The notes below the pieces were generated by a model. It did not search any database, was not told the DNA's origin, and saw only the letters and a program-made list of their open reading frames with translations. A stretch of DNA of 60,423 bases, the filler included, from Nemertoderma westbladi (lineage: Eukaryota; Animalia; Xenacoelomorpha): assembly GCA_032718475.1 (NCBI GenBank). It is 2 parts of 2 records of this genome, joined end to end, with 100 filler letters (N's around TTAATTAATTAA, not from the genome) between each part and the next. Parts side by side here need not be neighbours in the genome. Positions count along the whole stretch, not along the records: positions 30,986 to 60,423 come from JAUCBJ010006211.1; 1 more part is not named here. One strand, given 5' to 3'. The position numbers were made by a program, and so were the translations under genes. This document shows positions 1 through 60,423 of the stretch, in pieces (within the stretch, counting starts at the first letter, position 1; the number at the start of each line of letters is the position of its first letter).

Positions 1-414
1 ACAACTGACCAGTGCTCTCCGTATGATGTCGTTTATCATAATCTGGCATGGGAACCCGACAGCGCTCGACCTGCAGGAATGTCCATGAATGATGGTAATG
101 TCATTCATGGATGGCTGCAGGAATGATAGTAATTATTTTCCACTATGATGTGCGTATAGAGTACTACGCTATCGATGTATGGAATGTATGAGAGGCTCCG
201 ATACTAATTTACTATACAGTCCAGGGAATCAATCATTATCGTGCACTGTATCTTGTTGCTGTTTACTCATGTTTTGTCAATGTAGTACAGCTCTCTGTAG
301 TATTCTGGAAGTAGCAGGCTGTCACAAAGATAAAACCAATAATATATAATAAGTCATATTTATGCAAAATCTCGGAACATACTAATTAGTAATTCACTTG
401 GTGTTTTTGAAGCC

Positions 415-1660
415 TCTCCCCAAGAAAGGAGACCTCGGCATACCAACAAACTATCGTGGGGATCAGTCTCCTTGTGGTAGCTGACAAAATATACAACAAA
501 ATAATTATATATAGAATTAGACCTCACATTGAGAAACTGCTGCGTATGAGCCAAAACGGATTCCGACCAAATAGATCAACAATAGCTCAGATAGCCTACT
601 AGCTCTGCGGAGTATGGTTTAAGGAATTTTAAGGAGATTAGAGCTTTCCTACAGTTCTAACGAATGCTCAAGAAAGCATTCGACTTCATCTAAAGAGGTA
701 AAGTGCATGAAATTCGGATAGCTTATGGAATACCAGAAGTCGCTGGCTTTGGATTGTTATATTGTGACATAGAATCTCGGGTACTCACTCCAGATGGTGA
801 AACTGAGTTATTCTCAATCCTGACTGGCGTACTGCAAGGTGACACATTGGCGCCATTACTATTACTATTTGTAATTGTACTGTATTACGCAATGAGAACG
901 GCCACAAAGGGTGACGATCTGGGATTCACACTACAAGAACGCAGAAGAAGTAGATCTCCGCCAACTACAGTGATAGACACCGACTTTGCGGATGACATCG
1001 ACCTGCTCTCTAATACGCTAGCAGATGCACAGCTTCTACTAAATAAAGTGGAGAGGGCTGCTAAGGATGTTGCATTGCATATAAATGCTACCAAGACCGA
1101 ATTCATGACTTTTAATGTTGATGGAAACTTGACCAAAATTTATAGTAATCCGCTAAGGAAAGTTGACGACTGGGTCGTCATGGATAGAAATAGAAGAACA
1201 AAAGGCAGAAAAGACATAGAAATTAGAAAAGCAAAAGTATTGGCAGCTCTGTCAAAAATGGATACCATCTGGAAATCAGATCTCCCCAGGCACCTAAAGA
1301 CTAAGTTCTTTCGAGCCACAGTGGAAAGTGTATTTTTATACGGGGGTGAGACCTGGACACTGACGAAATTATTTGAACAACGAATTGATGGTTGCTACAT
1401 CAAGACTACATTAAGGGCAGCCCTAAACATCAGCTGGAGACAACTCATGACAAACGCCGAGCTTTATGGTTCAATAACTACCTGTATCAACCACCCTCCG
1501 TGAACGCAGATTAAGATTCAGTGGGCACTGCTGAGCGAAGTAAAGACGAGGTCATACCAGATCTACTTCTCTGGCAACCAACTCATGGAAAGCGTAGTCG
1601 TGGACGACCGGCTATGACATATATAGACCAACCTGAAAGTGATACTGTTCGAACTCTGTC
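415..1660 (+). mobile_element. Degenerate 5'-truncated RTE-type non-LTR retrotransposon (RT and C-terminus)
   Basis: Translates across frameshifts as PKKGDL..NYRGISL..NGFRPNRST, GVLQGDTLAP, DFADDI, LYGGETW, then RFSGHC..LLWQPTHGKRSRGRP, which is typical of RTE/RTE-X ORF2; stops and frameshifts present. Confidence 0.85.
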
Positions 1661-2660
1661 GACCTAGCCGTATTATATAATGTTTGACAACCACGACTTT
1701 AGAGGGATGGTTTATAACACTGTAATATATCTTACATTGGTTTTATAGTACTTGTAGTTTCTTTTGGTGTAGTTTTCCTTGTGGTACAGTAGTTGGGTTG
1801 GGTTATGTAGCACTAAAATCATTTTGGCATTTCATTATATTTAATGGGCGTAGTGCCTGAGTACTAATCGTGGCCCAAGGGGCCCTAAAGGCTAGGTAGT
1901 ATCTGAGAGAATAAGACCCCATGTCCTATTTTATTGTGACCTAGTAGTGTATGGTAGTAGAAAAACATATTGAATTTTAAGCAAATGAATACTGTGAAAT
2001 TTATTGAATTTCACAGTATTTATTTGCTTAGAGTAAGTAGCGTGTAAGAAAATATTTCAATTTTTTCTAACTGCAAACAAAATAACAGACATTTAAGAAC
2101 AAACACAACACGATATTATAACTACAAATACATACCGCCATAAGTATAGGCCTAAGTCCCTCCTAAATCAATCAAAATACTTATTAATGTATTATTCTTT
2201 TAACTCATAAATAATTGTCATTGATACGGTATGAATGATTCGAGTATTATTGAGTATAAGTCAAAAAACTCGCATATGGATAGCGAAATATTTTTCATAT
2301 GAATACAACCTAAGGGCAAAAATTATCCCATTCATTATACCATTCAGTATAGGCCTACCATTCATATATGTAGAACAGTTATATTTATAGTAGTCCTATA
2401 TCTACGTACAATTAATAGGCCTAGGTCTACGCTTAGAGATAGAGGCACAACTAAAAATTAGGATGAGTAATAAATAGTATCTATTTAAAATATAACCTTA
2501 TTTATCTACAACTCCTCTGTTTAAGTAAATATTATGAAGTGTATATTGTTTAAATTCTTGATCATGACTCTATAGTTTAATCGTAATATTATTAATATAT
2601 TATATGTATACAATGTATAAATTTAATTGCGCCATTATTGCATTTTTAAACTCAAACAGA

Positions 2661-2678
2661 ATGTTAATTATGATCTTG
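2661..2678 (+). CDS. Exon 1 (MLIMIL) of Cys-rich secreted/membrane-anchored protein gene
   Basis: ATG at 2661 followed by perfect donor G|GTAAGT at 2679. The phase-0 join to exon 2 gives signal-peptide-like MLIMILFASILVSMCLC. TATAAA near 2616. Confidence 0.6.
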
Positions 2679-3080
2679 GTAAGTAACTTTTAGGCCTACA
2701 TTATATTTATTTTTGCTTTAGTTATTGTTATTATAATATTCATAATGGAATTTAGCGGACCAAGGACTTGTAATAACTGTTGCGATGTAACTGGTACAAT
2801 ATCGACGGAGACAATGTTTTAATTGTTTGAAGATAAATAAAGATTGATAGCGAAAATATAATTCTGACTCACGCAATAATGGGAGGGAGGTGAATCTATA
2901 TCTGTTAAATTCTAACATTTCCTGAGAGTCCTAAAAGCGCTTTTCCAACGTTGCTAAATTAAAAAAATATTGAATATTTATGTTTGCTTTGCTCATCTTA
3001 CACCCCCCCCCCCCCCCCTCTTCCTTTTTTAAAAATTTTTAAGCATTAATTTGAATTTGCTTATATACATACTGTCGTTC

Positions 3081-3910
3081 GCAGTAAGAAACAGTGCCGG
3101 TTAGGCCAGCAGTAAGAAACAGTGTCGGTTAGGCCAGCAGTAAGAAACAGTGCCGGTTAGGCTAACAGTAAGAAAGAGTGCCGGTTAGGCCTGCAGTAAG
3201 AAACAGTGCCGGTTAGGCCAGCAGTAAGAAACAGTGCCGGTTAGGCCAGCAGTAAGAAACAGTGCCGGTTAGGCCAGCAGTAAGAAACAGTGCCGGTTAG
3301 GCCAGTAGTAAGAAACAGTGCCGGTTAGGCCAGCAGTAAGAAACATTGCCGGTTAGGCCAGCAGTAAGAAACAGTGCCGGTTAGGTCAGCAGTAAGAAAC
3401 AGTGCCGGTTAGGCCAGCAGTAAGAAACGGTGCCGGTTAGGCCAGCAGTAAGAAACAGTGCCGGTTAGGCCAGCAGTAAGAAACAGTGCCGGTTAGGCCA
3501 GCAGTAAGAAACAGTGCCGGTTAGGCCAGCAGTAAGAAACAGTGCCGGTTAGGCCAGCAGTAAGACACAGTGCCGGTTAGGCCAGCAGTAAGAAACAGTG
3601 TCGGTTAGGCCAGCAGTAAGAAACAGTGCCGGTTAGGCCAGCAGTAAGAAACAGTGCCGGTTAGGCCAGCAGTAAGAAACAGTGCCGGTTAGGCCAGCAG
3701 TAAGAAACAGTGCCGGTTAGGCCAGCAGTAAGAAACAGTGCCGGTTAGGCCAGCAGTAAGAAACAGTGCCGGTTAGGCCAGCAGTAAGAAACAGTGCCGG
3801 TTAGGCCAGCAGTAAGACACAGTGCCCGTTAGGCCAGCAGTAAGAAACAGTGCCGGTTAGTTCAGCAGTAAGAAACAGTGCCGGTTAGGCCAGCAGTAAG
3901 AAACAGTGTC
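3081..3910 (+). repeat. 28-bp minisatellite (GCAGTAAGAAACAGTGCCGGTTAGGCCA), about 30 copies, intron 1
   Basis: Direct tandem repetition with few variants. Confidence 0.97.
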
Positions 3911-3996
3911 TGTCGAGCTATCATCCTCACATTCCCGTGTGATCAGTGAGAACTAATTGTCCTTTTTTATAAATAATTTTTATTTTTATTTTTTAG

Positions 3997-4219
3997 TTCG
4001 CATCTATTCTGGTGAGCATGTGTCTCTGCTACGAAGAGAAACTAAACGATAAATGTGAGATATTCGGAGAACTCGGGGACACTTGTCAACCGAATCTACA
4101 GTGTATCTACAAGGAATGGCGGACTGAGGGGTGGCGTTTAGCAACAATCAACGAAAAGGGAGTTTGTGGTTGTGTTGGGGTCGTTGATGGCAGTCAACTA
4201 TACATCGACGGAGCCTGTG
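3997..4219 (+). CDS. Exon 2 of Cys-rich protein gene (signal peptide end plus 6-Cys EB/EGF-like module)
   Basis: T-rich acceptor ttttag|TTC, donor G|GTATGT (phase 1); FASILVSMCLCYEEKLNDKC...CQPNLQC...GVCGC...DGAC. Confidence 0.8.
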
Positions 4220-5019
4220 GTATGTGCTGCTGCTTTCTTAGATTCAAGTTGAAAATTTTGTGAAAAGTCACAACTATAATAATGATTTTATTTTTAAATT
4301 GTTACTTATTTGACCGAATATTCCTCAATATTGGGAGAAAAAGGAGTACTTTTTCCCTCTATGGAAACAAGTAACCCACAGGACTGCATTGGTTTTACTT
4401 TTTACCCGGTGAAAAAAGCTACATAATTTAAATAAGAGAATGTGAAAATATTTTTGTTGGAATTTTTATATTTTTGAATACGTTGGATATGTATATATAT
4501 ATAGTTTGCAACTTTAGTGTCTTCAAGGCTAACTCCAAAACGGAACTCAATATCCAAGGTAGATTTAATGTAGTCAAGCGGCTCTCTACTTGCGTAATGA
4601 ATATTCAAAAATATTAAATTTTTTTAATTTATTGAGAAAAGCAACACCTGAGTAGAAGAGTATAGCAATTGGAATCGCATTATGTATATGGATATTAAAA
4701 TACCATAGTTCAATACCTTTTGTAAAACTATATTTTATATTAAAGAATTAAGCAACAAAAAGTTGCAATTTGGAAATAAAATTACGTATTACGTAGGAAA
4801 ATATCGGATAAATTTGTTTCACTATCAATATCTCTCGACTATTAACCTCGATGGGGCTTGGTAAATGAAATACCGCGAGAATAGTGGAAAACAAGTTATA
4901 CAGCTCGCACCATCTGCCTGTTGCGCATAGTTGCTGTCGGTGTGGCAAACCAGTCACATAGGGTGGGCTAAGCGGTTTATCATGTCGCATTAACGCTAGT
5001 CGACACATCAGACACTCGG

Positions 5020-8000
5020 GCGACCCCAGGTCGCACCGCTCCCTCCTCCAGTGTCGGGTTACCCTCGGCTCATGGACGACCCCAGGTCGCACCGCTCCCT
5101 CCTCCAGTGTCGGGTTACCGTCGGCTCATGGACGACCCCAGGTCGCACCGCTCCCTCCTCCAGTGTCGGGTTACCCTCGGCTCATGGACGACCCCAGGTC
5201 GCACCGCTCCCTCCTCCAGTGTCGGGTTACCCTCGGCTCATGGACGACCCCAGGTCGCACCGCTCCCTCCTCCAGTGTCGGGTTACCCTCGGCTCATGGA
5301 CGACCCCAGGTCGCACTGCTCCCTCCTCCAGTGTCGGGTTACCCTCGGCTCATGGACGACCCTAGGTCGCACCGCTCCCTCCTCCAGGGACTGAGTTACC
5401 CTCGGCTCATGGACGACCCCAGGTCGCACCGCTCCCTCCTCCAGTGTCGGGTTACCCTCGGCTCATGGACGACCCCAGGTCGCAACGCTCCCTCCTCCAG
5501 GGACTGAGTTACCCTCGGCTCATGGACGACCCCAGGTCGCACCGCTCCCTCCTCCAGTGTCGGGTTACCCTCGGCTCATGGACGACCCCAGGTCGCACCG
5601 CTCCCTCCTCCAGTGTCGGGTTACCCTCGGCTCATGGACGACCCCAGGTCGCACCGCTCCCTCCTCCAGTGTCGGGTTACCCTCGGCTCATGGACGACCC
5701 CAGGTCGCACCGCTCCCTCCTCCAGTGTCAGGTTACCCTCGGCTCATGGACAACCCCAGGTCGCACCGCTCCTTCCTCCAGTGTCAGGTTACCGTCGGCT
5801 CATGGATGACCCAAGGTCGCACCGCTCCCTCCTCCAGTGTCGGGTTACCCTCGGCTCATGGACGACCCCAGGTCGCACCGCTCCCTCCTCCAGTGTCAGG
5901 TTACCCTCGGCTCATGGACGACCCCAGGTAGCACCGCTCCTTCCTCCAGTGTCGGGTTACCGTCGGCTCATGGATGACCCAAGGTCGCACCGCTCCCTCC
6001 TCCAGTGTCGGGTTACCCTCGGCTCATGGACGACCCCCAGGTCGCACCGCTCCCTCCTCCAGTGTCGGGTTACCCTCGGCTCATGGACGACCCCAGGTAG
6101 CACCGCTCCTTCCTCCAGTGTCGGGTTACCGTCGGCTCATGGATGACCCAAGGTCGCACCGCTCCCTCCTCCAGTGTCGGGTTACCCTCGGCTCATGGAC
6201 GATTCCAGGTCGCACCGCTCCCTCCTCCAGTGTCGGGTTACCCTCGGCTCATGGACGACCCCAGGTCGCACCGCTCCCTCCTTCAGTGTCGGGTTACCCT
6301 CGGCTCATGGACGACCCCAGGTCGCACCGCTCCCTCCTCGAGTGTCGGGTTACCCACGGCTCATGGACGACCCCAGGTCACACCGCTCCCTCCTCCAGTG
6401 TCGGGTTACCCTCGGCTCATGGACGACCCCAAGTCGCACCGCTCCCTTGTTCAGTGTCGGGTTACCCTCGGCTCATGGACGACCCCAGGTCGCACCGCTC
6501 CCTCCTCCAGTGTCGGGTTACCCTCGGCTCGTGGACGACCCCAGGTCGCACCGCTCCCTCCTCCAGTGTTGGGTTACCCTCGGCTCATGGACGACCCTAG
6601 GTCGTACCGCTCCCTCCTCCAGTGTCGGGTTACCCTCGGATCATGGACGACCCCAGGTCGCACCGCTCCCTCCTCCAGTGTCGGGTTACCCTCGGCTCAT
6701 GGACGACTCCAGGTCGCACCGCTCCCTCCTTCAGTGTCGGGTTACCCTCGGCTCATGGACGACCCCAGGTCGCACCGCTCCCTCCTCCAGTGTCGGGTTA
6801 CCCTCGGCTCATGGACGACCCCAGGTCGCACCGCTCCCTCCTCCAGTGTCGGGTTACCCTCGGCTCATGGACGACCCCAGGTCGCACCGCTCCCTCCTCC
6901 AGTGTCGGGTTACCCTCGGCTCATGGACGACCCCAGGTCGCACCGCTCCCTCCTTCAGTGTCGGGTTACCCTCGGCTCGTGGACGACCCCAGGTCGCACC
7001 GCTCCCTCCTCCAGTGTTGGGTTACCCTCGGCTCATGGACGACCCTAGGTCGCACCGCTCCCTCCTCCAGTGTCGGGTTACCCTCGGATCATGGACGACC
7101 CCAGGTCGCACCGCTCCCTCCTCCAGTGTCGGGTTACCCTCGGCTCATGGACGACCCCAGGTCGCACCGCTCCCTCCTCCAGGGACTGAGTTACCCTCGG
7201 CTCATGGACGACCCCAGGTCGCACCGCTCCCTCCTCCAGTGTCGGGTTACCCTCGGCTCATGGACGACCCCAGGTCGCACCGCTCCCGCCTTCAGTGTCG
7301 GGTTACCCTCGGCTCATGGATGACCCCAGGTCGCACCGTTCCCTCCTCCAGTGTCGGGTTACCCTCGGCTCATGGACGACCCCAGGTCGCACCGCTCCCT
7401 CCTCCACTGTCGGGTTACCCTCGGCTCATGGACGACCCCAGGTCGCACCGCTCCCTCCTCCAGTGTCGGGTTACCCTCGGCTCATGGACGACCCCAGGTC
7501 GCAACGCTCCCTCCTCCAGGGACTGAGTTACCCTCGGCTCATAGACGACCCCAGGTCGCACCGCTCCCTCCTCCAGTGTCGGGTTACCCTCGGCTCATGG
7601 ACGATCCCAGGTCGCACCGCTCCCTCCTCCAGTGTCGGGTTACCCTCGGCTCATGGACGACCCCAGGTCGCACCGCTCCCTCCTTCAGTGTCGGGTTACC
7701 CTCGGCTCATGGACGACCCCAGGTCGCTCCGCTCCCTCCTCCAGGGACTGAGTTACCCTCGGCTCATGGACGACCCCAGGTCGCACCGCTCCCCCCTCCA
7801 GTGTCGGGTTACCCTCGGCTCATGGACGACCCCAGGTCGCACCGCTCCCTCCTTTAGTGTCGGGTTACCCTCGGCTCATGGATGACCCCAGGTCGCACCG
7901 TTCCCTCCTCCAGTGTCGGGTTACCCTCGGCTCATGGACGACCCCAGGTCTCACCGCTCCCTCCTCCAGTGTCGGGTTACCCTCGGCTCATGGACGACCC

Positions 8001-8476
8001 CAGGTCGCACCACTCCCTCCTCCAGTGTCGGGTTACCCTCGGCTCATGGACGACCCCAGGTCGCACCGCTCCCTCCTCCAGTGTCGGGTTACCCTCGGCT
8101 CATGGACGACCCCAGGTCGCACCGCTCCCTCCTCCAGTGTCGGGTTACCCTCGGCTCATGGACGACCCCAGGTCGCACCGCTCCCTCCTCCAGTGACTGG
8201 GTTACCCTCGGCTCATGGGCGACCCCAGGTCGCACCGCTCCCTCCTCCAGTGACTGAGTTACCCTCGGCTCATGGACGACCCCAGGTCGCACCTCTCCCT
8301 CCTCCAGTGTCGGGTTACCCTCGGCTCATGGACGACCCCCAGGTCGCACCGCTCCATCCTCCAGTGTCGGGTTACCCTCGGCTCATGGACGACCCCAGGT
8401 CGCACCGCTCCCTCCTCCAGTGTCGGGTTACCCTCGTCTCATGGACGACCCCAGGTCGCACCGCTCCCTCCTTCAG
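5020..8476 (+). repeat. 56-bp GC-rich minisatellite, about 60 copies, intron 2
   Basis: Unit GACGACCCCAGGTCGCACCGCTCCCTCCTCCAGTGTCGGGTTACCCTCGGCTCATG with an occasional 57-bp GGGACTGAG variant; accounts for all repetitive ORFs here. Confidence 0.97.
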
Positions 8477-8738
8477 CGTCTCCGAATCGCCATCCATATC
8501 GGAAATGCCACACAAATGTACTGTGGATTTCAACTGAGGAGGATTTTAGAGTAGTTGTAACATTTTCCATTCCATTTTAGTCGTACCTTATAGTACTATC
8601 CTATCTTATTTTATTAGTCAAATATATCAGCTCCTTCGTTTTTCGTGTCAGTCCTTTCACATTTGGACTTATTTGTATTACTCGACAAAGACTGTTATAA
8701 TTGTAAGTTGTATTTTTCAAATGATTCTCATATTCTAG

Positions 8739-8900
8739 TTGCCACAAAATGCGTTCATTGCGAAACGGCTGGTGGATATGAATGTGCTGCGAATATCAGC
8801 GACAACTCTAGGACGTGTTTTTGCAATACCTCGGAAATCTTAGACATGGATCTGTTATTTAATGGAACCGGGTTTAATTGCAAAAAAATTTCGGAACCAG
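8739..8900 (+). CDS. Exon 3 of Cys-rich protein gene (phase 1-1, 54 codons)
   Basis: Acceptor attctag|TT, donor CAG|GTAAAT; ATKCVHC...ECAANIS...TCFCNTS...FNGTGFNCKK with three N-glycosylation sequons; frame-compatible with exons 2 and 4. Confidence 0.8.
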
Positions 8901-9454
8901 GTAAATTATGTTTGTAATATAGTTTTTAATATTAGTTAATTAAGCAAGTTCAGTGCCATATCTTACCGGTGTAAGTTTGTACAGCAGTTTATTACAACCA
9001 AAAACGTAATTGCGACATACATAGACTTTTCTTGCAGACAGCTGAGCGTATAGGTAGGTTTTTGTTTCTAAAGAGAAGTCATTCTCAAAAGGCAAATAAA
9101 GGAAATAACACAAGGGTGAAGTTCCAAAATTGAAAACGAAAGTGAATTGAAACTAAGAGAGAAGCATATCATACTGTACCGTATCTAACCGCTGGGATGC
9201 AGCACTACAAACTTGCGACATTCACGTTTCTGCTTGCTTGTTCAGAACTGGCAAAAGTATATTCTAGTAGTAAAATTAGATAAAATAAAATAAAATATAA
9301 AGCATATCTTAATTACAAATGTAAATTATTTTGTAGTTGAGTTATATAAAGTATATTATATTTTAATAATAAAAGTTAATTGTAGTTATGTAAGTACAGT
9401 AGATTCTATTTGTAAAATTAGATTCTAGTGATTAAAAGTAGAATCAACATTTTT

Positions 9455-10639
9455 GATTACGGATTTATTTGGGCAGTAAGTAGTCACCACTCTCTATTTT
9501 TTGTTTACGGATTTAGTTGGGCAGTAAGTAGTCACTCTCTATTTTTTGTTTACGGGTTTAGTTGGGCAGTAAGTAGTCACTCTCTATTTTTTGTTTACGG
9601 ATTTAGTTGGGCAGTAAGTAGTCACTCTCTATTTTTTGTTTACGGATTTAGTTGGGCAGTAAGTAGTCACTCTCTATTTTTTGTTTACGGATTTAGTTGG
9701 GCAGTAAGTAGTCACTCTCTATTTTTTGTTTACGGATTTAGTTGGGCAGTAAGTAGTCACTCTCTATTTTTTGTTTACGGAATTAGTTGGGCAGTAAGTA
9801 GTCACTCTCTATTTTTTGTTTACGGATTTAGTTGGGCAGTAAGTAGTCACTCTCTATTTTTTGTTTACGGATTTAGTTGGGCAGTAAGTAGTCACTCTCT
9901 ATTTTTTGTTTACGGAATTAGTTGGGCAGTAAGTAGTCACTCTCTATTTTTTGTTTACGGATTTAGTTGGGCAGTAAGTAGTCACTCTCTATTTTTTGTT
10001 TACGGATTTAGTTGGGCAGTAAGTAGTCACTCTCTATTTTTTGTTTACGGATTTAGTTGGGCAGTAAGTAGTCACTCTCTATTTTTTGTTTACGGATTTA
10101 GTTGGGCAGTAAGTAGTCACTCTCTATTTTTTGTTTACGGAATTAGTTGGGCAGTAAGTAGTCACTCTCTATTTTTTGTTTACGGATTTAGTTGGGCAGT
10201 AAGTAGTCACTCTCTATTTTTTGTTTACGGATTTAGTTGGGCAGTAAGTAGTCACTCTCTATTTTTTGTTTACGGATTTAGTTGGGCAGTAAGTAGTCAC
10301 TCTCTATTTTTTGTTTACGGATTTAGTTGGGCAGTAAGTAGTCACTCTATATTTTTTGTTTACGGATTTAGTTGGGCAGTAAGTAGTCACTCTCTATTTT
10401 TTGTTTACGGATTTAGTTGGGCAGTAAGTAGTCACTCTCTATTTTTTGTTTACGGATTTAGTTGGGCAGTAAGTAGTCACTCTCTATTTTTTGTTTACGG
10501 AATTAGTTGGGCAGTAAGTAGTCACTCTCTATTTTTTGTTTACGGATTTAGTTGGGCAGTAAGTAGTCACTCTCTATTTTTTGTTTACGGATTTATTTGG
10601 GGAGTAAGTAGTCACTCTCTATTTTTTGTTTACGGATTT
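9455..10639 (+). repeat. 45-bp minisatellite, left part (interrupted by LTR element)
   Basis: Unit ATTTAGTTGGGCAGTAAGTAGTCACTCTCTATTTTTTGTTTACGG, about 26 copies. Confidence 0.97.
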
Positions 10640-11090
10640 TGTCATAAAATATATATATTCAAGTAGGGAAATAAAGTTTGTTTTCGTTAATGATTTAATG
10701 TTAATGTGCATAGTACAGTAGTTGGCAACAGCAGGGGTTCATTGACATCAACTCATACATTATATCATTGATATACATACAGTATCGTCTATATTATTAA
10801 CTATTGTTTGTACAACGCTAGAATTACCTCATCGTTAGGAAGACATGCCCCTGCTGTTCGTCCTAATTAAAAGGGTCAATTAGTATTGCTACAATAATAG
10901 GAGTATACATAGAGTGTTGGTGCGGTGATGGTAAAACCAGTTGCTAATTGTCGTTGTAATATGTGTCATTTTTGTAATTAGTTAGTTAATTATTAAATTA
11001 GAGAAATATGTAATCATAATATTGTGTTTTTTAAACTGTTCATGGGCGGTTCAACAATCAGAAGAATATACATTCATCCCGTTCATGACA
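10640..11090 (+). repeat. 5' LTR of BEL/Pao element 1
   Basis: Direct repeat of 17316-17766; no differences seen by eye. Confidence 0.97.
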
Positions 11091-11100
11091 TGGCGCCCGA
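11091..11100 (+). promoter_or_regulatory. Primer-binding site TGGCGCCCGA (tRNA-Lys type)
   Basis: Immediately 3' of the LTR; matches the first 10 nt of the tRNA-Lys3 PBS TGGCGCCCGAACAGGGAC. Confidence 0.85.
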
Positions 11101-11410
11101 TGTTAAACGGCAGTAATATTCAACTGGGTAAGTCAAACTTCATTAGGAATACAGAATCACAGTAATTATACTGTGATAATTATATTTGCGTTGGTGTCTT
11201 CTATCTAATTGCAACAACCAAGGACAATATGAAATTATCGAAATCTGTTAATGCAAATTAGCGTCAACTACAGTAACTTCATAAATGTTTGACTTACTCA
11301 ATTGTACTGGTACGTTACAGTAAGCACCAGTGCGACGCAAAACAGGATTGCTTCTGTCGCTTACATATTAATTCACAGGTTCAACACACGATTTCCCAAC
11401 ATCAGCAAAC

Positions 11411-14400
11411 ATGTCAGAAATGGACGGGGAATTAACACAACTCAAACGTTCTCGTGGAATACTACGGGGAAAAGTCACTAGAGCGCAGAAGAGACTGAAT
11501 ACGCAACTTGACGAAGCTGAGAGGACAACATTGATGGAGACGTTTAAAGATTTGAATCAACGACTCTTAGAGGCCGATATGCAAATCGGTATACAGCTCG
11601 AAGATGACGAAATGGAAAGCGATCTGGACTATTCAGATGAGTATCAAACAATAATAAACAATGCAATTGCTTTCTTACGCAAGTCACTACCCACCAATCA
11701 GCATCATGCTGGTTATCACTCAAATACCACACTCAATGAACCTAGTTTTCAAGGTGTACATAATTCAACAGAATACATGTCCCACTTATCTATAATTCAA
11801 AATCAAACAGAAGGGAGAGTTTTAGCACGTTCAATGCTGTCCAAACTAAAACCCCCTACATTTGGTGGTAATTTGTTGGATTTCAAAGGCTGGCATGAAG
11901 CATTTCTCACAGCTATTGATGAAGCACAGGTGCCTGATGTTATAAAATTTCAGTACCTACGTCAGAGTCTCAAGGGCGAAGCCCTTAAGACTGTTGGAGG
12001 GCTAGCAGTAAACGGAACTAATTATTCAATAGCCATGAAATTATTAACTGAAAGATTTGGCAATGAAAGACAAATTATCAGGGCACACATAGAGCAAATA
12101 AGAGCCATTAGAAAAACCAAAACAACGTTACGAGAAATTTATGATCATTGCCAATCGCATGCAAGGGCTTTAGAAGCACTAGGTGTTTCAACTGACAAAT
12201 ATGAGCTGACAGTAGTTCCAGATGTGTTAGCTGCACTTCCAGAGAGAATTGCACTAAGATTTTGTCGTAAAAATAAAGATAAAGTTGAAAACCTTGAATG
12301 GATAATGGAACAAATCAAGGGGGAGTTGGAAGCTCATGAAATGCTATCCAATACAATAAACCCACCCCATTCAATAGACACTTCGTTGAGCAGTGATGGC
12401 CAAAACAGCTATCAACAATCGGTAGAAACCCCCAATGCACCCTTTCGTGATAAACATAAGGAAAAACACGTCAACAGACACACATACGGCGCAACAGCTG
12501 CTAATTTTGTGGCTAGTGTAACAAATGATGGAAAGGCTCACTTAAATGCCCAGTCGAGATCAGGTACAGCAAAATTGGGATCAAAACAAACAATTGTACC
12601 AGATTGTTTGTTTTGTAGACAAATTCATTACTCAGCTGATTGTTCGACAGTAACTGACCCTTTGGAAAGAAAGGAAATACTAAAAGAAAAAGGCCGTTGC
12701 TATATATGTTTAAGCAAAGAGCATATGGCAAATAAATGCCAATCGGTAAAACAATGCAAATTTTGCAACAATCGTTTTCACCATCCTGCAATCTGCCTGA
12801 AACGAGGTGTAGGCCCACAACGTCAATCTACAGTACTTGTTACTTCAACAGAAACAACCAATACACAACTGGAAATACCAAAACCTACAAATATTACGTT
12901 GTCATCCACAACAAATTCTAACACAACCTTACAAACGGCGACAATCAATGCATACGATGACCAAAATAACGTTTTTACTATCAATTCTTTGTTCGATCCC
13001 GGCGCTCAACGCACTTTTATTTTACGGGAAGTGCTCGAACGACATTCATTAACAGTGATAGGAAGTGAAGTATTGGCACCGCAAGGTTTTGGATCAAGTG
13101 CAAAAGCTTCGGAATGTTTCACAATTGTTGAAATAAAATTACAGTTGAGGAATTTGGAATTTGGAACAATTAAAGCATTAGTTATAGAAAAGATTTGTGA
13201 TCCAATCTACAACATGGTTCCACATAACGTTATAAAACAAAGTAAAACGCTAAGCTCTCTGCAATTAGCAGACGCAACTGTAACCAATGCTGCATTGTTT
13301 AAAATCGAGCTTTTAATAGGTGTTGACGAGTATTGGAACATAGTTTCAGGTTCCATAATTCGGGGCGCCCAAAACGAGCCGGTGGCCATAGACAGCGCCG
13401 TGGGCTGGTTATTATCCGGCCCCGCATATATCCCTGACTACGAGGAAACTCTTGTAATCAAATCGAACCAACACCTTTCCCCATCAACCACCTTAACGCT
13501 TGAATCGCGGTTGATTGCAAACCAATGTGTTGACATCGGTGACTCAGTTAAAGATCCTGAGTCACAAATTCTAACTATGTTAAAACTATTCTGGTCCCTA
13601 GAGTCAATCGGAATTACAACACTTGGCGAAGAACTCAAACCCATAATAACTGACATTAAATTCAAAGACGGAAAGTACGTAGTTCGTTTACCATGGAAGT
13701 TGGATCCATTCCAATTACCAGAACACTACCATAGATGCGCTACTCAACTGAAATCACTCATAACGAAATTGTCAAAAACTGGGTTGTTGATTAGCTACAA
13801 TGACGTCATTGAGGACCACTTCAGTAAAGGGTATGTTGAGCTAGTCGATATTACGCAGCCGACTACCAATCCAATTCACTATGTACCTCATCATGGGGTA
13901 ATAAAAGAAACACGCCAGACAACAAAACTCAGAGTGGTATTCAACGCGTCAGCTATAGACACAAAGTACGGCATTAGTTTAAATTCATGTTTGAATTACG
14001 GTCCTAATTTCTTACCATTATTGTTTCAAGTATTAGTACGTCTTAGAACCAACCGCATTGCAATAGTCGCTGACATTGAAGCAGCATTTATGCAATGCGT
14101 AATACATCCTGACGATAGAGATATGCTACGTTTTCTTTGGGTTAAAGACATAAATGACATCGATGTAAATAACCCAAAATTGCAAGCATATCGCTATACG
14201 CGGGCGATGTTTGGACTCTCGCCATCACCAGATATTTTATTTTCTATTGTCAGGAAACATTTACAAAGTAAATTAGATACTGCCAACGAAAACAAACGTA
14301 TTGTAATTGAAAAACTATTGCGGGATATGTATGTAGATGACTTTGCGTCTGGTGCAGACACTGTGTCGTCTGGTCTTCTCTTGTATGAGAATGCAAAGCA

Positions 14401-17116
14401 ATTGATGTTAGAGGGTGGATTTAATTTAAGAAAATGGCTCACAAATTCTGTCGAGCTACAACAAATTATAGATCAATTTGAAAAACCCAAAATCGTAAGT
14501 TTAAAAACAAATTCTGTACCAATATTATCAGAGGAAGACCAGACGTACGCAAAGGAATCATTGTGTTTATCAACACCACCTAGCGGTGAAACAAGGATTT
14601 TGGGACAAGTGTGGGATATAAGTAAGGACTACTTTGGGTATAACCTTGACCACGTCATATCCTTTGTTAAGAATCTAAAACCAACGAAAAGGGCTATATT
14701 GCAACTAACGGCTCGGATCTACGATCCGTTAGGGCTTATATCTCCCTTTTTAACGCCCTTACGAATCGTATTTAGGGAATTAGCTAACAGTAAGGTAGAT
14801 TGGGACGAACCACTACCTACTCATTTATTGAGCAAATGGGAATCATGGTTAAACAGTTTAGAAATTTTAAATAGCATTACAGTACCTCGATGTATTCTAG
14901 GTAATACAGATGATAACACTGTAGAAATACATGCTTTTTCAGACGCAAGCAAACAATTATACGCATGTGCCATTTACACTAGAGTAGAACACTCTGACGG
15001 AACTTACACTACAAACTTACTATGTAGTAAAGTTAAACTGGCACCTAAACAAAAACAATCAGTACCACGGTTAGAATTACTTGGCGCACTAATACTGGTA
15101 AGACTAGTACTGTTAGTGTATCAAGGTTTGGTACTACAAATAACACGTTCAGTATTTTGGACCGATGCATTAGACGTACTGTATTGGATACGACCAACAA
15201 ATAATACTCACAAACAATTTGTACACAATAGAGTACAGGAAATCCGTGACGTAACACAGAAATTGGGAGCAGAATGGAGGTGGTGTCCAGGGCCGTGTAA
15301 TCCAGCGGACATTCCAACAAGGACAATGGCACCAGACAAATTATTAAATAACAAACTATGGTATGAGGGTCCAGACTTTATATCGGGGGAGGAATCTGGT
15401 TGGCCAGAGTCACCAGTGATTACTGAGGCTCAAGTATCCAAGTGTGCTCTGTTAGATATAAAGTCCACCCTCATAATGACAACGACAATTAAGACAATCA
15501 ATACCGACGATACAGGATTATCTCAGATAATTAATGTAAATAATTTCAGTACAAAAAGGGACGTACAACACAGAATAGCTTGGATTCTACGGTTTGTAGA
15601 AAATATTAAAGCAAAACGTTTACACAAAGACCCCGTGTTATTACCATACTTAACAGCCAAGGAACTACATTTAGCCGAAATTAAAATAATTCTAGATTCA
15701 CAACGTGTAAACTATTCTCGGGAATTGTATTATCTTCGTGATAAATCAACTCAGTGTCCTAACGTTGTTAAACAATTAAATCTTGTGTTAGATGAATTAG
15801 GTATTATCAGATGTCAGGGTAGAATAATCAATGATACTATCCCATTCCATACCAGAAATCCTATTCTTCTTGCACCAGGTGACCATTTTACAAAACTCGT
15901 CATATTAAACTCACACGAGCGCGTTTCACATTCCCGAGTGAGAGACACACTAGTAGACGTTCGTGAGAGATTCTGGATACCATCGGCTAGACGGAAAATT
16001 CAACAAATTTTGTCTTCGTGTGTCATTTGTAAAAGGTTTCAAGGAAAACCCTATACAATGCCAGCAATCAGCCCCTTGCCAGTTTCTAGAACGATTGAAA
16101 CGCGCGGCCCCTTTGATCATTGCGGTGTCGATCTTTGTGGACCACTTCATACAGTTGCCAAACCAACCGAGACCGAGACTGAGACAATACAACCAACAGA
16201 AAAGGCGTGGATTGTTATGTTTACGTGTGCTGTAATAAGAGCCGTTCATTTGGAAGTAGTAACGTCTTTATCAGCGGTCGCTTTCATTAACGCATTTCAC
16301 AGATTCATAGCCAGAAGAGGAATACCGAGTATTATGTTTAGCGATAATGCTACAAACTTTAAGCGCAGTGCCAAGGAGCTAAGAGCGTACCGAATATTCT
16401 TGACAGATCCTGAGGTAGTCAGGATTTTTGGAGATCATAATATTACCTGGGAAAACAATATTGCAAACAATCCAGCAGCGTATGGATTTATAGAACGTTT
16501 AATTGGCACTTGTAAATCCGGAATTCGTAAGTTAATAGGACGAGCTGTCTTATCACTTGATGAGTTACATAATGTTGCGCTTTCGGTAGAAGCATCAGTA
16601 AATAGCAGACCAATCACATATGTTTACAGTAAGTTAGATGACGATGTACAGCCTCTCACCCCGAGTCACTTTCTTGTAGGAAAACGGCTCTGTGCAATAC
16701 CAGATTTATCAGATAAAGGGATTCTACCAAACCCTGAATCTAAATCTAAATCGGCAAGAAGAATGATACTTGATAGGGTTAAATATCAAGAGGCAGCGAA
16801 AAATTCAGTGTGGAAGTTGTGGCGTACAGATTATTTGAGAGAGTTACGTTCTTCTCACATTAGTAACAACGTAGCCCCCAAATCAGACATCATCCCGAAG
16901 GTAGGCGCTATGTGTCTATTACATAACGAGTCTATTCCCCGTTGCATGTGGAAGTTGTGTAGGATAGATGAATTAATTGTTTCAAGGGACGGCCGTGTGC
17001 GGTCTGCGAGAATTTCAATAGCGCCCAGAAATAAGGAAGCGAGATCACTCGTTAAATCCATACTACAATTATATCCATTAGAGGTATCTACTACAAATAC
17101 ACCACAAATAGATTAA
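11411..17116 (+). CDS. BEL/Pao Gag-Pol polyprotein (1901 aa)
   Basis: DUF1759-like gag (PPTFGGN..F..W), three Cys/His knuckles, protease FDPGAQRTF, RT YVDD, RNase H FSDAS, integrase HHCC plus VDL/SDNA/ERL core and C-terminal W..EYL-type domain; BEL/Pao domain order PR-RT-RH-IN. Confidence 0.97.
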   Translation: MSEMDGELTQLKRSRGILRGKVTRAQKRLNTQLDEAERTTLMETFKDLNQRLLEADMQIGIQLEDDEMESDLDYSDEYQTIINNAIAFLRKSLPTNQHHAGYHSNTTLNEPSFQGVHNSTEYMSHLSIIQNQTEGRVLARSMLSKLKPPTFGGNLLDFKGWHEAFLTAIDEAQVPDVIKFQYLRQSLKGEALKTVGGLAVNGTNYSIAMKLLTERFGNERQIIRAHIEQIRAIRKTKTTLREIYDHCQSHARALEALGVSTDKYELTVVPDVLAALPERIALRFCRKNKDKVENLEWIMEQIKGELEAHEMLSNTINPPHSIDTSLSSDGQNSYQQSVETPNAPFRDKHKEKHVNRHTYGATAANFVASVTNDGKAHLNAQSRSGTAKLGSKQTIVPDCLFCRQIHYSADCSTVTDPLERKEILKEKGRCYICLSKEHMANKCQSVKQCKFCNNRFHHPAICLKRGVGPQRQSTVLVTSTETTNTQLEIPKPTNITLSSTTNSNTTLQTATINAYDDQNNVFTINSLFDPGAQRTFILREVLERHSLTVIGSEVLAPQGFGSSAKASECFTIVEIKLQLRNLEFGTIKALVIEKICDPIYNMVPHNVIKQSKTLSSLQLADATVTNAALFKIELLIGVDEYWNIVSGSIIRGAQNEPVAIDSAVGWLLSGPAYIPDYEETLVIKSNQHLSPSTTLTLESRLIANQCVDIGDSVKDPESQILTMLKLFWSLESIGITTLGEELKPIITDIKFKDGKYVVRLPWKLDPFQLPEHYHRCATQLKSLITKLSKTGLLISYNDVIEDHFSKGYVELVDITQPTTNPIHYVPHHGVIKETRQTTKLRVVFNASAIDTKYGISLNSCLNYGPNFLPLLFQVLVRLRTNRIAIVADIEAAFMQCVIHPDDRDMLRFLWVKDINDIDVNNPKLQAYRYTRAMFGLSPSPDILFSIVRKHLQSKLDTANENKRIVIEKLLRDMYVDDFASGADTVSSGLLLYENAKQLMLEGGFNLRKWLTNSVELQQIIDQFEKPKIVSLKTNSVPILSEEDQTYAKESLCLSTPPSGETRILGQVWDISKDYFGYNLDHVISFVKNLKPTKRAILQLTARIYDPLGLISPFLTPLRIVFRELANSKVDWDEPLPTHLLSKWESWLNSLEILNSITVPRCILGNTDDNTVEIHAFSDASKQLYACAIYTRVEHSDGTYTTNLLCSKVKLAPKQKQSVPRLELLGALILVRLVLLVYQGLVLQITRSVFWTDALDVLYWIRPTNNTHKQFVHNRVQEIRDVTQKLGAEWRWCPGPCNPADIPTRTMAPDKLLNNKLWYEGPDFISGEESGWPESPVITEAQVSKCALLDIKSTLIMTTTIKTINTDDTGLSQIINVNNFSTKRDVQHRIAWILRFVENIKAKRLHKDPVLLPYLTAKELHLAEIKIILDSQRVNYSRELYYLRDKSTQCPNVVKQLNLVLDELGIIRCQGRIINDTIPFHTRNPILLAPGDHFTKLVILNSHERVSHSRVRDTLVDVRERFWIPSARRKIQQILSSCVICKRFQGKPYTMPAISPLPVSRTIETRGPFDHCGVDLCGPLHTVAKPTETETETIQPTEKAWIVMFTCAVIRAVHLEVVTSLSAVAFINAFHRFIARRGIPSIMFSDNATNFKRSAKELRAYRIFLTDPEVVRIFGDHNITWENNIANNPAAYGFIERLIGTCKSGIRKLIGRAVLSLDELHNVALSVEASVNSRPITYVYSKLDDDVQPLTPSHFLVGKRLCAIPDLSDKGILPNPESKSKSARRMILDRVKYQEAAKNSVWKLWRTDYLRELRSSHISNNVAPKSDIIPKVGAMCLLHNESIPRCMWKLCRIDELIVSRDGRVRSARISIAPRNKEARSLVKSILQLYPLEVSTTNTPQID

Positions 17117-17306
17117 AATAGTCATAAAGAAATACAATACGAACATTCTTCATACTTTATCATATTTGAAAATTATAATGTGCAATTAATTACACTAAAC
17201 AATATAACCTATTGTTTACTGTATATTAGTCATTTTTTGAAATTTTTTAAATGCAATAATGTATAACCCCACGTGGTGAAGGTTATGATTTGAAACTATT
17301 AGTTTC

Positions 17307-17315
17307 AAGGGGGAG
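17307..17315 (+). promoter_or_regulatory. Polypurine tract AAGGGGGAG
   Basis: Directly precedes the TG of the 3' LTR. Confidence 0.9.
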
Positions 17316-17766
17316 TGTCATAAAATATATATATTCAAGTAGGGAAATAAAGTTTGTTTTCGTTAATGATTTAATGTTAATGTGCATAGTACAGTAGTTG
17401 GCAACAGCAGGGGTTCATTGACATCAACTCATACATTATATCATTGATATACATACAGTATCGTCTATATTATTAACTATTGTTTGTACAACGCTAGAAT
17501 TACCTCATCGTTAGGAAGACATGCCCCTGCTGTTCGTCCTAATTAAAAGGGTCAATTAGTATTGCTACAATAATAGGAGTATACATAGAGTGTTGGTGCG
17601 GTGATGGTAAAACCAGTTGCTAATTGTCGTTGTAATATGTGTCATTTTTGTAATTAGTTAGTTAATTATTAAATTAGAGAAATATGTAATCATAATATTG
17701 TGTTTTTTAAACTGTTCATGGGCGGTTCAACAATCAGAAGAATATACATTCATCCCGTTCATGACA
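17316..17766 (+). repeat. 3' LTR of BEL/Pao element 1
   Basis: Direct repeat of 10640-11090. Confidence 0.97.
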
Positions 17767-18117
17767 GATTTATTTGGGCAGTAAGTAGTCACTCTCTATT
17801 TTTTGTTTACGGATTTATTTGGGCAGTAAGTAGTCACTCTCTATTTTTTGTTTACGGATTTATTTGGGCAGTAAGTAGTCACTCTCTATTTTTTGTTTAC
17901 GGATTTATTTGGGCAGTAAGTAGTCACTCTCTATTTTTTGTTTACGGATATATTTGGGCAGTAAGTAGTCACTCTCTATTTTTTGTTTACGGATTTATTT
18001 GGGCAGTAAGTAGTCACTCTCTATTTTTTGTTTACGGATATATTTGGGCAGTAAGTAGTCACTCTCTATTTTTTGTTTACGGATTTATTTGGGCAGTAAG
18101 TAGTCACTCTCTATTTT
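17767..18117 (+). repeat. 45-bp minisatellite, right part
   Basis: Same unit with ATTTATTT variant, about 8 copies, running into the exon 4 polypyrimidine tract. Confidence 0.95.
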
Positions 18118-18134
18118 ACTTTATTTATGTTTAG

Positions 18135-18415
18135 CTGATTGTGCGGGACCAGTACACATACACACAACCAAACAATTTGTTGTGAACAAGAATTTCTATG
18201 GAGAAAATAAACCAGATTGCGGATGTAGAGATTCTAATGATGTTGTGAGTTTCGACTCTGGGTCATATTTCTGCAACACTGCAATACAAAAAAGCCCATT
18301 AGCTGTACCGGTAGTCAATTCTGCTATTACCAGATATAATTATGCTGTTTCAAAAATATATATTACTTTCGTTATTATATTTTATACCATAAATATTATG
18401 TTATCTAATATGTAG
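18135..18415 (+). CDS. Terminal exon 4 of Cys-rich protein gene (Cys module plus C-terminal hydrophobic tail)
   Basis: Acceptor tgtttag|CT (phase 1); DCAGPVH...DCGCRD...YFCNT...IYITFVIIFYTINIMLSNM then TAG. Total CDS 684 nt = 227 aa plus stop. Confidence 0.75.
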
Positions 18416-18881
18416 ATCGATTAATTATGCAATAATGTGATGTATTATTTAGCATTGTATGATTTTTGTGTAACATCTAAATATTTGTGCTACATTTTAT
18501 ATACTTGACCGAGTATCGCCATGTGCAGTTCATCCTTAACTGCAATAACTTATATCTATTATATTATGTATCCGTTGTCTTGTATTGTATTTCTAATAAT
18601 AATATAGTTGGAATTAAAACAATCACGTATAAAAAGTTGGGAAGTATGAGAAATCATGTCCGATAAATGCAATCCTGCCAGAGAGAGTGCTGGAGTGGAG
18701 AGCAGCAGAGGTCAGCGAAGCGGACAGCAGCGTTGATGTAGCGGAACGTTACGTTTTAATTACAACTATATTATTATTCTTAGTGGAACGTTCTTTTTAA
18801 TGTGGGATTGTTAATCCTGCATGAACAAATAATACACACTTTAACTTTAAATTAATTATGTTTTTGTTGTTGTTCTTCTCT

Positions 18882-19520
18882 TAGCTAGTTTTTGTTACTT
18901 TTGTTAAAAATGTTCTAGAACATATTGTCTATTCATTTTTTAAAAAACTAATGTTCTAGAACAAATATTCTTATTTCTAGAACATTTTATTTTTCTTTAA
19001 AAAGTAATGTTCTAGAACAAATATTTTTAGTTCTAGAACATTTTAAAAAATATGTTTTTTTGCGTTTTTTTTTTTGATTAGTGTTAAAAACCATTCCTGA
19101 CGACTACAAATTATCAGGGTAGTTTGTGATTTTAATTATTCGCGAGTAGTTTTTATTACCTATAGTAAAAATTTTTAAGTTAAATATTTAATAAATATAT
19201 TTTTATGAATAATATTGCCCATGTGTTATTAGTTAACATCTAATGTTTTTGTTATATGCACATAAAATATCAAGTCACAAAAATAGTGTTTTCAATTGGA
19301 TTAGCTAGCAAAACTGATTGACTATTCTAGAACAAATTTAATTTTATGGAAACAAAGATAACATACAAAACAATAAAATGTTTAAAAATTCCCAAATAAA
19401 CTTGCTTTTTTAAGAAATGTTCTAGAACAACAATTATTTGTTCTAGAACAACATTTTTAAATTAAATTAATAGACAATATGTTCTAATACATTAAACAAA
19501 AATGTAACAAAAACTAGCTA
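18882..19520. mobile_element. MITE-like foldback element with long imperfect TIRs
   Basis: TAGCTAGTTTTTGTTAC... / ...GTAACAAAAACTAGCTA termini; repeated TGTTCTAGAACA palindromes in both arms; no coding capacity. Confidence 0.75.
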
Positions 19521-20808
19521 GTTTAAATAATCCATGCATTATTGTGCTGTAATTTAGCGGGCATGTTTGTAAAATCATTCCCGCAAAATTTATCAATAAA
19601 CACTATACCGTTCATGTAGGAATAATTAATTACTCAATGGAAAAACTTTGGAGTAGATGTGTTAATTAATGTATTATTTGTGCTGAATAATTTCGCGTAT
19701 TTCTCTTATTCCAGTGTGATTTAGTAATGATTGGTTTTTTTTAATAGAAGTAAATTTCGGTGAATTAATATCTCGTCTCAGCATTAATTACGGTATCAAT
19801 TAAGGGAGATGAGTGTGATTCAGTGTTATGTTATTATAGCCAAAACAATAACAAAATTCAATTGCACATTTTCTTGTAATCAATTGTTAGTTGCGGCTAT
19901 TTTCCCCTGCTGTGAGTTTGCTTCAAGAGCAGCCCCCCCCCCCCCCCCCCCAGTAATTATTTTGCTGTTTCAGCTCTGTGATGTACAGTATTTTACTTAA
20001 TCAATTTGTTGTCCTATTTATATTAGTATAACCAGTACTCTGGCGATATTTTACCAGTCCCACCGCAGTTATTCTTCTACCTTATACAGTAGCTGTTTGT
20101 CGTTCGTGGTGAAACAGATGAGATAAAGGCGTTCGACATGGTTTTGCTTCCACTTCCAGGCCATTTATTTTCTATTTAATATAAATACTCAAAATTCTGG
20201 AACTTTTTATTTATTATTTCATAAGTAGCTGAGCAACAATGCATTCAACCTATTATATAGTATTACTACCCAGCTATTCGCTATTCATACATAATTGAAA
20301 TACGAGAATACGATAACTAATAAAATCTAATAATAATATTAAGTCTTTTTTCTTAATACGAAATTGGTTTAATTTAATTTCATCGCTTGGCATTAATAAG
20401 GCGCTAACTCGCTAATTGGACATCGATTGGTGGTTCTACTTGGAATGGTGATTCTATATCTATCTTTTCAATATTTATAGCCATATAATAAATTTAATTT
20501 AATTACATTTATTATTTTGAATAGGAATTCCAATAACACAGTTAGCTCATTTTAAACGGAACCGTTTAAAGGGTGCTAACCCAAAATTTTGAGTTACCTC
20601 CTTTTAAACGGCACCGTTTAAAAAGGGCTAACTCAAACGTTGATTAAAGGGTGCTAACTATAAATAATTCTACAAATTTTGAGTTACAGTAGCTCCTTTT
20701 TAATGCCAAGTGACGATTTCTAGAATGTTGTCAAACATTACAAAAGGGTCAATAAAAATTTTCATAATACAAGAACATGTTTAATCAATTTATTTGCTCA
20801 TAAAAAGA

Positions 20809-21420
20809 ATGAAGCGATTATTCAGGCAGGATATTAGCTACGGGAAGCATGTAGCATACGAGAACAGTCAGGTGGAGGAGACGAGGAAAGATAAATCCAA
20901 TGAAGTTAAAGCTAAACCGTCAAACTTTGGTATAAACAAGCCACGCCCGTCGTACACCTCCTACTTACAGCGAGGGGGCGGTAAACGCTCGCCCCCCTCC
21001 AGTCCGGGGAACATAACGACCGGTTACCTGGCCCCCAAGTCGCCCCAGATGTACAGCGCTATACGGGGCGAACATGTGGCCGGTAAGTCTAAACATGACG
21101 GCGGCGAACGACACAACCTGTTGTCGGTGAAAAAGAAGAATAAAGGGCAGGTGAGAGCCAACAGTAGGGGGTGGGATAGGTCGAACGAGGAAGATATCCC
21201 CGGTTCGGATCAATGGACAGCCGACGTAAAGCGGGTAGCCGCTACGAACACAAGTAGACCAGGTACCCCGTCTGGATTGCCGCCGGCGATGCGCTCAACC
21301 AAATGCTACGCGTTTTACGCGATATCCTTCATTATATTCTGGTTTATAGTAATCATTGTCCTCTCTATACTGGCGCAGTTGTTCAATATTGATGTTAAAA
21401 TAACACGAAATGTATATTGA
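20809..21420 (+). CDS. Putative tail-anchored membrane protein (single or terminal exon)
   Basis: GC-richer open frame in AT-rich surroundings; basic, Ser/Pro/Gly-rich region then CYAFYAISFIIFWFIVIIVLSILAQLF near the C-terminus. Start uncertain (ATG 20809 or acceptor at 20825/20829). Confidence 0.5.
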   Translation: MKRLFRQDISYGKHVAYENSQVEETRKDKSNEVKAKPSNFGINKPRPSYTSYLQRGGGKRSPPSSPGNITTGYLAPKSPQMYSAIRGEHVAGKSKHDGGERHNLLSVKKKNKGQVRANSRGWDRSNEEDIPGSDQWTADVKRVAATNTSRPGTPSGLPPAMRSTKCYAFYAISFIIFWFIVIIVLSILAQLFNIDVKITRNVY

Positions 21421-21949
21421 TACAATTTATAAATTGTTCATTGTTCCAAATACAGTAGGGAGATGTGGTGAATTTTAATTATTATACAGACACCAAACAT
21501 CTTAAAAAATTTACATTTTCTAGAATATTATGTTGTATCTGAATAAATGACCTGCAGCGGAAGCAAATACATGCAACTTTCTAACGCCTTTTACTCAGCA
21601 TCTCGCACCGAAATTCAACATTTTTACAAATTTGGAATCCTGCATGGCCAGCTTTCTATCGGTACAAACAAACAGATATAAGGTACCGGTAGTCCCTACA
21701 AGAATAACTGCGGTGTAACTGGTTAAATATCTCCGCAGACACTTTTAAAACGGTTGTAGCTAAAGAGTGGAAACGAAAACAAAAATTCTAACTCGCCCAC
21801 TAACAACAAGAAGGATGAAAGTGAAACTATCTCTGTTTCAAATTTCATGCGATATCATAGAGTTTTGTTGAACATTTGGGGGGGGGGGGGGGGGGGGGGG
21901 ACTATATTCCAGGACATGGTGTAAATCCGTGTAGGGTCTATGTTGTATG

Positions 21950-24911
21950 ACAGAGGGTTTGAAATTCCTTGCAAATAACAAGGGTCTGAAATTCCTTGCC
22001 AATAGAAACTGTAAGGTCCGAAATTCCTTGCCAATAGCACACTGTAGGGTCCGAAATTCCTTGCCAATAGCATACTGTAGGGTCCGAAATTCATTGTAAA
22101 TAACAAGGGTTTGAAATTCCTTGCAAATAACAAGGGTCTGAAATTCCTTGCCAATAGCATACTGTAGGGTCTGAAACTCCTTGCCAATAGCATAGTGTAG
22201 GGTCTGAAATTCGTTGCAATTAAAAAGGGTCTGAAACTCCTTGCAAATAACAAGGGTCTGAAACTCCTTGCCAATAGCATACTGTAGGGTCAGAAATTCG
22301 TTGCCAATAGCATACTGTAGGGTCCGAAATTCCTTGCCAATAGCATACTGTAGGGTCCGAAATTCGTTGCCAATAGCATACTGTAGGGTCCGAAATTCCT
22401 TGCCAATAGCATACTGTAGGGTCCGAAATTCCTTGCAAATAATAAGGGTCTGAAACTCCTTGCCAATAGCATACTGTAGGGTCCGAAATTCGTTGCCAAT
22501 AGCATACTGTAGGGTTGCAAATAACAAGGGTCTGAAATTCCTTGCAAATAGCATACTGTAGGGTCTAAAACTCCTTGCCAATAGTAAGCTGTAGGGTCCG
22601 AAATTCCTTGCAAATAACAAGGGTCTGAAACTCCTTGCCAATAGCAAACTGTAGGGTCCGCAATTCCTTCCCAATAGCATAGACTGTAGGGTCCGAAATT
22701 CCTTCCAAATAACAAGGGTCTGAAATTCCTTCCCAATAGCATACTGTAGGGTCCGAAATTCCTTGCCAATAGAATACTGTAGGGTCTGAAATTCCTTGCA
22801 AATAACAAGGGTCTGAAATTCCTTGCAAATAGCATACTGTAGGTCTAAAACTCCTTGCCAATAGTAAGCTGTAGGGTCCGAAATTCCTTGCAAATAACAA
22901 GGGTCTGAAACTCCTTGCCAATAGCATACTGTGAAGGGTCTGAAACTCCTTGCCAATAGCAAACTGTAGGGTCCGAAATTCCTTACCAATAGCTTACTGT
23001 AGGGTCCGAAATTCCTTACCAATAGCTTACTGTAGGGTCCGAAATTCCTTGCCAATAGAATACTGTAGGGTCTGAAATTCCTAGCAAATAACGAAGGTCT
23101 AAAATACCTTGCCAATAGCATACCGTAGGGTCTGAAATTCTTTACCAATAGCATACTGTAGGGTCCGAAATTCCTTGCCAATAGCATACCGTAGGGTCTG
23201 AAATTCTTTACCAATAGCATACTGTAGGGTCCGAAATTCCTTGCCAATAGAATACTGTAGGGTCTGAAATTCCTAGCAAATAACGAAGGTCTAAAATACC
23301 TTGCCAATAGCATACCGTAGGGTCTGAAATTCCTTACCAATAGCATACTGTAGGGTCCGAAATTCCTTGCAAATAACAAGGGTCTGAAACTCCTTGCCAA
23401 TAGCATACCGTAGGGTCTGAAATTCCTTGCAAATAGCATACTGTAGGTCTAAAACTCCTTGCCAATAGTAAGCTGTAGGGTCCGAAATTCCTTGCAAATA
23501 ACAAGGGTCTGAAACTCCTTGCCAATAGCATACTGTGAAGGGTCTGAAACTCCTTGCCAATAGCAAACTGTAGGGTCCGAAATTCCTTACCAATAGCTTA
23601 CTGTAGGGTCCGAAATTCCTTGCCAATAGAATACTGTAGGGTCTGAAATTCCTAGCAAATAACGAAGGTCTAAAATACCTTGCCAATAGCATACCGTAGG
23701 GTCTGAAATTCTTTACCAATAGCATACTGTAGGGTCCGAAATTCCTTGCCAATAGAATACTGTAGGGTCTGAAATTCCTAGCAAATAACGAAGGTCTAAA
23801 ATACCTTGCCAATAGCATACCGTAGGGTCTGAAATTCCTTGCAAATAGCATACTGTAGGGTCTAAAACTCCTTGCCAATAGTAAGCTGTAGGGTCCGAAA
23901 TTCCTTGCAAATAACAAGGGTCTGAAACTCCTTGCCAATAGCATACTGTGAAGGGTCTGAAACTCCTTGCCAATAGCAAACTGTAGGGTCCGAAATTCCT
24001 TACCAATAGCTTACTGTAGGGTCCGAAATTCCTTACCAATAGCTTACTGTAGGGTCCGAAATTCCTTGCCAATAGAATACTGTAGGGTCTGAAATTCCTA
24101 GCAAATAACGAAGGTCTAAAATACCTTGCCAATAGCATACCGTAGGGTCTGAAATTCTTTACCAATAGCATACTGTAGGGTCCGAAATTCCTTGCCAATA
24201 GCATACTGTAGAGTCCGAAATTCCTTGCCAATAGCATACTGTAGGGTCCGAAATTCTTTACCAATAGCATACTGTAGGGTCCGAAATTCCTTGCAAATAA
24301 CAAGGGTCTGAAACTCCTTGCCAATAGCATACTGTAGGGTCCGAAATTCCTTGCAAATAACAAGGGTCTGAAACTCCTTACCAATAGCATACTGTAGGGT
24401 CCGAAATTCCTTGCAAATAACAAGGGTCTGAAACTCCTTGCCAATAGCATACTGTAGGGTCTGAAACTCCTTGCAAATAACAAGGGTCTGAAACTCCTTG
24501 CCAATAGCATACTGTAGGGTCTGAAACTCCTTGCAAATAATAAGGGTCTGAAACTCCTTGCCAATAGCATACTGTAGGGTCCGAAATTCCTTGCCAATAG
24601 CACACTGTAGGGTCCGAAATTCCTTGCCAATAGCATACTGTAGGGTCCGAAATTCCTTGCCAATAGCATACTGTAGGGTCCGAAATTCCTTGCAAATAAC
24701 AAGGGTCTGAAACTCCTTGCCAATAGCATACTGTAGGGTCCGAAATTCCTTGCCAATAGCATACTGTAGGGTCCGAAATTCCCTGCAATTAACAAGGGTC
24801 TGAAATTCCTTGCCAATAGCATACTGTAGGGTCCGAAATTCCTTCCCAATAGCATACTGTAGGGTCCGAAATTCCTTGCCAATAGCATAGGCCTACTGCA
24901 GGGTCCGAAAT
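21950..24911. repeat. Compound minisatellite of 33-bp and 27-bp subunits with higher-order blocks
   Basis: AGGGTCCGAAATTCCTTGCCAATAGCATACTGT interleaved with AGGGTCTGAAA(T/C)TCCTTGCAAATAACA; variant strings recur as blocks. Confidence 0.95.
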
Positions 24912-26979
24912 TTCACAAAATTTCTTAGAATTGAACCTCTGACTTGGGGTAATGCATACATGACAGATTTAATTAGGGTTTGAGCCTGACCATGACCTAC
25001 TATTATACAGTTTTAGGTCATGGACTGACCAAAAATATATATTTTGCTGGTAGAAAATATAAACAAAAGGTGCTTGGTTGAATTTCCTCGACATTTTTGG
25101 AGCCACTACGGTTGTTACCATCATCCCCCATCTTCAACTGCATTATGATGAATATATAGGTAGAGAGGTACGAGGTATATTCTATTGACTGGAAATATTT
25201 TTTTTGTGAATTTGACAAGTACAAGACCTGTAGGCCTACAATTTTTGAGAATTTATTGTGTCTGAAAATGTCTATATACTGTAGTCACTGTGCATAAAAG
25301 TATCAGACAACTTTTTGAAATGTGTAATACCATTTACAGTATACCATCTAAAAAATTCATTTAATTGCAGCGCCACCTAGCGACGCAGAAAGTTTTTTAA
25401 TAAAATTCCTCAACTAGAAAGGTTGACCGTGGTAGGTGGCGCCCTTTCTATATCACAGAGCCATTAGGGTTTCAGGTGGCAAACATATTTATTTATATGT
25501 TAAACCAATATCAACTAATATTAAATAGAGAAACATAAAAACCAGTCCTTATCAGGACTAATTAGGGGCCTACTTCATGCGATACATAACAATTGTCAAG
25601 TAATCCTGAAACTTAAAAATATATAGGGGAGAGCAGGGAGGGTTGAACCATAAGGAGGGGTGAGTCAGTGCAATTTAGGGGGGGCCTTTACCTTTTTTAG
25701 TATAAAAAATGCAAAAACATTATGTTTTTAGTCGATTTTTGTGCAGAATTTAATGGTGAATCCGAATATGTAAGTTATGACTTCTCAACATGTTTAGTTT
25801 TGGAGACGATTTCACCTTGGAATGTTTCTATAAAATAATAACCGCATCATCCGTTGCCACTTCTCATGTTCTGGAGGACTGGCTAAGAAGATTCCTAAGG
25901 TGGTTCTGATTGTGTGCTACTCTCCAACTAGTGTTGTCCCTGTAGAGGAGGTGGAACATTTTTTACCAGAATCTACAAGCAGCTACTGATGGAGTGGATC
26001 AGCATGCATTCTTAACATTCCTGGGAGACTTACCTACATCGCCCTGGGTCTATAGCAATAGTGTTAACCGAAATTCCGTCCATCTTCAGGAATTTTCTCT
26101 GGAAATGGATTATTTTCAGAGAGAAACCCAGTTCAAGAAACGAACTGGAAAGCTATGGACTCATAGTGGACCCAGTGGTCACAAGTCCCAGATAGACCAT
26201 ATTCTGTTTCGTACGAAATACAGGAGCTTTATACAAGACTGTAATGCATTTACACTTCGACCCTTCTCCAGTGATCACCGCCTTATTGTGGCCAAGGTAA
26301 GACTTGGTCTGCGTCCTAGCAGAACAACGAAATCTGCCTTGCAGCGACATGACTGGTCCTCTCTGTTGTAACAGCCAAGTGTGAGATCCAGCTTCACACT
26401 ACAGCTGAGCAACATATATGAGGCTCTTGCCTCTGGGGCGGCAGATCACTGCGAGGGCTATACTGCAAGTTAGCAGCTGCAGAAACAGTTCTTGTATACC
26501 CTTGAAACAGGAAAAGGGCCCCCTGGACTGACCAAAAAATTCAGAAGTGAAGTGTAGTGAAGAAATCAGAAGTATAAGGCGCAGAAAGAGTCCCGACTCA
26601 AACAGACTAAAGCAGCCAAGAATGCAGTTAAGGCTGCATCTATGTCCCTGAACAGGCAGTACTCTGTTAATTTACAGGAGCTAATAAACCAACAGGTTGA
26701 TGCCATCAATGATGCTGACGACAGCAGGCAATCAGCCCAGGCATGGAAATCGATCAACTTGCTTACTGGGCGGAAAAGCCAACCAACCACCAAGGTTAAG
26801 GCAGAATCACCAGCCGATCGCCTCAATGGTTGGAAGGCCCACTTAGAAAAGCTCCTCAATAATGACAGGGTATTGCCTGATAACTTTATAGAAGTAAAAG
26901 TGTCTGAGTCTGTACTCCAAGATATTCCCATTGGCGATATCTCCGTTGCAGAAATGAAGGCTGCTGCAAAGAGCATTAA

Positions 26980-28750
26980 CCCTTTCCGGTCGGGGGACTA
27001 GATCTAGTCCACCTGGTAGTGTCCTAGGGCCTAGATCTAGTCCATTGTATCTTACTGAGTATTGCGGCTAACAGATTGCACTAGGACAGTAGTAGGGGCA
27101 TACTATAGGTTTGCCGCACTGTTCTTGGTCATATCCAATTGCAGCCTACCAAGATTGGCGGGATTTTCAAACCAGAAACAGTGTTATGGTTTATTTTAAT
27201 TGCTTACTGTACACTACCGGTTGCCGGTCCACCAGTTGTACATAAATTTATTAGGTACAGGTAGAAACTAATAAATAGGGGCATTTTTATGGGGGAATGG
27301 CATCGAAATACCCCCTAAGACTACGGACCCAGAGGAGGAGATATGGATATGATCCAGATGATGAATCCGATTCATATGAGTGCAGTGAAACTTCGACTTT
27401 GGATGATGAGGATGGCTGGGAAACCGATAATGACTCAGACTCAGAAGACGAAGGATTTGAAGAATTCCTGTCAGTACTGCAGAATACGTGGGCCTTTGTT
27501 GGAGAAGAGAACCACTTGTGGGTTCCAGTTCGCGATTTTAAAACCTCGGAAACTGGTTGGAAAGGTATAGATACAACGGAATTTTAGGTAAAGGATTATG
27601 TCGATTTATTTATCACTAATAAACTAGTGGATATAATTGTATCCAGTACAAATCAACGAATAAACCTTATATATCTTCATGCAGCGCTGTACGTAAATCC
27701 TATTCATGGTTTGTCAAACTAGGCATTCACTACATACAGCGTCTGGTCCTAAACAGTTTTAAAAGATATCGTGGTGATAAAAAACCACACGGTGGTAAAG
27801 ATGGTAAACCAAAACGGATGACGTTTTATGAATATAATCTAGACGTCGTTTACCACCTTTCCCAGGTACAGACGAGCCCACATAAACCAATACGTCAGCC
27901 AGTACCTCCCACCCCATCAACGACTCCAATACACAAACTCGTAAAACAAGAACAAATTGGGAAAACCCAATGGCCACAGAAACGTTGTCGTGTCTGTAGT
28001 ACAGTAGCAAAGATAATATAGTAAAAAAATCTCGGTATATCTGCCCGGTGTGCCCCGACAAACCTGGACTTTGCCCTACATGTTTTAGTGAATATCCTCC
28101 TTATTTGTAAAATGTTGTGATTTTATTTCAGTACGGTATATTTTTATATTTTTTGCGATTTTATACTGCATAGTATACTGTGTTATAAATTAATAAATGC
28201 TTTGTTTGAAAAAACATATTCAGCTTGGAATTAGAAACCTTGAAACTGATAAGTAGAAACTCAGACACTCAAAAGTAGAATCTCCGACACTCAAAGTAGA
28301 ATTTCGGACATTCAAAGTAGAATCTCGGACACTCAAAGTAGAATCTCGGACACTCAAAGTAGAATCTCGGACACTCAAAGTAAAATTTCGGACATGCAGA
28401 AGTATAATTTCGGACACTCGAAAGTAGAATTTCGGACATTCAAAGTAGAATCTCGGACACACAAAGTAGAATCTCGGACACTCAAAGTAAAATTTCGGAC
28501 ATGCAGAAGTAGAATTTCGGACACTCAAAAGTAGAATTTCGGACATTCAGAAGTAGAATCTCGTACTCTCAGAGTAGAATCTCGGACTCTCAAAGTAGAA
28601 TTTCAGATGATCAGAGTCTATTTCGGATGCTCAAAAAGTATATGGGACACACTGAGTGTCGAAAATATACTCTGAAAATGATGTTTATTTTATAACTTTT
28701 ATTGCCGCTCACTACTACATGGACTAGATCTAGTCCCCAGACCGGAAAGG
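26980..28750 (+). mobile_element. Internally deleted piggyBac transposon
   Basis: TTAA|CCCTTTCCGGTCGGGGGACTAGATCTAGTCCA left TIR with matching right TIR (right TTAA lost). Acidic N-terminus, LFITNKLVDIIVSSTN start of the DDE domain, and C-terminal CRVC...CPVC....LCPTCF cysteine-rich domain; catalytic core missing. Confidence 0.85.
28245..28640. repeat. 21-bp tandem repeat (AAAGTAGAATCTCGGACACTC) in piggyBac subterminal region
   Basis: About 18 degenerate copies. Confidence 0.9.
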
Positions 28751-30885
28751 AAAGGGTGGCAGTGGAGTAGATAGTGTTCCCCCTGAGGTCTTTAAAATAC
28801 TTGAGTGTTTAAAGCTCATCTATCCCATCATAGTAGACATGTACAGAACAACAAGAGTCCCACAAGAAATGAAAACAAATAAGTTGGTGCCAGTTCCCAA
28901 GAAGGGCAACCTAACACTCTATGGTTCTTTTCGGGGAATCTCATTGATCTCGATTGCTGCAAAGCTATACAATAGAATTCTATAAAATTGCATCAGGGAT
29001 CCCATTGAGAGACTGCTCCGTGGAAATCAGAATGGGTTCTGTAAAGGTCGTGGGACCATGGAGCCCATTTTGGCACTTAGAAGGATAATTGAAGAGTTAT
29101 CAAAAAAGAAAGACAGGCATCTGGCTGTTATCTTTGTTGACTTCTTCAAGGCCTTTGATTCAGTCTCTCGCTCACGTATGTTCAGCATACTTTCATTATA
29201 TGGGATTCCTGATGAAATTATTGCAGCAATCAGATCAGTATACGATGGTTCGACGACTATTTGTGTCTACTGTTGATGGTGACACAGAACCATTTGAAGT
29301 GTTATGGGAGTCCTCCAAGGAGACACACTTGCGCCATTCTTGTTCATAATTGTGGTTGACTATGTTCTACGCATGTCCTTAGATCATCATAATGATGATG
29401 GGGTGAATGGTAACTCCACCTACTGGCTCCAGAAGTTCGAGGAAATCCTGCCAAGTACCTAACTGATCTAGACTTTGCTGATGACTTAGGAGTACTCTCA
29501 GAATCACTAGAGGGAGCCCAACGGCTCCTCCAGCTCATTAGAACAGCTTCTAATGTTGGTCTTTTTATTAACTCCAAAAAGACCACAATTTTGACAATTA
29601 ACTTTGAAAGTTATTAGCAAGTCTCTGACCGGATGAGCATAAGCTCAAAGGACGGTATGCTTGAGCATGTGGACCACTTCTGTTACCTGGGATCATGGAT
29701 CCGGAAGTCAGGTGAGGACCTTCGAATACGTAAGGGAAGGGCATGGGCAGCCTTGAATGGGCTTTCCAGGATTTGGAAGTCACAGAGAATTAATCGGAAA
29801 CTTAAGGTCCGATTATTTAGAGCACCAGTGGTTCCAGTACTCCTCTATGGGAGTCCATGCTGGGCTCTAACTGCCGAGGACTCCAAATCTCTGGATGGCA
29901 CATTCGCAAGAATGCTACGCCGGGTTAATTGTGTCAAGTACAATGCACACATCTGCAACCAGACACTATAAAACATTGGAGATGTCTCATTGGTTCCCCC
30001 AAGCTTGACACTAGAACAAAGTCGCCTCCGCTTTGCAGGATATTGCTTTCGCCGTGAGGACCAGCCAGTGCATAATCGTGTGCTTTGGTAGCCTCATGGA
30101 GTGAGTAAGTATGGTGGACAGCCTATGACTCTTTTGAGGCGTATTCTTTTTTTTTTTAAGGACACTGGCCTTGAAGATGCGGATGATCTATGAAATGTCA
30201 TGGGTGATAGTGAGTTGTGGCGGCGCAATTTTGTAGACAAGCCAGCACAGCATTCTTAAAAATGCAGCTGCAATGCAACATGCCGATCACAGTAGTAGTA
30301 GTAGTAGACTAGGAATAAATGAATAGAATAAGTAGAATTGTAAGTCTAGTAGAGCAACGTAAATCGTAACATCATAGACGTTACCAAGTTACTTAACGGC
30401 TAGAGAGAAAAATAACCTCCCCTTAGTGGGAGTAAATTATCCCATCCCCTAAATCGTAATTTGTTAATTTACGGCCACATACTGTCACACTCTTATTGTC
30501 TTACGAGTTCGGTTAACGGTTAGAACTTGGGGCTTACAAACAATGCAAATATAGTTCTTACATTATTATGTAGAACATGATTTTGAAACAACATGACATG
30601 TCATTTTTTTAAACAACACAATAATATAATATCCATTTTCTATATATTTTATATAATCCATTTTTCGATAGCAGTGAAGTAAAGCTGATTTTTTCATCGT
30701 GATTTTAAATCAACACAATCATCCAAAATGGAGGCGAGTTCTTTCATAACAACACAATTGCTATGACAACCACTTCAGCAAAATTCAAGGACAATCAAGA
30801 AGGCATTTAGCCCCTTTAGTGGAATGTAGGTAGGTAAAGGCAGTCGTGGGTAGCTCATTTCCTAATGAATGGCCGATTGTGCAGG

Positions 30886-30985
30886 NNNNNNNNNNNNNNN
30901 NNNNNNNNNNNNNNNNNNNNNNNNNNNNNTTAATTAATTAANNNNNNNNNNNNNNNNNNNNNNNNNNNNNNNNNNNNNNNNNNNN
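30886..30985. other. Artificial scaffold/concatenation linker
   Basis: 44 N + TTAATTAATTAA (stops in all six frames) + 44 N = exactly 100 bp. Confidence 0.95.
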
Positions 30986-32298
30986 TCCGTCCGCTACCGC
31001 CATTATATTTTACCTGTTGTGTCATACTATACTATATCAACTGTCAGACTATTATACCTATATACATATTACCCAACATCAGAACTCTTTTACCTTTCAC
31101 ACATGGCGGGGACGCGTGGATAGAAAACCCAACGGATAAACCGGGATCCGTAGATCCCGTCACAATGGCATCGATTGAGTAGCAGTAAGGCCACCGTGCA
31201 ATATAACCAATAACCTATTACTCAGTGATTCAGTTATCTCAGTGCAGCAGTGCTAGCGTAGGGTACAGCCAATTAGTTTAGTTAGGGGATCACAGGACTT
31301 TAGTTACCGTATCCCGCCTACCGTATAATTCACAATATATCTATATCCTATAACCTATTATTATACACCGAACTTCAGAACTCAGTTATCTTTATTTCAC
31401 TCTTATACACGGCGGGGACGCGTGGACTAAATACCACATCGGATAAATCGGGATCCCTCCTGGATCCCGTCACAGTAACTAAAGCGAGCTGCCGCCCTAG
31501 TTAAACTCTAAGAACTGCAACCTAGCTAGCCGAATCATCAGCCACAAACGAGATGAGTGAATCGGGCGAGACACCAACGCGGACCCCGGGCGAAGATCAA
31601 ACGATCCGCGAGGCCGCGACCAAGCGATACAGGCCCACGACGCCGGAGCCATCGATAACGGGCGAACCGGAAATTGAGGATGAGGGGGGCCTGGAACCCG
31701 AAGTCGAGCCAAGAGAGAGAGAGAGCGAGACGGAGGGAGAGGGAGATGAGTCGACACGGGACGGAGAACGGCGCGCCGATGTCGCCGGCCAGCTACCGGC
31801 CGAGGGCGACGAGCGGCCCACCGAAACGGCGACGGTGGGGCCGACGGTGCGACGCCGGACACGAAGAGACGGAGGAGAGATCGGTACCGATGTCGCCGGC
31901 CAGCTACAGGCCGAGGGCGACGGACGGCCCACCGGAACGGCGACGGTGGAGCCGCCGGTACGACGTCGAACCCGGAGGGACGGAGGAGAGGTCGGCGACG
32001 AGGACGTCGGGGTTTCTGAGCGACTTCGACGGGCCTACAACGCGACCCGGAAGCTGATAAACGATGCCATTCCCCCCTCTGATTGGTTAATACCCTTGTT
32101 GGCGCCCCGTGGAGTATTCCCGTTCACTCCACCTGTTCTCCTTGGGTTAGGGGTTTGGCCCCTGACCCTCTATTGTGTGCTTCCTTCCCACTCTCATTGG
32201 GATGGCACGAGTTGGTTAATTGCCCAATCTCGTGGCTCCCAATGTTGCTTATCGGCTAATAACTTTATGGGGTGTTGGCGGGATTGAATAAGCTAACA
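30986..32298 (+). mobile_element. Rearranged fragments of sister subfamilies of BEL/Pao element 2 (two LTR 3' halves, leader, start of ORF, inverted LTR 5' half)
   Basis: GGCGGGGACGCGT...GATCCCGTCACA ends at 31164 and 31474 match the element 2 LTR. ORF 31553 (MSESGETPTRTPGEDQTIREAATKRYRPTTP) is homologous to 53793-52622. 32062-32298 matches the other LTR half in opposite orientation. Confidence 0.85.
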
Positions 32299-32340
32299 AT
32301 TTATTTTACAATTTTCCTTGAGGCCAATTTAATGTTTGGT

Positions 32341-35300
32341 GGGTAAGTCTTATTGGGGGGCAATAGTCCGGGGGGTAAGTGTTATTGGGGGGCAATAGTC
32401 CGGGGGGTAAGTGTTATTGGGGGGCAATAGTCCGGGGAGTAAGTGTTATTGGGGGGCAATAGTCCGGGGGGTAAGTGTTATTGGGGGGCAATAGTCCGAG
32501 GGGTAAGTGTTATTGGGGGGCAATAGTCCGGGGGGTAAGTGTTATTGGGGGGCAATAGTCCGGGGGGTAAGTGTTATTGGGGGGCAATAGTCCGGGGGGT
32601 AAGTGTTATTGGGGGGCAATAGTCCGGGGGGTAAGTGTTATTGGGGGGCAATAGTCTGGTGGGTAAGTGTTATTGGGGGGCAATAGTCCGTGGGGTAAGT
32701 GTTATTGGGGGGCAATAGTCCGGGGGGTAAGTGTTATTGGGGGGCAATAGTCCGGGGGGTAAGTGTTATTGGGGGGCAATAGTCCGAGGGGTAAGTGTTA
32801 TTGGGGGGCAATAGTCCGGGGGGTAAGTGTTATTGGGGGGCAATAGTCCGGGGGGTAAGTGTTATTGGGGGGCAATAGTCCGGGGGGTAAGTGTTATTGG
32901 GGGGCAATAGTCCGGGGGGTAAGTGTTATTGGGGGGCAATAGTCTGGTGGGTAAGTGTTATTGGGGGGTAATAGTCCGGTGGGTAAGTCTTATTGGGGGG
33001 CAATAGTCCGGGGGGTAAGTGTTATTGGGGGGCAATAGTCTGGTGGGTAAGTGTTATTGGGGGGCAATAGTCCGGGGGGTAAGTGTTATTGGGGGGCAAT
33101 AGTCTGGTGGGAAAGTGTTATTGGGGGGCAATAGTCCGGGGGGTAAGTGTTATTGGGGGGCAATAGTCTGGTGGGTAAGTGTTATTGGGGGGCAATAGTC
33201 TGGTGGGTAAGTGTTATTGGGGGGCAATAGTCCGGGGGGTGTGTTATTGGGGGGCAATAGTCCGGGGGGTAAGTGTTATTGGGGGGCAATAGTCCGGTGG
33301 ATAAGTGTTATTGGGGGCAATAGTCCGGGGGGTAAGTGTTATTGGGGGGCAATAGTCCGGGGGGTAAGTGTTATTGGGGGCAATAGTCCGGGGGGTAAGT
33401 GTTATTGGGGGCAATAGTCCGGGGGGTAAGTGTTATTGGGGGCAATAGTCCGGGGGGTAAGTGTTATTGGGGGGCAATAGTCCGAGGGGTAAGTGTTATT
33501 GGGGGGCAATTGTCCGGGGGGTAAGTGTTATTGGGGGCAATAGTCCGGGGGGTAAGTGTTATTGGGGGCAATAGTCCGGGGGATAAGTGTTATTGGGGGC
33601 AATAGTCCGGGGGGTAAGTGTTATTGGGGGGCAATAGTCCGGGGAGTAAGTGTTATTGGGGGGCAATAGTCCGGGGGGTAAGTGTTATTGGGGGGCAATA
33701 GTCCGAGGGGTAAGTGTTATTGGGGGGCAATTGTCCGGGGGGTAAGTGTTATTAGGGGGCAATAGTCCAGGGGGTAAGTCTTATTGGGGGGCAATAGTCC
33801 GGGGGGTAAGTGTTATTGGGGGGCAATAGTCTGGTGGGTAAGTGTTATTGGGGGGCAATAGTCTGGTGGGTAAGTATTATTGGGGGGCAATAGTCCGGGG
33901 GGTAAGTGTTATTGGGGGGCAATAGTCCGGGGGGTAAGTATTATTGGGGGGCAATAGTCCAGTGGATAAGTGTTATTGGGGGGCAATAGTCCGGGGGATA
34001 AGTGTTATTGGGGGGCAATAGTCCGGGGATAAGTGTTATTGGGGGGCAATAGTCCGGGGGGTAAGTGTTATTGGGGGGCAATAGTCCGGGGGGTAAGTGT
34101 TATTGGGGGGCAATAGTCCGGGGGGTAAGTGTTATTGGGGGGCAATAGTCTGGTGGGTAAGTGTTATTGGGGGGCAATAGTCCGGTGGGTAAGTCTTATT
34201 GGGGGGCAATAGTCCGGGGGGTAAGTGTTATTGGGGGGCAATAGTCTGGTGGGTAAGTGTTATTGGGGGGCAATAGTCCGGGGGGTAAGTGTTATTGGGG
34301 GGCAATAGTCTGGTGGGAAAGTGTTATTGGGGGGCAATAGTCCGGGGGGTAAGTGTTATTGGGGGGCAATAGTCTGGTGGGTAAGTGTTATTGGGGGGCA
34401 ATAGTCTGGTGGGTAAGTGTTATTGGGGGGCAATAGTCCGGGGGGTGTGTTATTGGGGGGCAATAGTCCGGGGGGTAAGTGTTATTGGGGGGCAATAGTC
34501 CGGTGGATAAGTGTTATTGGGGGCAATAGTCCGGGGGGTAAGTGTTATTGGGGGGCAATAGTCCGGGGGGTAAGTGTTATTGGGGGCAATAGTCCGGGGG
34601 GTAAGTGTTATTGGGGGCAATAGTCCGGGGGGTAAGTGTTATTGGGGGGCAATAGTCCGGGGGGTAAGTGTTATTGGGGGGCAATAGTCCGAGGGGTAAG
34701 TGTTATTGGGGGGCAATTGTCCGGGGGGTAAGTGTTATTGGGGGCAATAGTCCGGGGGGTAAGTGTTATTGGGGGCAATAGTCCGGGGGATAAGTGTTAT
34801 TGGGGGCAATAGTCCGGGGGGTAAGTGTTACTGGGGGCAATAGTCCGGGGGGTAAGTGTTATTGGGGGGCAATAGTCCGGGGGGTAAGTGTTATTGGGGG
34901 GCAATAGTCCGAGGGGTAAGTGTTATTGGGGGGCAATTGTCCGGGGGGTAAGTGTTATTAGGGGGCAATAGTCCAGGGGGTAAGTCTTATTGGGGGGCAA
35001 TAGTCCGGGGGGTAAGTGTTATTGGGGGGCAATAGTCTGGTGGGTAAGTGTTATTGGGGGGCAATAGTCTGGTGGGTAAGTATTATTGGGGGGCAATAGT
35101 CCGGGGGGTAAGTGTTATTGGGGGGCAATAGTCCGGGGGGTAAGTATTATTGGGGGGCAATAGTCCAGTGGATAAGTGTTATTGGGGGGCAATAGTCCGG
35201 GGGATAAGTGTTATTGGGGGGCAATAGTCCGGGGATAAGTGTTATTGGGGGGCAATAGTCCGGGGGGTAAGTGTTATTGGGGGGCAATAGTCCGGGGGGT

Positions 35301-36510
35301 AAGTGTTATTGGGGGGCAATAGTCCGAGGGGTAAGTGTTATTGGGGGGCAATTGTCCGGGGGGTAAGTGTTATTAGGGGGCAATAGTCCAGGGGGTAAGT
35401 GTTATTGGGGGGCAATAGTCCGGGGGGTAAGTGTTATTGGGGGGCAATAGTCCGGGGGGTAAGTGTTATTGGGGGCAATAGTCCGGGGGGTAAGTGTTAT
35501 TTGGGGGCAATAGTCCGGGGGGTAAGTGTTATTGGGGGGCAATAGTCCGGGGGGTAAGTGTTATTGGGGGCAATAGTCCGGGGGGTAAGTGTTATTGGGG
35601 GGCAATAGTCCGGGGGGTAAGTGTTATTGGGGGGCAATAGTCCGGGGGGTAAGTGTTATTGGGGGGCAATAGTCCGAGGGGTAAGTGTTATTGGGGGGCA
35701 ATTCTCCGGGGGGTAAGTGTTATTGGGGGCAATAGTCCGGGGGGTAAGTGTTATTGGGGGGCAATAGTCCGGGGGGTAAGTGTTATTGGGGGGCAATAGT
35801 CCGAGGGGTAAGTGTTATTGGGGGGCAATTGTCCGGGGGGTAAGTGTTATTAGGGGGCAATAATCCAGGGGGTAAGTGTTATTGGGGGGCAATAGTCCGG
35901 GGGGTAAGTGTTATTGGGGGCAATAGTCCGGGGGGTAAGTGTTATTGGGGGCAATAGTCCGGGGGGTAAGTGTTATTGGGGGCCAATAGTCCGAGGGGTA
36001 AGTGTTATTGGGGGGCAATTGTCCGGGGGGTAAGTGTTATTAGGGGGCAATACTCCAGGGGGTAAGTGTTATTGGGGGGCAATAGTCCGGGGGGTAAGTG
36101 TTATTGGGGGGCAATAGTCCGGTAATAGTCCGGGGGGTAAGTGTTATTGGGGGCAATAGTCCGGGGGGTAAGTGTTATTGGGGGGCAATAGTCCGGGGGG
36201 TAAGTGTTATTGGGGGGCAATAGTCCGAGGGGTAAGTGTTATTGGGGGGCAATTGTCCGGGGGGTAAGTGTTATTGGGGGCAATAGTCCGGGGGGTAAGT
36301 GTTATTGGGGGGCAATAGTCCGGGGGGTAAGTGTTATTGGGGGGCAATAGTCCGAGGGGTAAGTGTTATTGGGGGGCAATTGTCCGGGGGGTAAGTGTTA
36401 TTAGGGGGCAATAGTCCAGGGGGTAAGTGTTATTGGGGGGCAAGAGTTCGGGGGGTAAGTGTTATTGGGGGACAATAGTCCGGGAGCAATTATCCGGGGG
36501 GCAATTGTCC
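32341..36510 (+). repeat. 32-bp G-rich satellite (TAAGTGTTATTGGGGGGCAATAGTCCGGGGGG), about 130 copies
   Basis: Tandem array; internal duplication with 1206-bp offset (identical ORFs at 33211 and 34417). Confidence 0.97.
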
Positions 36511-37019
36511 TGTCACGATGAAATACACAGATCAAGGTAAATCGTACAGTAAAATCTCTGACACCAACTGTTGTTGGGGTGTTGTGTTACAGAGAAGGCC
36601 GACATGTTGTAGTGGCCGATATATTTATGTTTGTATTTATCTCTACCGACGGTTTTCAATAGCAGCAATGAAATTAAAATTATTGATCGAAAAATCGATT
36701 TGTTTCATATAATAACGACTATCCTGAGTCGCATAGAGTAAATTCCAACAATCTATAAAATAATAATGACTGTACTTGGAATGATAATAAAACGGGGAAA
36801 TGGTAAGATATGTGAAATGTGAGGAAATGTGATGTGGGAGGCGACTTAATAAAACTAAACACGAATAGCGCGATGTACACTCACACCACATTGGGAACTA
36901 TTATTATTTAAATGTCCTGTAGTTTTTTGTCAGGAAGATATTGTGTGAATCTTTATAGTGGACTAACCAATGTAATATCCGTTCCAAACTCAATCCACAA
37001 CCACAACTAGATGAAACCA

Positions 37020-37547
37020 ACCAGTACTGGTACCAGTACCCTACCGGTACACGGAATACAACTATACGACAGTACTGTTATTGGTACCCTACTGGTACAC
37101 GGAATACAACTATACGACAGTACTGGTATTGGTACTCTACCAGTACACGGAATACAACTAACTATACGACTGTACTGGTATTGGTACCTTACCAGTACAC
37201 GGAATACAAACATACGACAGTACTGTTATTGGTACCCTACCGGTATACGGAATACAACTATACGACCATACTGGTATTGGTATTGGTACCCTACCAGTAC
37301 ACGGAATACAAACATACGACAGTACTGTTATTGGTACCCTACCGGTATACGGAATACAACTATACGACAGTACTGGTACCGGTACTCTACCAGTACACGG
37401 AATACAACTAACTATACGACTGTACTGGTATTGGTACCCTACCAGTACACGGAATACAAACATACGACAGTACTGTTATTGGTACCCTACCGGTATACGG
37501 AATACAACTATACGACCGTACTGGTATTGGTACCCTACCAGTACACA
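37020..37547. repeat. About 48-bp minisatellite (CAGTACACGGAATACAACTATACGACAGTACTGGTATTGGTACCCTAC)
   Basis: About 11 copies with recurring variants. Confidence 0.9.
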
Positions 37548-37919
37548 GGTCAGGTCAGGTATTCTAGGTCATTGATCAAGAAAACTTACCACCTCCATGC
37601 AGCATAAAGGAGGTGCCACCTGTAGCTGCATAGACCCTCTTACTAGGGCAAATCTGGTCCTGTAACTAGGACCCCCTTCGTTCTGGGATAAGGACGCCCT
37701 TGGTCCTGGATTAAGGACCCATATACTTGGCTGCAGGGGTATATGGCCTGACCAGGCAGATGGTGAGCTACCAATGGCTGGTCAGGAGTAGAGTGTTCTC
37801 ATGTCCACTCTGAGAGCACTTCACTGCGACCTGCACCTGGCAGCAAGGGTACAGGGCATGACCCAGCAGATGAGCTGCAACAGCCAATGGTGGGTCATGT
37901 GTGCCAGAGTAGATATGGT

Positions 37920-38912
37920 AAATTTTGGTGCTAGCACCAAATTCCGTACCCATCACCAAAAAGTACAAGTTTGAGATGTCCAGTGCTGTTTTTATTGATT
38001 TCATCGGATTCAGAACCCTAACCGTATAACGCAAGAAACAAGATGATACTATCTTCTGATCAATTTACTCTTTTTCCAAAATTTGGTGCTGGCACAACAA
38101 TTTTCACCCACCGGCGAAAAATTCAAGTTTGAAAACTCTTATGAAATTTTTACCGATTCCATTGAATTCAGAACCCTAACAAACCCGTATAACGCAAGAA
38201 ACAAGATGACACAATCAATTGATATGTTTGATGGTTTTCAAAATTTGGTGCTAGCACCACATTTTGCACCCACTTCCGAAAAATACAAGTTTGAGATGTC
38301 TAGTTCGATAATTATATATTCCATTGAATTCAGAACAGCCATAAACCTCTAAAATGCAAGAAATAAATTGTCACAAGCAATGTGTTAGCACCAAAATTTG
38401 CACACAGCACCGAAAAATGCAAGTTTGATACGCTTGGTGCAACTCGTATATATTTTATCGAAACCAGAACCCCAAAAATTCCCAATTGCAACAAATCAAA
38501 CAATCAATTTACAAAATTGACATATTTCAAAATTTGGTGCTGGCACCAAAATTTGGCACCCGCCGAAAAAAACAAGTTTGAAATTTCTAAATCAATTTAT
38601 ATGAATTCCATCCAATTGCTAACACCAAAAAACCGATGTAAATCAAAAATAGAGATGTTACAATTAATTTTTAATGAAATGTAATTTTCAAAAAACGTCT
38701 CAAAAAAGTGCCAAAACTAGGGTTAAAAAATGGTGCTATAATTCGAAAACTACCCAATATTTTTGAAAACGGTTTTCACTACTAGGAAGACAATAGATTT
38801 TTAGGAAAATTCATAAAATTTCAGATTCCCAACTGCGTTTGTTTCAGAATTATAATAAAAAAACCACGGGAAAGGGTCATATTGACCCCCCCTCCCCCCG
38901 GGTTTAATAGGG
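37920..38912 (+). mobile_element. Left-truncated copy of the piggyBac-type MITE at 56074-57523
   Basis: High identity to 56500-57523; ends ...TAGGG|TTAA. Confidence 0.85.
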
Positions 38913-39110
38913 TTAATCGGTTATGAACAATTGGGAGATGGTAATCATCAATTTTAAAAAGATAAAGAGGGGTATCGTCGTTGAAAAAAGTCTCGGTGAA
39001 TGTGAGAACTTCAAATTTGAAATCTGGTGATTTTAGAAAAAATTAATTGCGTCGAAATTGAGAGATAAACTAAAGCAATTTAGATGGAACACTGAAAATG
39101 ATTGTTTTTT

Positions 39111-39575
39111 TGAGTCTGCGAAATCGTTTCTAGAAGTCTGGGGAGTATATGAGTCAGCAAAATCGTTTCTAAAAGTCTGGGGGGTATATGAGTCTGGAAA
39201 ATCGTTTCTAAAAGTCTGGGGGGTATATGAGTCTGGAAAATCGTTTCTAAAAGTCTGGGGGGTATATGAGTCTGCAAAAACGTTTCTAAAAGTCTGAGGG
39301 GTATATGAGTCTGGAAAATCGTTTCTAAAAGTCTGGGGGGTATATGAGTCTGGAAAATCGTGTCTAAAAGTCTGGGGGGGTATATGAGTCTGCAAAATCG
39401 TTTCTAAAAGTCTGGGGGGTATATGAGTCTGGAAAATCGTTTCTAGAAGTCTGGGGGGGGGGGGGGGTATATGAGTCTGCAAAATCGTTTCTAAAAGTCT
39501 GGGGGGTATATGAGTCTGCAAAATCGTTTCTAAAAGTCTGGGGGCTATATGAGTCAGCAAAATCGTTTCTAGAAG
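39111..39575. repeat. 39-bp minisatellite, left part (target of element 2)
   Basis: Unit TCTGGGGGGTATATGAGTCTGCAAAATCGTTTCTAAAAG; resumes at 54430. Confidence 0.95.
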
Positions 39576-40156
39576 TGTGACGGGATCGATGGATTCCGAT
39601 TTATCCAGTTGGGTTTTCTATCTACGCGTCCCCGCCGTGTGTGTAAAAGGGTTAGTTTAGAGTTCTGAAGTTCTTTGATCGATATGTGTAAAATACAATG
39701 CATAGAGTGATATAAGCACAGTTAATAGGATTAAAGTGAGCAAATGATATACCGGTAGGTAAGTATTACATATGGTGGCGTCGGTAGACGGTAATAGAAG
39801 TTCCCGTTTCACCCTAACTGAACTGATTAACTAAACTGAATTAATTGGCACAACAAATGATAATATATATTGCACCGTTGGCCGCATTACATTACTCAGT
39901 CGATGCTTGCCCTCCCATTGGCTAACAACTCACTTCTCGCCTCCCATCTCACTGGGAGTGTTCCCCCCCCCCCCCCCACTGCTGTTATTCTCTCTCTCGG
40001 AGGTAAAAACCTCTGACCCCCTTTGTGTGTTCCCCTGGGGCCTGTTGTCCCCGTTTATTGGGGTGACACGAGGTTGATTGGTAATCAACCTCGTGCTCCC
40101 AATATTGCTTAAAGCCAACTTTTTGGGGCTGGCTAGCGGAATTGAATACGCTAACA
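39576..40156 (-). repeat. 3' LTR of element 2
   Basis: Direct repeat of 53856-54429 with roughly 14 substitutions and 1-2 indels by eye; preceded on the minus strand by PPT TTGGGGGGAG (40157-40166). Confidence 0.95.
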
Positions 40157-41082
40157 CTCCCCCCAAGCTATCTTCCCGGTGAGAAGATAGCATCCACCTC
40201 TAGTGCGCTACAATTCCGCTGGATCCCGATCTACCATCGGGTGTGGGGTGGAGTTATTTTTCCCGGAGCCGGCTTTCCAGGCCGCTCCCTATGGGTATAA
40301 TATTGCTACCCCGTCTTGGTACAACTCTACCTATCTAGTACCAAGACATCTGGCGTCCCGTGTCGGGCCGATCGTGCGCTCCTCTCACTCGACTTTTGTT
40401 TTCCCAACACTTTCACCACTCTAACTCCGCTCTATCCCTTACTCCAACTTCTCAACCACTCCAACTCTTACTCCTCCCCCGCCCCACACTCGAATTGCAC
40501 TCCTCTCACTGTTCCTCATCCTGTCAAAAATCTCCTCTCCACTCTCCCCCTGATTCCCATTCTCGCTTTTGTCCCTTACACATTCATCGGGCCCCACACA
40601 TGTGTACATCATGTTAGTGGGAACCGTCTAAGTCCCGTCCTGTCGCCCTAGTTAATTAGTCCCCAGTCCCAGTAGCTAATTGGAAAAGGTTGTGCTTGAC
40701 TACGGTACATACTTTATAATATATATATGCGAGTTACTTATATAAATATTATATGGCTATTATTATCATATGTTCGTGGTATTTCAACTTTTCATAACGC
40801 GAGTTGAATATTTTTTGTATTTATTTAAAATGATTATTCCGATATCACTACTGGGTGCGGGACTATGGGTTTTGGGCACATTCTATGAACTGGGGGCGAT
40901 TTATGGGCGAACATTGGGGCAACTTACAGGGTACGGGAATAATTTCATAGTTATAAGGGCCAGGGGTGGGAGGCAAAGTTAAGCAGTATTCAGGTTAGCC
41001 TGAGTACTATTAGGCCCTGGCCAACTTCCTGCTGCCTGTAGAGGTGGATTTGGTAACGCACCAGGCCTAAAGGACAAGGACT

Positions 41083-41882
41083 GCCCTTAGCGGCCCCTGG
41101 CCAACAGCAGTTATTACGAGCCTGAAAAGGACATCGGAACGCCGGCTGCTTGCGCCAGGGATTTGCGACGGGAAACGATAGCCCCCTTAGCTAAGCCGTA
41201 CTGGTTCTCGATGACCGATCCCTTCGGGGTTCGCGAGGGGTGGGACGGACATGCGAAAGGGTGGCCGACTAACAGAGGACGGGTTTGACGAGGACTTCCC
41301 TTAGCGGTCTCTGGTCAACAGCAGTTATTACGAGCCTGAAAAGGACATCGGAACGCCGGCTGCTTGTACCAGGGATTTGCGAAGGGAACCGACGACAGAC
41401 CCCTGAGCTAAGCCGTACTGGTTCTCGATGATCGTTCCCTTCGGGGTTCGTGAGGGGTGGGACGGACATGCGACGGGGTCGAAAGACAAAGGACTGGACG
41501 CTACTGGCCTACCGACTGTTCGGAGCAGTTTCTTGGCTGCCGAAGCGACTACGAGCCTGAATAAGGACTCGGAAAGCCTAGGTGGTTGGGTCTCTGCGAT
41601 GAACCGATGGACCCCTAGCCAAGCCGTACTGGTTCTCGATGATCGAACCCTTCGGGGTTCGGGAGGGGTGGGACGGATGCGCGAACGGGTCCACCGACAC
41701 GACAGACTCCTAGCCAAGCCGTACTGGTTCTTGATGATCGATCCCTTCGGGGATCGGCAGGGGTGGGACGGATAAGCAACAGAGTCTACCGACTGGACCG
41801 ACCCTTAGCCAAGCCGTGCTGGTTCTCGATGATCGATCCCTTCGGGGTTCAGGAGGGGTGGAACGGACACGCAACAGGGTCG
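41083..41882 (+). ncRNA. Putative array of eight structured RNA hairpins (A-B-A-B-A'-B-B-B), antisense to element 2
   Basis: B modules: long stem, GAU bulge with tandem GA/GA, cUUCGg loop, covarying basal stems. A modules: nested stems capped by CCU-GAAA-AGG. Expression not shown. Confidence 0.55.
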
Positions 41883-42694
41883 ACCGACACCGACACTACG
41901 GCACTAAGACCAGGACTGGGGAACATTAGGTAGGCTAAAATCTGGGGAACATTGGGTAGGCTAAAATCTGAGTGAACAGTGGGTAATTAAATAATATACT
42001 GTAGGGATTTATATTGTCGTGTATAATTATTGTGAATATTTGGTGTATATTGATTTGGGGAAGCCCAATTAATTATCAATCAGGATTCAATGTTGTTGAA
42101 CAGGATTCAACTGTAGGAAGTTACATTAAAGAGTATATCCAACCAATGCAATTTTTCCTCAACCGCAATCCTGCATTCAAGATATCATTCCTTCTCCACA
42201 ATCAATATCCGGTGACTGGCCGGGACTCTGTGGTCTGTAAAGTCACGTCTCCAGCATCGGCGTTTTCCCCCCTGGTGTTTGGGATAACGGCAACATCATA
42301 TATTATATTATATACTCGTCTACATAACTCGCCTCATTCTCTTTCGGCCTTTCTCCCCTGGCGACTTCTTCCAGTCGCTTCTCCCCAAATCTATGCTTCC
42401 AACTTCTCCCACGTGATATGTGTATCCACTTCCCTGTCTACTAGATGCCGGCTGTTGTATTACTCCGACTCGCCCTTCAGCCCCAGGTGGTCTACCAGAC
42501 CTTCGAAGGCCACCTTGAAGGCTTTTCTGTAGTTCGGAGGTGATCCCAATATTCTTGATTTTTTTTTGTTTTGTATTATCTCTGTTTTGTGCTATTACCC
42601 TACCTACCTTTCTTGCTACTATTTCTATGATATATCGTGCTCTCTTATCTCTTACTATATACTATATCTTATACATATCCTCCTACCACCAATT

Positions 42695-43699
42695 CTTGCT
42701 ACTAACGGCACTCTACGTACCCTCTTACTAACTAATTCTACAACTAACTACTACTCTTACTAACTGGTACTACGTACCCTCTTACTGAGCTTAAACTCCC
42801 ACTAACTCTTTCTAACCGGTACTACGTACCCTCTTACTAACCTCTAACTCCCACTAACTCTTACTAACCGGTACTACGTACCCTCTTACTACTAATCTCT
42901 TACTACCTAACTAGCGGTACTACGTACCCTCTTACTGACCTCTAACTCCCACTAACTCCTACTAACCGGTACTATGTACCCTCTTACTAACCTCTAACTC
43001 CCACTAACTCTTACTAACCGGTACTACGTACCCTCTTACTACTAATCTCTTACTACCTAACTTGCGGTACTACGTACCCTCTTACTAACCTCTAACTCCC
43101 ACTAACTCTTACTAACGGTACTACGTACCCTCTTACTAACCTCTAACTCCCACTAACTCCTACTAACCGGTACTACGTACCCTTTTACTACTAACCTCTT
43201 ACTACCTAACTAGCGGTACTAGGTACCCTCTTACTAACCTCTAACTCCCACTAACTCTTACTAACGGTACTACGTACCCTCTTACTAACCTCTAACTCCC
43301 ACTAACTCCTACTAACTGGTACTACGTACCCTTTTACTACTAACCTCTTACTACCTAACTAGCGGTACTACGTACCCTCTTACTAACCTCTAACTCCCAC
43401 TAACTCCTACTAACTGGTACTACGTACCCTCTTACTACTAATCTCTTACTACCTAACTAGTGGTACTACGTACCCTCTTACTAACCTCTAACTCCCACTA
43501 ACTCTTACTAACAGTACTACATACCCTCTTACTAACCTCTAACTCCCACTAACTCCTACTAACCGGTACTACGTACCCTCTTACTACTAATCTCTTACTG
43601 TCTAACTAGCGGTACTACATACCCTCTTACTACTAATCTCTTATTATCTAACTAGCGGTACTATGTACCCTCTTACTACTAATCTCTTACTATCTACAG
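42695..43699. repeat. Compound tandem repeat of GGTACTACGTACC hairpin plus ACTAAC motifs in element 2 3' region
   Basis: About 20 units of 45-52 bp in two alternating types; about two dozen TACTAAC on the plus strand. Confidence 0.9.
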
Positions 43700-43837
43700 G
43701 CTGCGTACCTATTATGTACTATTACTTTCATTATTTTATTTATTTATTTTTTTTTTTTATATTTATGTGTGGGAAGGGCGTCTCGCCCTCAATCCCACCC
43801 CCCTCAGTCCAAACTTGGACAACTAAACTCTACTCGA

Positions 43838-46800
43838 CTAAGGTGCTCCCTCTAACAGGCAGCACTTCCCTACAGCCCTCCTGTAGATCTTCCTATCTTT
43901 CGCCCCTATCTTGCCACCTATCCGCACTTCTACCGATCGGACTCTTTCGTCCTCATCGGAGTAAGTGCCCACAACTCTCACCAACTGCCACTGGTTGTTG
44001 ATAATGGTATCGTCCGTGACGATCACCAGATCACCCTCCTTCAACTCCCTGTTTGTATTTCTCCACTTGCTTCTCCTATGAAGCGTGGGTAGGTATTCCT
44101 CGACCCACCTCCTCCAGTACTCCGTGCTTATTGCCTTAGCGACTTTCCAACTCTGGCGGGAGTGTATATCGTCTGGGTCTACACCCCGCATGTCGATTGT
44201 CGCTGGCCTTTCCATTAGAAAGTGACTGGGCGTCAGCACATCTAATGACTCAGGGTCATCATTTTCTGGATATAGCGGTCTGCTATTAATGATACCCTCA
44301 CACTTTGCTAGTACCGTTCTTAGTACGTCCTCTGTAACCATGTGGGTGTTCATCAACTTCGTCATCAGACGTTCGAACTACCCACGAGTCTCTCGACGCA
44401 TCCTAGAGTATGCGGAGCATACGGCGTCCTCCTCTCCCACTTTACCTGTCGCCTTCTCATGGCTGCCCTGACTTCCTCCCCTTCCAGGATATCCAAGGCC
44501 TCTGCTATCTCGTTCCCTGCCCCCACAAAGTTGGTTCCGTTGTCAGAATATATTACTGCGATTTTCCCACCTTTGCGGTCTCTGAACCTTTCTAGAGCAT
44601 TAATAAATGCTGATGCAGTTGCATCTTGGGCGAGTTCTATCCCTACCGCTCGCGTGTTATTACACACAAAGATGATACCGTAGCTTTTCTCCGTGTGTCG
44701 CATCACCTTAATCTTTATTGGCCCGAACATATCCACACCGCAATGCGTAAATGGCGGGTAATTTTCTCTTACCCTACTCGCTGGTAGTGGAGCCATCTCC
44801 TGTATGGCTAGCTCCTTCTTCGTTCATTGGCAGGTCTGGCACTGCCCCACTACTGCCTTTACTTTCTTCCTCAACTGTTTGACCCAAAAGGTCCTCCGTA
44901 TCTCCGTGAGGGTCCGGTTGGTGCCCTTGTGCAATATCGACTTATGGGAGTCCCATATAATCTGGTGGACTATCGCGATCTATTAGGGATGATGATGGGC
45001 TTTGGTGGGATGACAATACTGTTGTTGTTCAACACCCTAGAGTTCATTACTAGGATCCCGTCATCATTGAGTTGTGGTGACAGCGCGATCAGCTCACTGT
45101 GCCGTTGGAGATGCTGTTGTTTACCGACGCATTCCACCTCGTCGCCGTAGTTCTTTCTCTGTTCATAGTGGATGATTGCCTTGGCCGCTCCCTCCAGATC
45201 GATGGTTGTTTGAATTTTTACGTCTTTGCCGACTCTCTTGAGGAAATTCCCGAAGGCTCTCCAGTACGCTACTAACTTCTTGGTCTTGTACCAACTAGAG
45301 CTGTAGCTAAGGAGTTTGTCCGTTGGGTTATCGCACAGTTCTCCCGGTTTTGGTTGCACGTCCCTTATCTCCCTCACCATTTGGCTGTATATCTCTTCAC
45401 TCTCTGAATCACCTTCCTCTTCCTCTAATGCTGCCTCTCCTGAGCCCGGGTCAACCTTTCTCATCGGCGGCCAGGCTGTCTTATCACTCAGAAATTGTGG
45501 CCCATGCTGCCACAATACTTCTTTCTTTAAGAAAGTGTGGCGTGCCACGCCCCTCAATAACAAGTCCGCTGGGTTCTCGTCCGTTGGGCAGTAGTGCCAC
45601 CTTTGTAACTCTGTGGTGGCCCTTATTTCGTCCACCCTATTTGCAATGAATATAGGGTACCTCGTCCTTTCGTTATGTAGCCAACCAAGCACTACCATGG
45701 AATCCGTCCAGTAGTGTGTCTCCACTATGTTGGGAATAGCGTCCATCAAGTAGGCTGTGGCCCTTACTCCTAACCTCACTGCTGTTAACTCGAGTTTTGG
45801 AACTGATGCCGAATCTGGTGGCGTCGACTTCGCCTTGCTGAATGCGAGTCTGGGCTTATGAGCCCCCCTCGTTGTACTAAGTAGAGTGCCGCTCCGTATG
45901 CTTCTAACGACGCATTGGAGAACATATGTAAATCCAGATTCGTCATGTCCCCATCTGGGAAATACACGCGTGGCATGCTGTATGTTCCCATCTGCTCTAA
46001 ACTCTCTGTCCACTTGCGCCACTGCTTCCTGATCTCTTCCGGGACCTCCGTGTCCCAATCCTCCTTCAATTTGTATACTCTCTTGAGTATCTGTTTCCCC
46101 GTGACTAGTAATGGGGAGGCTAGGCCTAGGGGATCGTATATCCTTGCTATGTACGACACATAGCCCCTCTTTGTGTGGATGTCTGCACCCTCCTGGCTCA
46201 ACTGATACTTCAGCTCATCTGTTTCTCTGTTCCACACGATCCCCAGTGCCTTCTGTTGGGACTCTATTCTCCTGCTCGCCATGTCCTGTCCCTTAGCTGT
46301 GGTGGGATTATCCATGGTCGATTCTGGTCTCTCGTCCTTTATGGCCTTGATAAATTCCTCTGAACTGGATTGGAATTTGGTTAGGTTAAAGCCGGATCCC
46401 TTAAGGATGTCGCGAACCTCGTGCCCTGTGTCCAGTAGTTCCTTAACCTTTTTTCCAGACTCCATCCCGTCGTCCACATAGAAGCCGCGTCGAATCATAT
46501 CGACGGCCCTAGCGCTGTATTTATCTTCCTTCCCCTCTACTGTATCTCTTACGGCCACAGTTGTCGTAAATGAAGATGACTTGGCTCCCATATTCTGTAC
46601 TATCATCTTGTACATCGGTATTGTCGACGGTTCCTTGTCGCCGTTGTACCATCTGTTGTACCGCTGTCGCTATCCTCTTCCGTCACACGGACTTGGTTGA
46701 ACATGCCTTCTATGTCACAGGTGAAGGCGTGTTTCCCATTCCTGAATCTGAGTAGGACCTCGATCCCTGAGTTGTAGATATTGGGACCCTCCAGCAGATA

Positions 46801-49006
46801 ATCGTTTAGGCATTTTCCGTTGGTCTTAGCTGATGCGTCAACTACCATCCACAGTTTACCTTTCTTCGGGTCTAAAGCCACATGGGGTGGCAGGTAATAG
46901 GTCCTGTCCGTGTTTGGTTTGTCGACCGGTAGTTCTACGGCCCATCCTTTCTCGACATACTTCCTGATCGTTTTGTGAATGTACTCATTCTTTTCAGGGC
47001 TCTGTTTTAGCGTCTGCTTCAACTTACGAAGCCTCGCGAGTAAGCAAAAAATTATTCGACTTTATTGTCGGGTAGCGGTAGCTTCGGTAGCTTCCATACC
47101 ATCCCTATGGTATACCGCCCCTCATCGCATCTCATCGACTCCTTTACGCTCTGTAGAGCCTGTTTATCTTCTACCGAGGTTCCGACCCCGGTCTCTTTTA
47201 ATCCCTCAAAATCCTGCTTGAGCAGTCTCCTGAGCTGCCCCTCCGCTCTCTCATCTCCCATCTCTCGCATAGTTCCCGCGAACAAGCACCCTGAAGTCTC
47301 CGACATTCTAAATGGTATCTTGTTCTTAATTGGGCCACTCAGCGTCCACCCAAATGGTGTTAAAATTGCCACCGGGTCACACTGCCTGTCTTCGCCGAAG
47401 ACCGTTCGAATTCTCTCGTGGGCCGTTGGGCAGTCCATTCCTACTATGATGGATACCTTCCTAATGTCCTACTCTGGGATTGAGAAATCGATACTGTCCA
47501 GGAATTTATATTGTTTGACCTCGATGTTGGTTGGCCGTCTGGCGTTGATATTTATCGACTCTATCACCTTGATGGGGTCGATGGTCGCCCCATAGTCGCA
47601 TCCGGTGCTACCGCTGCTATCGCGCACCATCCGGTCCTCATCTCCAGGACCTCATCTTTGCTGGAGATGGCTGTTACCGCCATTCTACTTGGCCTCATTC
47701 TCAATCCTATCTCTTCGGCCACCCAATTCTCGACTAATGTGAAGGCTGCTCCACTGTTGACCAGCATCAGTGTGGTCACTGATCGATTGCCTTCCCCGAT
47801 TATCCTTACCGGTACTACCCCGAGTAGTACTGTTCTTCTTTTTTTTGCCCCTACGGTGCTCGTTGCCATCGTTTGCCCTTTGCCTTGTCCGAACTTAATT
47901 GGCGTTTCTTTGCATTGATCGGCTCTGTGTCCACTCATCACACATTGAGAACAAATTTCATATCTCCTTGCGTATTCTGTCTGATCTTCCCTGGGTAGCG
48001 CCTGCCAATACCTGCAGTTCATGGTCTGATGAAGTGCATTTGTATGTAATTGGCATTTGTTCTTTGGGTTATAGCCATCCTTATACAGTGCGCTGCATAT
48101 CGCACTTGCATTCGTACCCAAGTCCCTACTGTTCTTATTACTTGGGTTCGGACTACTGGGCGTGCTGGGGTTATGTTTATTTGTGTTGTTATTTTTCCCC
48201 TGTCCGCTCCATGATGTGGTCTTACCCCCGGCTATTTGTGGACTAGCAGTCCCCTGCGTCACCGCGTATGGCAGTGACTGTCTGAGCTTCGGCAATGCGT
48301 TCGACGCGTTGTGTTCCGGTTTTAGCCTGTGGTAATCGGTCTTTGGTCCCTTTCCCAGGCTATCCTCGCTATAGACTGGGTCCGTTATTAATTCGGCATT
48401 GTAGTTCAAGAAGCTTGACATTTCTTCTAAACCCGGTTCCGCACCCTTCCTTTCTCGAGTGGAGAAAGCGATTTTCCTCCACTTATTGCGCAGCCATATC
48501 GGTAGTGCCTGCGCTATCGTGGTGATGTTGTTAGACGCATTGAGTTCGTATGGCGCGTCCAGCATCTTTAACACGATTAGAGCTTTCTCGACTTTGTTCG
48601 CAAATGTCTTTATGCTAATGGGATTATCCTGTAGGCCACCTGATGTTATACCTCTCAGGGTTTGCCGGATGATCTTGGCCGGGTGCCCGTATTCCCTGTC
48701 TAATGCCCGCCATGCTGTCGTGAAGCCGACCTCGATGCCCTGGTATTGCCTCACGATGTCGTTTGCTGGGCCTCCTGTATATACTTGCAGATATTTTAGG
48801 CACTCCGCCTGCGTCAAGTTCTTTGTTAATATTTTGTTACTATACATGCGCCAAAACTGTAGGTATTCTTCCGGCCTACTTCCATCGAACTTAAATGGCT
48901 CTACAGGTGGCAGTTCGATCCTGGTCTTTAAGGCATTGATTAATGTAGCCATTTCCATTGCCTGTGCCTCCAATGGGTTCGATGGATGCTGTATAGATTC
49001 TCCCAT
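43838..49006 (-). pseudogene. Frameshifted BEL/Pao gag-pol of element 2
   Basis: Gag PFKFDGS..EYLQFW, Cys/His knuckles, protease LVNSGA (D to N), RT CDIEGMFNQV and YVDD, RNase H FSNAS (D to N), integrase VDMFGP/SDNGTNF/VERLV, W..EYLP C-terminal domain; split over several frames. Confidence 0.93.
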
Positions 49007-50454
49007 TGGGTGCGGTCCGTTTGTCCTATTTGCTGCCCTGTGTTGGGTATGTCATAGGGGGTAGCAGCCCCCTCCATATTTCTGTGTCACACGATCTGTT
49101 CTCGTCCAAGGGGTTTGATATTCTTGCTCCTATTGGGGTATATTGTTGATATTGTGATGGGGGAATGTCACCCTGCCCCCCCCCCCCCCCACCGGTATGT
49201 TTGATACTGGGGTTGATGTTAATATATTGGGGCCCATGCACCTATCCGCAATAATTCTCCCCTCCCCTAGATATATGTTATGTCCTTGCATGCTGTAGTC
49301 ATACTGCTGTGCTGGTACCGGTATAGGCATATCAACTTCTGGCCTACCTACTGGTATGTACTCCAGGACTTCTGGGTTTAATCCCATCGTCCGCGCTACC
49401 CTATCGCCTACATTATCTCTCCCAGCATGGCCTATGGTATGTGCAGTGAGTCCTATAGTATGTCCTGCAGTCTGTATGTGTCGCTCGGGATCAAAGTTTA
49501 TTCTTCTCGAGTAATCCTCCCCGCGGCTACCGTATTCTCGATCGGTAGGTAGATCCCGCCGGGAAGTTTCTCTTCGACCCCCTCTACTACTCTTGTCCTC
49601 GTACCGGTACATCGCGTACCCCTCTCTCGGCACGTAGTGCGCCTCATCAGGTCGCCTTTCTCCGGGACAACGGCAATCTCCCGAATTTCGACCCCACTGA
49701 CTCTCCGTTCCCATCTCGACTACCGACGGCTTGCTATCCATCCTTGCTCTCCTGTCGTTCGCGACGACACTTCTTCTACTTTCTTCTCTTCTTCTCTCTA
49801 TAGTGCAGTATTCCTGCTTGTGAGATCTCTCGTCGACCTCCCGGTTAAACTCCACTGTTCTTCTTCCCTCTTCTGATTGGGCTCGACGCTTCGTCCACCC
49901 TCTCGCGACGTCAACCTGTCTCTCTCTGCTCGATCGCACGCTGCTGGGGATACTCGCAATCCCCCTATTACGCTCCATTGCTGGGTGTTGCAGTTTACCT
50001 AATTCGGCCCGCGCATTATCCGTTGATGCCTGTGGGGCACTCTCTGCCCCCCCCCCCCCCTCTCGCCGCTAACTTCTTGTTGTGGGGCTCCTGTAGCCCC
50101 CCCCCCCCCCCCCCACTCGCCACCTATCACTCCATTACCTCTTACTTCACTTCTACACTCCTCTCGAGTCGACGCACTATCTCTATTGCGGCTGGGTCTA
50201 TTCACCCCTGCCTCTCTCTCTACTACTGCGAGGCCTACCAGGCCCCCCTCGGGTTGACTCAACCCCGCCACCTCCTACCTACTAACTACGTGGTCTACCA
50301 GGCCCCCTTCGGGTTGGCTCAACCCCGCCACTTCCTGCCTACTAACTACGTGGCCTACCAGGCCCCCTTCGGGTTGGCACAGCCCCTCCACTTCCTGCCT
50401 ACTGACTGTACGGCCTACCAGGCCCTCATTTGCCGGGTTATGCACGTCTGACAC

Positions 50455-52467
50455 GTTCATATTAATAGCACCACTATCAACACCATTAGTTAAGTCAACT
50501 AAATCCTCCAAGTCAATTAAATTATATTGTACGCCTATATTATAAACGGAATTATTTTGTTCGTTCGAAATAAGATTATTTGAATTATCTTGCGTAATTA
50601 TATTTTTTGAATTATTCTGCAAATTCGGATTCAGATTATTATTTAAATTATTTGGATTATTTTGCAAATTCGGATTCAGATTATTATTTAGATTATTTGA
50701 ATTATTTTGTAAATTAGAATGGCTCTGATTTAAATTACTACCGTCGGACAAAATATTATTTCCTGCAATGAAAGTTTGGTTAGAATTATCCACTATGGTA
50801 CTATTAATATTAACATTATCTACTGTATTATTATTACCCCCCCCCCCCCCCCCCCCAGTATGGTCACACCAGTCTTGGGTCTGTCGTGCGGTCCCTGTAA
50901 GTGGAGTATTATTTATTTTATTTATTTCTTTATTTACCGCAGGCAACATATGGAAAATATTATAATATAATCGCACAATCAGCCCATATCGTCTACCTAC
51001 GTTATAGCACAATAATTAAATATTAAGTATTCAATTGATTATGTATGTATGTACTTAGTAATACTAATAATTCGCTAAATTAACAGATTTTCGGAATTGC
51101 ACATTTCAAAAATTCTAGAACTATGCAACGCGGTGTAACGATATACAGCATTTACAATATAATTACTGGAACATTTTATCCTACGAAATAAACTTTGAAT
51201 TGATTTGTAACGTAAATGAATGAAGCACGGAATATTGTTGCAACCAAAGAAATATGACATACTAGAACCTACAGAGATGAAAAATAGCTTTCTTGCTGCA
51301 TTATTGTATGCTACCCTTAACCGATTATAGACAACAGATGAATAGTTCCTACGTGACCATAGAGCATTACAATATAGTGGAGTTATAAACGCTAGAAATA
51401 AACGAACTTTCACTGCAACGGTACAGGTACTGAATTTTCTAAACAACGTATTTGTACGGGCGTACATACTACCTATTTGTTTCTTTATGTCAAGATCATC
51501 ATCACGTGATTCGTGTATTATATGACCCAAATATGTAAATTTATCAGTTCTAGAAATAACACGCTGGTATAAATATATTGGAGCTATTGTACTTAAGTTA
51601 CAAGATTTCGGGCACAAAAACATTACCTTAGTCTTCTTTAAATTAAACAATATAGAATGTGAAATGGCATAATCCTGACACACATTAACTAACTTTTGTA
51701 AACCTATAAGTGAATTTGACATTAAGCCAATGTCGTCTGCATACATTGTATGATTAATCCTTTGACCATTAATTGAACAACCTACGTTAGCCATTATAAG
51801 TTTACGGGATAAGTCGTCCATGTAAACATTAAATAAATAACCAGATAATATTCCGCCTTGCTTCACGCCATTAAACACTGCAAACGTTCTGGAATACGTA
51901 GCACCCCAGCGCACTTGTAATGTTTGATGTCGGTACCAAAAGGCTAAAATACGCACCAAATAGAGTGGTACATTCCTATTTATTAATTTCTGAAAAAGTT
52001 TATCGTGATCTATTCTGTCAAATGCTTTAGATGCATCCAAGAAACAAATATACATAGGAGAATCATTATCTAAGTAATAATCAATAACCTCTTTCAGAGT
52101 ATATACACAAAGCTCGGTACCGCTATTTGCCTTATATGAGAATTGGTGATCGCTACAAATTAAGAAAGACTGCATTCTAGATAATAAAATACGTTCAAAT
52201 ATCTTACTTATTGCTGTTGAAATAGCAACGGGCCGATAGTTTGATTTCTCATCTATAGCACCGTTTTTATCTTTAATGATTGGTACAATAATACTATGAA
52301 TAATGGAACTTGGTAAATAACCATGTACCATACAAGAACTGAAAAATAAAGCTAATAAAATATTTAGCCTACTACTATTACTGTAAATGAAATGTTCCCC
52401 AGACACATTATCTGGTCCTATCGCTTTACCTAATTTTAAATTAGCTATTGCACATCCTACTAATAAA
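50455..52467 (-). mobile_element. 5'-truncated CR1/L2-group LINE (open RT frame 51075-52467) plus AT-rich 3' sequence, nested in element 2
   Basis: KAIGPDNV, NYRPVAI, FLDASKAFD, GVKQGGILS, MYADDI, FTYLGH; abrupt AT-rich composition within GC-rich Pao sequence. Boundaries approximate, clade assignment tentative. Confidence 0.85.
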
Positions 52468-53793
52468 TGTTTCCCTAACTCCTGGCTCCTCATAAATACT
52501 CGAGCCAGCCTCGCTCTCTGACAACCCCATCTGCGCCAGTTCTAGTCGGCGCTTCTGTTTCGTCTGATACTGCATAAGCCCCCTTAGCCGGGCATGCATA
52601 CCATCCCGCACACGTTTTCTCTCACTCTCTCTCTCTCTCTCTATCCTCTCGTGAACTCTGATCGGCTAACTCTGCCTCTCTCGCAACTCTCTCCAGTCGT
52701 CTCGCCTCCCTCGCCACCTCACGCTCTTTACGTTCCGCCTCACGCTCTTTACGTTCCGCCTCACGCTCTTTACGTTCACTCTGCTCTCTCGCCTCTCTCG
52801 CCTCCTCACGCTCTTCTCGCTCCTTTCTTTCCATCCTCCCTATTTCCTCGCACACCTTAAAGCTTCTCACGGCCTTCTCGGCCCTCTCTTTGTTCTCTCT
52901 AACCAGTTCTTTCTCCTTCTCTATTAACACACTCTCTTCCTCTAACTGTCTCTTTAATTCTCTCTGGTCTAGCGCCGCCAGATCGAGTTGGCACGCCAGT
53001 TCTATTTCTTGCACCCGTCTTTCTTTTGCGGAGGACATAGCAGACTTATCGGTTACGACGGACTCCCTCCGCCTCCCCGTCCTACTAACTTTCCCCCGCC
53101 TCCCAGAACTTTCTCCGACCGACGAGACCGAATCCTCGAGGTTAACCTTGGATTCGCCCTCCTGCGGTCCCCTCCAACCCACTAATTTTATTCCCCGGGC
53201 ATCGACTAAGTATGTCCCTATGTACACTACACTAGGCTCCATACCCCTACATTCCCATAGTTCAAACAGTTCGCTGGCAACCTCTCTCGCTCTCTTGCTG
53301 GCTAGTTCTCCCTGCCCAAAACGCATTAAATAATCGAAATGCCTGTTCGACTCACCTAGCCGCTTTTCCAACTTCACCTGGTCTATCTTGGCCCCTCCTT
53401 TAGCTTCTTTCAGTTGCTTCCGGGTTGCGGCATAGGCCCGTCGAAGCCGGTCGCTGACCCCAACGTCCTCGTCGCCGACATCTCCTCTATCTCTCCAGGT
53501 CCAGCGTCGTACCGGCGGCCCCACTGTTGCCATTCCGGTGGGCCATCCGTCGCCCTCGGCCTGTGACTGGCCGGCGACATCAGCACGTCGACCGCCGTCG
53601 TGTGTCAACTTGTCTCTCTCTCTCCTCCCGACTCGTCTTCTAGTTGTAGACGGCCCCCTTCATCTTGGATTGCCGGATCGCCCGTTATCAATGGATCCGG
53701 CGTCGTGGGTCTGTACCGTTGCATCGCGGCCTCGCGGATTGTTAGGTCGTCGTCCGGGGTCCGCGGCAATGTCGTTTCTCCTTCTCGACTCAT
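52468..53793 (-). pseudogene. Charged/coiled-coil N-terminal ORF region of element 2 (continues at about 50454-49007)
   Basis: MSREGETTLPRTPDDDLTIREAAMQRYRPTTP... then E/R/K-rich coiled coil; frameshifted; homolog at 31553-32057. Confidence 0.75.
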
Positions 53794-53844
53794 CCTTACA
53801 TTTAGTATAGGTTGGTAGCTGGCAGCAATGGTTTCGGGTTTCGG

Positions 53845-53855
53845 ACTTCTATTAC
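53845..53855 (-). promoter_or_regulatory. Non-tRNA primer-binding position GTAATAGAAGT, complementary to LTR-internal ACTTCTATTAC (54081-54071)
   Basis: Abuts the CA end of the 5' LTR; no TGG; perfect 11-nt inverted repeat with the LTR interior. Confidence 0.75.
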
Positions 53856-54429
53856 TGTGATGGGATCGATGGATCCCAATTTATCCAGTTGGGTTTTCTA
53901 TCTACGCGTCCCCGCCGTGTGTGTAAAAGGGTTAGTTTAGAGTTCTGAAGTTCTTTGATCGATATGTGTAAAATACAATGCATAGAGTGATATAAGCACA
54001 GTTTATAGGATTAAAGTGAGCAAATGATATACCGGTAGGTAAGTATTACATATGGTGGCGTCGGTAGACGGTAATAGAAGTTCCCGTTCCACCCTAACTG
54101 AACTGAGTAACTAAACTGAATTAATTGGCACAACAAATGATAATATATATTGCACCGTTGGCCGCATTACATTACTCAGTCGATGCTTGCCCTCCCATTG
54201 GCTAACAACTCACTTTTCGCCTCCCATCTCTCTGGGAGTGTTTTCCCCCCCACTGCTGTTATTCTCTCTCTCGGAGGTATAACCTCTGACCCCCTTTGTG
54301 TGTTCCCCTGGGGCCTGTTGTCCCCGTTTATTGGGGTGACACGAGGTTGATTGGTAATCAACCTCGTGCTCCCAATATTGCTTAAAGCAAACTTTGTGGG
54401 ACTGGCTAGTGGAATTGAATACGCTAACA
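53856..54429 (-). repeat. 5' LTR of element 2
   Basis: Direct repeat of 39576-40156; TATA-like ATATATATT and several TCAGT Inr-like motifs on the minus strand. Confidence 0.95.
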
Positions 54430-54601
54430 AGAAGTCTGGGGGGTATATGAGTCTGCAAAATCGTTTCTAAAAGTCTGGGGGGTATATGAGTCTGGAAAAT
54501 CGTTTCTAAAAGTCGGGTGGGTATATGAGTCTGCAAAATCGTTTCTAAAAGTCTGAGGGGTATATGAGTCTGGAAAATCGTTTCTAAAAAAAGTCTGGGG
54601 G
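54430..54601. repeat. 39-bp minisatellite, right part
   Basis: Continuation of the 39111-39575 array after the TSD. Confidence 0.93.
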
Positions 54602-55562
54602 GTTTATGATCCTTTGTCAAATAAAATATTTGTCCGATTTTGATCCGGGTCCGATTTTGATCCGGCTCCGATTTTGATCCGGGTCTGATTTTGATCCAGG
54701 TCTATGTTGGTAAAAATCTGATTTAAATGTTGAGATTCTGAGTCGGATGGGGATTTATTCGGAGAATTAAAATATTTACTAGTAAAAATAATTAAAAAAT
54801 ATTATTATTAATTATTATATTATTAAAAAATAAATCTTTGTCATCATTTAAAAAGGAAAAAGGGAACGTCTGGTGTTGGCAGAAAATGCATAAGTGATTA
54901 CCGAAATTTTGTTTAAAAATTCAATTTGTGTTAAATGCGAGCCGCAAGGTAGATGAAAAGTTAATTCGCACAAGGCACAGCAAAAATGGGCTTCCGATAG
55001 AGCAAAAAACGAGAAGCAAAAGGCACAGGTAGAATAACTGGGGGGAACAGATACGGGCATAGAGAGAACGGCTTTATGGGGGTCAAAACAAAAGTATAAC
55101 AAACAAACTAACAAACACAATATAAGTAAACAGACATACTGCAACTGCTGAACTGTCTGTATGTTAATTATCATAACCAGACCGAGTAAATTGGAGTAAG
55201 TAGTGTGTAATGGGAATCGCAATAAATTCAGATTCAGTAGTTTTAACCAAGAAGAATTTGAGTAGATAAGAAAGGCAAAAAGCATGGCAGGAAATATAAA
55301 TTGAGTTTCATTCGCATTTGTTTATGTCAACAGCGCTGAGCGACGAATGAATATCAGGATCGGAGACCTCGTCATCCAGAGTGGAATAATACGAACCCGG
55401 GAAAGAACGTTGTGGTGGATTCGATAAACGGCCACGCGATCCACTACGGGTTAGTCGTGTGTCCGTTTGACGTCGACTGGGTTTCTTTTTGGAATTCGAA
55501 AGAGATGATTGTGTTTCATTGAGGATGTCGTCGATATCCAGTTTCGAAGAAACTCGTCAGAG

Positions 55563-55700
55563 TCACGGCTCAGAGTCACGTGTTTGTCTCACATAAACGG
55601 TTCCATTATAAGAATAAGCCGCAAAGACATTACCATATTTCTTAAGATTAACTGCGTGTTGTAGTAGTGTAGCGCGAGGTTGTGTTAAGTGATGTGTGGG
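55563..55700 (-). pseudogene. Fragment of LINE ORF1 C-terminal domain
   Basis: HLTQPRATLL..A..LKK.G.V..AYSYNGTVYVR resembles the C-terminus of CR1/L2-type ORF1 proteins. Confidence 0.5.
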
Positions 55701-55790
55701 GTACGTCCCCTTCTCAAATTCCTTTTTGTTCGCAAATATAACGAAGCGTGTAGATTGGCCTAGAAAACTTGTAGGATGCACTTTTTTAAA

Positions 55791-56069
55791 CACTACTACT
55801 ACTGCTACTATGATCGGCATGCTGCATTGCAGCTGCATTTTTAAGAATGCTGTGCCGGCTTGTCGACAAAATTGCGCCGCCACAACTCCCTATCACCCAT
55901 GACATTTGCTAGATCAGCCGCATCTTCAAGGCCAGTGTCCTTTAAGATGCGTCTCAAGAAAGTCATGGGCTGTCCACCATGCTTATTCACTCCATGAGGC
56001 TGCCAAAGTACAAGATTATGCACTGGCTGGTCCTCACGGCGAATCAATGTCCTGCAAAGCGGAGGCGAT
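55791..56069 (-). mobile_element. 3' end of the same RTE LINE family as 25855-30308
   Basis: Reverse complement of about 30023-30308, including the (GTA)n tail; RREDQPVHNLVLWQPHG. Confidence 0.9.
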
Positions 56070-56073
56070 TTAA

Positions 56074-57523
56074 CCCTATTAGTACCGGGCTATAAAATGC
56101 TGTACAAATGCCGAAAAAAAAATTTTCGAAAAAATGTACTGCGGTGGTAATATTGCAGCACCAAAATTACAAGTAGAGCACAATTTTAACAAAATTTGAA
56201 AGTTACATTTTTCTGCTAATTGTTTTTCAATACAGGTTTTCTGAGGCGCAAAATACTTTGGAAAATATTTAAAAATGATATGATTACCATAAATGGCTGT
56301 TTAGTCCTCTATGCGTAGGAAAAAAATGAAGAAAACAAGTAACTAGCACTTTTCAGTTAGAACACAAAATTTTTAATTCACTTATACGATGCTAAAAATT
56401 TACATTTTCAGGTTTTATAGGGCGCTGATTCTAATGGAATACATTTCAAATATGCCAGATCATTGCTACTTGTATTTTTTGGCGTAATTTGGCAAATGTT
56501 GGTGCTAGCACCAAAATTTCGTACCCATCACCAAAAAGTACAAGTTTGCGATGTCCAGTGCTGTTTTTATTGATTCCATCGGATTCAGGACCCTCATAAA
56601 CCCGTATAACGCAAGAAACAAGATGATACTATCTACTGATCAATTTACTCATTTTCCAAAATTTGGTGCTGGCACAATAATTGTCACCCACCGGCGAAAA
56701 ATACAAGTTTGAAAACTCTTATGAATTTTTTACTGCTTCCATTGAATTCAGAACCCTAACAAACCCGTATAACGCAAGAAACAAGATGACACAATCAATT
56801 GATATATTTGATGGTTTTCAAAATTTGGTGCTAGCACCACATTTTGCACCCACTTCCATAAAATACAAGTTTGAGATGTCTAGTTTGATAATTATATATT
56901 CCATTGAATTCAGAACAACCATAAACCTCTAAAATGCAAGAAATAAATTGTCACAAACAATTTTATCTATTGAATGGATTTTCAAAATTTCGTGCTAGCA
57001 CCAAAATTTGCACACAGCACCGAAAAATACAAGTTTGATACGCTTGGTGCAACTCGTATATATTTCATCGAAACCAGAACCCCAAAAAACCCCAATTGCG
57101 TAAAAACAAGTTTCAAACAATCAATTTACAAAATTGACATATTTCAAGATTTGGTGCTGGCACCAAAATTTGGCACCGGCCGAAAAAAACAAGTTTGAAA
57201 TTTCTAAATCAATTTACATGAATTCCATCCAATTTCTAACACCAAAAAACCGGTGTAAATCAAAAATATAGATGTTACAATTAATATTTGAAATGTAATT
57301 TTCAAAAAACGTCTCAAAAAAAGTGCCAAAAGTAGGGTTAAAAAATGGTGCTATAACTCGAAAAGTACCCAATATTTTTGAAAACAGTTTTCACTACTAG
57401 GAAGACAATATATTTTTAGGAAAAGTCATAAAATTTCAGATTCCCATCTGCGTTTGTTTCAGAATTATAATAAAAAAACCACGGGGGGGGTCATATTGAC
57501 CCCCCTTCCGGGTTTAAATAGGG
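56074..57523. mobile_element. Non-autonomous piggyBac-type element (TTAA TSD)
   Basis: TTAA|CCCTATT...AATAGGG|TTAA; subterminal GGGGTCATATTGACCCC hairpin; periodic internal TTGGTGCTAGCACCAA palindromes; no ORF. Confidence 0.85.
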
Positions 57524-58380
57524 TTAACTATATTTTATATAAAGCGGAGGCGATTTAAACACTAGAAAAGTGAGGGAAGGGGGATTAAATATTCCACGTC
57601 ATTTTTTTGTATTATGAACGTTTATGATTTTGATTTCAACTTTTCAAATTTTTCATGATATAAATTCGACATCTCATCTGATGAATTATCGATTTTAATT
57701 GAACACCAACAATTAATTTCATTTAGAATACAATTAATTGTCCGTGCCATTTACGGAAATATCGAATAATTTATCCAATTAGTTGAATTGAACTAACCAA
57801 TCAGACATGACAGGATCACGTTCCACCTGCTACAACTAATTACTCTCGAGATTTACTGTTCAATTTACTATTTATAGCAGATAATAATATTCATTTACTT
57901 TATCAACGCAGCCTACAGTAGGTACGCAGCTTACAGTAGGCTGCAATCGGTATGCAGCCTACAGCCGCAGCCATAAAAATTAGGTCGAATTTGATCATCA
58001 ATAAAATATATAGATTGTATGTTATTTCAAATAAATTTAAATCACTCAATTATTTATTGAAAATTAAATACTCGTTAAGTTGATACAGGTTTCATTTAAC
58101 CAATTATGTTCCCCCTAAGTAAAAAGTATATCACCCTTAGCATAGAGTAGCGTGCAGGTAAAATAATAGTCGAGGTGCAGAATAAAATCCTCAATATAAA
58201 ACTAAGGGGCATTAGGGAACAAACATCTTTAAGGAATGCTATAAAAACATGACCTATTTCCTGTCAGTTTTGGTACCACTAAGAATATTAGTGATTAAAA
58301 TCAGCTACAACTTCCATCCATTACGAACTAGTTATGCCGCTTATGAAGGGGAGGAGTTGACATTCTCCCAGAGCAAACCT

Positions 58381-59328
58381 GAGTGGGGGGTGGGGGTGGG
58401 GGGTGGGGGTGGGGGGTGGGGGGTTGGGGGTGGGGGGTGGGGGGTAGGTGGTGGGGGGTGGGGGCTGGGGGTGGGGGGTGGGGGGGAAATAACCTGGATG
58501 TTGGGAGGGAAATAACCTGGATGTTGGGAGGGAAATAACCTGGATGTTGGTAGGGAAATAACCTGGATGTTGGGAGGGAAATAACCTGGATGTTGGGAGG
58601 GAAATAACCTGGATGTTGGGAGAGAAATAACGTGGATGTTGGGAGAGAAATAACCTGGATGTTTGGAGAGAAATAACCTAGATGTTGGGAGGGAAATAAC
58701 CTGGATGTTGGGAGGGAAATAACCTGGATTTTTTGAGGGAAATAACCTGGATGATTGGAGAGAAATAACCTGGATGTTGGGAGGGAAATAACCTGGATGT
58801 TTAGAGGGAAATAACCTGGATGTTGGTAGGGAAATAACCTGGATGTTGGGAGAGAAATAACCTACACCTAGATGTTGGGAGAGAAATAACCTGGATGTTG
58901 GGAGGGAAATAACCTGGATGTTGGGAGGGAAATAACCTGGATGTTGGTAGGAAAATAACCTGGATGTTGGGAGGGAAATAACCTGGATGTTGGGAGGGAA
59001 ATAACCTGGATGTTGGGAGAGAAATAACGTGGATGTTGGGAGAGAAATAACCTGGATGTTTGGAGAGAAATAACCTAGATGTTGGGAGGGAAATAACCTG
59101 GATGTTGGGAGGGAAATAACCTGGATGTTTTGAGGGAAATAACCTGGATGTTTGGAGAGAAATAACCTGGATGTTGGGAGGGAAATAACCTGGATGTTTG
59201 GAGGGAAATAACCTGGATCTTTTGAGGGAAATAACCTGGATGTTTGGAGAGAAATAACCTGGATGTTGGGTGGGAAATAACCTGGATGTTGGGAAAGAAA
59301 TAACATGGATGTTGGGAGGGAATTAACC
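58381..59328 (+). repeat. (GGGGGT)n tract followed by 23-bp minisatellite (GGGAAATAACCTGGATGTTGGGA)
   Basis: G tract 58383-58486; about 36 tandem units afterwards. Confidence 0.95.
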
Positions 59329-59690
59329 TGTCTTTAATAAGGAAATTTACGATGAATTATGAATAAATTTACTACTAGCCCAGCAGGGGGTGCAGCAAAC
59401 CCAGCTATTTATAATATTATATTATTGTAATTTTTAACACTTTTGATGCACAAACATTGTCTTATCAGATTTAGTGCTGGATGTATCATAACTAATAGAA
59501 TAAAAAAACTGATAGAAGAAAAATTTGTTTTTAAGTACCAAATGATATCGTCAGTGAACCTATGGTGGTGGAATCTGGTAGTCTATGGTCTCATACCCAC
59601 ATCTTCTATAGGCAATTTCAGTTATTTTCACAGAACTAATCTGAGCCATTTTGCCCAATAATTATAATTAATGTTTCATTTCTCTGTAAG

Positions 59691-59917
59691 GTATTGGATT
59701 ATCACAAAGCATATGGAATACGTAAAGAAGCGGACCAACAAACGAGCAGCAGTAATGATCCTAATAGTGTGGATTGGGTCGGCTCTGATCTCGATTCCCC
59801 CGCTGTTCGGTTGGAGGCCCCCCATGAACCCCGGCGAATGCTACATCAGTTCGGACCCCGGATACACTATTTACTCCACAGTCGGCGCTTTTTATATGCC
59901 CTTATTTATAATGCTCG
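59691..59917 (+). CDS. Internal exon of an aminergic GPCR, 5-HT1-like serotonin receptor (end of TM3 to TM5)
   Basis: (D)R|YW...KRT.KRA..MI..VW..S.LISIPPLFGW...C.IS.D.GYTIYST.GAFY.PL; phase-2 intron within the DRY arginine codon, donor G|GTTAGT. Other exons not found in the window. Confidence 0.9.
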
Positions 59918-59918
59918 G

Positions 59919-60423
59919 TTAGTTTAAACGGTATGTACGTATAACTTGGCGGCTTAGTTTAAACGGTATGTACGTATAACTTCGCGGCTTAGTTTAAACG
60001 GTATGTACGTATAACTTCGCGGCTTAGTTTAAACGGTATGTACGTATAACTTGGCGGCTTAGTTTAAACGGTATGTACGTATAACTTCGCGGCTTAGTTT
60101 AAACGGTATGTACGTATAACTTGGCGGCTTAGTTTAAACGGTATGTACGTATAACTTCGCGGCTTAGTTTAAACGGTATGTACGTATAACTTCGCGGCTT
60201 AGTTTAAACGGTATGTACGTATAACTTCGCGGCTTAGTTTAAACGGTATGTACGTATAACTTCGCGGCTTAGTTTAAACGGTATGTACGTATAACTTCGC
60301 GGCTTAGTTTAAACGGTATGTACGTATAACTTCGCGGCTTAGTTTAAACGGTATGTACGTATAACTTCGCGGCTTAGTTTAAACGGTATGTACGTATAAC
60401 TTCGCGGCTTAGTTTAAACGGTA
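59919..60423 (+). repeat. 35-bp minisatellite (TTAGTTTAAACGGTATGTACGTATAACTTCGCGGC) starting at the GPCR splice donor
   Basis: At least 14 copies, runs off the window. Confidence 0.97.

Follow-up and report, generated by a model that had tools for sequence, protein, structure and literature searches.

A repeated two-hairpin cassette with kink-turn and tetraloop-receptor patterns, antisense to gag-pol in a BEL/Pao retrotransposon of Nemertoderma westbladi

The host element

The window analysed here is a stretch of 60,423 nucleotides from Nemertoderma westbladi (assembly GCA_032718475.1), in which two parts of two records are joined by 100 filler letters, the second part (positions 30,986 to 60,423) coming from JAUCBJ010006211.1. 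Its minus strand holds a BEL/Pao long terminal repeat (LTR) retrotransposon (Table 1), recognizable by Pfam domains DUF1759 (gag), Peptidase_A17 in the peptidase region, rve (integrase) and DUF5641, by LTRs of the TG..CA form and by a 5-bp target duplication, AGAAG, at both element ends (39571-39575 and 54430-54434). In the Pfam analysis gag-pol lies in several separate broken frames, and the two LTRs are 95.8% identical, with 15 substitutions in 574 paired columns; the element is young and of high copy number. Protein searches returned relatives of its pol and integrase at 50% identity or less and none of its gag, and protein-guided scans of viral contigs for relatives of the element found nothing.

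An array of hairpins occupies the 3′ non-coding region, about 1.9 kb beyond the last pol frame and 0.9 kb ahead of the 3′ LTR. Because the BEL/Pao domains lie on the minus strand, a plus-strand RNA of the array would be antisense to the genomic RNA, the orientation given in the original prediction, which had been made from the sequence alone.

The host element is without a tRNA-type primer site. The 11 bases after its 5′ LTR (53845-53855) are the exact complement of an 11-mer within its own LTR (54071-54081 and 39791-39801), located about 37 bases downstream of a putative TATA/initiator start, and a related element keeps a 10-base primer/LTR match in different letters (31298-31307 with 31475-31484). 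This complementarity suggests Tf1-like self-priming in BEL/Pao; a literature search, with most subscription journals outside its reach, returned nothing on self-priming in this group.

Table 1 Features of the host element and the hairpin array (positions in the window)
Feature	Positions	Strand	Basis or remarks
BEL/Pao LTR retrotransposon, host of the array	39576..54429	minus	Pfam domains, LTR pair, flanks
3′ LTR	39576..40156	minus	LTR pair comparison
Polypurine tract	40157-40164	minus	ahead of the 3′ LTR on the minus strand
TATA-like boxes, candidate antisense promoter	40720..40745 (at 40720, 40739)	plus	pattern match, weak, AT-rich context
Module B1	41084..41172	plus	rod-shaped hairpin with a large internal loop and a GAAA tetraloop (41124-41127); MFE z −2.3
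Module A1	41181..41264	plus	basal stem, UA/GA loop, receptor pattern, k-turn, cUUCGg
Module B2	41298..41386	plus	rod like B1, GAAA at 41338-41341; MFE z −4.2
Module A2	41398..41480	plus	receptor core intact; k-turn with U.U at 3b:3n
Module B3	41495..41603	plus	rearranged B; five-base apical loop at 41559-41563 replaces GAAA
Module A3	41609..41692	plus	k-turn 3n=G; receptor position 3 = C
Module A4	41704..41787	plus	decayed copy; one G.A pair lost
Module A5	41799..41882	plus	k-turn 3n=G; receptor position 3 = C
ATTAAA then GT-rich stretch, candidate antisense poly(A) signal	41986..41991	plus	pattern match
5′ LTR	53856..54429	minus	LTR pair comparison

Two alternating hairpins

The array is a two-part cassette in which a hairpin that we call A alternates with a second, B, in the order B1 A1 B2 A2 B3 A3 A4 A5. 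The original prediction described five tandem A hairpins and overlooked module B, whose three copies lie between A copies, together with the tetraloop-receptor pattern described below. The five A copies are where it placed them, and all align without a gap, 58 of 100 columns being invariant; their cores differ pairwise by 6–10% and their outer flanks by 49–56%. Searched unfiltered with an A model, the window yielded all five copies and nothing else at E < 0.1 (default filters missed A4). A and B have in common a basal frame, read from the sequence, in which a UA/GA loop adjoins two G-C pairs. In the alignment fold of B1 and B2 there is one compensatory pair and one change from C-G to U.G, with 0 of 28 predicted pairs broken, and B1A1 and B2A2 are one duplicated unit.

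A hairpin at 40958-41080, just 5′ of B1, has a short motif in common with the 5′ arm of B, and its stretch 41006-41080 gets a weak score from the A model (13.5 bits, E 0.14); it is possibly an older, decayed module.

Of seven runs, six contain part of the stretch, and family variants were taken from contigs of four, namely X1, X2 and X5, from three studies of one organism (A), and X6, a putative RNA run from a second (B), whose contigs carry no information on strand or level. Contigs of all three organism-A runs cover the array, which is integral to the family; the best-matching DNA run may come from the window's own source. Joints within family contigs (41175 to 41699, 41179 to 41610, 41251 to 41684, 41271 to 41392 and 41346 to 41541), along with back-jumps, show gain and loss of modules, so that their number varies between family members. 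Record 26 of X6 (organism B; 886 nt, depth 5.7) passes from 40771-41185 to 41806-42278 and carries one B and one A only.

Comparison of the five A copies bears out the claim that their basal stems covary, with three of the six basal pairs changed on both sides. The covariation score of the A structure, 0.100, was reached by 1 of 500 shuffles and slid partners gave 0.008–0.050, a control that ignores relatedness, so that with five related sequences the shuffle figure is not a probability; the covariation is shallow because no homologue outside the host family was found. The covariation also claimed for the apical stem did not survive comparison with the family, as it rests on letters that are rare or private to individual copies. 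T stands at 41753 in 97.6, 99.7 and 100% of depth (X1, X2 and X5), making a U.U mismatch at 41742/41753 the family norm, and copies 3 and 4 closed it separately. No variant of at least 3% appears at 41742 in the A4-based variant table, which is incomplete, having no row for 41732 though four of the five window copies differ there; the table lists five commoner variants and shows the G lost from A4 to be missing from that copy alone.

Several letters of the window copies depart from the family. Those of A4 at 41753, 41758, 41775 and 41778 are private or rare, and those of A3 at 41678-41679 are unlike most family contigs. Conversion of an A.G mismatch to an A-U pair results from a family variant at 41767 (21–48% of depth). 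Invariant G.U pairs make up 4 of the 26 pairs of the A structure, and single A modules have weak folding z-scores, from −0.9 to −1.9 on the plus strand and from +0.3 to −1.4 on the minus strand.

A kink-turn pattern in module A

Four of the five A copies contain the standard kink-turn (k-turn) layout named in the original prediction, a 3-nt bulge followed by tandem G.A/A.G pairs between a C stem and an NC stem (in A1, bulge 41210-41212 and G.A pairs 41213-41214/41235-41236). The exception is copy 4, correctly described as having lost one GA: its 3′ G is missing, a private decay, since family depth reads G (2n is G in 99.9, 100 and 96% of depth). The pattern occurs four times on the plus strand of the window and never on the minus strand. 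Among 3000 dinucleotide shuffles each of A1 and A3 it arose in 5 and 6 (about 0.2%), and 80 other BEL loci, 882,998 strand-bases in all, contain it 16 times.

The C stem can also pair in a rival, unkinked register, plain Watson-Crick and shifted two bases along the G run, which Turner rules make more stable by 2.3–4.9 kcal/mol in all five copies; the window copies do not separate the two (92.3% paired when kinked, 91.9% in the rival). Family variants bear on the choice. A C at 41731 (3–12%) converts U.G to C-G at −2 in the kinked register and U-A to C.A in the rival. By deduction, two contigs, record 21 of X5 (depth 43) and record 25 of X6 (depth 2.2), carry U-A at −1 and C-G at −2 in the kinked register, where the rival has two C.A mismatches. 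In X6 record 25 an A at 41760 makes U-A replace C-G at −1, the U at −1b being assigned because the difference in alignment start (41728 on A4 versus 41828 on A5) fits only U there; in X5 record 21 the same letters were assigned from depth sums (138.5 + 43.1 + 46.5 = 228) and a distance-to-end value. Two contigs, one of them with a depth below 5, are the source of this deduced −1 compensation. At 18–24% of depth, the A at 41760 is commoner than the 41731 C; most such variants are unphased, and those partnered with C would break both registers. The 41731 variant and the two deduced contigs favour the kinked register, and Turner energies the rival.

As to class, the U.U pair that had been noted at 3b:3n in copy 2 is indeed there, yet the link drawn from it to box C/D and SECIS k-turns is not supported: the pair occurs in one copy of five, and 4b:4n is C:G rather than G:C. 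Position 3n is C, U or G in the window and A in 14–15% of family depth, and 4b:4n is C:G in four of the five copies, copy 5 having a C.A mismatch there. SECIS elements have a helix II of 10–13 bp with an apical AAR and follow, on their own strand, an ORF that contains UGA. Module A ends in a 7-bp stem with UUCG and was rejected as a SECIS; plus-strand ATG frames of at least 50 amino acids with an in-frame TGA number one upstream of the array, 69 amino acids long and inside the LTR. Box C/D k-turns keep U:U at 3b:3n and G:C at 4b:4n (PMC5689011). A box C/D snoRNA was rejected on both pairs and on the absence of RUGAUGA and of CUGA box D, and the A and B modules are likewise not of the box C/D type described for tiSNORD RNAs (10.64898/2026.07.28.740266).

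A C:G pair at −1, C:G at 4b:4n and 3n=G or 3b=C mark k-turns that fold in Mg2+ alone (PMC5689011, PMC4382518). Copies 1, 3 and 5 fit this class at −1 and 3b:3n, with copy 2 intermediate, and by sequence the A k-turn would fall in the self-folding (Kt-7-like) class rather than that of box C/D or SECIS; self-folding k-turns can still bind L7Ae-family proteins. Module A resembles standard k-turns such as Kt-7 and SAM-I in its 3-nt bulge with L3=U and its tandem G.A/A.G pairs (PMC5689011, PMC4382518), and differs from them in a G.U-rich C stem with a more stable rival register. Its short capped NC stem recalls the U4 5′ stem-loop, whereas −1 C:G, 4b:4n C:G and mostly 3n=G or 3b=C set it apart from box C/D and U4 k-turns.

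A tetraloop-receptor pattern

Introns, RNase P and riboswitches are the main known settings of the 11-nt receptor. Its pattern lies in the loop above the basal stem of A1 (GCUAAG/CAUGC, 41190-41195/41250-41254), recurs with an intact core in A2 (GCUAAG/CAUGC, 41407-41412/41467-41471) and is present as GCCAAG/CACGC in A5 (41808-41813/41868-41872). Shuffles of these three copies contain it 18, 20 and 25 times in 5000 (0.4–0.5%), for a pattern that was chosen post hoc; the other BEL loci, with 882,998 strand-bases, match it 36 times, and it occurs at five other places in the window. A3 and A4 deviate from it where most family depth fits it (94, 62 and 100% at 41678, 99–100% at 41679 and 98–100% at 41775).

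A1 and A2 contain the C2-G10 pair, the U3.A8 pair, the A4-A5 platform, the bulged position 9 and paired positions 1-11 and 6-7, whereas A3–A5 have C at position 3 and thus fail the U3.A8 core pair. Relative to the P4-P6-type GAAA tetraloop/11-nt receptor, A1 and A2 retain C2-G10, U3.A8, the platform and the bulge (PMC10243134, PMC11381326), but have G1-C11 and G6-C7 in place of C1-G11 and G6.U7. For the GAAA receptor, position 9 is tolerant and 6-7 variable, a Watson-Crick swap at 1-11 costs 0.5–1.5 kcal/mol and any 8A-3U substitution severely weakens binding (PMC10243134). Measured binders with such a G-C swap include GCUAAG_UACGC (−10.32 kcal/mol) and GCUACA_CAUGC (−10.8), in a set from −11.77 to −8.35 kcal/mol (PMC11381326); the exact A1/A2 variant is absent from the supplement rows examined of that paper, and a text search of the supplements of PMC10243134 found none of four variant strings. 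A1 and A2 are therefore predicted GAAA binders, and A3–A5, three of the five, predicted poor ones because of C at position 3 and the great weakening caused by 8A-3U substitutions.

Only A1 and A2, each of which comes after a B with a GAAA cap, have the intact receptor core; the B ahead of A3 is B3, with its five-base loop, and A4 and A5 are without a B. The GAAA loop that would partner the A receptor thus sits in the neighbouring hairpin, and the co-occurrence fits a B+A unit. As B1A1 and B2A2 descend from one duplication, the match of U3 with GAAA counts as one or two events, not five. The candidate receptor lies in an animal retrotransposon rather than in an intron, RNase P or riboswitch, and its docking is a prediction. 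B+A with its tetraloop/receptor pair, rather than a series of Snu13 sites, appears to be the functional unit.

Strand and candidate transcription signals

That the UUCG loop favours the plus strand is borne out by the motif counts between 40157 and 42700, where cUUCGg occurs five times on the plus strand and never on the minus. Loops of the wider cUNCGg form likewise number five and none, and GNRA hairpins four and none, and the plus-strand fold has both the lower energy and the lower z-score in all eight modules. A Pol II antisense unit of about 1.2 kb could be bounded by the TATA-like boxes and the ATTAAA at 41986; a second ATTAAA lies at 42125.

Searches for relatives

An Rfam 15 scan of the kind suggested with the original prediction found no family at gathering threshold (best E = 1.2, outside the element, then 7.8). 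The suggested search of other BEL/Pao elements came back empty: by blastn, nhmmer and covariance model there was no module in 80 BEL loci, the best of at least 561 in a metagenome scan (39–48% integrase identity), an absence that is weak evidence, as only 18 of the 80 extend at least 2 kb downstream. Nothing was found by Rfam in 19 of these loci. In viral contigs the A 5′ arm pattern had two matches, both in phage coding sequence and without further likeness, the B apex pattern one, without B context, and the k-turn/apex pattern none; module pattern scans gave none in metagenome contigs and none in prokaryote genomes, such exact patterns detecting close relatives only. The literature search, again with most subscription journals outside, contained no k-turn or receptor RNA encoded by LTR elements.

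Some unrelated structures were seen among the BEL loci. One locus (L006, 2572-2732) has a tandem pair of hairpins, each about 80 bases long, that have GCAA loops and covarying apical stems and end in a T run; they follow a short ORF downstream of an LTR and match nothing in Rfam. Five others (L021, L052, L065, L066 and L076) carry hairpin-forming repeats of 60–150 bases downstream of integrase, unrelated to the B and A modules.

Genetic parasites do encode compact RNAs. Adenovirus VA RNA and flavivirus sfRNA are virus-encoded decoy RNAs or duplicated 3′ UTR structures, and the five-hairpin miRNA cluster of BLV and the 5S RNA of Cassandra are retroelement-borne small RNA genes. The cassette resembles the former in its compact, repeated, non-coding modules and differs in being antisense to the genome, without intact Pol III boxes and, by eye, without a pseudoknot; likeness in sequence would not be expected. 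It resembles the latter as a hairpin cluster or non-coding RNA in the non-coding region of an LTR element, but has no terminators and no Rfam match, and its motifs are tertiary rather than processing signals.

Interpretation

The sequence analysis shows the array itself, where and on which strand it lies, its changing number of modules, covariation in the basal and B stems, and all three motif patterns. Motif asymmetry, basal covariation and the deduced −1 compensation support the part of the original prediction that proposed a plus-strand k-turn RNA; the link to box C/D or SECIS is not supported. Our best reading, which we hold tentatively and with slightly less than even confidence, is that the element encodes a selected antisense RNA with a tertiary fold that would serve it as a stable decoy or scaffold. 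A cassette of B and A hairpins in variable number would be transcribed antisense; the GAAA loop of B would dock into the 11-nt receptor of A; the k-turn would fold, bend the tip of A and probably bind an L7Ae-family protein; and docking, within one B+A unit or between molecules, would in the second case give multimers. The folded RNA would then be a stable multivalent particle, a decoy or scaffold for host RNA-binding proteins.

The evidence is stronger for the fold than for the job. Under the published motif rules it is more likely than not that the k-turn of copies 1, 3 and 5 would fold in Mg2+ alone and that the A1 and A2 receptors would bind GAAA, and we lean, a little less firmly, towards antisense transcription of the cassette. 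Binding of an L7Ae-family protein such as 15.5K/Snu13 seems evenly balanced, and we rate below even the possibility that the element benefits from the RNA as a decoy or scaffold. A bolder proposal is rather unlikely: that this is a new class of antisense RNA, a natural tectoRNA of k-turn and GAAA/11-nt receptor that forms self-assembling multimers or an undescribed ribozyme, possibly serving tRNA-free priming or defence against host silencing. The motifs are individually textbook; new is the way they are combined in an LTR element, as an antisense cassette of variable copy number that fits none of the tested families. If the reading is true, it adds a new kind of parasite-encoded RNA machine, in which k-turn and tetraloop/receptor are repeated antisense in an animal retrotransposon, and long BEL/Pao 3′ regions, usually dismissed as tandem repeats, may hide folded RNAs.

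Alternative readings

A selected, folded antisense RNA might instead be a catalyst or processing guide, either a new ribozyme or a helper that makes the element's primer, which we consider improbable. A tetraloop/receptor with a self-folding k-turn (PMC5689011) is ribozyme or riboswitch architecture, and self-priming, in an element without a tRNA-type primer site, would need a cut in its own RNA. The internal loop of B has UAUUAC and GAA as in loop B of the hairpin ribozyme, yet inspection by eye showed neither the catalytic A38 nor loop A. Hammerheads are built from CUGAnGA, GAAA and NUH blocks with stems I–III, and non-circular permutations occur in retroelements (PMC10085705). Against that report the GAUGA-stem-GA of A is core-like, and a minor family variant, by deduction, spells CUGAUGA-stem-GAA; however, the window copies have neither CUGAnGA nor GAAA after the stem, the block S was not found, and the minor variant carries G instead of A at 15.1, with no cleavable strand located. 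With CUGANGA absent from both strands of 39576-43800 and no ribozyme match in Rfam, the hammerhead was rejected in any permutation, and HDV, twister, pistol and hairpin ribozymes were dropped by eye against their general consensus. Pairing between B and the primer site extends over only 7 bases and is lost in B3.

We regard as equally improbable a captured or once-functional RNA, or the relic of a Pol III-type gene, amplified by slippage without benefit. Its 5′ arm is A-box-like and its GGTTCG B-box-like by the usual consensus, module number changes freely, copy 4 and B3 have decayed, and the single-module z-scores are weak. Against a relic, the two-sided changes arose between paralogous modules within the element; there is no Rfam family and a tRNA search found no tRNA. 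On the plus strand of 39576-43800 there is no strict A or B box, and no T4 run between 40870 and 42152 that would terminate single genes, so a Pol III type-2 gene (tRNA, vault or VA-like), with its A box, B box GTTCRANNC and T4 terminator, was rejected. A tRNA-like cloverleaf was dropped by eye against the general consensus and on the tRNA search, and an H/ACA guide on an ACA spacing of about 20 rather than 14–16, likewise by eye.

Less probable again is an action on the genomic (minus) strand or as DNA, as a packaging, dimerization or recombination signal, with the plus-strand motifs as by-products. The minus strand is the one that is certainly transcribed, Watson-Crick covariation is strand-neutral and the basal stems are kept in minus-strand folds; against this, G.U pairs turn into A.C there, the k-turn, receptor, GNRA and UUCG patterns occur on the plus strand alone, and the plus-strand advantage in energy and z-score holds throughout.

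Least probable is the small-RNA precursor that the original prediction offered as its own alternative, a pri-miRNA-like cluster whose hairpins Drosha and Dicer would cut into guides of about 22 nt: cuts 13 and 11 bases from the base would, by the usual rules, release a precursor of 59 nt with the near-invariant 22-mer as its 5′ arm, four of the five A stems are followed by CGAC and candidate TATA and ATTAAA signals flank the array, but the cut would land in an internal loop with 8 of 13 lower-stem positions paired, the apex is as conserved as the arms (8.9% pairwise difference versus 6–10%), k-turn, receptor and GAAA are left unexplained, the 22-mer has no match or complement of at least 11 bases elsewhere in the window, and the only Rfam miRNA match has E = 7.8 on the other strand. 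The pri-miRNA form itself, a well-paired stem of about 35 bp with divergent loops, was rejected on the internal loops at and below the expected cut and the conserved apex.

Other features of the window

Within the host element, a LINE-like reverse transcriptase frame (Pfam RVT_1; 51075-52541) lies inside the 5′ coding region on the same strand. A tandem array of 46–52 base units (42750-43720) lies in the 3′ non-coding part, with pol on one side and the B/A cassette on the other, and the U3 end of the 3′ LTR and the surroundings of the polypurine tract hold strong hairpins on both strands (39997-40360; z to −7.9). A second BEL/Pao element (10640-17747), without an A module, has one intact frame of 1914 amino acids, near-identical LTRs and an ordinary TGG-type primer site. 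Two 1-kb copies of another repeat (37913-38916 and 56487-57527), 90.7% identical and with internal units of 160 bases, flank the region.

Follow-up and report, generated by a model that had tools for sequence, protein, structure and literature searches.

Priming in described LTR retrotransposons and in element 2

The Belpaoviridae are described by the ICTV as tRNA-primed LTR retrotransposons, with an 18-nt primer-binding site (PBS) for host tRNA-Arg or tRNA-Gly (PMC8742986). Priming without a tRNA is established for Tf1, Tf2, Tj1 and the Tf1/sushi group, in which, according to the available text of PMC4600332 and PMC10085805, a PBS abutting the LTR is complementary to a stretch of about 11 nt within the LTR of the same element. 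Self-priming has also been predicted for Tcn1 and plant copia TAR (Houba, Osr-1) from a complement to the PBS of at least 10 nt in the LTR (PMC6317226, in the part available), and the ancestral state has been suggested to be hairpin priming (PMC3601003, likewise in part). A literature search, with subscription journals, Repbase reports and supplementary PBS tables outside its scope, returned no report of self-priming in BEL/Pao. Among surveys of this superfamily, the available text of PMC554778 makes no mention of tRNA and that of PMC3118150 and PMC6238403 none of primer or tRNA; PMC2774666 mentions neither PBS nor self-priming in the part available, and no BEL/Pao self-priming case is given in the available parts of PMC3601003, PMC6934838, PMC5443660, PMC4558846 and PMC3532108. 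The first-pass annotation of the present locus knew of no description of self-priming in BEL/Pao; predictions of self-priming outside Tf1/sushi are already in print (PMC6317226, in part).

Element 2 is a broken BEL/Pao copy on the minus strand (54429 to 39576) of the window, that is, the whole 60,423-nt stretch of Nemertoderma westbladi DNA analysed. It shares with the Belpaoviridae of the ICTV the domain order, LTRs, polypurine tract and short target-site duplication, but a host-tRNA PBS is absent from element 2 and from all eight related families whose LTR ends were defined blind (from the best 79 of 540 loci). Its PBS does not start with TGG; as in Tf1/sushi elements, it abuts the 5' LTR and complements 11 nt of its own LTR, within the Tf1-type range of at least 10 nt, whereas its proteins are of BEL/Pao and not of Ty3/gypsy chromovirus type. 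Element 2 further differs from Tf1 in that its primer site is probably internal rather than at the RNA 5' end, in that helices resembling the side helices of the Tf1 pretzel were not found (98-404 of 500 shuffles), in the assembly of the site across a splice junction in its relatives, and in a covarying copy of the PBS in U5. The complement of at least 10 nt used for copia TAR (Houba, Osr-1) and Tcn1 is also present in element 2, although those elements belong to other superfamilies and hosts and no LTR intron is mentioned in the available text of PMC6317226. The present analysis adds the covarying U5 copy, a precise case of intron loss, a blind test on contigs from public data and a family that is both distant and free of the intron.

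Together, the sequence comparisons make it likely that the BEL/Pao family of element 2 is self-primed, the 5' part of the element's RNA serving as primer for minus-strand DNA synthesis. If this is true, tRNA-independent priming extends to the third large LTR superfamily, contrary to the reference description, which bears on the question of which state is older, tRNA priming or self-priming. Self-primed elements may then escape tRNA-fragment control and PBS-based silencing, annotation tools seeking a tRNA PBS would miss or misjudge them, and a splice-built primer would tie the replication of a retrotransposon to RNA processing by its host. Exact RNA ends are predicted, which ordinary sequencing can test.

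Element 2, its sister copy and the pairing of PBS and LTR

Element 2 is bounded by a 5' LTR of 574 nt (53856..54429, minus strand, TG...CA) and a 3' LTR of 581 nt (39576..40156, minus strand), which share 559 identities with 15 mismatches; it is flanked by a 5-bp target-site duplication, AGAAG, and lies within a 39-bp tandem array. A polypurine tract lies at 40157..40164 and a frameshifted gag-pol at 43838..49051 (both minus strand), the latter with DUF1759, protease, RT/Peptidase_A17, rve and DUF5641. The Gag-PR-RT-RH-IN order with BEL-specific domains, TG...CA LTRs, polypurine tract and target duplication are those of BEL/Pao; the filing is protein-based, the tRNA-type PBS being lacking. A Ty3/gypsy identity is ruled out by the BEL/Pao domains and by the lack of a chromodomain match, and the Pol is not that of the Ty3/gypsy chromoviruses to which Tf1/sushi belongs. 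Because it is frameshifted, this copy cannot show activity. A 5' ORF (52622..53659, minus strand) has no Pfam match, homologous DNA lying 3' of the sister's PBS, and an RVT_1 ORF within element 2 (51075..52541, minus strand), labelled non-LTR (LINE) type from its translation, is probably a nested insertion; another RVT_1 fragment of non-LTR type occurs at 694-1503. The U3 contains a near-perfect hairpin with 13-bp arms (54340-54368 and 40067-40095), and an antisense, consensus-like splice donor is found in R of both LTRs (54035-54045, plus strand). At least five GC-rich repeats of about 90 nt each occupy 41175-41895 in the long 3' non-coding part, and a 98/149-bp tandem array (42749-43696) immediately follows the pol stop. 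An Rfam scan of 30900-55000, these 90-nt repeats included, gave no match, and no tRNA was found by ARAGORN.

The PBS of element 2 (53845..53855, minus strand) reads GTAATAGAAGT and abuts the LTR end TCACA, and its uninterrupted exact complement, the candidate self-primer site, lies at 54071..54081 (minus strand). The first-pass annotation had described both a PBS without an initial TGG and an exact 11-nt complement inside the LTR, and all coordinates hold: the 11 bases directly after the 5' LTR end, and the LTR copies at 54081-54071 and 39801-39791, are the only three places of this 11-mer in the window, the two latter occupying position 349-359 of their respective LTRs. Dinucleotide shuffles of the element 2 LTR gave 11 nt at offset 0 in 1 of 5000 cases and at offsets 0-5 in 2 of 5000. 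Control self-matches did not exceed 5 nt in the element 1 leader and two 3' flanks. Element 1, an intact BEL/Pao element with identical 451-nt LTRs (10640..17766, plus strand), bears at 11091 a TGG-type PBS, putatively for tRNA-Lys, and its proposed use as an internal control was borne out. The identical LTRs and an unbroken ORF of 1914 aa mark element 1 as a very young insertion; it lies in a 45-bp tandem array, as element 2 likewise lies in a tandem array.

A sister copy is represented by a 5' LTR fragment (31165..31474, plus strand) with its primer site at 31298-31307 and by a PBS at 31475..31484 (plus strand). Upstream, a third LTR belonging to the family of element 2 is represented by its 3' part (30986..31164, plus strand), cut by an N gap just after the primer position, and the sister copy is truncated by an inverted U3 piece (32050-32299) from this LTR family. 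At 30886-30985, two N runs flank a 12-nt palindromic all-frame stop that looks like an artificial contig join, so the left and right halves of the window may not be neighbours. Between element 2 and the sister, three letters differ on both partners and 10 bp are retained, the central triplet passing from CTA to TAG in the LTR site and from TAG to CTA in the PBS. Local pairwise alignment places both LTR sites in register between shared flanks; the register rests on this alignment because global pairwise and three-way MAFFT alignments misplaced the region. The sister's 10-nt match was reached in 7 of 5000 shuffles at offset 0 and 11 of 5000 at offsets 0-5. Duplex energies were -11.9 and -9.8 kcal/mol for cognate and -1.0 and -5.8 kcal/mol for swapped partners, a cross-pairing penalty of 4-11 kcal/mol between subfamilies. 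The earlier reading that both partners had changed with pairing kept is thereby upheld, the sites being homologous by local alignment. Duplex extension past the core did not rise above shuffles in element 2 (657-959 of 2000) and reached 46 of 2000 in only one of three window sizes in the sister; an extended bipartite PBS is unsupported by these tests. No candidate splice of at least 9 nt that would create or lengthen the primer was found in element 2 or the sister.

The TATA-like and Inr-like motifs previously placed upstream of the primer site were recovered by motif scan in element 2. The TATA-like motif (54144..54149, minus strand) stands 68 nt before the site and the Inr-like TCAGTT (54114..54119, minus strand) has its A at 54117, 36 nt before it. 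Among the Inr-like A positions, at -57, -36, -23 and -18 relative to the 11-mer, only that at -36 fits the usual spacing of about 32 nt from the TATA-like motif at -68, and from this spacing the A at 54117 is most likely the start site of element 2. The same pair occurs at -98/-66 in the sister and, among related loci, at -124/-92 in L021 and -68/-35 in L083; pairs 30-33 nt apart and 35-92 nt upstream of the site were present in 4 of 16 LTRs scanned, with no clean pair seen in the other 12. A start 18-40 nt upstream of the 11-mer, as first proposed, agrees with the pair at -36 in element 2 but not with the sister, whose -66 falls outside the range. The pairing of only 4-7 nt of the first exon in spliced relatives suggests a start further upstream, and the motif positions indicate that the primer is likely longer than that of Tf1.

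In folding, the primer:PBS helix of element 2 had a mean probability of 0.75-1.0 in 18 of 18 folds; that of the sister exceeded 0.5 in 21 of 28 folds and fell below 0.5 in seven, where a bulged PBS-like copy in U5 wins. This copy, or decoy (53895..53905, minus strand; 31422-31432 in the sister), continues the R-U5 stem and competes with the PBS for the primer site, and because it changes the same triplet, primer site, PBS and U5 copy covary. Swapping primers against the decoy costs 3.1 and 3.8 kcal/mol, and with the PBS removed the primer site pairs with the U5 copy at 0.68-0.95. Shuffling gives the decoy weak support (120 and 156 of 2000), its covariation amounts to one triplet change, and pairing of the primer with the downstream LTR was found at no more than 15 of 300 shuffles in only 4 of 18 relatives; for the weak shuffles and this low recurrence it is a lead rather than a result. 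The R-U5 stem and U5 hairpin appear in the minimum free energy fold, but neither rises above shuffles (354, 1268 and 489 of 2000 for the stem in the three LTRs of the window). No leader-U5 helix was found, and whole-leader folding was not unusual (z of -1.2 and -1.5).

Variation among copies was followed in Logan contigs, counted only at 80% likeness, which favours conserved parts; differences come from runs X1 and X2 (two of the six listed), with all 13 difference rows considered. No alternative letter was listed for X1 or X2 in 54067-54100 or in the PBS, 54058-54066 varies in X1 contigs, and contig depth is unbroken over the primer site in both runs. Three X2 contigs with 7-12 differing letters align through the PBS, two of them stopping at its far edge. 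The terminal hairpin of U5 (53861..53878, minus strand) is closed by T-A in the 5' LTR, and by C-G in the nested LTR, in the sister and in the 3' LTR; the two letters of this pair change in concert, and both changes dominate in X1 and X2. The region of the U3 hairpin had by far the highest summed contig depth among the matches listed.

Related families and putative splice-built primer sites

Relatives were collected by a scan of metagenome contigs, of which the best 79 of 540 loci formed 48 families at 90% amino-acid identity, and were scored for both contiguous and spliced (GT-AG) complements. A 5' LTR end set blind, by the divergence of the 5' and 3' copies and ignoring pairing, was obtained in 8 of the 48 families (from those best 79 of 540 loci). 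All eight have a self-complement of 10-13 nt at offset 0-4, matched in 0 of 300 leader shuffles each, and none has a PBS starting with TGG. In seven the complement spans a GT-AG junction within the LTR, with introns of 77-536 nt, and in one it is contiguous; one blind family has an LTR ending in TA rather than CA. Two donor variants and the limit of 4 on the offset entered the rule after early cases had been seen, and the shuffles ran under its final form. Eleven further families were positive, 10 of 11 tried and then 1 of 10 further candidate ends (L027); these count less because their ends were chosen partly for the match. The other nine candidate ends are undecided, several lying on truncated LTRs, and L052 was negative (own score 5). 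Positives cover 19 of the 48 families (from the best 79 of 540 loci), with a TGG near an uncertain LTR end in three of the other 29. When each leader was compared with each LTR, own pairs scored 10-14, except for element 1 and L052 (5), and others averaged 6; only 11 of 506 off-diagonal cells reached 10, eight of which have identical PBSs. The paired site ends 3' in AC in nine of ten cases, element 2 included.

Most relatives assemble the primer across a splice junction, which the first-pass annotation had missed together with the covarying U5 copy. In the 3' LTR of L021, the 536-nt GT-AG intron present in L032 is precisely missing, which leaves a contiguous complement; this absence provides DNA evidence for splicing at the junction and for the origin of intron-free forms, the state also found in element 2 and its sister. 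At L058:6545-6585, the 3' LTR lost the intron of L071 imprecisely, with 6 nt retained, and still has 10 of 11 PBS letters. A candidate PBS at L057:433 shares its first six letters with element 2 and has an AG-preceded match 100 nt upstream; no splice donor was found in the truncated L057 LTR.

Element 2 shows 34-36% identity to its best relatives and forms a long branch in the tree, which contains no named BEL/Pao reference elements; spliced and contiguous forms were not clustered in it, and element 2 and element 1 were not placed. The long branch and this level of identity leave shared ancestry of the mechanism unsure. The independent origin of self-priming in BEL/Pao that had been put forward could likewise not be shown, element 2 lying on its long branch and hairpin priming having been proposed as ancestral. 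The RT-RNase H piece of element 2 has a best database identity of 30-38%, none being above 38%. The LTR motif search gave no match in metagenome contigs and four in viral contigs, rejected as isolated 21-mers outside any LTR context; protein-based scans of viral contigs returned no relative, and a word-index protein search at similar length found nothing.

Proposed priming and its alternatives

Transcription would start about 36 nt (about 65 nt in the sister) before the primer site, which would fold onto the PBS beside the R-U5 stem and U5 hairpin. By analogy with Tf1, the element's RNase H may cut just after the site, leaving a capped fragment of about 47 nt that ends in AC with a 3'-OH and that the reverse transcriptase would extend through U5. 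Where a PBS is not close by, for instance in RNA not yet transcribed as far as the PBS, or in the 3' LTR copy should the transcript extend to it, the bulged PBS copy in U5 could sequester the primer site in a hairpin. The LTR intron may be maintained as long as the 3' copy mostly escapes splicing, and splicing of that copy would remove it. In retroviral replication, every cycle copies the PBS anew from the primer; this would explain both why the changes are matched and why a PBS can match a junction that the DNA does not contain. The broader model is tentative and held with rather less than even confidence: a widespread animal BEL/Pao lineage would self-prime with a long capped RNA piece, LTR-intron splicing would assemble the primer 3' end in most families, and in the intron-free element 2 the U5 decoy would serve as a switch, masking the primer site as long as the true PBS is missing and shielding the 3' repeat from being cut.

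Self-priming, put forward in the first-pass annotation, is the best explanation and gains support from the eight of eight blind-defined related families (best 79 of 540 loci). Under trans-priming, the PBS of a full-length RNA would be bound by a separate short LTR transcript, derived from solo LTRs, premature termination or trimming by the host, and RNase H would make no cut in cis. This reading fits all the complementarity and covariation, and it accords with the diverged LTR pieces, many and very abundant among the matches listed for Logan contigs of organism A, and with the failure to detect Tf1-like side helices. It is nevertheless unlikely, since folding of element 2 strongly favours pairing in cis and the R-U5 stem right after the site recurs in 8 of 18 relatives (at no more than 30 of 300 shuffles), as expected of a cis cleavage substrate.

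In the copia elements Osser and Bianca, a tRNA 5' half serves as primer, its 3' end matching the PBS. A host RNA, whether a tRNA half or another small RNA, might similarly prime element 2, the LTR pairing then being a structural switch for packaging, translation or timing; half-tRNA primers do exist in copia lineages (PMC6317226, in the part available), and the U5 copy shows that the site joins alternative folds. This is rendered quite improbable by PBS letters that are family-specific, each matching its own LTR only and often across a splice junction: because the letters differ between families, many different host RNAs would be needed. The reading that the complement has no function and arose by chance or template switching gains some room from the presence of only two PBS-bearing copies in the window, in which the three changed letters may be one event. 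Set against it are the shuffle statistics, the fixed position at the LTR border and the precise intron loss at the junction, and this very improbable reading is largely refuted by the eight of eight blind families.
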